Shown: positions 1 through 34,045, counted from the first letter of the stretch. The stretch: DNA of 34,045 nucleotides from Patescibacteria group bacterium (GCA_038064275.1 JBBTTL010000035.1:13793-47837); one strand, 5' to 3'. Numbers and translations: made by a program. Notes: generated by a model not told the origin, from the sequence alone.

Positions 1-2
1 TT

Positions 3-104
3 AAATTGAGCGATATCGTAGACCTAAACATTTACGACGACATTTTGCCGATTATCACAAAAGGAATGAATATGTTAAATTCTCAAAAACTAAAAGAAAA
101 ATAA
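3..104 (+). CDS. 3' end of an unidentified CDS cut by the window edge (...KLSDIVDLNIYDDILPIITKGMNMLNSQKLKEK*)
   Basis: Frame 3 is open from the window edge to TAA at 102-104. Too short to assign a family. Confidence 0.3.
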   Translation, partial: KLSDIVDLNIYDDILPIITKGMNMLNSQKLKEK

Positions 105-153
105 TTAATTATTTTCACTATTGACTATAGACTAAAGACTAATTACTACCCCA

Positions 154-852
154 ATGATAGATTTCTCAAAATTTGAAAAAAAGGTGAAAGTTTCATTTAA
201 AGATAAAAACTTGCTCAAGCAGGCGTTTGTTCACCGTTCCTACATCAATGAGAACCCGCGAGCGGGAATCGGGCATAATGAACGCATGGAGTTTTTGGGC
301 GACGCGGTGCTTGAACTTTCGGTTACAGATTATCTCTACCAAAAATATCCAGACAAGACCGAAGGCGATTTGACTTCATATCGCGCCTCTCTGGTGAATG
401 CCGAAATCATTTCTTCGGCGGCCCTTGAACTCGGCATGAACGATTATCTGCTTTTGTCCAAAGGGGAAGCAAAGGACGTTGGAAAAGCAAGACAATATAT
501 TTTGGCGAACGTTTTTGAGAGTTTCGTGGGGGCTCTTTATCTTGACCAGGGTTACGAAGCGGCTGATAAGTTTATTGGCAAGTCTCTTTTTAATAAAATT
601 GACGAGATTGTGGAGAAGGGGCTTTTCAGGGACGCCAAAAGCTTTATACAGGAAAAAGCCCAGGAGCATTTAGGAGTTACACCTTCATATAAAGTTATGA
701 AAGAAATCGGCCCCGACCATGACAAAATGTTCACGGTTGGCATTTATTTTGGCGATGATTTCATCGGAAACGGTTCCGGCAAATCAAAACAAGAAGCCGA
801 ACAAAAAGCGGCCCAGAACGCGCTTAAGGTCAGGGGATGGAATGGGGAATAA
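154..852 (+). CDS. rnc: Ribonuclease III
   Basis: 232 aa. RNase III signature ERMEFLGDAVLEL, and a C-terminal dsRNA-binding motif (GSGKSKQEAEQKAAQNAL). Confidence 0.95.
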   Translation: MIDFSKFEKKVKVSFKDKNLLKQAFVHRSYINENPRAGIGHNERMEFLGDAVLELSVTDYLYQKYPDKTEGDLTSYRASLVNAEIISSAALELGMNDYLLLSKGEAKDVGKARQYILANVFESFVGALYLDQGYEAADKFIGKSLFNKIDEIVEKGLFRDAKSFIQEKAQEHLGVTPSYKVMKEIGPDHDKMFTVGIYFGDDFIGNGSGKSKQEAEQKAAQNALKVRGWNGE

Positions 853-856
853 ACGG

Positions 857-886
857 CATTAAATAGAAAGTATAGCGTATTAAGAA
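857..886. repeat. AT-rich intergenic module, stop-proximal arm (ATTAAATAGAAAGTATAGCGTATTAAG)
   Basis: Inverted relative to the 1091-1130 module. Same word family (AGTATTAAGTA / TACTTAATACT) as at 3424, 6488, 6575, 14836 and 14876. Confidence 0.6.
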
Positions 887-905
887 AATAGAATTACAAA
901 TCAAT

Positions 906-937
906 CTATTTGCTAATTCGCTTGAATTAGCAAATAG
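906..937. repeat. Perfect palindrome CTATTTGCTAATTC-GCTT-GAATTAGCAAATAG (CTAATT palindrome family)
   Basis: 14-bp perfect arms read directly. Core CTAATTCG..GAATTAG is shared with 17991-18018 and related to 21456, 21985 and 22308. Confidence 0.8.
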
Positions 938-944
938 AAAAAGG

Positions 945-978
945 TAATAAAAAACGGGGTGGATTGGTTACCACCCCG
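945..978 (-). terminator. Rho-independent terminator oriented on the minus strand
   Basis: Stem CGGGGTGG/CCACCCCG (955-978) with an 8-nt loop. On the minus strand it is followed by a T-run (A-run 949-954 on plus). No annotated minus-strand gene lies upstream. Confidence 0.55.
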
Positions 979-1090
979 CCTAGGACCAAACGCTTCGGTC
1001 AGAATTTTTGGATTACGGCTTGATGTAGTCGAGTGCCAGTCGCTGGAACTGCTGGGCGAATTTTTCGTCTCCGTCCGTCGCTTAAGCTTA

Positions 1091-1130
1091 AATAACTTTA
1101 TACTTTATACTTAATACTTTATACTACCTA
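1091..1130. repeat. AT-rich intergenic module, start-proximal arm (…TACTTTATACTTAATACTTTATACTACC)
   Basis: Tandem TACTTTATAC/TTAATAC words ending 3 nt before the smc ATG. Contains TATACT (1120-1125) 7 nt upstream of the ATG. Confidence 0.65.
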
Positions 1131-1132
1131 GC

Positions 1133-3421
1133 ATGTATCTTAAACGCCTCGAACTTTCCGGATTCAAATCATTCGCCAAGAAAACAATTCTTGAGCTTGA
1201 CAGTCCGATTACCGCCATTGTCGGGCCGAATGGTTCCGGCAAATCAAACGTAGCCGAAGCGGTGCGTTTTGTGCTGGGCGAGCAGTCTATGAAATCTCTG
1301 CGCGGGAAATCCGGCACGGACCTTATTTTTAAGGGCTCAAAAGCGCACGGCGCCCTCGGGCGAGGAGCTGTGTCAATTATTTTTGACAACCGCAAGCGTG
1401 TTTTCGCCAAGCGCGAAGGAGAAGAAACCGGCATCAATGTAGATTTTGACGAAATCATCATCTCGCGCGAGGTTTACGGCGATGGGGCCAACAGCTATCT
1501 AGTAAACGGCTCTCAAGTGCGCCTGAAAGACATAATGGAGATTTTAGCTCCGCTTAACATCGGCTCGTCCGGACACCACATCATTTCACAGGGTGAGGCC
1601 GATAAAATTTTGAATTCTTCAATTAAAGACCGCAAGGAAATGATTGAAGACGCACTGGGACTACGCGTTTACCAGTACAAAATTATTGAAAGCGAGCGAA
1701 AACTGGAAAAAACGAACGAGAATATTAAAGAAGCCGAAAGCTTGCGGCGCGAGCTTGCTCCGCACATCGCTTTTCTCAAAAAGCAGATGGAAAAAATAGA
1801 GAAAGCCCGCGAGATGCGCGAAGAATTGAAAAGACTCTACTTTGAATATTTCAAGCGAGAGGATGCGTATCTCAAAGCGGTGGGTAACAAGCTTGAAAAT
1901 GAAGGAGCCGTTCGCAAGGAACTTAACCAACTTGATTCGGAGATTGCCGCCCTGAAGCGAGAGTTGTCGCTTTCGCCCGAAAACGAAGCATCAAATAAAA
2001 AACGAAGCGAGTCGGAAGATTCTCTTCAGTCCGCAAGGAACAAAAAAGACGAATTATCGCGAAAATTGGGGCGGTTGGAAGGAATGATTGAGCTTGAGGA
2101 AGAAAGAGCCGGCGAAAAGGAACATTCTTCCGGCAATTTGGGACTCTCCATGGTGACCATCTACGAAGTGGAGGCTGTGGCCAAAGAGATTACGGATTTG
2201 GCAGACAGGGCCCTGCTAGAAGGAAATATTTCATTTTTTCAAAAAACAATTCTGGAAATCAAAGAAGTAATCAAAGGGTTCCTCAAACGAAAACGAGAGT
2301 TTGATAACAAGGCTGTTCATAATAAAATAGCCGAAAAACTAAAGGGGCTTAAGGAAGAGCGCGAAAAAATTCAAAAAGAGCTTGATGTATGTCTCAGAGA
2401 AGAAGAACGACTGGCGCTTGAAATAGAAAAAATAAAAGAATTACAGGAAGGAGCCAAAGAAAACTTGCGAGACAAGGAGCGCTCGTTTTTTGAGCTCTCT
2501 TCCAAGCGCAGCGAGCTATCTTCTCGCGTCGGCATAATCGCCTTAAAGGAGGAAAAATTACGTTCAGAAGAGGAAGATTTCAGGCGGGAATTTGAAGAAG
2601 CGGTCGTACTTGTGGGGGAGGAAATAAAGGGATACCGCGACTTTGTTTTGACCCCCGACACGCCTCTTCTCTTGGAAGAGGAACGCGTGCCGCAGGAAGA
2701 CAGGCGCAAGAAAATTGAACGCATAAAAATCAGACTTGAAGACGCGGGTATTGGTCAGACCGAAGAAATAGAAAATGAATATCGGGCGACATCAACACGC
2801 GATAAATTTTTAGAAACTGAAATAACGGACCTGAAAGGAAGCAAAACATCTCTGGAAGGGCTCATTGCCGAGCTTAAAGAAAAATTGGATATTGAATTCA
2901 AAAACGGCGTTTCAAAAATAAACAAGGAGTTCACGGAATTTTTCCATGGGATGTTCGGCGGAGGAACAGCCAGTCTTTCCGTGGCCAGGCGTGAGAAAAA
3001 GCATTATAGAAGCGATATTGACGAAGAAGAAAGAGAACTTTTTGATAAAGAAGAAAAAGAGATTGAAGAGGGGATTGAAATCAATGTTTCGCTTCCCCAG
3101 AAAAGAATAAAAGATTTGACCATGCTATCGGGAGGGGAAAGGGCCCTGACTTCCATCGCCTTACTTTTTGCCATTACCCAGGTGAATCCACCGCCATTTT
3201 TGGTGCTTGATGAAACGGACGCCGCGCTCGATGAGGCCAATTCCCGTAAGTACGGTGAGATGCTTGGAACTCTATCCAAATTATCGCATCTGATAGTCAT
3301 CACTCATAATCGCGAAACGATGTCACATGCCAGTGTTCTTTATGGCATCACCATGGGCGCCGACGGCATCTCGCGAATACTCTCCGTCAAATTTGACGAA
3401 GCGGTTGAGTATGCGAAGTAA
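1133..3421 (+). CDS. smc: SMC-type chromosome segregation ATPase, unusually short (762 aa)
   Basis: N-terminus MYLKRLELSGFKSFAKKT...GPNGSGKSN (Walker A). C-terminal signature LSGGERALTSIALLFAI, Walker B FLVLDETDAALD. Long Glu/Lys/Arg-rich heptad-like middle. Confidence 0.85.
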   Translation: MYLKRLELSGFKSFAKKTILELDSPITAIVGPNGSGKSNVAEAVRFVLGEQSMKSLRGKSGTDLIFKGSKAHGALGRGAVSIIFDNRKRVFAKREGEETGINVDFDEIIISREVYGDGANSYLVNGSQVRLKDIMEILAPLNIGSSGHHIISQGEADKILNSSIKDRKEMIEDALGLRVYQYKIIESERKLEKTNENIKEAESLRRELAPHIAFLKKQMEKIEKAREMREELKRLYFEYFKREDAYLKAVGNKLENEGAVRKELNQLDSEIAALKRELSLSPENEASNKKRSESEDSLQSARNKKDELSRKLGRLEGMIELEEERAGEKEHSSGNLGLSMVTIYEVEAVAKEITDLADRALLEGNISFFQKTILEIKEVIKGFLKRKREFDNKAVHNKIAEKLKGLKEEREKIQKELDVCLREEERLALEIEKIKELQEGAKENLRDKERSFFELSSKRSELSSRVGIIALKEEKLRSEEEDFRREFEEAVVLVGEEIKGYRDFVLTPDTPLLLEEERVPQEDRRKKIERIKIRLEDAGIGQTEEIENEYRATSTRDKFLETEITDLKGSKTSLEGLIAELKEKLDIEFKNGVSKINKEFTEFFHGMFGGGTASLSVARREKKHYRSDIDEEERELFDKEEKEIEEGIEINVSLPQKRIKDLTMLSGGERALTSIALLFAITQVNPPPFLVLDETDAALDEANSRKYGEMLGTLSKLSHLIVITHNRETMSHASVLYGITMGADGISRILSVKFDEAVEYAK

Positions 3422-3423
3422 TT

Positions 3424-3460
3424 GGGCAGTATTAAGTATAAAGTATCAGGTATTAGGTAT
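3424..3460. repeat. AT-rich intergenic module, stop-proximal arm (GGGCAGTATTAAGTATAAAGTATCAGGTATTAGGTAT)
   Basis: Starts 3 nt after the smc stop. Same word family as 6488-6522 and 14836-14868. No partner arm here (convergent gene pair). Confidence 0.6.
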
Positions 3461-3463
3461 GAG

Positions 3464-3502
3464 AATTAATCACTTGGAAGCGAAGCTTCCAAGTGATTAA
3501 TT
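3464..3502. terminator. Bidirectional hairpin terminator between convergent smc and rnr
   Basis: Near-perfect palindrome AATTAATCACTTGGAAGC-GA-AGCTTCCAAGTGATTAATT between two convergent stop codons. Confidence 0.8.
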
Positions 3503-3550
3503 ATTCGCAAACATTTGTAGATTGGTGCACATTTGTAAATTGGTATCGAG

Positions 3551-5491
3551 TTATACAAACACATAATCAATAGTTTTTCGGACCATATCGGCGCCAGCGA
3601 CTTTAAATCGCACGGGGTCGCCCAGAGTAAAAGTTTTTTTGGTGCGTTCGCCCACAATGCGATAATTTTTTTCGTCAAAAACATAAAAATCATTGCCGAT
3701 GTCGCGGAGTTTGACCATTCCTTCGCACTTAGTTTCTTTTTCTTCCACATAAATACCCCAGTCGGTTACACTTGAGATAACGCCGTCAAATACCTGCCCC
3801 ACCCGCGAAGACATATACTCAACCTGTTTGTATTTAATGGAAGCCCGCTCGGCATCCGACGCTTCTTTCTCGCGCTGGGAGGAATAAACACACATGGCTT
3901 CGTATAGGTGCCACTCATCTTCTTTGATTTTTTCTCCGCGCAGATATTCATCAAGCAATCTGTGCACCATCACATCCGGATAGCGCCTTATGGGAGAGGT
4001 AAAGTGGGTGTAATGTTTAAAAGCCAAGCCAAAGTGGCCGATATTTTTGGTAGTGTAGACCGCTTTGGCCATTGAACGGACAATGGCCGTCTGGATTGTG
4101 TCCTTGCCAGGCTTGCCCTCAAGCGACGCTATCAATTTATTTAATTCTTTCCCTTCCACTATGCCGTCTTTGGTTTTCACGCTATAACCCAAACTCTTTA
4201 AGAACAGGGTGAGATTATGCATACGGTCATAATCGGGGTTATCGTGCACGCGATAGACAAAAACAGATTCTTTTTCCATATTCGCCACAAAGCTGGCCAC
4301 TTTTTTGTTTGCCAAAAGCATAAATTCTTCAATCAATTTGTTTGTGTCCTGGCGCGTTTTCTTATATACCTTAATGGGCACACCCGCCTCATCCAGCACG
4401 AATTTCACTTCTTCCTGGTCAAGCGAAATAGCGCCTTCTTCAAAGCGCTCTTGAGTCAGTTTTTTGGCAAGCGAGTTAAGCGCGGAAAGCTCGTGGTAAA
4501 ATTCACCCTTTTTATTATCCAGAATCTCTTGCGCTTCTTCGTAAGTGAAGCGTTTGTCGGAATGGATAATGGTTTTGCCGAACCATTCTTCAAGCACCCG
4601 AGCGTTTTGGTCCAGCACAAATACCGCGCTCATGGTCAGTTTGTCTTCGTCCGGATTTAGGCTGCACAAATCATTGGATATGGCCTCCGGAAGCATGGGG
4701 ATGGTTCTATCAACAAGATAAAGCGAAGTAGATCGCTTGATGGCTTCTTTGTTTAAAAAAGTATCAGGGCGCACGTAATGGGACACATCGGCAATGTGAA
4801 TTCCTATTTCTACCTTACCGCCCCCTAAATCCTTAAACGAGAGTGCGTCGTCAAAATCTTTAGCGTCAAATGGATCTATAGTGAAAGTGGTTATTTTCCT
4901 GAAGTCCCTTCTTTTTTTTATTTCTTCTTCACTAAGGACCTTTTTCTTGAGTACTTCCGCTTCGCGCTCTACGGGGGAGGGGAACTCTTTGCGGAATCCT
5001 TTCTCAAGTGCGATGCCCTTCATTTCGGCGTTATGTTCGCCGGGCTCGCCCAAAACCTCATCCACTTCTCCTATGGGATTTTTTTGCGGGTCTTTCCAAT
5101 CGGTTATGATAACGAAAACTTTTTGTCCTTCCTTCGCACCCTTTAATTTTTCTTGGGGGATTACGATATCGGTATACATCTTGATGTCGCTTGGCACCAA
5201 AAAATAGACGCCGCCCTCTTTTTCAATCACGCCGGCAAAGCCCGCCTTGGAGCGCGAAATGATTTCTCTAATCTCTCCCGTCTCTTTTCCTTCTTTATTT
5301 TTACCGACAATAAGCACCCGCACTTGGTCGCCGTGAAGTCCGGTGTTTAAAAATTTTGGGTCAATTTCTATGGTTTCCTCGCGGTCTTTCACCCGCACAT
5401 ACCCGAGCCCCTTGCCTGTGATTGAGAGTGTTCCGTCCAGCGTATTGGTTCCCGTCCTTTTTGTTTCCGGATTATTTTTTTTATGTTTCAT
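3551..5491 (-). CDS. rnr: Ribonuclease R (RNB-family 3'-5' exoribonuclease)
   Basis: 646 aa. RNB catalytic region (FTIDPFDAKDFDDALS, HFGLAFKHYTHFTSPIRRYPD) and a C-terminal S1 domain (GQVFDGVISSVTDWGIYVE). Confidence 0.93.
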   Translation of the reverse strand: MKHKKNNPETKRTGTNTLDGTLSITGKGLGYVRVKDREETIEIDPKFLNTGLHGDQVRVLIVGKNKEGKETGEIREIISRSKAGFAGVIEKEGGVYFLVPSDIKMYTDIVIPQEKLKGAKEGQKVFVIITDWKDPQKNPIGEVDEVLGEPGEHNAEMKGIALEKGFRKEFPSPVEREAEVLKKKVLSEEEIKKRRDFRKITTFTIDPFDAKDFDDALSFKDLGGGKVEIGIHIADVSHYVRPDTFLNKEAIKRSTSLYLVDRTIPMLPEAISNDLCSLNPDEDKLTMSAVFVLDQNARVLEEWFGKTIIHSDKRFTYEEAQEILDNKKGEFYHELSALNSLAKKLTQERFEEGAISLDQEEVKFVLDEAGVPIKVYKKTRQDTNKLIEEFMLLANKKVASFVANMEKESVFVYRVHDNPDYDRMHNLTLFLKSLGYSVKTKDGIVEGKELNKLIASLEGKPGKDTIQTAIVRSMAKAVYTTKNIGHFGLAFKHYTHFTSPIRRYPDVMVHRLLDEYLRGEKIKEDEWHLYEAMCVYSSQREKEASDAERASIKYKQVEYMSSRVGQVFDGVISSVTDWGIYVEEKETKCEGMVKLRDIGNDFYVFDEKNYRIVGERTKKTFTLGDPVRFKVAGADMVRKTIDYVFV

Positions 5492-5562
5492 TATATGTTG
5501 AGGAATCTACTATAACACGTTTTTGCTTGACCTTTTAGTGCCATTTAGTTAATATAACGCCT

Positions 5563-5931
5563 ATGTTAATGATACGACTACAACGAATAGGCAGAACCAA
5601 CGACCCGTCTTTTCGGGTTGTGCTTACTGACCGCAGGAATTCTCCCAAGAGCCGAAATTTTGTGGAACTTTTGGGCACATACAATGTGCAGGCGGGGAAG
5701 ACCGCGTTTAACGCCGAGCGCATAAAGCACTGGATTTCAAAAGGAGCCAAACTTTCTCCGACTATGCACAATTTTATGGTGCATGAAAAGATAATCGCGG
5801 GCAAAAAAATTAACGTCCTGCCCCGCAAGTCTCCTGTAAAAAAAGAAGGAGAAGGGGTCCCGGCGGAGTCCGCCGCTCCGGCCGCCCAGGCTGTCGCAGG
5901 GCCGGTGGCTGAAGCGACAGCGACCGAATAA
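5563..5931 (+). CDS. rpsP: 30S ribosomal protein S16 with Ala/Pro-rich C-terminal extension
   Basis: MLMIRLQRIGRTNDPSFRVVLTD... is a typical S16 N-terminus. The last ~35 residues are a low-complexity extension. Confidence 0.93.
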   Translation: MLMIRLQRIGRTNDPSFRVVLTDRRNSPKSRNFVELLGTYNVQAGKTAFNAERIKHWISKGAKLSPTMHNFMVHEKIIAGKKINVLPRKSPVKKEGEGVPAESAAPAAQAVAGPVAEATATE

Positions 5932-6015
5932 ATTTCAGGGTCTCCGCAAACCACCCAACCTTAATACTTGTTTGATACTTGGACGTCCAACGTCCAAGCC
6001 TTGATATTTGGGTCT

Positions 6016-6052
6016 AAAAATGCGCCAATACTTTTCCTCTTGGCGCATTTTT
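6016..6052 (+). terminator. Rho-independent terminator after rpsP
   Basis: AAAAATGCGCCAA / TTGGCGCATTTTT arms around an 11-nt loop, with a T-run on the 3' side. Confidence 0.7.
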
Positions 6053-6161
6053 GTAAATATACTATTATATTGAAAGCAGACACTTAACGTCGGAAGGCTG
6101 CATTACCATTACCAAGGCCCGCCTGCGCGTAACACGCGGGCAGGCAATAATTTTGAACACG

Positions 6162-6488
6162 ATGGAAAAGGACAAAGAATTTCTTGAGTACGTTATAAAG
6201 TCATTAGTGGATAATCCGAATGACGTCAAAGTTAATCGGACGGTAGACGAGATGGGAGTATTACTCACGCTAGACATTAATCCGGCTGATATGGGCAAAG
6301 TTATCGGCAGACAGGGCAATACCGCTAAAGCCATTCGCACGATTTTGCGCGTTGTCGGAATGAAAAACAGCGCCAGAGTCAATTTGAAGATTAACGAGCC
6401 GATAGGCGGCCTGCGCGACACCGGCGCAAGCTCCGGTAGCGCCACCAAGACGGTAGAGGAAGCAATGGAAGGACTCTCGGGACTCTAG
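6162..6488 (+). CDS. KH-domain RNA-binding protein (YlqC/UPF0109-like)
   Basis: EFLEYVIKSLVDNPNDVKV...GKVIGRQGNTAKAIRTILRV contains the GxxG KH motif. Usual position after rpsP. The ATG at 6162 is preferred over the TTG at 6153. Confidence 0.85.
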   Translation: MEKDKEFLEYVIKSLVDNPNDVKVNRTVDEMGVLLTLDINPADMGKVIGRQGNTAKAIRTILRVVGMKNSARVNLKINEPIGGLRDTGASSGSATKTVEEAMEGLSGL

Positions 6489-6522
6489 GGGTAGTATTAA
6501 GTAGAAAGTATTAAGTATTAAG
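6488..6522. repeat. AT-rich intergenic module, stop-proximal arm (GGGGTAGTATTAAGTAGAAAGTATTAAGTATTAAGG)
   Basis: Begins on the last base of the KH-gene TAG. Largely complementary to 6575-6610, including the GGGGTAG/CTACCCC clamp. Confidence 0.75.
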
Positions 6523-6524
6523 GA

Positions 6525-6562
6525 ATCAAAACCCCTCCCTGCTAGCAGGGAGGGGTTTTGAT
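6525..6562. terminator. 38-nt perfect palindrome (terminator-like hairpin) inside the KH-trmD spacer
   Basis: ATCAAAACCCCTCCCTGC-TA-GCAGGGAGGGGTTTTGAT read directly. Only a 4-T run follows, so termination efficiency is uncertain. Confidence 0.65.
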
Positions 6563-6574
6563 TAAAACTCAACT

Positions 6575-6610
6575 GCTTACTACTTAATGCTTAATACTTT
6601 ATACTACCCC
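6575..6610. repeat. AT-rich intergenic module, start-proximal arm (CTTACTACTTAATGCTTAATACTTTATACTACCCC)
   Basis: Ends 1 nt before the trmD ATG. Contains TATACT (6600-6605) 6 nt upstream of the ATG. Confidence 0.75.
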
Positions 6611-6611
6611 T

Positions 6612-7256
6612 ATGACTTTCCACGTTATAACCATTTTCCCGAAAATGTTTGAGTCGTATATGGCCGACTCTATTTTGGCGCGGGCGATAAAGAATAAAAA
6701 AATCAGCGTGAAATTTTATAATCCTCGCGATTTTACAAACGACAAACACCACAAGGTAGACGACAGGGCCTACGGCGGGGGCCCTGGCATGGTTATGTAT
6801 GCGGAGCCAATTTTGCGCGCGGTTGAAAAATTAAAAATTAAAAGCGAAAAATTAAAAATAATAATACTTTCTCCAGCGGGGAAGAAATTTACTAACAAGG
6901 AGGCATCGCTTCTCGCAAAACGCCGGGGAGACATTGTGCTCATTTCCGGCAGGTACGAAGGCATAGACGCGCGGGTGAAAAAAATACTTAAGGCAGAAGA
7001 ATATTCAATTGGAGAATATGTGCTAACCGGCGGCGAGCTTCCGGCCATGGTCGTCATTGATGCCGTGGCGCGCCAAATAAAAGGAGTACTCGGCAAGTTT
7101 GAGTCGGTGGAAGAAAACCGTCTGTCTTCAAGCGAAGTATATACACGTCCGGAAATTTTAAAATACAAAGGCAAAAAATACCGCGTGCCGAAAGTGCTTC
7201 TTTCCGGCCACCGCAAAAAAATAGAGGAGTGGAGGAAAGGCAAAATTAAAAATTGA
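6612..7256 (+). CDS. trmD: tRNA (guanine37-N1)-methyltransferase
   Basis: 214 aa. MTFHVITIFPKMFESY..., GRYEGIDARV, and a SPOUT-type C-terminal half. Ends in TGA. Confidence 0.95.
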   Translation: MTFHVITIFPKMFESYMADSILARAIKNKKISVKFYNPRDFTNDKHHKVDDRAYGGGPGMVMYAEPILRAVEKLKIKSEKLKIIILSPAGKKFTNKEASLLAKRRGDIVLISGRYEGIDARVKKILKAEEYSIGEYVLTGGELPAMVVIDAVARQIKGVLGKFESVEENRLSSSEVYTRPEILKYKGKKYRVPKVLLSGHRKKIEEWRKGKIKN

Positions 7257-7285
7257 AAATTAAAAACAAAATTGGAATGCTTTAG

Positions 7286-7561
7286 TTAAGCAATTTTGAG
7301 ACGCGTTTTGACGACTCGTAAACCGTCTTCAGGGCGCTCAATGCGATTTTCGTGAGCGCGAATGAGAATGTTTTCAATTCGGTCAAGTCGTTCGTCAACT
7401 TTATTGAATCGCTCATTCATTTCTCCCCGCAGATCTTTTACTTCTTCCTTCACCCCTCTAATATCGGTTGCCGTTTCCTCAAATCCTTTTTGCACCATCA
7501 TTGCAAGAGTATCAGTGGTTACCTTATTTTTTTTAGTGTTTGTTTTTTTGAGCTTTTTCAT
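7286..7561 (-). CDS. Hypothetical small coiled-coil protein
   Basis: Start taken at the internal Met (MKKLKKTNTKK...). Heptad-rich EEVKDLRGEMNERFNKVDERLDRIENIL. No family recognised. Confidence 0.5.
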   Translation of the reverse strand: MKKLKKTNTKKNKVTTDTLAMMVQKGFEETATDIRGVKEEVKDLRGEMNERFNKVDERLDRIENILIRAHENRIERPEDGLRVVKTRLKIA

Positions 7562-7705
7562 GCTGATTATTATATAACTGATACAATGTAGTTGGTTCGT
7601 TCGGTTGAAATGTAAATTCATTTCTATTTCACCCCCCTGCCAATTATAGCATTGAAATTATATTATATAGAAATAACGCTTTTTGTTGATAACCTGTGGG
7701 TTTGC

Positions 7706-7733
7706 TTGACAAGATTTTGGCGGCCTGTATACT
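7706..7733 (+). promoter_or_regulatory. Near-consensus sigma-70 promoter (TTGACA-N16-TATACT) about 280 nt upstream of rpoB
   Basis: TTGACA at 7706-7711 and TATACT at 7728-7733, read directly. Confidence 0.55.
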
Positions 7734-7886
7734 ACAGGGTAACGATAATCTGATTGAGTTTTGGCTGAAATTAGCGTTTAAATACTTAAGTGTCTCGAGG
7801 GACTGGTAAAAATTAATATTTTTTAGGTTAATTCCTTAAAACAAAGGCGCGACTCTCGTTGTGTTTTGTTTTAATTTTTTGCATGA

Positions 7887-8012
7887 ATCCCGTTAGAGGC
7901 CGCGGTCACGGTTTAAGACGGAGCTTAAGGCAATATTAAACACGTTCATATTATTATTCACGACAATAATTACGCAGAGCGCGGACTGACAGCGACCTGC
8001 TTCTAACGGGAT
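7887..8012. repeat. TCCCRTTAGAA / TTCTAACGGGA inverted-repeat pair, copy 1 (arms 7887-7899 and 8000-8012)
   Basis: ATCCCGTTAGAGG and CTTCTAACGGGAT give 13 potential pairs with one G-U on the plus-strand RNA. The right arm includes the A and T of the rpoB ATG. Confidence 0.7.
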
Positions 8013-11000
8013 GAAACGACAAAAAAAGTATTTTGCTAAATTTAAGGAACCATTAGTTGAATTGCCGAATTTGGTTGAAACGCAAGTCAATTCATACAAG
8101 TGGCTGGTTCTAACCGGCTTGGCGGAAGTATTTAAGGAATTTTCTCCAATCAGGGATTATTCCGAGAAAAAGTTTGACCTTGAGTTTACGTCATTTGAAC
8201 TCTCAGCGCCCAAGCATGACGAATACTTTGCCAAACAAAACAAACTCTCTTACGAAGCGCCCCTTCGGGCCCGGGTGAAGCTCACAAATAAAACCCAAAA
8301 CTCTTCCAAAGAGCAGGAGATATTTATGGCGGATTTCCCTCTGATGACAACGCACGGAACTTTCATCATCAACGGCGTTGAGAGAGTCATAGTGCCACAG
8401 TTGGCGCGTTCCTTCGGCGTTTTTTTCAACTCTCAGGAAATAAAAGGCAAAAAATATTTTGGGGCCAAAGTGATTCCAGGACGCGGGGCCTGGCTTGAGA
8501 TTGAAACCGACGCTGAAAATATTATCTACGTGCGCATAGACAGAAAACGCAAATTTCCGGCAACCTCACTCCTGCGGGTTTTTGGCCTGGCTACCGATAA
8601 GGAGATGTTGAAACAGTTCCACGATGAAGCGGCGCGTAAAAGTATCGCCCTTTCCCTTGAAAAAGACCCCGCCAAAACCTCAAGTGACGCTTATGTTGAA
8701 ATCTACAAGCGCTTGCGCGATGGGGATTTAGCAACCGCCGAGAATGCCAAGCAATTCATTGACGGAATTTTCAGCCCCGAGCGCTATGACCTTTCACCGG
8801 TCGGGCGTTTTCGCTTCAACCAGCGCTTCGGCAAGCCCATGGATGGCAAAGAGGCTAATCGCCGGACGCTTTCAAAAGAGGATTTAGCAATAATTGTCAG
8901 TCATATAATCACGCTCAATAATACCCACGGGTCAATTGAGGACGACATAGACCACCTTGGGTCGCGGAGGGTACGCTATGTCGGAGAGATGCTTCAGCAG
9001 AAAATACGCATGGGAATGTCACAAATGAAACGAAACATTCAAGACAGAATGTCCACGGTGGACGTGGAGACAACTCTTCCTATTCAAATAGTTAACCAAA
9101 GACCTCTGCAGGCCCGCATCAAAGAATTTTTCACCACCAATCAGCTTTCGCAGTTTATGAGCCAGGAAAATATGCTCTCGGAAGTTGAACACCTGCGCAC
9201 CCTCTCGGCCCTAGGCCCCGGAGGGTTGACCCGCGAGCGCGCCGGTTTTGAAGTTCGTGATGTGCACACCTCGCACTACGGCAGAGTTTGTCCCATTCAC
9301 ACGCCCGAAGGCCAGAACATCGGTCTTATTCTTCACCTTTCAACTTATGCCCGCGTGAACGAATTCGGGGTGATTGAAACACCGTATGTCAAAGTTGAAA
9401 ACGGAAAGGTAACAAAAGAAATAGTTTATCTGAACGCCCTTGAGGAAGAGAAATTCAATATCGCCCATGCCGGCACTCCCTATGACGAGAAAGGAAATAT
9501 TTTGGAAGAGCGCGCGGAAGCGCGTGTGGCCACCAAACCCGGCCTTATCAGTAAAAAACAGATTAATTATATAGACGTTTCCACCAATCAGGCATTCTCG
9601 CTCGCCACATCAATGATTCCGTTTCTGGAACACGATGACGCCAACCGCGCACTGATGGGTTCAAATATGCAGAAACAAGCCACCCCGTGCATTATTCCGG
9701 AGGCCCCGCTTGTGGCCACGGGAATTGAAGAGTTTATTTCGCGCGACACCGGCCGATTGGTCATAGCCCAAAAAGCGGGAGTTGTTTCCTTTGTCAGCGC
9801 CAATAAAATTAAAATAAAAGAGGATGATGGAAAAGAACGGGAATATGTTTTAATAAATTTCGCCCGCACGAACAGTTTCAACGTATTTCACCAGCGCCCA
9901 GTTATTAATATTGGCGACAAAGTGAAAAAAGGCCAGATTATAGCAGACAATTCATCGTCCGCCGGCGGGCAGATAGCTCTCGGGCAGAACGTGCTGGTTG
10001 CTTTTATGGCATGGAACGGCGCGAACTATGAAGACGCCATTATTCTTTCGGAACGGTTGGTTAAAAACTCAAAATTCACTTCTATCCATCTTGAAGAATT
10101 TATTGTTAATGTTCGTGATACCAAGCTCGGTCCGGAAATCACCACATGCGATATTCCTAACGTCGGTGAAGCCAAGCTAAAAAATCTTGACCCTGACGGA
10201 ATTGTGCGAATCGGCGCCGAAGTTAGGCCCAACGATATTTTGGTCGGAAAAATTACGCCGAAAGGCGAATCGGAACTCACTCCGGAAGAGCGGTTACTCC
10301 GTTCTATATTCGGCGAGAAAGCCCGCGACGTTAAAGACACCTCTCTTCGCATGGAGCACGGCAAGCGCGGACGCATCGTGGGAATTAAAATTTTCTCTCG
10401 CGACCGCGGAGACTCGCTTGATTCCGGGATTATAAAGCGAATCCATATTGAAGTGGCCCAACTGCGGAATATTTCCGTCGGTGATAAATTGGCCGGCCGC
10501 CACGGAAACAAAGGCGTTATCTCAATGATTCTTCCCGAGGAAGATATGCCCTATATGGCTGACGGAACCCCGGTTGACGTGATTCTTACTCCGCTTGGAG
10601 TGCCGTCGCGCATGAACTTGGGGCAGATACTTGAAATGCACTTGGGCCTGGCCGCGCATACCCTTAACTATCAGGCCATCGTGCCTCCGTTTTTGGGCGC
10701 TACGGATACTGAAATAAAAGAGGAATTAAAAAAAGCCGGTTTTTCGGAAGACGGCAAAGTTAAACTTTACGACGGTCTCACCGGTAATGCTTTTGGACAG
10801 AATATCGCCATTGGATATATGTACATTATGAAACTGCATCACATGGTTGAAGACAAAATTCACATGCGCTCCATCGGTCCGTATTCGCTCATTACTCAAC
10901 AGCCGCTTGGGGGCAAGGCCCAAGGCGGGGGGCAACGGTTTGGCGAAATGGAAGTTTGGGCCCTTGAAGGTTACGGTGCGGCTTATACATTACGCGAGAT

Positions 11001-11172
11001 GCTCACAATAAAGTCAGACGATATTGCCGGTCGGTCGCAGGCTTTTGATTCTATAATTAAGGGCGAAGAAATTAAGACACCGAATGTTCCGGCGGCCTTT
11101 TCTGTAATGTTAAATACTCTCCGCGGGCTTGCCCTTGATGTGGAGCTAAGGAAGCGCAAAGCAAAAAGCTAA
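8011..11172 (+). CDS. rpoB: DNA-directed RNA polymerase subunit beta
   Basis: 1053 aa. Conserved blocks FMSQENMLSEVEHLRTLSALGPGGLTRERAGFEVRDVH, NMQKQATP, GDKLAGRHGNKGV, GGQRFGEMEVWALEGYGAAY. Confidence 0.98.
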   Translation: MKRQKKYFAKFKEPLVELPNLVETQVNSYKWLVLTGLAEVFKEFSPIRDYSEKKFDLEFTSFELSAPKHDEYFAKQNKLSYEAPLRARVKLTNKTQNSSKEQEIFMADFPLMTTHGTFIINGVERVIVPQLARSFGVFFNSQEIKGKKYFGAKVIPGRGAWLEIETDAENIIYVRIDRKRKFPATSLLRVFGLATDKEMLKQFHDEAARKSIALSLEKDPAKTSSDAYVEIYKRLRDGDLATAENAKQFIDGIFSPERYDLSPVGRFRFNQRFGKPMDGKEANRRTLSKEDLAIIVSHIITLNNTHGSIEDDIDHLGSRRVRYVGEMLQQKIRMGMSQMKRNIQDRMSTVDVETTLPIQIVNQRPLQARIKEFFTTNQLSQFMSQENMLSEVEHLRTLSALGPGGLTRERAGFEVRDVHTSHYGRVCPIHTPEGQNIGLILHLSTYARVNEFGVIETPYVKVENGKVTKEIVYLNALEEEKFNIAHAGTPYDEKGNILEERAEARVATKPGLISKKQINYIDVSTNQAFSLATSMIPFLEHDDANRALMGSNMQKQATPCIIPEAPLVATGIEEFISRDTGRLVIAQKAGVVSFVSANKIKIKEDDGKEREYVLINFARTNSFNVFHQRPVINIGDKVKKGQIIADNSSSAGGQIALGQNVLVAFMAWNGANYEDAIILSERLVKNSKFTSIHLEEFIVNVRDTKLGPEITTCDIPNVGEAKLKNLDPDGIVRIGAEVRPNDILVGKITPKGESELTPEERLLRSIFGEKARDVKDTSLRMEHGKRGRIVGIKIFSRDRGDSLDSGIIKRIHIEVAQLRNISVGDKLAGRHGNKGVISMILPEEDMPYMADGTPVDVILTPLGVPSRMNLGQILEMHLGLAAHTLNYQAIVPPFLGATDTEIKEELKKAGFSEDGKVKLYDGLTGNAFGQNIAIGYMYIMKLHHMVEDKIHMRSIGPYSLITQQPLGGKAQGGGQRFGEMEVWALEGYGAAYTLREMLTIKSDDIAGRSQAFDSIIKGEEIKTPNVPAAFSVMLNTLRGLALDVELRKRKAKS

Positions 11173-11220
11173 AAGCGCAAAAGCATTTTATTCTTTTCTT
11201 TTACTTTTCACTTTTAACTT

Positions 11221-14200
11221 ATGAAAACTATTGATACGCACGATTTTGACGAATTAGTTCTGCGAGTGGCATCTCCGGAGCGTATTCGCGAGTGGTCTTA
11301 TGGAGAAGTAACCAAGCCTGAAACCATAAATTACCGCACCGGACGCAGCGAACGCGGCGGTCTTTTTGACGAACGGATTTTCGGTCCGGAAAAAGATTAC
11401 GAGTGTTATTGCGGCAAATATCGTCGAATACGCTACAAGGATATTATTTGCGAAAAATGCGGAGTTGAGGTGACTCGCTCCATTGTTCGCCGCGAGCGAA
11501 TGGGGCATATTGACCTTGCCTCTCCTGTGGCGCACATTTGGTTTCTTCGCGGAGTGCCGTCGCGGATAGGGCTTATTCTTGGCACACCGGTCTCCGATAT
11601 TGAAAAAGTTATTTACTTCGCTGGATATATAATCACCAAAGTTAATGGAGCCGAAAGAGAAAAAGTCATAAAAAATATTGAAGCCGAATATAAATCAAAG
11701 ATAAAAAGCATTGCTGACGAGAAGGGAAGAGAGAAGCTGAAAGAATTGCTTGTTGCCGCCAAAAAAGAAATTGCCGACATACAAGAAGGAAAAGTGCTTG
11801 ATGAAATCACGTATCATCGTTTTTCCGTCAAATACAGCGTGGTTTTTGAAGCCGCTATCGGCGCGGAAGCTATCTACAACATTTTTAAATCTATTGATCT
11901 TGCCAAACTGAAAGACAAACTTGAAGCCTCTCTGGAGAAAGCAGGCTCGCTTGAGAAAGAAAAACTGGAGAAACGCATTGGGCTGGTGAAATCTCTCTCG
12001 AATGCCAAACTTCGCCCCGAATGGATGTTTCTTCACACTATTCCGATAATTCCGCCGGGCCTGCGCCCCATGGTGGCACTTGAAGGCGGCCGCCACGCAA
12101 CCTCGGATGTAAATGATCTCTACCGCCGGGTCATCAACCGGAACAATCGTTTGAAAAAATTACTTGAAATCGGCGCGCCCGAAGTTATTCTTCGCAACGA
12201 AAAGAGAATTTTACAAGAAGCCGTTGATTCTCTGATAGATAATTCTATCAGGCGACAATCTGATTCGGTGTCAATGAGCCAGGCCCAGAAACGCCAGCTG
12301 AAATCTCTTTCTGATAATTTGAAAAGCAAACAAGGCCTTTTCCGCCAGAACCTTTTGGGTAAGCGCGTTGACTATTCCGGACGCTCGGTTATTGTGGTCG
12401 GCCCGACCCTCAATCTTTCCGAGTGTGGCTTGCCGAAGCACATGGCCCTTGAGCTTTTCCGCCCGTTCGTGATTTCTAAAATTTTGGAACAAGAGCTTGC
12501 CTATAACATCCGCGGGGCTGGGAAACTGGTGGACGAAGGCACGCCCGAAGTCTGGGCCATTTTAGAAGACGTTATAAAAGATAAATACGTGCTTTTGAAC
12601 CGGGCCCCGACCCTTCATCGTCTGGGCATACAGGCCTTTATGCCGGTTTTGATTGAAGGAAACGCCATTCAAGTACATCCGCTTGTTTGCTCGGCCTTCA
12701 ACGCCGACTTTGACGGCGACCAAATGGCGGTTCACGTTCCGCTTTCAAGCGAAGCGCAGACTGAAGCTCGCGAGTTGATGGCCGCCAACAAAAACCTCCT
12801 AAAGCCCGGTAACGGCGAGCCTATTGTGAATCCCAAGCTTGATATCGTCCTCGGCTGTTATTGGATGACAAAAATTGTGGATGGCGATATCGGTGAGGGG
12901 AAAATTTTCTCAAGCCCGAACAGCGCCATCACCGCTTATGATTTCGGCATCGTCGGATTTAGGGCCAAAATAAAAGTGATGGCTTCCGATAAGGAAAGAT
13001 ATAAAAAATTTGACGGTAAAATTTTTGAAACATCCGTGGGGAGACTCTTGTTCAACAGCATATTGCCGGACGACCTCTCTTACATCAATGAAGAAATGAA
13101 TGTCAAAAAACTGGCTAACTTGGTGGATGATTTGATTATGCATTACGGCATTGATGCCACGCCGCCGATATTGGATAAAATAAAAGACTTTGGCTATCGC
13201 TACGTGACAGTTTCGGGCGTAACTTGGGGCATAGACGACGTGAAGGTCAGTCCAAAGAAAAAAGACATCGTCGAGCGTGGAAAAAGACAGGCCGAAGAGG
13301 TAAAAGAGCAATGGGGCGAGGGACTGCTTTCGGAGGATGAACGCTTTAGAAAAACCATTGAAATTTGGCAGGGCGTCAAAAACGAGATTGAAAAAATTGT
13401 TCCCGAAACGCTTGATAAAAACGGTTCGGTATATGACATGGTCAACTCTGGGGCCAGAGGTTCTATCACCCAAGTCGGACAAATGTCTGGCATGAAGGGA
13501 CTTATCATCAACACTGCCGGCCGCACCATAGACTTTCCGGTGGTTCCTTCTTATAAGGAAGGACTTTCTCCGCTTGAGTATTTCATAACCACCCACGGCG
13601 CCAGAAAAGGCATGGCTGATACCGCGTTAAATACCGCCAAGGCCGGATATCTGACCCGCCGCCTAGTGGACGTTGCTCAGGACGCGCTTATTACTAAAGA
13701 GGATTGCGGCACCAAAGAGGGCATAAAAGTGAAAAAAGAAAGCGTTTCGGGAATTTCGGTGCCAATCTCAAAGAACATAAAAGGGAGAGTATTGGCCGAG
13801 GGAGTGAAAGACGAAGAAGGGGGTATTCTCTACAAACGCGGGCGCCTGATTACCAAAGACGATGCCATTAAAATTGAGAATGCCGGCGTACAGGAGGTGT
13901 TTGTCCGCTCGGCCCTAACCTGTAAAACCGCATACGGCATTTGCAGGCTTTGTTACGGACTTGATCTCGGACGCAATAAACTTGTGGCTCTCGGCGAAGC
14001 GGTCGGAATCATTGCCGCGCAGGCTATCGGCGAGCCGGGCACGCAATTGACCATGCGCACCTTCCACGCCGGCGGAGTGGCCGGAATTGACATCACCATG
14101 GGACTGCCGAGGGTGGAGGAAATTTTCGAAAAGAGAGCGCCGAAAAATCCGGCCATTGTGGCCCACTCAAGCGGAGTGGTATCCGAAGTAAAAGATTCGG

Positions 14201-14835
14201 GCAAAGAAAAAATAATTAAAATATTGGAAGACGCGGGGGAGGGCAAGAAGGTCGGGAAAGAAGTGGAATATATAGCCCTCTTCCGCCGTCAGCCGCTTGT
14301 TAAAATCGGAGACAGGGTCGCCCGCGGGGACCTCTTGACCGACGGCTCGGCTGAAATCGGCGAAATATTCAAATACGCGGGGAAAGAAGCAGCGGAGGAA
14401 TACATCATTAAAGAAGTGAACCGCGTTTATGAATTAAACGGCGCTTCAATTTCCAGAAAGCACATTGAAGTCATAGTCCGACAGATGTTTTCGCGCAAGA
14501 AAATCAGGCAGGCCGGAGATACGAGGTTTGTTAACGGCGAAGTGGTAGAGAATGTGGAATATGTCCTAGAGAATGAGCGGGTCAAAGAAAATGGCGGCGA
14601 GAAGGCGGTTGGAGAAACACTAATTTACGGCATTTCCGAAGTTTCGCTTTCCACCAAAAGCTGGCTTTCGGCGGCGTCATTCCAAAATACAACCCGCGTT
14701 CTTATTGCAAACGCCGTAAAGGGCGGAGTGGATTCAATTCGCGGGCTTAAAGAGAACGTCATTATCGGGCACTTGATTCCGGCCGGAACCGGGGTGCGCC
14801 ATAAAAATAAAGAGGAGAACGAGGAAGAGGAGTAA
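11221..14835 (+). CDS. rpoC: DNA-directed RNA polymerase subunit beta'
   Basis: 1204 aa. Zn-finger CYCGKY...CEKCGVEV, catalytic NADFDGDQM, and trigger-loop/bridge-helix blocks. Confidence 0.98.
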
Positions 14836-14868
14836 TGGGTAGTATTAAATAGTAAGTATAAAATAAAG
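14836..14868. repeat. AT-rich intergenic module, stop-proximal arm (TGGGTAGTATTAAATAGTAAGTATAAAATAAAG)
   Basis: Starts immediately after the rpoC TAA. Same GGGTAGTATTAA opening as 6488. Confidence 0.7.
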
Positions 14869-14875
14869 ACGCATA

Positions 14876-14925
14876 TTAAGTTACTTCATGAATACTTAAT
14901 ACTTAATACTTTATACTTAATACTA
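14876..14925. repeat. AT-rich intergenic module, start-proximal arm (tandem TACTTAATAC words)
   Basis: GAATACTTAATACTTAATACTTTATACTTAATACTAA, inverted relative to 14836-14868. Ends 8 nt before the dnaG ATG. Confidence 0.7.
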
Positions 14926-14932
14926 ATTTAAG

Positions 14933-16642
14933 ATGTCTTCATCAACAGAAGAAATCAAGGAAAGGTTGCCGATAACGGACGTGGTTTCTTCGTATATAAA
15001 GTTGGAGCGGGCGGGGGCAAACCTTAAGGCCCGCTGCCCGTTCCATAACGAGAAAACCCCTTCTTTTATCGTCTCGCCCTCCCGTAATACTTACCACTGT
15101 TTTGGTTGCAATCGCGGAGGGGATATTTTTTCTTTTGTGGAAGAAATAGAAGGGGTGGACTTCAAACGCGCCTTAGAAATTCTGGCCGACCGGGCCGGGG
15201 TCGTTTTAGAACGCGCTCGCCCAGAATTAAAAAGCGCGGAGCAGAGAGCGTACGGCGTTCTGGAAGAGGCCACTTTATTTTTCCAATCTAATCTCAACAA
15301 GAACAAAGAAGCCCTGGACTATATCAAGAGCCGCGGTCTCTCCGATGAATCAATTGAAAAGTGGAGACTGGGGTATGCCGAGAATGGGTGGCGGGGGCTG
15401 CTCTCGCACCTGAAAGAAAAAAAATATAGCGAAATTGAAACCGAGTACGCAGGACTTATTATTAAAAACGATAAAGGATATTACGACCGTTTTCGGGGGC
15501 GAATTATTTTCCCCGTTGCCAATGCTCAAGGCAAGATTGTCGGTTTCTCCGGACGCCACTTTATAAATAAAGATAGTTTGGAATCGGACACGGCCAAGTA
15601 TATTAATTCTCCCGAAACCGCGCTTTATAATAAATCTCGCGTTCTTTACGGTTTTGATAAGGCCAAACAAACGATTATGCGGGAGGACAGCGCGATTTTA
15701 GTGGAGGGACAAGTGGATTTGGTTATGTCGCATCAGGTCGGGCTTAAAAACACAGTGGCATCATCGGGTACGGCCCTTACGGAAGAGCACTTGAAAATGT
15801 TAAAACGTTTTACGGATAACATCGTGATGGCCTTTGACGGCGATGAGGCGGGACTTGCCGCCTCCGAGCGGGGGTTCAATTTAGCCCTTTCGTTTGGTAT
15901 GGATGTGCGTGTCGCCAAAATCCCGCTTAACACGGACCCCGCGGAACTTGCCGCCAAAGACCCGGATGCTTTAATCAAGGCGGTGAAGACGGCCAAACAC
16001 ATTATTGATTTTTATTTGGACTCGCTCCTTGAGCGCGGATACGATGCCCGCCGGCTGAAAACCGAAGTCGGGAAAAGAGTATTGCCGTACATCGCCATGG
16101 TTCACAATCGTATAGACCAGGCCCACTTTGTAGGCATAGTGGCAAAAGCACTTGGCCTCGGAGAAGAGCCGGTCTGGGAAGAAGTGAAAAAGATTGAAAT
16201 GAAAATTTTTGAGGTCAAGAAAGAAGAGAAATACACCGAAACGCCAGCTACCAAAAAAGAGAAAATTTGTGATAAAATAGCAGGAATTCTCTATTGGCAG
16301 GAGGAAAAAGAAACCAAAGAGAGACAGATTGATATTTCCAAAGGACGAGAACGCTTCAAGGTATTATCAGATGGTGCCCCAATAGACGAGGCAAAAAAGA
16401 AAGACCTTATTTTACAGGCAGAAGTGCATTACCAAGGGAGTGAAAATTTGGCAACAGAACTGGAAAGATTGTTTTTAAATCTTGAGCAGGAATTGCTCGA
16501 GGGAGAGCTAAAAAAGGTCATGGCAGACCTTAGATTGGCCGAGGGGGTCAAAGACGAAGAGAAAGCTAGGACGGCGCTTGAAAAATTTCACCAGATTTCA
16601 AAAAAAATAAACGAGATTAAGCAGAAATTTAAATACGCGTAA
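14933..16642 (+). CDS. dnaG: DNA primase
   Basis: 569 aa. CHC2 zinc finger [11 protein letters not shown]...[10 protein letters not shown] and a TOPRIM region ([10 protein letters not shown]...AFDGDEAG). Confidence 0.95.
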
Positions 16643-16646
16643 AAAA

Positions 16647-17861
16647 ATGAAAAATAAAAAAGTAAAAATTAAAAAAAGGGCTATGAAAAAACCGACAAAG
16701 ATTAAAAAGCGAATTTCGCTTAAAAAAAAGACATCTGCCAAAAAGGGCAGGGCCCTTACTGCCAAGAAAGAGCCCAAAGCAAAAAAACTCGGAAAGAAAG
16801 CACAGGCAAAGGAAAACGCCGCCCTGACCCTTATTAGCAAAGGAAAAAAGCGTGGATTTGTCACTTATGACGATATTTTAAAATCGTTTCCGATGATTGA
16901 AGGCGATATTTTTTTCCTGGACGCATTGTATGAGCGACTGGCGGTCGCGGGCGTGGATGTGCTTGAAGGAGGTAACTTGCTTGATTTGGATGAGACCGAA
17001 AAAACGCTTAAGGGTTATGCTAAAGAAGGTTCTTCATATGACTCCATTCAAATGTACCTGAAAGAAATCGGCAGGTACCCCTTGATTTCAGCCGCCATGG
17101 AGAAGGAATTGGCAAAGCGTATTGAAAAAGACGATATGGAGGCTGTGGATTTGCTGGCTAAAGCGAACCTTCGTTTGGTTGTTTCCATCGCTAAAAAGTA
17201 TGTTGGCAGAAGCTCTGACCTGACGCTTCTTGACCTTATTCAGGAAGGCAATCTCGGTCTTTTTAAGGCGGTGTATAAATTTGACTGGACAAAGGGATAT
17301 AAATTTTCAACTTATGCCACTTGGTGGATTAGGCAGGCTATCACTCGCGCCCTGGCCGACCAGTCGCGCACCATCCGTATTCCGGTGCACATGGTGGAAA
17401 CTATTGCCAAGTACAAACAAGTGGTCAGGCGCCTTAGCCAGGATTTGGGACGTGACCCATTACCCGAAGAAATCGCCACCGAGATGGGCGTGGAGGTGGG
17501 CAAAGTTCATATTATTGAGAATATCAACCAAGACACGGTTTCGCTTGAAAAACCCATTGGAGACGATGACGAGAAGTCAACACTCGGCGAATTTATAGCC
17601 GACGACAAAATTCTCTCGCCGGACCAAGACTCCGCTCATCGCATTTTGAAAGACCAGATCGGAGAAATTTTAAACGACCTCTCGCCCAAAGAGCGGAAGA
17701 TTTTGGAAATGCGCCACGGTCTGGTGGACGGCATTATGCACACACTTGAAGAAGTGGGGCAGGAGTTCGGCGTAACCCGCGAACGCATCCGCCAGATAGA
17801 GGCCAAAGTTCACGAAAAAATCCGCCAGCATGAGAAGGTGGAAAGACTCCGCAACTATTAA
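16647..17861 (+). CDS. rpoD: Primary RNA polymerase sigma factor (sigma-70) with Lys-rich N-terminal tail
   Basis: 404 aa. Region 2 [38 protein letters not shown], region 4 [20 protein letters not shown]. 4 nt after dnaG. Confidence 0.95.
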
Positions 17862-17870
17862 CCGACAATT

Positions 17871-17944
17871 TACCCGCCCAAGTTTTGACTTGCCTGCCTG
17901 AATTTCAGAGAAATTTTGGCAGGTAGACAAAATTTTGGCGGGTA
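17871..17944. repeat. Long imperfect nested palindrome after rpoD (terminator-like)
   Basis: TACCCGCC...TTGCCTGCC...GGCAGGTA...GGCGGGTA. Roughly three quarters of arm positions are complementary. No clear T-run. Confidence 0.5.
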
Positions 17945-17964
17945 AACAACTTACAACCTAAACT

Positions 17965-17982
17965 ATTACGATATATCGTAAT
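17965..17982. promoter_or_regulatory. 18-nt perfect palindrome ATTACGATA-TATCGTAAT upstream of bcp-suf (candidate operator)
   Basis: Read directly. Lies about 80 nt upstream of the bcp ATG. Confidence 0.35.
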
Positions 17983-17990
17983 AAATATCC

Positions 17991-18018
17991 ATTCTCTAAT
18001 TCGCGCGAATTAGAGAAT
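17991..18018. repeat. 28-nt perfect palindrome ATTCTCTAATTCGC-GCGAATTAGAGAAT (CTAATT palindrome family)
   Basis: Read directly. Ends 16 nt upstream of a TATAAT box (18035-18040), so it occupies the -35 position of a putative bcp promoter. Confidence 0.75.
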
Positions 18019-18060
18019 AGTTGAAGAGATGGGTTATAATTAAAATGTTAAAAACTTTTC

Positions 18061-18546
18061 ATGCTTAAAATCGGACAAAAAGCGCCGGAATTTACGCTTC
18101 CGGACCAGGACGGCAAATTGCACAGCTTGGCCGACTATAAAGGGAAGCGGGTGCTTTTGTATTTTTATCCCAAGGATGATACACCGGGGTGTACTACAGA
18201 GGCATGCGCCATCCGCGACACTTTCGGAGATTTTCAAAAGATGGGGCTTGTGGTGCTCGGTGTTTCGGGAGACGACGTGAAAAGCCATAAAAAATTCGCC
18301 GAAAAATATAAATTGCCGTTTCCTCTCCTTGCCGACATGGAAAAGAAAGTTCTTAAGGCCTACGGAGCCTGGGGTAAAAAGAAATTTATGCCTGCCCGCC
18401 GAAGCGCAGGCGGTGGCGGGGGCAAAGAACATGAGGGTATCCTCCGTACCTCGTTTTTGATAGGGGAGGACGGCAAAATTTTGAAAGTGTATGAGAACGT
18501 GAAGCCGCCCGAACACGCGGCCGAAGTGCTCGCAGGCGCCAAATAA
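18061..18546 (+). CDS. bcp: Thiol peroxidase / peroxiredoxin, Bcp type
   Basis: 161 aa. KAPEFTLPDQDG...YFYPKDDTPGCTTEAC matches the Bcp active-site block. Contains a 10-aa Gly/Arg insertion (see findings). Confidence 0.9.
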   Translation: MLKIGQKAPEFTLPDQDGKLHSLADYKGKRVLLYFYPKDDTPGCTTEACAIRDTFGDFQKMGLVVLGVSGDDVKSHKKFAEKYKLPFPLLADMEKKVLKAYGAWGKKKFMPARRSAGGGGGKEHEGILRTSFLIGEDGKILKVYENVKPPEHAAEVLAGAK

Positions 18547-18554
18547 AAAAAAGA

Positions 18555-19907
18555 ATGACAAAGACAGAAACACAAAATACCAACAAAGGCCCAAGCGAGG
18601 AGCTTGTTCGGCATATTTCCGCCGTTAAAAATGAGACAGAGTGGATGTTGGAAAAACGCCTCGCTTCTTACGAGCTTTGGAAGAAGACATCTATGCCAAG
18701 CTGGGGGCCTGATTTATCGGGGCTTGATTTGGAACATATAGAGTATTTCGTTGACCCCAATTCACCTGAAACCGACAAATGGGAAGAGGTTCCCAAAGAA
18801 ATCGCCGAGATGTTCGCGAAACTCGGTATTCCCAAAGCAGAACGGGAATATCTAGGTGGAGTGGGGGCGCAATATGATTCCGGCGTGGTTTATCATCACC
18901 TCAAAAAATCTTTGGCCGACAAGGGGGTAATTTTTGAAAATATGGACGTGGCTCTGCAAAAATATCCCGACCTAGTGAAGAAATATTTTATGACCGATTG
19001 TATTCCGATTACCGACCATAAATTCGTAATGCTTCATGGCGCGGTTTGGAGCGGGGGGACATTTATTTATGTTCCTAAGGGGGTTCGCGTGGACATGCCT
19101 CTTCAGGCGTATTTTAGAATGAACCGCGAGCGTAGCGCCCAGTTTGAGCATACGCTCATTATTGCTGATGAAGGGTCGTACATAGAATATATTGAGGGAT
19201 GCAGCGCTCCACGCTACCAGAGCGCGTCGCTTCACGCCGGATGCGTGGAACTTTTTGTCCACAAAGACGCGCACATAAAATATTCAAGCATAGAGAATTG
19301 GTCGCGAAATGTTTACAATTTAAATACCAAGAAAGCGTTGGTGTATGAAAAGGGGACTATAGAGTGGTTTAACGGCAATATGGGCTCGTGCGTGACCATG
19401 CTCTATCCGTCGTCGGTTCTTTTGGGAGAAGGCGCCCGCTCGGAATCTCTGGGCATCGTCCTGGCGGGCGAAGGCCAAGTCCAAGACACCGGCTCAAAAG
19501 TTCTCCATCTTGCCCCCAACACCACATCCAACATTCGCTCAAAATCAATTTCAAAAGACGGCGGGATTTCCAACTACCGCGGATTCGTTCAAGTCGGCAA
19601 ACGCGCGGAAAATACTCGTTCTACGGTCACCTGCGACGCGCTGATTTTAGACGACAAATCCCAGTCCAATACCTATCCAACAATGAAGAATGAGAATGAT
19701 AATGTACAAATTGCTCACGAGGCTCGGGTTGGTAAAATCGGGGACCAAGAAATTTTTTACCTTAAATCGCGCGGCTACACCGAGAGCGAAGCCACCCGCC
19801 TTATCGTTTCCGGCTTTATAGAGCCGATGATTAAAGCAATGCCACTTGAATATGCTTTGGAACTCAATAAATTAATAGAATTGGAAATGGAGGGGAGTGT
19901 AGGTTAG
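18555..19907 (+). CDS. sufB: Fe-S cluster assembly scaffold protein SufB
   Basis: 450 aa. SufB blocks (GGVGAQYDSGVVYHH, GGTFIYVPKGV, AHEARVGKIGDQEIFYLKSRGYTESEA). 8 nt after bcp. Confidence 0.95.
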   Translation: MTKTETQNTNKGPSEELVRHISAVKNETEWMLEKRLASYELWKKTSMPSWGPDLSGLDLEHIEYFVDPNSPETDKWEEVPKEIAEMFAKLGIPKAEREYLGGVGAQYDSGVVYHHLKKSLADKGVIFENMDVALQKYPDLVKKYFMTDCIPITDHKFVMLHGAVWSGGTFIYVPKGVRVDMPLQAYFRMNRERSAQFEHTLIIADEGSYIEYIEGCSAPRYQSASLHAGCVELFVHKDAHIKYSSIENWSRNVYNLNTKKALVYEKGTIEWFNGNMGSCVTMLYPSSVLLGEGARSESLGIVLAGEGQVQDTGSKVLHLAPNTTSNIRSKSISKDGGISNYRGFVQVGKRAENTRSTVTCDALILDDKSQSNTYPTMKNENDNVQIAHEARVGKIGDQEIFYLKSRGYTESEATRLIVSGFIEPMIKAMPLEYALELNKLIELEMEGSVG

Positions 19908-19921
19908 TATTACTAACATAA

Positions 19922-20971
19922 ATGAATACTTCATTATCAAAACCAATAAGCTTTGTCTTAAATGAGGAGATAGTAAGAACACAGCAGGGTTATACAGAAT
20001 CTTTCAAAAGATGTAGGGAGATTCTTTCAGAGATAGAGAATATTACTAAAAAAAGAGTTTTGGCTTATTCATCAAATTTTAAATCATCATACGGCGTTAT
20101 GGATAAGGACGCTACCGTAATTGAAGATTTATTAAGAACAAAAAGTGATAAAAAAGATTTACTGTTGATACTAAGTTCTCCTGGTGGACAAGCTGTGGCT
20201 GCGGAAAAAATACAATTAGTTTGTCAGGAATATTCAAAAGCTAAAAAAGGTAAATTTTTAGCATTAGTTCCAAAATCAGCAAAATCCGCGGCAACAATAA
20301 TTGCACTAGGTTCAGATAAAATATTGTTGTCTAGTACTGCAGAATTAGGTCCGATAGATCCTCAAATAATTATTTCAAATAATTTTGAAACTGGTAGTGA
20401 AACCGAAAAAGATCTGGTAGGAAATAAGGAGACGGTAAAAATAAAAAAAGTTTTTCAAAATAGTATTAATGTAATACCGGCTTTCAGAATAATTAAAGCC
20501 GTTGACGATCTTACTGATAAGTCTAAGAAATGGTGGCATTTTAATAGTGATTCAAACAAAATATTTTTGAGCCAGTATAATTATGACCTATATTTGATGG
20601 CTCAAAATGAATTGAAACTCAGCCGTGACATAATTGATAAAATTATCAAAAGAAAAAACATTAAAGATCCTGGATTGTTTAAAATTTTCTCTGACCCGGA
20701 AGTTACTTTATCTCACAATAGACCAATATCTTTGTCAGATTTAAATGATAGCGAACTTCACAAGTCTGGTTTTATAGAGGGATATTTAGAATATTTTGAA
20801 AATGATGGTGTTATTAAAGAAAATCTAGAAAAATTAGACCAACTTATTTGGGAGTATTATCTAAGAACTAATACTCACTTAGAAGATGAAGGTAATTTTG
20901 TTCAAAAAACAATAGAAACAACTACTCATCGAGTCCAATTAGGACATAATGATAGTAATGTTTTATCATAA
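19922..20971 (+). CDS. SDH-family (SppA/ClpP-fold) serine protease-like protein
   Basis: 349 aa. LLLILSSPGGQAVAAEKI ... PKSAKSAATIIALGSDKILLSSTAELGPIDPQI parallels the HTPGG...AMSGGT...GPxDPQ blocks of Clp-fold SDH/SppA proteases as I remember them. Strongly AT-rich gene. Confidence 0.65.
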   Translation: MNTSLSKPISFVLNEEIVRTQQGYTESFKRCREILSEIENITKKRVLAYSSNFKSSYGVMDKDATVIEDLLRTKSDKKDLLLILSSPGGQAVAAEKIQLVCQEYSKAKKGKFLALVPKSAKSAATIIALGSDKILLSSTAELGPIDPQIIISNNFETGSETEKDLVGNKETVKIKKVFQNSINVIPAFRIIKAVDDLTDKSKKWWHFNSDSNKIFLSQYNYDLYLMAQNELKLSRDIIDKIIKRKNIKDPGLFKIFSDPEVTLSHNRPISLSDLNDSELHKSGFIEGYLEYFENDGVIKENLEKLDQLIWEYYLRTNTHLEDEGNFVQKTIETTTHRVQLGHNDSNVLS

Positions 20972-20975
20972 TAAT

Positions 20976-21158
20976 ATGATGGAAAAATCAAACAGTAAAC
21001 CAACAGGTATTGATTTAAAGGATTCTAAAATTGCTCCAGATTTTATGATTAAAGAAAAAATACTTATAGATGAAAAGGAAAATGTTAGAGCAAAACCTAG
21101 TGAAGATATTAAAAATGCAACCACTTCTTCTCTCGTGTTGAAAACTCCCTCGTTTTAG
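20976..21158 (+). CDS. Hypothetical small hydrophilic protein (60 aa)
   Basis: MMEKSNSKPTGIDLKDSK... Start taken at the ATG just after the upstream stop. Same AT-rich composition. No family recognised. Confidence 0.35.
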   Translation: MMEKSNSKPTGIDLKDSKIAPDFMIKEKILIDEKENVRAKPSEDIKNATTSSLVLKTPSF

Positions 21159-21185
21159 TGTGCTGTTTAGAGAATAAGATTAAAA

Positions 21186-21413
21186 ATGCAAAAAATTAAA
21201 CTCGGAAAATACCAACACTACAAAGGAGATTTTTACCAAGTTTTAAATGTCGCAAGACACAGCGAGACAGGGGGGGATTATGTTGTCTACCAAGCTCTCT
21301 ACGACGACCCCGAATTAGGTCCCAAACCTCTTTTCGTCCGCCCCCTTTCAATGTTCACCGAAACCGTCTCTTGGCAAAACTCCACCGTCCCCCGATTTAA
21401 ATTTATAGAATAA
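21186..21413 (+). CDS. DUF1653 domain protein
   Basis: 75 aa. YQHYKGDFYQVLNVARHSETGGDYVVYQALY...FVRPLSMFTETV matches my memory of the DUF1653 pattern. Confidence 0.75.
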   Translation: MQKIKLGKYQHYKGDFYQVLNVARHSETGGDYVVYQALYDDPELGPKPLFVRPLSMFTETVSWQNSTVPRFKFIE

Positions 21414-21455
21414 ACTCCATAACCCTCCCAACCCTAACTCTGGTAACTCTAAGTT

Positions 21456-21489
21456 CTTATCCCCTAATTGTAGCGAATAGGGGGATAAG
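21456..21489. repeat. Palindromic repeat copy 1: CTTATCCCCT-AATTGTAGCGAAT-AGGGGGATAAG
   Basis: Read directly. The conserved centre CTAATTGTAGCGAATAGGGG is shared with 21985 and 22308. Confidence 0.8.
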
Positions 21490-21540
21490 GAAAATATTAT
21501 AGTAGACGGCACCCTGAATTTTTTAATCTAACTCTAACTC

Positions 21541-21936
21541 ATGTATAATTCCTTTATGGAAGGAGGATGTCATTGCAGGGCTATTAGATTTAAGACAACA
21601 AAGAAACCATTTTGGGTTGGCGCCTGTTATTGCGTGGATTGTCAAAAAATAAGCGGCTCGCCTTATGTGGTTTTTGCGGGGTACGAGGCTGGTTCTGTCG
21701 AAATTTTACAAGGGTTTCCGAAGAGTTATTCTTCCTCAGAAAAGGCAGCACGCTCTTTTTGTGGAATATGCAGTTCGCCATTTTCATATACACACAAGAA
21801 TTCACCCAATAAACACTTTATTCCAGTGGGGGTTTTTGATAACCCCAGAGAATTTAAACTAAAGGAACATATATGGGTATCACAAAAATTGCCGTGGATT
21901 CTAATTCACGACAATTTGCCACAACGGGAAAATTAA
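21541..21936 (+). CDS. GFA-family (glutathione-dependent formaldehyde-activating / CENP-V-like) zinc protein
   Basis: 131 aa. Cys pattern GGCHCRAIRF ... CYCVDCQKISGSPY ... FCGICSSPF is typical of GFA. An alternative start lies at 21556. Confidence 0.8.
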   Translation: MYNSFMEGGCHCRAIRFKTTKKPFWVGACYCVDCQKISGSPYVVFAGYEAGSVEILQGFPKSYSSSEKAARSFCGICSSPFSYTHKNSPNKHFIPVGVFDNPREFKLKEHIWVSQKLPWILIHDNLPQREN

Positions 21937-21943
21937 ATAAAAA

Positions 21944-21973
21944 ATGCAAAAAATTAAACTCGGGAAATATCAG
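21944..21973 (+). pseudogene. Duplicated 5' end of the DUF1653 gene (about 30 nt fragment)
   Basis: ATGCAAAAAATTAAACTCGGGAAATATCAG matches 21186-21215 with 3 mismatches, then diverges into the palindromic repeat. Confidence 0.6.
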
Positions 21974-21984
21974 CCCTATCTCAA

Positions 21985-22021
21985 TATTCCCTATTCTCTA
22001 ATTGTAGCGAATAGGGGAATA
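21985..22021. repeat. Palindromic repeat copy 2: TATTCCCTATTC-TCTAATTGTAGC-GAATAGGGGAATA
   Basis: Read directly. Followed by TATAAT (22026-22031) 8 nt upstream of the ArsR-like ATG. Confidence 0.8.
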
Positions 22022-22039
22022 GATGTATAATAGATAAAC

Positions 22040-22306
22040 ATGAGAGAAAAAGAACTGGAACGAAGTTTAAAAGCGTTAGCCAATAAAAGAAGATTGGCAA
22101 TATTACGCTTTATTAGAAAAGAAAAGGAAGTGTCGGTTGGGGGCATAGCTGACGAGATTAAACTATCGTTTAATGCAACCTCAAAACACTTGGGGATTCT
22201 AGCTTCAGCCAATATTCTTGAAAAAGAACAAAGGAGTCTTCAGGTGTTTTATAAAATATCTGATGATTTGCCGGAGATTGTCCGTCGAATTATCTCTTTG
22301 CTTTAA
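22040..22306 (+). CDS. ArsR/SmtB-family winged-helix transcriptional regulator (minimal, Cys-free)
   Basis: 88 aa. LKALANKRRLAILRFI...VSVGGIADEIKLSFNATSKHLGILASANILEKEQRSLQVFYKI is a typical ArsR HTH layout. Confidence 0.78.
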   Translation: MREKELERSLKALANKRRLAILRFIRKEKEVSVGGIADEIKLSFNATSKHLGILASANILEKEQRSLQVFYKISDDLPEIVRRIISLL

Positions 22307-22307
22307 T

Positions 22308-22340
22308 CTATTCTCTAATTGTAGCGAATAGGGGGATAAG
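22308..22340. repeat. Palindromic repeat copy 3 (hybrid): CTATTCTCTAATTGTAGCGAATAGGGGGATAAG
   Basis: Left arm is identical to copy 2 and right arm to copy 1. A degenerate partial copy follows at 22348-22372. Confidence 0.8.
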
Positions 22341-22652
22341 AAGTACTCTTGTGGTAAATAGCGGGATAAGGGATAAAAATAAATAACATTAAAAGATAAT
22401 TAAATTGCAGGAGGTTGTATTGTGCTTCTTTTTTTATTCCGGCAAGCGAGGTTGAGGTGCGGCGGAGCCCCGAAAGACCTTGAGTAGTTTATGAGGATGT
22501 ACTCATCCGAAGAAACGCGAAAGGTGTACTGCTTCTGTAAGAAGTGTACTCACTCACACAGCGTCCGAGCGAAGACGGAACAAAGGGTTTAATACCCTTT
22601 ATATTCTGAATTTTTTGTTGAAAAATAAGCGGCTTTAGAGTAAGCTGACCAA

Positions 22653-22769
22653 TCCCATTAGAAATTTATATAGTTAATAACTAATGCTAATATTGATGAG
22701 CGAATCCGCATAACGGTTTCTTTGTTTGTTTTTATGGGTTAAGGTGTTAAATTTCTAACGGGACAAGTA
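22653..22769. repeat. TCCCRTTAGAA / TTCTAACGGGA inverted-repeat pair, copy 2 (arms 22653-22668 and 22748-22763)
   Basis: TCCCATTAGAAATTTA versus TAAATTTCTAACGGGA: 15 of 16 positions complementary. The right end TTCTAACGGGACAAGTA is identical to 28773-28789. Confidence 0.75.
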
Positions 22770-22780
22770 CTAACAAAAAA

Positions 22781-23452
22781 ATGAAGCATATATTATCTGA
22801 ATATAAAAAGACGGGAGCTCTCAAATACGGGCTCAAAATAGAGTCTCCTTTTATAGAGGATTTTTCGTCGGTGGTGGAGGGCGGCGGGGAAGTTGTGTTT
22901 GTTGGCAAAGACACGCACAAAACCATGAAAAATGACTTATCTACACACAGACTTATCTTGGTGACGGTTGAAGAGGGTGGAACATTTGAATATGAAGAGA
23001 GGGCAACGGGGGCTGTTCACGCCAAAAGCGATTTACACATTTTTTTGAAAGGGAAAGGGGCGCGGGCAGAAATTAAAGCAAGGTATGAAATAGGCGTGGA
23101 TTCAAAACTAGATATTTTACACAAGGTTTATCACGAAGCCGATGAAACCATTTCGAAAATAGAAACGAGAGGAGTTCTTTCGGGCGAGGTGTATGTTATA
23201 TACAGGAGCTATATAAATATGAAAAAAGGACTGAAGATGCTCGTCGGAAACGAGGACGCCAAATTTCTTCTTCTTTCAAAGAGGGCTATGATTGACGCTA
23301 TCCCGGCGCTTGACATTGCTTCGCGGGAAGTAACCTCGCAACACTCGCTTTCTATCAGCCGTATTGGCGAGGAAGAGCTTTTTTATCCGCGCCTGCGCGG
23401 ATATTCCGATGAAGCGGGGAAAGAGTTGCTTCTTTCGGGATTTTTGAAATAA
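22781..23452 (+). CDS. sufD: SufD-like Fe-S assembly protein (short, 223 aa)
   Basis: C-terminal block HSLSISRIGEEELFYPRLRGYSDEAGKELLLSGF parallels the SufB block AHEARVGKIGDQEIFYLKSRGYTESEA. Lacks the long N-terminal domain. Confidence 0.8.
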   Translation: MKHILSEYKKTGALKYGLKIESPFIEDFSSVVEGGGEVVFVGKDTHKTMKNDLSTHRLILVTVEEGGTFEYEERATGAVHAKSDLHIFLKGKGARAEIKARYEIGVDSKLDILHKVYHEADETISKIETRGVLSGEVYVIYRSYINMKKGLKMLVGNEDAKFLLLSKRAMIDAIPALDIASREVTSQHSLSISRIGEEELFYPRLRGYSDEAGKELLLSGFLK

Positions 23453-23456
23453 AAAA

Positions 23457-23479
23457 AGCCCGGGAACCCCCCGGCTTTT
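23457..23479. terminator. Bidirectional hairpin terminator after sufD
   Basis: AGCCCGGG-AACCC-CCCGGCT with flanking A-run and T-run. Confidence 0.6.
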
Positions 23480-23502
23480 GACATACTGGGGCGAGTGAAG
23501 CC

Positions 23503-23634
23503 CTACTTTTCCTTCTTGACCATCCTGACTAAGAACCAAATGATCAATAGGGTGATAAATACAACACCGCCCACCGCAAACCCAACCGCGGGGGTTGACA
23601 GATGGCCCCCCCATAAAACAGAGTCAAAAACCAA
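23503..23634 (-). CDS. Candidate 43-aa single-pass membrane peptide (TTG start) or 36 aa if the G7 tract is one base shorter
   Basis: ...HLSTPAVGFAVGGVVFITLLIIWFLVRMVKKEK* is one hydrophobic helix with a basic tail. Sits between a minus-strand promoter and the 23457 hairpin. Below the ORF-track size cut-off. Confidence 0.35.
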   Translation of the reverse strand: MVFDSVLWGGHLSTPAVGFAVGGVVFITLLIIWFLVRMVKKEK

Positions 23635-23707
23635 AAGCTAAAAAACGATATTTCTGCTGGACATTGTGATATCCTCACTCTCGTTTTCGTTAAGGTGAAC
23701 TCTTTGT

Positions 23708-23736
23708 AGATTATCACATTACATATATATTGTCAA
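23708..23736 (-). promoter_or_regulatory. Minus-strand sigma-70 promoter TTGACA-N17-TAATCT (with TG extended -10)
   Basis: The reverse complement of 23731-23736 is TTGACA and of 23708-23713 is TAATCT. Overlaps a plus-strand TTGTCA-N17-TAGATT that would serve sufS. Confidence 0.5.
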
Positions 23737-23764
23737 GTATAGAAAAATAGTGTAGATTAAAGAA

Positions 23765-24994
23765 GTGTTTGATGTAAATAAAATAAAAGAAGATTTTCCG
23801 ATATTTGAGAACTACAAGAAAAAGTGGGGAAGATATTTGTCGTACCTTGATTCAGCGGCTTCCTCTCAAACACCAAGACAGGTAGTTCTAGCAATGGACG
23901 ATTACTATTTCAACTATCGTTCAAATGTTCATCGCTCGCCCTATAAATTAGGCATTGAAGCGACAGAGGCCTACGAGAGCGCCCGCGCCACAGTGGCGAA
24001 ATTTATCGGTGCAAAAAAAGGGGAGATTATTTTTACTTCCGGCGCCACCATGGGTGCCAATATGTTAGTGGCCATGCTTGAGGATTATTTAAAAATCAAA
24101 CAAGGAGCCGAGATTTTAGCGAGTGTTGCCGAGCACCACTCAAACCTCGTGCCGTTCCAGGAGTTGGCTCTGCGCACTAACGCCGCCTTTCGGGTAATCC
24201 CGCTCTCCGGCACTGATATAGATTATGAAAAGGCGGAAAAACTAATCGGCCCAAAAACAAAAATTGTAACTATCTCGCTGGCAAGCAATGTCTTAGGCAC
24301 TATCTACGAAGTGAAGCGCGTTATAAAATTTGCCAAAAAAGTCGGCGCCATTACGATTGTTGACGCAAGCAAAGCGGCGGGGCACATATCTATCAATGTC
24401 CGCGATCTGGGTTGCGATTTTCTTTTCTTTTCCGGACATAAAATGCTTGGGCCCACCGGCATCGGCGTATTGTATGGGCGCGAGGAGCTACTTACGCGTT
24501 TGTATCCGGGATTTTTCGGCGGGGGCATAGTTTCATCGGTGACGGTGGAAAAAACAAGTTATCTTGATATACCGATGCGTTTTGAGCCGGGTACACCCAA
24601 CGTGGCCGGAGCCATCGGCCTGGCGCGGGCCATGGAATATATAGAATCTTTAGACATTGGCGCTGTCACGAAGCATTCGCAAGAACTGGTGCGCTATGCT
24701 ATAGAAAAACTGAGCCGGATACCGGGCCTGAAAATCGTCTCGGAGAAAGACGAAAAGCGAAACATCGGCATTGTCTCATTCACAATAGATGGAATTCATT
24801 CGCATGATGTGGCTGAAATTTTAGACCGCGGAGGGGTTTCTATCCGCGGGGGGCATCATTGCGCCATGCCATTGATGAAGTATTTGGGTGTCTCGGACGT
24901 CTGTCGGACTAGTTTTTACGTTTATAATGACAAAGAAGATATTGATCGGCTAGCGGAGGGGATAGAGAAAGCGAAATCAGTCTTTGGTTTGTAG
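23765..24994 (+). CDS. sufS: Cysteine desulfurase SufS (class V aminotransferase)
   Basis: 409 aa, GTG start. PLP-Lys block FFSGHKMLGPTGIGVLY and active-site region RGGHHCAMPL. Confidence 0.95.
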   Translation: MFDVNKIKEDFPIFENYKKKWGRYLSYLDSAASSQTPRQVVLAMDDYYFNYRSNVHRSPYKLGIEATEAYESARATVAKFIGAKKGEIIFTSGATMGANMLVAMLEDYLKIKQGAEILASVAEHHSNLVPFQELALRTNAAFRVIPLSGTDIDYEKAEKLIGPKTKIVTISLASNVLGTIYEVKRVIKFAKKVGAITIVDASKAAGHISINVRDLGCDFLFFSGHKMLGPTGIGVLYGREELLTRLYPGFFGGGIVSSVTVEKTSYLDIPMRFEPGTPNVAGAIGLARAMEYIESLDIGAVTKHSQELVRYAIEKLSRIPGLKIVSEKDEKRNIGIVSFTIDGIHSHDVAEILDRGGVSIRGGHHCAMPLMKYLGVSDVCRTSFYVYNDKEDIDRLAEGIEKAKSVFGL

Positions 24995-24997
24995 TAT

Positions 24998-25396
24998 ATG
25001 GTTTATAAAAAAATGCACGACGAAGAACTATATAAAGAAAATATTCTAGATCACTACAAGCACCCGCGAGGAAAGCGCGCAATGACTGATTTTACGCTGA
25101 AAGGAGAGGGGGTCAATGCCAGTTGCGGGGATGAGGTCGTGATATACTTGAAACTCGTTGGCGACAGAATTACCGAAACGACATTCACCGGACAAGGTTG
25201 CGCCATAAGCCAGGCGGGCGCCTCAATGCTTACCGAAAGACTGAAAAGCATGACCCTTGCCGGCGCCAAAATGCTTTCCCCGGGCGATATTTATACCATG
25301 TTAGGTATCAAAGTCAGTCCCGGGCGCGTTGACTGCGCTCTTCTTGCTTATGGGGCCCTGAATCAGGCCCTACTTGGCGGTAAAACCGCCAAGTAG
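24998..25396 (+). CDS. sufU: SUF-type Fe-S scaffold/sulfur acceptor SufU (IscU/NifU-like)
   Basis: 132 aa. LYKENILDHYKHPRG...NASCGDEV...GQGCAISQAGASMLTE matches SufU. Confidence 0.9.
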   Translation: MVYKKMHDEELYKENILDHYKHPRGKRAMTDFTLKGEGVNASCGDEVVIYLKLVGDRITETTFTGQGCAISQAGASMLTERLKSMTLAGAKMLSPGDIYTMLGIKVSPGRVDCALLAYGALNQALLGGKTAK

Positions 25397-25420
25397 GGCC
25401 TGAAGGGGATAATTAAAAAA

Positions 25421-26152
25421 ATGGAAAAACACACGCTGGAAATTAAAAATTTAAATGTTGAAACCGACGGAAAGAGGACGGTAGAGGGCGTAAACCTCAC
25501 CATTCGTTCCAGCGAGATTCATATCTTGATGGGGCCGAACGGTTCCGGCAAGAGCTCGCTTTTGAACGGTCTTTTCGGGCACCCCAGTCACAAATTAAGA
25601 GGCGGCATAATTCTTGACGGCGATGATATTGCCGCGCTCTCAACCGACAAAAAAGCGAAAAAAGGACTTTTTCTTTCTATGCAAAACATTCCGGAAATTT
25701 CAGGCGTTGGCATGCTTAATTTTTTACACCGCGCCTATCGTGAACTTACGGGAACCGAAGGGGTATCAATACTTGATTTCAACAAAGAGGTGGGGGAAAG
25801 GGCGGAGCGTTTCGGCATTTCCAGAGAATTTTTGAAACGTCAGGTGAACTCGGGATTTTCAGGCGGTGAAAAAAAACAGGCGGAGATGCTTCAACTTTTA
25901 GCCCTTCGGCCAAAATTCGCGTTTCTGGACGAGATTGATTCGGGGGTTGATGTTGATTCGCTCCACAAAGTTTTCTCCATCATAGAGGCGCTTAAAAAAG
26001 AGGGCGTAGGATTTCTTTTGATTACGCACTACCCGAATATTTTGAAAAAAATCACGCCTGATTTCGTGCACGTAATGAAAGGGGGCAAAATCGTGAAATC
26101 TGGAGGAGAAGAACTGGCGCGGGAGATAGAAGAGAAAGGATTTGAGAACTAG
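25421..26152 (+). CDS. sufC: Fe-S cluster assembly ATPase SufC
   Basis: 243 aa. Walker A GPNGSGKSS, signature FSGGEKKQAEM, Walker B FAFLDEIDSGVD. Confidence 0.95.
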   Translation: MEKHTLEIKNLNVETDGKRTVEGVNLTIRSSEIHILMGPNGSGKSSLLNGLFGHPSHKLRGGIILDGDDIAALSTDKKAKKGLFLSMQNIPEISGVGMLNFLHRAYRELTGTEGVSILDFNKEVGERAERFGISREFLKRQVNSGFSGGEKKQAEMLQLLALRPKFAFLDEIDSGVDVDSLHKVFSIIEALKKEGVGFLLITHYPNILKKITPDFVHVMKGGKIVKSGGEELAREIEEKGFEN

Positions 26153-26196
26153 CCATTATCTTTTAGCAATTAGCGTTTAGGAAAAATACAAAAAAG

Positions 26197-26487
26197 ATGC
26201 AAGCACCAACCAAAGAACAAATTATTGAAGCCCTGAAAACGGTCAAAGACCCGGAAATCGGGATTGATGTCTGGACGCTTGGGCTTATCTACAAAACTGA
26301 TTCCGGTATTGATGGTATTGATATTTTAATGACCCTGACCAGTCCTTTCTGTCCGTTTGCCGACGAGCTAATTCAGTCTGTAGAAAAAGCCCTTGCCCCT
26401 CTTTCAGGCGGGGAAGTCCGCGTTAATATCACATTTGACCCGCCCTGGGAGCCCTCGGCCGAACTCCGGACGATGCTCGGGGTTTAA
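26197..26487 (+). CDS. DUF59 / SufT-like Fe-S assembly accessory protein
   Basis: 96 aa. VKDPEIGIDVWTLGLIY...LTSPFCPF is the MIP18/DUF59 pattern. Confidence 0.85.
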   Translation: MQAPTKEQIIEALKTVKDPEIGIDVWTLGLIYKTDSGIDGIDILMTLTSPFCPFADELIQSVEKALAPLSGGEVRVNITFDPPWEPSAELRTMLGV

Positions 26488-26498
26488 GTCCGCAGGTT

Positions 26499-26532
26499 TT
26501 CATTCTAACATTCTTGAGAATGTTAGAATGAA
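26499..26532. terminator. Bidirectional hairpin between convergent DUF59 gene and dsbA-like gene
   Basis: Perfect palindrome TTCATTCTAACATTCT-TG-AGAATGTTAGAATGAA. Confidence 0.8.
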
Positions 26533-26593
26533 GAAAAGGAGAAGACCAGCTTTGTGAACACTTAATGTTTAATTTTAATTTTGAACGGAAAAA

Positions 26594-27286
26594 CTACTTG
26601 ATTGATTCAATGGCGCGCTTTACATTGTCATACGACTCCGCGCCGACCAGAAGCGTTTTCTTTCCGGTCTTTATGTTCATCACCACACTTGCCGGCGTTC
26701 CGGTAACGCCAGCTTTAATGCCGTCCTCGTAGTTAGATTCCACCAAGTCTTTATATTTCCCGCTTGAAAGACAAACATTGAATTTTGTCACGTCAAGACC
26801 GACAGTTTCCGCGATTTTTGGAAGTTCCGCCGGATCTAATCCGTCATTAGATGGCGTGAGTTCGAATATTTTATCTAAGTATTGCCAAAACACCGTGTTT
26901 CCGCCAAATTCGTTCGCGCATTCTGTTGCTTCGGCTTCTTTGCGGGCCCTTGAGTGGAGACTATCAATAGGGAAGTGGCGGTAGACCCAAGCAACTTGTC
27001 CCTTATAATCAGCTACTATTTTTTGCATTGTTGGATGGAATTTTTTACAGAAAGGGCATTCGGTGTCGGAAAATTCTATGACGACAATCTTCGCTTGGGG
27101 GTTGCCTAAAAGATGGTCCTTGTCGCTAACCGGACTAACCGCGATTTCTTGCGGGCTGGGTGCTCGGCTACCAGCTGAATCGTCTTTTTTTGTAGTAAAT
27201 TTTCCACTAGTTAGAAATATTGCCACTGCGATAATAATTCCAGCGATAATAATTGCCCCCGGCGTGTTGATCTTGTTTTCCGTCAT
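26594..27286 (-). CDS. Membrane-anchored DsbA-family thiol:disulfide oxidoreductase
   Basis: 230 aa. N-terminal TM helix (AIIIAGIIIAVAIFL) and thioredoxin-fold CPFC active site. Confidence 0.85.
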   Translation of the reverse strand: MTENKINTPGAIIIAGIIIAVAIFLTSGKFTTKKDDSAGSRAPSPQEIAVSPVSDKDHLLGNPQAKIVVIEFSDTECPFCKKFHPTMQKIVADYKGQVAWVYRHFPIDSLHSRARKEAEATECANEFGGNTVFWQYLDKIFELTPSNDGLDPAELPKIAETVGLDVTKFNVCLSSGKYKDLVESNYEDGIKAGVTGTPASVVMNIKTGKKTLLVGAESYDNVKRAIESIK

Positions 27287-27352
27287 GTGTTTTTAGAAAA
27301 TATGAATAATACGGGGAAGTATATCACAAAAAATTTGGTTTGGCTGAAACAC

Positions 27353-27381
27353 TTTACATTTTACATAATTATGCCATAATT
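27353..27381 (+). promoter_or_regulatory. Candidate sigma-70 promoter TTTACA-N16/17-CATAAT(T) for the GGDEF gene
   Basis: Hexamers read directly at 27353-27358 and 27375-27381. Confidence 0.4.
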
Positions 27382-27467
27382 GGTAAAGAGGGAAGGACAA
27401 AATGTTTTGTTATAATCTTCTTATAATCAATCATTTCAGCCAGTTTTTTGACAGGAGGATAAAGAAG

Positions 27468-28301
27468 ATGAAAAAATTTACGGATCCGGTGGTAGAAGGG
27501 AGTAGTACGGCATTTGTGGAAATGAATCGTTCGGGGAAGAAAATCGTGCTAGCCAACGCTATCGCGCGGGCGTTTATGGAAAAAGGCGGGGCTCTTTTTA
27601 GGGATAGCGACATTGCGGAGGCGCAACATTTTACCGCCGTGTGGGCGCTCAAAAAAGACGGCGACTCATTTCTGGTCAAGACGGTGAAATGGAACGGTGG
27701 CGTGTATCGCGCCAACTATAGGCGCAAAGGACAGCGGATAATAATTGAAATATCCGATATCACCGACCTGTACAAAGATGCCCGGCATGACGAGCGCACC
27801 GGACTTCTAAAAGGAGGCTCTTTTAGGGAAATTCTCGCGGACGCTATAGCTCGCGCCAGACGCGGGCAGCACGAGGACAAAGACGAGAAATTGACCGTGG
27901 CTGTGTTTTTCATGGACCTGGATGGGTTTAAAAAAGTAAACGACAGCGCTGGCCACGAGACCGGAGACCTGCTCCTCATTGAAGTTGCCAAAAGGCTTCA
28001 AGAGGTTGCGCGCCGTTCGGGTGATGTCGTGGCGCGCGAAGGGGGAGACGAGTTTATTTTTCTCGCCCAAAGCGTGCGGGACAAGAAAGATGCGTTTCTC
28101 ATTGCCACCAGAATCAAGACGGCAATTGCGAAACCGTTTTGCATTGACCGAAAGAAGTTCCGAGTCGGAATTTCAATCGGTATTGTTCTCGGGCCTAACA
28201 AGAAGGACGATAATCCCGACAGCCTCATCAGGCACGCGGATATCGCCATGTATCATGCAAAACGTTTCGGGGAACCGTGTTTTTACGGCGACGAAGCGTA
28301 G
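27468..28301 (+). CDS. Diguanylate cyclase (GGDEF domain) with small N-terminal sensor-like domain
   Basis: Start at the ATG preceded by AGGAGG (27468). RHDERTGLL, DLDGFKKVND, intact GGDEF, and RSGD five residues upstream (I-site RxxD). Confidence 0.9.
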   Translation: MKKFTDPVVEGSSTAFVEMNRSGKKIVLANAIARAFMEKGGALFRDSDIAEAQHFTAVWALKKDGDSFLVKTVKWNGGVYRANYRRKGQRIIIEISDITDLYKDARHDERTGLLKGGSFREILADAIARARRGQHEDKDEKLTVAVFFMDLDGFKKVNDSAGHETGDLLLIEVAKRLQEVARRSGDVVAREGGDEFIFLAQSVRDKKDAFLIATRIKTAIAKPFCIDRKKFRVGISIGIVLGPNKKDDNPDSLIRHADIAMYHAKRFGEPCFYGDEA

Positions 28302-28316
28302 TAAGATTTCGCATTC

Positions 28317-28347
28317 AAAAGTCCCGGGCGCTGACCCGGGCTTTTTT
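28317..28347. terminator. Bidirectional rho-independent terminator
   Basis: AAAAG-T-CCCGGG-CGCTGA-CCCGGG-CTTTTTTT between convergent stops. Confidence 0.8.
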
Positions 28348-28357
28348 TATGCGTTGC

Positions 28358-28753
28358 TTAGCGAGGCGTCCTTTTGCTCGGAAGAGCCAGATGAAAGAGG
28401 TCTCGGAAGAGCCAGAGAAGGGTAATAAGGGCAACCACGGCCACTATTTGCACCATGGCGCGAGTGTTCAAGAATGCGTAAGAGTAAAACTGGTACACGG
28501 CCGGAATATCGGCAATTGAGGGCATATTTGCAAACACCGCTTTTACGAAAATCAGCTTTGCCTGGATGTATACAAGCCCGAGCAAGACATACGCCTTGAT
28601 GGCAATACGGCCGTACAATTTTTTCATTAAGAAAATTCCGTAAACACGGCGCATGGTTTCTTTTCTGAATAATTGCGTATTTATATCATTCATCCCATTA
28701 GAAGTTAAATTCATATAATCTTGTAGTAGTTTTTTTGTCCGGTTAGAAAACAT
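28358..28753 (-). CDS. Two-TM membrane protein downstream of ECF sigma (possible anti-sigma factor)
   Basis: 131 aa. Two hydrophobic helices. Lies 39 nt after the sigma gene. No HxxxCxxC anti-sigma motif, so the role is inferred from position only. Confidence 0.45.
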   Translation of the reverse strand: MFSNRTKKLLQDYMNLTSNGMNDINTQLFRKETMRRVYGIFLMKKLYGRIAIKAYVLLGLVYIQAKLIFVKAVFANMPSIADIPAVYQFYSYAFLNTRAMVQIVAVVALITLLWLFRDLFHLALPSKRTPR

Positions 28754-28789
28754 ACTCTCGGGCTTAGTGAACTTCTAACGGGACAAGTA
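28693..28789. repeat. TCCCRTTAGAA / TTCTAACGGGA inverted-repeat element, copy 3 (arms 28693-28706, 28735-28748, 28770-28789)
   Basis: The arm AACTTCTAACGGGACAAGTA can pair with either TTGTCCGGTTAGAA (one mismatch) or TCCCATTAGAAGTT. The ATG at 28753 lies between them. Confidence 0.75.
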
Positions 28790-28792
28790 TTT

Positions 28793-29374
28793 TTAAATTA
28801 AACTGAAAGCTATTTTTTTAAATTCTTTTTTGGCGCGATGCACCCGCGTTTTAATGACACCGACTGAAACCCCCTCAAGCTCCGCGATTTCTTTTTGCGG
28901 TTTGCCCTCTATAAAATACATTTTGAGGACATTGCCCAAGATATTAGGCATCCGCGAAAGAATAGAAAGAACGTAATCTACGGTGAATTCTTTGTCGTAA
29001 TCGTTCGTTCTGAAATTCGGCAATAGTTCGGCCAGCTCCTCATCAAGCGGCATTGTATTTTCCCTGTCGCGCTTTTGTTTCTTGTAGTATGAGAAACAGC
29101 TGTTAATCAGAATTTTGTAGGCCCATGATTTAAACGAAGCCCCCGCTTGAACCTTAAACCGTCCGGCGTTGAGATAAATTTTCACGAACGCCTCCTGCAC
29201 CAGGTCTTCGGCGTACTCCTCGCCTACGATTTTTTTGGCCTTGCGGACAAAATCATCGTGGTATCTGTCAAATAGAAGCGAAAAAACCGCCGGGCTTGAA
29301 AGGGACATAGCCAGCACCTCCTCATCTTTTTTTTGCCGAAGTTCTTCTTTTATGTCGCTTTCCCTAAGAATCAT
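28793..29374 (-). CDS. ECF-type RNA polymerase sigma factor (sigma-70 regions 2 and 4)
   Basis: 193 aa. Region 2 LVQEAFVKIYLNAGRF...SFKSWAYKILIN and region 4 KPQKEIAELEGVSVGVIKTRVHRAKKEF. Confidence 0.88.
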   Translation of the reverse strand: MILRESDIKEELRQKKDEEVLAMSLSSPAVFSLLFDRYHDDFVRKAKKIVGEEYAEDLVQEAFVKIYLNAGRFKVQAGASFKSWAYKILINSCFSYYKKQKRDRENTMPLDEELAELLPNFRTNDYDKEFTVDYVLSILSRMPNILGNVLKMYFIEGKPQKEIAELEGVSVGVIKTRVHRAKKEFKKIAFSLI

Positions 29375-29444
29375 AAAGCTAATAATACCGACCTTTCGTG
29401 ACTATTACAACAAGGCAGGAATATGGAAGGTTACTGAATAGGCC

Positions 29445-30080
29445 CTACTTTTTCCACTCGGTGATTTCACCCACCCCTATTTCAATTGGGTCAACGAGGC
29501 GGAGTTTTTTTAAAACCTTAGACGGTGCGATTGGGAAGTGCGGAGCGTCAAACAGAGAGTCGTTTATTTTCCAAAGATCTTTTTCTTCAGTAATCCATTT
29601 AGTTCCGAACCTTTTTAGATTTATCGGCTTAGTATATCCCCTTAGAGTTTTTCTGCCGTTCTCATACATAAAATATTCGTTGAAGTAAGACATACAAAGT
29701 TCGCGGAGAGTTTTATACACCGGGTCGCGATAGCGCATCAATGAATGGTTTGATTTTGAAATCGCGCCCCAGAACCCGTCTTCTTTAAATACTACAATCA
29801 CATGGTCTTCGTCTTTGTCGGTCGCAAAATGAACAACTAGCGGATTTTTACCGTGATACCAAAGCGCAAGACCCGCAAAGAGCGCCCCTTCAATGCAATG
29901 GGCTTTTTTTTCACGCAAAACTTTTCGCGGAGACATACACGTCTCGCCTGCCTGTGCCCCGCCCGCAGACAGGCCGCCTTCTTCAAAATTATTCGGAATC
30001 TTATTTATAAAATCCTGAATTTTTGACGGAGTATTTAATTTTTTGAATACAGAATGTTCTTTTTTTGTAAGAGCCCACAT
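29445..30080 (-). CDS. Hypothetical protein with possible transglutaminase/papain-like Cys-His core
   Basis: 211 aa. KKAHCIEGALFAGLALWYHG...DEDHVIVVFKEDGFWGAISKSN resembles a Cys...His arrangement. Coding status is confident, the fold assignment is weak. Confidence 0.4.
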   Translation of the reverse strand: MWALTKKEHSVFKKLNTPSKIQDFINKIPNNFEEGGLSAGGAQAGETCMSPRKVLREKKAHCIEGALFAGLALWYHGKNPLVVHFATDKDEDHVIVVFKEDGFWGAISKSNHSLMRYRDPVYKTLRELCMSYFNEYFMYENGRKTLRGYTKPINLKRFGTKWITEEKDLWKINDSLFDAPHFPIAPSKVLKKLRLVDPIEIGVGEITEWKK

Positions 30081-30202
30081 AATTCAGTATTTTGCCATAA
30101 AACGGTATTTTTGTCTAAAGACCCGCGCATAGTAGCCCTGGTTTTTTCTTACCTCGTTCCAATAATTATATCAGGAAAATTAATACGCAGATGTTTAGTG
30201 TA

Positions 30203-30240
30203 ATTTGTTTTAAGGAAGCGGTCGCTTCCTTAAAACAAAT
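30203..30240 (-). terminator. Hairpin terminator abutting the nrdG stop codon
   Basis: Perfect palindrome ATTTGTTTTAAGGAAGCG-GT-CGCTTCCTTAAAACAAAT. Confidence 0.75.
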
Positions 30241-30935
30241 TAGCGAGAATCAATGGCAAGTTGGGGGAAGCTGGCGCGCAGTTGCCCGACAAGCGCGCCG
30301 GTATCAATTTTTTTAGTTTTATCCAAATTGCGGTCAAGATTATTTATATAACTTATCTGTTGAATGAAATATTTTTCACCGGGCCTGAAATATCCGGCAA
30401 TTTCCATAAAATCAGGCGCGGTGTGCACGCCGGGAAGCACGGTAGTTCTCCATTCGTGGGCAACGCCCGAGTTTCTGATTAAATCAAACGTTTCTCTCAC
30501 GCGCGAAAGTATGGGCTCCTTTTCTTTTGCCACATTGGCGATACTTTGGTACTTATCCCAGGTGTGTTTTATATCCATGGCAAAATAATCAACAAGTTTT
30601 TTATCAATCAATCCCCTGACCATTTCCGGAGTAATGCCGTTGGTGTCCAGCTTTACCAAAAAGCCCATATTTTTTATTTTCTCTATGAATTCCGGAAGGT
30701 CTTTATGGAGAGTCGGTTCTCCGCCGGTGATACAGACCCCCTCTATAAATCCTCGGCGTTTATTGAGGTGCTTCCACAATTCCTTTTCGTCAATGCCGCC
30801 TTTGTCTTTATATACAACCAGTTCCGGATTATGGCAGTAGGGACAGCGAAAAAGGCACCCTTTAGTAAAGACTATCGAGGCGATGTGTCCCGGAAAATCA
30901 ATAAGCGAAAGTTTTTGAAATCCGCCGATAATCAT
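30240..30935 (-). CDS. nrdG: Anaerobic ribonucleotide reductase activating protein (radical SAM)
   Basis: 231 aa. CLFRCPYCHN CX3CX2C cluster and GVCITGGEP. Start overlaps the nrdD stop by 4 nt. Confidence 0.93.
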   Translation of the reverse strand: MIIGGFQKLSLIDFPGHIASIVFTKGCLFRCPYCHNPELVVYKDKGGIDEKELWKHLNKRRGFIEGVCITGGEPTLHKDLPEFIEKIKNMGFLVKLDTNGITPEMVRGLIDKKLVDYFAMDIKHTWDKYQSIANVAKEKEPILSRVRETFDLIRNSGVAHEWRTTVLPGVHTAPDFMEIAGYFRPGEKYFIQQISYINNLDRNLDKTKKIDTGALVGQLRASFPQLAIDSR

Positions 30936-33061
30936 AGTGTCGCGGAAACTACGTCCGCGGCTTTCTTCTCATTATCTTTTTTTAAACTGTTTTCGCCGGG
31001 CTCAACCATATATTCCACGCGCTCGGCGTATTCGCTTTTTTTGCCCCTATTCCATTCAACTACGGGCCTGAAATAACCGACTATGCGCGACCATACTTCA
31101 CATTCCGTCCCGCACTGCCCGCAATGTTTTGTTTCTCCCGATATATATCCGTGCGAAGGACAAATAGAAAAAGTCGGAGTGATTGTAAAGTAGGGCAGTT
31201 TATAGCCCATAGCCACCTTGCGCACGAAGGCCCGGCAAGCCTCCCAGTCGCGAACTCGTTCGCCCAAAAATAAATGGAGCACCGTTCCGCCGGTATATTT
31301 TGTCTGCAGTTCGTCCTGATGGTCCAAGGCCAAAAGCGGGTCATCAGTATAGCCGACGGGCAGATGGGATGAGTTGGTATAGTAGGGGGCGCTCGGAATT
31401 CCTTTCTGAATAATGCCGGGGTAACGTTTAGCGTCTTCTTTGGCGAAGCGATAAGTGGTCCCTTCAGCCGGCGTTGCCTCCAGATTATAAAGATTTCCGG
31501 TTTCTTCCTGATAGTCGGCCAGTTTCTTGCGAATGAAATCCAAAATTTCAAGTCCGAATGTTTTGCCTTCTTGGCTTGCGATGTCTTTGCCCAAAAAGTT
31601 TTGGCAGGCCTCGCTCATTCCGTTTACTCCGATAGTGGCGAAATGATTATGAAGTGTTGAGAGATAACGTTTGGTGAAAGGCAGAAGCCCCCTTTCAATA
31701 TTTTCGGCCACAACCTTGCGCTTCACTTCCAGAGATTCTTTGGCGGCGTCCATTATGTTTAGAAGCCGCTCAAAAAATTCTTTCTTAGTTTTTGACACAA
31801 AGCCCAAGCGGGGAAGATTTATGGTGACTACTCCGATACTGCCGGTCATTTCAGCCGAGCCGAAAAGCCCTCCGCCGCGCTTCCTAAGCTCGCGCAAATC
31901 AAGCTGGAGCCGGCAACACATACTGCGGACATCGCTTGGGTTCAGGTCGGAATTCAGGAAATTTTGAAAATACGGCGTGCCGAACTTGGCCGTCATTTCA
32001 AAAAGGGCCCTGGCATTCTCATTGTCCCAGTTGAAATCTTTGGTGATATTGTAGGTGGGAATTGGGAAAGTGAAAATTCTTCCGTGATAATCGCCCTCAG
32101 TCATAACATCAATAAAAGCTTTATTTATAATGTCCATTTCCTTCTGGCACTCTCCGTAAGTAAAGGGCATGGTAACGCCCCCGATTTCCGGTTTTTTCTC
32201 CCGCATGTCTTCGGGGCAGACCCAATCAAGGGTGATGTTGGTAAACGGTGTTTGGGTGCCCCAGCGCGAAGGCACATTTAAGTTGAATACAAATTGCTGA
32301 ACTGACTGCTTTACTTCCTTGTATGAAAGATTATCTTTTTTGACGAACGGGGCGATGTAGGTATCAAACGACGAGAACGCCTGCGCTCCGGCCCATTCAT
32401 TCTGAAGCGTTCCCAGAAAGTTCACCATTTGGGCCACGGCGGTTTCCAGATGTTTCGGCGGAGCCGATTCCACTTTGCCCGGCACGCCGTTGAAACCTTC
32501 TTCAAGAAGCTGGCGCAAACTCCAGCCGGCGCAATAGCCGGAGAACATATCAAGGTCGTGAATATGCATGTCGCCCTCTACGTGGGCGTTGCGGACGCGC
32601 TCACTGTAAATTGAGTTTAACCAGTAATTAGCAATGAGTTTGCCGGAAGCGTTAAGGATAAGACCGCCCAAAGAATATCCCTGATTGGCGTTGGCGTTGA
32701 CCCGCCAGTCGTCGCGGTCTATATATTCTTTCATTGTTTTGTGTACATCAACGAAAGCAGTTTTGGTGGCGCGGGCTTGGCGTCTTTTTTCGCGATAGAG
32801 AATATAAGCTTTGGCTGTTTTGAAATATCCATCACCCATCAGTGAACGTTCAACAATATCCTGAATTTCTTCAATGGAGATAGTATTGTCTTTTTTGTTT
32901 GAACTCTCAATGTAGTGAACGACGAGGTCGGTAATTTTTTTGGTTTCTGGCCGGCCGAATTCTTTAGTGGCTTCGGCCGCTTTATGAATGGCGCTGAATA
33001 TTTTCTCGCCCTCAAAGCGCATCAATCTCCCGTCTCTTTTTTGCACAAATATCTGCTCCAT
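30932..33061 (-). CDS. nrdD: Anaerobic (class III) ribonucleoside-triphosphate reductase
   Basis: 709 aa. N-terminal ATP-cone (VQKRDGRLMRFEGEKIFSAI), C-terminal Cys cluster CPSHG...CGQCG and glycyl-radical motif SRIVGYFRP. Confidence 0.96.
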   Translation of the reverse strand: MEQIFVQKRDGRLMRFEGEKIFSAIHKAAEATKEFGRPETKKITDLVVHYIESSNKKDNTISIEEIQDIVERSLMGDGYFKTAKAYILYREKRRQARATKTAFVDVHKTMKEYIDRDDWRVNANANQGYSLGGLILNASGKLIANYWLNSIYSERVRNAHVEGDMHIHDLDMFSGYCAGWSLRQLLEEGFNGVPGKVESAPPKHLETAVAQMVNFLGTLQNEWAGAQAFSSFDTYIAPFVKKDNLSYKEVKQSVQQFVFNLNVPSRWGTQTPFTNITLDWVCPEDMREKKPEIGGVTMPFTYGECQKEMDIINKAFIDVMTEGDYHGRIFTFPIPTYNITKDFNWDNENARALFEMTAKFGTPYFQNFLNSDLNPSDVRSMCCRLQLDLRELRKRGGGLFGSAEMTGSIGVVTINLPRLGFVSKTKKEFFERLLNIMDAAKESLEVKRKVVAENIERGLLPFTKRYLSTLHNHFATIGVNGMSEACQNFLGKDIASQEGKTFGLEILDFIRKKLADYQEETGNLYNLEATPAEGTTYRFAKEDAKRYPGIIQKGIPSAPYYTNSSHLPVGYTDDPLLALDHQDELQTKYTGGTVLHLFLGERVRDWEACRAFVRKVAMGYKLPYFTITPTFSICPSHGYISGETKHCGQCGTECEVWSRIVGYFRPVVEWNRGKKSEYAERVEYMVEPGENSLKKDNEKKAADVVSATL

Positions 33062-33103
33062 ATTTTTTAAAAGTTATTTATTGATAATATTTCTTACAAA
33101 AAT

Positions 33104-33127
33104 TAAAAAATCCCACCTTGTGGCGGG
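33104..33127 (-). terminator. Rho-independent terminator after the Com-like gene
   Basis: Minus strand reads CCCGCC-ACAA-GGTGGG (one G-U) followed by ATTTTTT. Confidence 0.65.
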
Positions 33128-33179
33128 TTTCTAAGAACCTCTAATGTTTCCCTTTCTTATTTTTCCTGCTTGTCTACTG

Positions 33180-33398
33180 TTAAGCACCCGCGGCGGTCTC
33201 TTTGATATACACTCTGTGCGGACAGGGGACTTTAAAGCAGACGTACTTGTTTGCCGGAATCCCTTTAATAATCCTAATTTCGCCGCACCTTTTGCATTTC
33301 ACCTCAATCTCACTGTCAACAAGTATGCCTTTGAAGAATAACTTGGAGCAGTTTTTGCAACGGTACTCATTATAGAGATTTTGCTTGACTGAAGGCAT
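33180..33398 (-). CDS. Com-like zinc-ribbon protein
   Basis: 72 aa. YRCKNCSKLFFKG...IEVKCKRCGEIRII (CxxC-N18-CxxC) resembles the phage Mu Com family as I remember it. Confidence 0.6.
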   Translation of the reverse strand: MPSVKQNLYNEYRCKNCSKLFFKGILVDSEIEVKCKRCGEIRIIKGIPANKYVCFKVPCPHRVYIKETAAGA

Positions 33399-33510
33399 CG
33401 CTTATTAATATTATATCTCGCTTCTAAAAAAATGTTATCCACATAGGAAGGCCGAAATATGGCTTGTTTTAAGCATATTTTTGAGCGGAAAAGAAACACC
33501 CCGTGTTCTT

Positions 33511-33951
33511 TCAACGGATGGCTATTTTTTCAGTTGATTCGTTGTCGCTCTTTGTCCAAAATGACAGAATGAAAATTAATGTGGAGATGACAGCCGAAGC
33601 GACGCAGTAGATACAAAAGGCCTTGATAACAAATGCCTGAAGATATGTAAAGTAAACCGACAAAACGAATCCGACCAAAGCAAAAATACGAATAGAGAAA
33701 CTAATGATTCTATTTTGTTGAAAAAGAAAGATTGTTGCAAGCAAAAACACCCCTAAATAAAACAAAACGCCGAAAGCCGAAAGTGGCACGCCGAAAACTT
33801 TTGAATATGGACTTGCCGCCACCGCATTGCATCCTTCAAGTATGGTGCAGGGAAGCGGAAGTTTGGCCAGGGCGTGGTAGGTAAGGTAAGACGCGTCAAC
33901 GATGCCGAGAACCGATAAGAAAGCGATGACAAGCAATATTTTTTTAGCCAT
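33511..33951 (-). CDS. Vitamin K epoxide reductase (VKOR) family membrane protein
   Basis: Start taken at MAKKILLV. Four or five TM helices, a loop Cys pair (PCTILEGC) and a CIYC redox motif in the last helices. Confidence 0.85.
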   Translation of the reverse strand: MAKKILLVIAFLSVLGIVDASYLTYHALAKLPLPCTILEGCNAVAASPYSKVFGVPLSAFGVLFYLGVFLLATIFLFQQNRIISFSIRIFALVGFVLSVYFTYLQAFVIKAFCIYCVASAVISTLIFILSFWTKSDNESTEKIAIR

Positions 33952-34045
33952 TAGTTTTTTGAAAATAATTCCAGATGGAAGCCAGCGCGAATCCCGCCAC
34001 GTAAGCGACCGCAAACGCCATCGCGATCAGCCAAATAGCCGTTGG
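33944..34045 (-). CDS. 3' end of an unidentified membrane-protein CDS cut by the window edge
   Basis: ...PTAIWLIAMAFAVAYVAGFALASIWNYFQKTNG*. The stop overlaps the VKOR ATG by 8 nt. Confidence 0.4.
   Translation of the reverse strand, partial: PTAIWLIAMAFAVAYVAGFALASIWNYFQKTNG

Follow-up and report, generated by a model that had tools for sequence, protein, structure and literature searches.

What does it mean that 2.9 kb of DNA separate sufB from sufD, two genes of Fe-S assembly? According to the initial annotation, this DNA is a single composite insertion that splits a suf operon and is bounded by an 8-bp direct repeat. The gap is found in a groundwater Patescibacteria genome. We studied it in the window, i.e. 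the whole stretch of 34,045 nucleotides that was analysed, and compared it with the corresponding loci of related genomes. Our preferred reading, to which we give a probability of roughly 0.6, is that the gap is a long-standing slot with turnover of small accessory genes.

Gene content and composition of the gap

The landmarks of the initial annotation are all as described: the sufB stop TAG at 19905-19907, TACTAACA at 19911-19918 and at 22768-22775, and the sufD ATG at 22781. The features of the locus are given below (window coordinates, strand where assigned, description).

17989-18020: near-perfect palindrome of 32 nt (CCATTCTCTAATTCGC followed by GCGAATTAGAGAATAG), upstream of bcp
18555-19907, +: sufB, left anchor of the variable slot
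19911-19918, +: left TACTAACA, 3 nt before the protease ATG, an instance of the pre-start word TACTA(A/C)
19922-21158, +: two-gene low-GC module, ClpP-like SDH-type serine protease and 69-aa partner
19922-20971, +: ClpP-like SDH-type protease (PF01972)
20949-21158, +: 69-aa partner, motif DLKDxKIxPxF, conserved beside SDH homologues elsewhere
21170-21413, +: DUF1653 gene (21186-21413) with its native 5' region (repeat box LB1, 21170-21220)
21454-21492, +: hairpin repeat HP1, CTTATCCCCTAATT-GTAGCG-AATAGGGGGATAAG
21541/21556-21936, +: GFA-family (Zn/Cys-rich) gene, likely start ATG 21556
21937-22024, +: LB2-HP2 unit, the first 11 DUF1653 codons fused to a hairpin
22040-22306, +: ArsR/SmtB-type winged-helix regulator of 88 aa (ArsR/HTH_20), no cysteines
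22308-22371, +: hairpin repeat HP3 (22308-22341), followed by a degenerate copy (22349-22371)
22372-22617: non-coding stretch, no homologue in relatives and no Rfam match
22618-22646, +: sufD-proximal promoter-like block, TTGAAA-17 nt-TAAGCT
22653-22763: MITE-like element of 111 nt, terminal inverted repeats TCCCATTAGAAATTTA / TAAATTTCTAACGGGA
22768-22775, +: right TACTAACA, part of the native sufD leader
22781-26487, +: sufD-sufS-sufU-sufC-sufT, right anchor, separate predicted transcription unit

Six ORFs had been proposed for the gap; five are supported and the sixth is not. The sufD gene of the window encodes a short form of 223 aa. Part of the gap is compositionally foreign, as had been estimated by eye: 19908-21160 has 29.8% GC and a GC3 of 0.20-0.21, against 44-51% GC and a GC3 of 0.46-0.56 in bcp and the suf genes. 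Across the whole gap the GC content is heterogeneous, from 30% to 41%. The protease module (30% GC, GC3 0.20) was not seen in any of the relatives compared. Pairs of protease and partner homologues form low-GC islands in other small genomes, and one protease homologue has 37% GC within a contig of 54.5% GC (L172).

With HTH_5 or HTH_20 above the Pfam threshold as the criterion for an ArsR domain, the 88-aa protein scores 34.1 bits for HTH_20 (cut-off 27) and 26.1 bits for HTH_5 (cut-off 22). It is 81% identical to a protein in the same slot of L155/L166, and homologues at 60-85% identity are widespread in Patescibacteria, including outside suf contexts.

The final part of the gap had been described as about 470 bp of non-coding DNA. 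The 474 nt at 22307-22780 indeed lack a supported ORF, but they contain the promoter-like block and the 111-nt element. The stretch 22346-22617 has 41% GC, the segment 22400-22620 has a predicted fold with z = -2.6, and several assemblies end within 22372-22617. Integrase and transposase domains are absent from the gap and the other scanned ORFs of the window, as had been claimed, and from the scanned gap ORFs of the relatives.

The same flanks enclose different genes in related lineages

The order of the flanking genes, rpoBC-dnaG-sigA…sufB on one side and sufD-sufS-sufU-sufC-sufT-dsbA on the other, is kept in 6/6 other lineages with a SufB 81-90% identical to that of the window. The order is documented for the window, L155, L159, L160, L163, L153 and L166. 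All six close lineages have a sufB-sufD gap of 1.5-5.4 kb, with a distinct gene content in each (PIN, HIT, NUDIX, ArsR and others), and the Pfam content of the slots differs between lineages. The gap lengths are 5.4 kb (L155), 2.9 kb (window), 2.6 kb (L159), 2.1 kb (L160), 2.0 kb (L153), 1.6 kb (L163) and 1.5 kb (L116); the other suf junctions mostly measure -26 to +225 nt. In an all-against-all BLASTP of gap ORFs, only four families were common to two lineages each: ArsR (window, L155), HIT (L155, L159), PIN (L159, L163) and a 64-aa ORF (L116, L163).

L094 and the relatives whose SufB is 67-69% identical have sufB next to sufD, which is the outgroup state. The synteny comparison proposed in the initial annotation supports its view that the DNA between the two genes is accessory, since distant relatives have them adjacent and close relatives carry other genes there. 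The claim of a single 2.9-kb insertion fails on the same data. With the window counted, seven lineages have a SufB identity of 81% or more, and every one of them has a gap, so the sufB-sufD split is old. One insertion of 2.9 kb was rejected as a candidate: the parts are of different age and the split is older than the lineage.

The ArsR module is common to the window and L155, a Lloydbacteria relative. Nucleotide identity to L155 is 75.3% for ArsR, 84.5% for LB2-HP2, 78.0% for sufB and 74.7% for sufD, i.e. the module (75-85%) is about as diverged as sufB (78%). It would have been inherited vertically since the split from L155, and the low-GC protease module would be a recent acquisition. The gap is a mosaic, and its remaining parts are the DUF1653 gene with a remnant copy of its 5' end, the GFA gene and the MITE-like insertion in the sufD leader.

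The 8-bp repeat is probably a pre-start word

The initial annotation explained the gap by a composite mobile segment that transposed into a 14-nt sufB-sufD spacer and duplicated the 8-bp TACTAACA, the enzyme acting in trans or having since been lost. An identical short direct repeat is present at both ends of the 2.9-kb segment, the exact 8-mers stand 3 and 5 nt before the flanking ATGs, and excising the interval would leave a normal spacer. The window has three copies against 0.49 expected, the third at 6890 inside a gene. However, the core word TACTA lies at most 20 nt upstream of 6 of 31 gene starts (0.28 expected), an enrichment of about 20-fold. Whether TACTAACA is a common pre-start word has a divided answer: its core is, but the exact 8-mer is never found before a start in relatives (16 matches in 1.52 Mb, 0 before a start), which favours transposition. 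Within the 25-nt pre-start windows, an 8-mer is common to both members of 12 of 465 gene pairs (2.6%). At about 2-3% per gene pair, an exact 8-mer at the two ends is still somewhat improbable.

The right TACTAACA is homologous to the sufD leader of L155, with which it aligns (TACTGAAT) once the MITE-like element is removed, and the promoter block just to its left is conserved in relatives with other gap content. The left copy resembles ATTACTAAAAC-ATG, which follows sufB in L076. Both copies are instances of the pre-start word, perhaps the -10 box of transcripts starting at or near the ATG (predicted leaderless starts). The predicted empty site, TAG-TATTACTAACAAAAAAATG, has no match in 1.79 Mb of relatives' loci, and the slot is occupied in 6/6 close relatives. 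The segment lacks a transposase and terminal inverted repeats joining its two ends, its composition is heterogeneous, and the gap is older than the lineage of the window. The 8-bp repeat is thus not retained as a target-site duplication, and transposition is disfavoured as very unlikely. The TACTAACA pair was also rejected as an insertion scar: it is a local pre-start signal, and the homology break described below lies inside sufB, left of the repeat.

A MITE-like element precedes sufD

The 111 nt at 22653-22763, inserted between the promoter block and the sufD leader, are MITE-like. The element is small, its terminal inverted repeats have arms of 16 nt (94% complementary, 79 nt apart), it holds no ORF of at least 30 aa, it has multiple copies (three in the window, and in at least seven other loci), and both occupied and empty sites are seen. 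The L163 copy separates dnaG from sigA, which are only 4 nt apart in the window. Five copies have clear TGAA/TGGA repeats at their sides; the copy at 22653-22763 has only CAA / ACCAA~ACAAG.

Bacterial MITEs include the Correia elements and the Rickettsia palindromic elements. The 111-nt element resembles them in its terminal inverted repeats, its lack of an ORF, several copies per genome, short repeats beside some copies and a site in a 5' leader. It differs in that its terminal inverted repeat TCCCGTTAGAG has no Rfam match and that many copies are placed precisely at a start codon, where they restore the ATG. We know of no parent insertion sequence.

Hairpin repeats and LB boxes

The three palindromic repeats reported for the gap are real (21468, 22002 and 22319, with the common core TTGTAGCGAATAGGGG), and a degenerate fourth copy lies at 22349. 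The duplicated gene fragment is real too: the LB boxes at 21170-21220 and 21928-21978 are 84% identical and span the first 11 DUF1653 codons. L155/L166 (two copies) and L163 have units in the corresponding slot that are 81-85% identical to LB2-HP2; the LB box alone is found in L096. The LB-HP units were seen in four lineages, never outside the sufB-sufD slot, and always in intergenic positions on the + strand. The HIT gene of L155 has one of two identical 83-nt units on either side. Four lineages share a conserved LB box amid differing DNA on both sides, and the box supplies the TAA stop of three unrelated genes. This conservation and stop-codon use are not predicted by simple homologous exchange and may point to a more specific process.

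The hairpins are 32-40 nt long, have the core CTAATTGTAGCGAATAGGGG and lack RYYYAAC/GTTRRRY boxes at their ends. Because 4 of 12 pairs have undergone compensatory changes and numerous G.U pairs can form in the + strand only, we infer that the HP repeats behave as sense-strand RNA hairpins at gene ends, a function predicted from sequence.

Alternatively, the LB-HP units, each made of a 13-6-13 palindrome and a 36-nt box, could be recombination sites for a host Xer-like or other recombinase, and single-gene modules would be excised and inserted like integron cassettes or Acinetobacter dif modules. This would fit the restriction of the units to the slot, their strand and position, the identical pair around the L155 HIT gene, the three genes ending on TAA inside LB, and some hairpins that resemble hybrids of two arm types around the 6-nt centre; no mobility gene would be needed. 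Integron cassette arrays also consist of short single-gene units in one orientation with imperfect palindromic repeats between them. However, the slot lacks IntI, its repeats (35-85 nt) lack the R''/R' boxes, and relatives have genes on both strands. Neither the scanned ORFs of the 34-kb window nor the relatives' flank gene tables yielded a tyrosine-recombinase domain indicating IntI/attI. attC sites are imperfect palindromes of 57-141 nt with RYYYAAC … GTTRRRY boxes, i.e. longer than the hairpins of the window.

The dif modules, according to parts of the texts of PMC6449649 and PMC13141974, share with the slot small modules without their own recombinase and arm-6 nt-arm sites. The dif modules are bounded by 11-6-11 XerC/XerD sites in alternating orientation; the sites of the slot are 13-6-13, all in direct orientation, and their pairing depends on G.U pairs, which suggests RNA and not a DNA site. 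The sites have no associated recombinase, and no link to Xer or the replication terminus was found; the cumulative GC skew increases steadily through this part of the sequence. Long palindromes of a similar kind occur in many further intergenic regions of the window, L159, L160 and L153 have variable gaps yet no LB-HP, and the repeat identity in L155 extends 50 nt past the palindrome, as expected of a duplication. Site-specific exchange of this kind seems to us quite improbable.

Transcription signals and the ArsR gene

According to the initial annotation, the gap genes inherit transcription from the bcp-suf promoter. In six lineages a conserved promoter-like block precedes sufD. The form TTGAAA-17 nt-TAAGCT is conserved in position and sequence in L155, L160 and L153, and L163 and L116 have TTGCTA-17-TAATCT. 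GFA, ArsR and sufD each have a -10-like box of their own. GFA and ArsR lie just downstream of a TGTATAAT box, at 21542-21549 for GFA (6 nt before ATG 21556); the TATAAT box of ArsR (22027-22032) ends 7 nt upstream of its start. G+C-rich terminator-like sequences lie directly 3' of sufB in L160 and L116 (that of L160 is a clear hairpin) and immediately ahead of the promoter block in L163 and L116. Inherited transcription is not supported for GFA, ArsR and sufD, which have promoter-like signals of their own. The protease, its partner and DUF1653 are the only genes for which read-through from bcp-sufB is plausible. The genes sufD-sufS-sufU-sufC-sufT are predicted to form a separate transcription unit.

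Upstream of bcp lies a promoter-like site, TAGAGA-18-TATAAT (18011-18040), with its -35 overlapped by the 32-nt palindrome, a member of the sequence family of the gap hairpins. The slot could be a selected, functional part of a redox/Fe-S stress regulon rather than a deposit of foreign genes: ArsR would bind palindromes at bcp-sufB and at its own promoter, and GFA, DUF1653, HIT and the peroxiredoxin would be co-regulated stress genes. The bcp palindrome and the hairpins flanking ArsR share ATTCTCTAATT in a 13-6-13 layout, the palindromes lie at or beside -10 boxes, the ArsR gene is kept in the slot of two lineages, and L153 has a perfect palindrome of this type within its slot. Yet four of the six close relatives lack an ArsR gene in the slot, and ArsR homologues 66-70% identical occur in unrelated neighbourhoods. 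The arm covariation and the G.U pairs are more readily reconciled with a hairpin than with a fixed operator. The 88-aa sequence contains no Cys, so the protein cannot sense by a cysteine-ligated Fe-S cluster or thiol chemistry. The low-GC protease pair is found in L175 in a defence-gene-like neighbourhood (SMODS, SLATT, SocA). We regard such a regulon as unlikely.

A candidate breakpoint inside sufB

One contig, L075, is about 99.85% identical to the window upstream, and homology breaks near 19810, about 100 nt inside sufB. The last ~90 nt of sufB (19817-19907) show third-codon differences, and the DNA after its sufB stop is unrelated to that of the window. This is the only homology break seen against a near-identical contig, and marks the sufB 3' end as a candidate recombination breakpoint. 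The contig, which differs after sufB codon ~420, has 7x coverage and may be a chimera that arose during assembly at a shared k-mer of sufB; its tail matches none of the relatives' sequences compared. It would be the only direct evidence of recombination in the population. A right-hand breakpoint was not seen in these comparisons.

The gap itself might be an artefact in which reads of different organisms were joined into a chimera: numerous short contigs stop at HP1 or within 22397-22571, and the composition jumps at the sufB stop. Misassembly, which the initial annotation wished to see checked, is excluded because five other assemblies are collinear across the gap at 99.8-99.98% identity. They include a 48-kb contig at 205x coverage; three of the five extend into sufD or beyond, and one has an indel error profile typical of long reads. 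The contig breaks coincide with repeats of at least ~30 nt (HP1, HP3). The probability of an artefact is close to nil.

A probable gene-exchange hotspot at an unusual location

Flexible genomic islets between core genes are found in E. coli, Listeria and marine picocyanobacteria. Such islets or hotspots also appear in parts of the texts of PMC2617782 and PMC3556495. Like the slot, they have syntenic core flanks, unrelated small gene sets at one position, a partly atypical composition and often no integrase, and their turnover is attributed to homologous recombination in the flanks. The slot differs in lying inside a normally single, tightly packed Fe-S assembly operon, in its size of only 1.5-5.4 kb, in its ultra-small Patescibacteria host and in housing a widely conserved regulator.

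A study of groundwater Patescibacteria, the same phylum and habitat type as the window, used IslandViewer on MAGs; parts of its text report hundreds of islands, transfers mostly between Patescibacteria, and the retention of homologous-recombination and competence genes (PMC12455944). By term search, its main text does not mention the suf operon, hotspots or integrases.

The sequences themselves show the pattern of a hotspot, the mosaic make-up of the gap, the conserved promoter-like block and the enrichment of the pre-start word. As to mechanism, we infer that DNA would be taken up from relatives and incorporated by homologous recombination. The anchors would be the sufB 3' end, the sufD promoter and leader, and the ~85-nt LB-HP repeats within the slot. 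No element-encoded recombinase would be involved. Small modules (the ClpP-like protease pair, PIN, HIT, NUDIX, GFA, DUF1653 and ArsR genes) would build up in the old intergenic slot between sufB and sufDSUCT, which would act as a gene-exchange hotspot, and would then be replaced there. The slot is probably of an ordinary kind, in an unusual location. The suf cluster of this Lloydbacteria-like Patescibacteria clade would then probably consist of (bcp-)sufB and sufDSUCT rather than of one operon.

Content and assembly of the sufB-sufD gap

A check of the sequence bore out the boundaries of the gap that the initial annotation described between sufB and sufD:

19905-19907, stop codon of sufB
19911-19918, left copy of the 8-mer TACTAACA
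22768-22775, right copy of the 8-mer
22781, ATG of sufD

The 8-mer is found three times in the window, against 0.49 expected. Pfam identifies AhpC/TSA (bcp), SufB, a short SufD, SufS and SufU in the flanks, and a ClpP-like SDH-type protease, DUF1653, GFA and an ArsR-type HTH protein among the ORFs of the gap. The short SufD has 223 aa, and its match to the SUFBD core domain is confined to the C-terminal two-thirds of that domain. The three palindromes reported for the gap are present, together with a fourth, degenerate copy. The reported shift in composition is also found: GC is 29.8% and GC3 0.20-0.21 in 19908-21160, compared with 44-51% and 0.46-0.56 in bcp and the suf genes.

Misassembly can be excluded, since five further assemblies cross the gap with an identical arrangement (99.8-99.98% identity) and three of the five reach sufD or extend past it. 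Among these assemblies are a 48-kb contig at 205x and a contig with a long-read-like indel profile. The source population is Hainich groundwater Patescibacteria, and the closest named relative is a Candidatus Lloydbacteria MAG.

Close to sufD, the segment 22346-22617 (272 nt) has a fold z of -2.6 and no homologues, and the breakpoints of several assemblies fall there. A tBLASTx search of 22340-22780 against all loci gave matches only within the window's own population. In assembly ERZ2470813, NODE_159 (L004 12531-21050, L178 7267-12228) consists of N from the equivalent of window position 22452 to the locus end, with no genes listed, and NODE_4114 begins at window position 22397, an overlap of 55 nt. 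This pattern suggests an alternative continuation past 22452. Rfam found nothing in the entire window at gathering thresholds, and only a chance 7.7-bit tmRNA fragment in 21380-22800 at E <= 5. The tRNA scan gave no tRNA gene as a possible integration target.

The gap in related lineages

Loci of relatives were fetched via SufB, and the neighbourhoods of the closest SufB proteins were inspected. SufB worked better than SufD, for which a search of the GTDB species representatives gave a best match of 41% identity, too distant for synteny. Gene order is conserved in all lineages with a SufB identity of 81-90%: rpoBC-dnaG-sigA…sufB on one side and sufD-sufS-sufU-sufC-sufT-dsbA on the other. In each of these lineages a gap separates sufB from sufD, with different content each time (see the table), so the idea of a single insertion is not supported.

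Table. The sufB-sufD gap in relatives. In the columns: the fetched locus, the SufB identity, the gap length, the gap content.
L155/L166, 90%, 5.4 kb, 303-aa and 151-aa ORFs, HIT-like, ArsR, five minus-strand ORFs
L159, 88%, 2.6 kb, PIN, HIT-like, two others
L160, 83-86%, 2.1 kb, three minus-strand ORFs, one matching PaaX_M
L153, 84%, 2.0 kb, NUDIX and others
L116, 85%, 1.5 kb
L163, 81%, 1.6 kb, PIN and two others

All-against-all BLASTP of the gap ORFs gave only four shared families, each common to two lineages, and no recombinase domain was detected among the gap ORFs scanned. Further away, sufB and sufD are adjacent in relatives with a SufB identity of 67-69% and in L094 (72%), while sufB is directly followed by sufS in several lineages with 70-77%. 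Since the distant relatives are adjacent and all close relatives gapped, the split is derived, yet older than the window's lineage. Comparable gaps of 0.6-4.4 kb are present in other branches (L088, L089, L091, L093). In loci L079-L081, L083, L085, L086, L090, L092, L097, L100 and L101 (SufB 67-77%) sufS directly follows sufB and there is no sufD.

The remaining suf junctions mostly measure -26 to +225 nt and a few 450-900 nt; the sigA-sufB interval also varies among relatives. Further junctions (sufS|sufU, sufU|sufC) are sometimes interrupted, as in L160 13302-14750, L153 12344-12849, L088 11691-12631 and L097 9601-10138; in L160 a methyltransferase gene lies between sufU and sufC. Because of these interruptions the suf cluster is to be regarded as generally porous, with sufB|sufD as its consistent break.

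The right edge and the direct repeat

Two features lie directly upstream of sufD in the window:

22618-22646, promoter-like block TTGAAA-17 nt-TAAGCT, also found in L155, L160 and L153
22653-22763, inverted-repeat element of 111 nt

In L163 and L116 the counterpart of the block is TTGCTA-17-TAATCT, directly preceded by a terminator-like hairpin with a T-run. The distance from the block to the sufD start is 10-24 nt in relatives and 135 nt in the window, because the inverted-repeat element lies in between. When the element is removed the sequence reads GTAAGCTGACCAACAAGTACTAACAAAAAAATG, which aligns with GTAAGCTGACCAATACTGAATAAAGAAGTG of L155, and therefore the right copy of TACTAACA belongs to the native sufD leader. 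The block is kept in relatives with other gap content, so the DNA to the left of the right copy does not come from a window-specific insertion. When the 300-500 nt before sufD were aligned globally, solely the last ~50 nt were informative. The suf genes of the window should not be annotated as a single operon.

The initial annotation took the 8-mer for a target-site duplication, which is contradicted by the native origin of the right copy and by the enrichment of its core word before starts. The left copy resembles the sequence after sufB in L076 (…GATTACTAAAAC-ATG). TACTA occurs at most 20 nt upstream of the start in 6 of the 31 window genes, against 0.28 expected: rnc (154), smc (1133), trmD (6612), dnaG (14933), the protease (19922) and sufD (22781). 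The distance from the pre-start word, TACTA(A/C) or TATACT, to the ATG is 5-8 nt, with no Shine-Dalgarno visible there; at GFA and ArsR a TGTATAAT/TATAAT box likewise ends 6-7 nt ahead of the ATG. The position of TACTA(A/C) suggests that it may be the -10 box of leaderless or very short-leader transcripts. An 8-mer in common within the 25-nt pre-start windows was found in 12 of 465 gene pairs (2.6%). Frequency before ATGs, which the initial annotation itself named as a ground for rejecting its reading, is thus found for the core word, but not for the exact 8-mer, which has 16 matches in 1.52 Mb of relatives and none before a start. The predicted empty site TAGTATTACTAACAAAAAAATG was absent from 1.79 Mb of fetched relatives, and no terminal inverted repeats of the sufB-sufD interval were found.

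Over 8.2 kb, contig L075 matches the window at ~99.85% identity. Codon third-position differences set in at 19817 and run through the last ~90 nt of sufB, after which the contig continues in unrelated low-GC DNA; L075 has a coverage of only 7x and is possibly chimeric. If it is genuine, the exchanged segment would start not at TACTAACA but within sufB, which is what homologous recombination predicts. A single 250-nt bin, 14800-15050, in the rpoC|dnaG spacer, holds 55 of the 91 differences that separate L075 from the window, and could be another small hypervariable site flanked by core genes.

A MITE-like element family

The element before sufD belongs to a MITE-like family of 46-126 nt with terminal inverted repeats TCCCGTTAGAG…CTCTAACGGGA, present in several Patescibacteria lineages:

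Window, 7888-8011, 22653-22763 and 28693-28783
L163, 6172-6270
L085, 10711-10836
L101, 10839-10958
L067, 6794-6912
L071, 9753-9874
L066, 5183-5261
L155, 14607-14675

Many copies fill the exact space from the stop codon of one gene to the start codon of the following one, bordered by 4-bp repeats that co-vary (TGAA or TGGA). The last A of the element and the repeat rebuild the downstream ATG of rpoB (window), sigA (L163) and sufT (L085, L101). The dnaG|sigA site is empty in the window and occupied before sigA in L163. The family has no Rfam match, and the literature search found no published description.

Hairpins and the LB box

The hairpins of the gap (HP1-HP3) form one 13-6-13 family with the bcp-promoter palindrome (17989-18020), the palindrome at 905-938 and two in the L153 slot. 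Compensatory changes are found at 4 of 12 pairs, and G.U pairs are numerous. G.U pairs function only in + strand RNA. RNase III and RNase R are encoded in the window. Judged from their sequence, the hairpins are probably RNA structures at gene ends, i.e. terminators or stabilisers.

Unusually long perfect palindromes with arms of 14-21 nt are located in many intergenic regions of the window, at 905-938, 3464-3502, 6524-6563, 17991-18018, 25363-25403, 26499-26532 and 30201-30242. The one at the sufU|sufC junction varies among strains, with mismatches of L002 at 25382-25416. We rejected the palindromes as dif sites, there being several per 34 kb and a cumulative GC skew that climbs steadily without a switch.

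The duplicated gene fragment of the initial annotation is indeed the 5' end of DUF1653, and it is more than a local duplication. The duplicated box of ~36 nt, LB (AAACTCGGGAAATAYCAGC), corresponds to codons 1-11 of DUF1653. It recurs in L155, L163 and L096, each time on the + strand and in the sufB-sufD slot, with flanking DNA that differs on both sides between lineages. Its TTAAAC is the source of the stop codon for three unrelated upstream genes. In L155 the HIT gene is flanked by two identical 83-nt units of LB box and hairpin (LB-HP). An IS200/IS605-type PATE was rejected for LB-HP, LB itself having no hairpin. The sequence ATGCAAAAAATTAAAAC (7860-7887, minus strand) is nearly identical to the start of the LB box and directly adjoins, on the left, the MITE-like element that precedes rpoB; this likeness may be a coincidence.

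The LB-HP unit (~85 nt) could be the recombination site of an integrase-less cassette exchange, carried out by a host recombinase in ultra-small Patescibacteria. LB-HP units lie solely in the sufB-sufD slot, in one orientation and between unrelated genes in four lineages. We consider such an exchange improbable. An integron does not apply, as the gap has neither IntI nor attC boxes and the gaps of relatives have genes on both strands. Nor are these dif modules, from which they differ in arm length and site orientation, and the pairing is of the RNA type.

Origin of the gap genes

The module LB2-HP2-ArsR-HP3 (21937-22342) is 76% identical to L155 across 413 nt. By part, the nucleotide identity is 75.3% for the ArsR CDS and 84.5% for LB2-HP2, next to 78.0% for sufB and 74.7% for sufD, which fits vertical inheritance of the module since the split of the window's lineage and L155. 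The 88-aa ArsR protein has homologues across Patescibacteria at 60-85% identity and is a conserved small regulator residing in the slot, not a foreign gene. Homologues at 66-70% identity have unrelated gene neighbourhoods; their non-suf contexts weaken the idea of a dedicated suf regulator, and a suf role is not demonstrable.

The compositional outlier of the gap is the protease with its 69-aa partner, an ORF without a Pfam match that overlaps the protease 3' end and contains the motif DLKDxKIxPxF. The partner is kept beside protease homologues elsewhere, and homologues at 54-58% identity with the same small partner are found in other small genomes. In L172 the pair forms a 37% GC island within a 54.5% GC contig, and in L175 it adjoins SMODS, SLATT and SocA genes. 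The partner is co-directional with the protease in the window (20949-21158) and convergent in L172 (8697-8906) and L175 (3414-3629), overlapping the protease 3' end in all three. The module is absent from the slot of every relative examined, and for this reason it looks like the latest arrival.

A phage or plasmid origin of the gap was rejected, with no DNA match among 50,697 phage and 72,556 plasmid records. The protease had a single weak match to the phage records (37.7% identity, 20% of the query covered), and PHROG matches were limited to prohead-protease-like folds. The PADLOC defence-system search gave nothing for the protease, the 69-aa partner, DUF1653 and GFA, and only generic wHTH models, e.g. 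Csa3 and CasR, for the ArsR protein.

Mechanism and significance

The best reading of the gap is a recombination-driven hotspot between two transcription units. Directly observed are the pattern across lineages, the differing ages of the parts of the mosaic, the conservation of the promoter-like block, and the pre-start word; we infer the recombination route, the promoter use and the hairpin function. DNA arriving from relatives would recombine via the conserved flanks, and the internal LB-HP repeats possibly also serve as recombination sites for it. New genes would be added by illegitimate joins and genes lost by deletion. Patescibacteria reportedly retain recombination and competence genes, and their islands are reported to be numerous (PMC12455944). 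The gap adds one more case to a known class, the integration hotspots or flexible islets that lie between core genes; what is unusual is its location inside the suf cluster of an ultra-small genome.

As a lesson of method, a short direct repeat beside a start codon has to be compared with the background of the genome in question before it is called a target-site duplication. Because the core genes on either side are easy to recognise, the slot is a handy strain-level marker of gene flow for the Hainich aquifer time series. In streamlined, host-dependent Patescibacteria too, a core Fe-S assembly cluster can stay split over the long term, and the split can take in accessory genes, of which some may have a role in defence, with no integrase involved.
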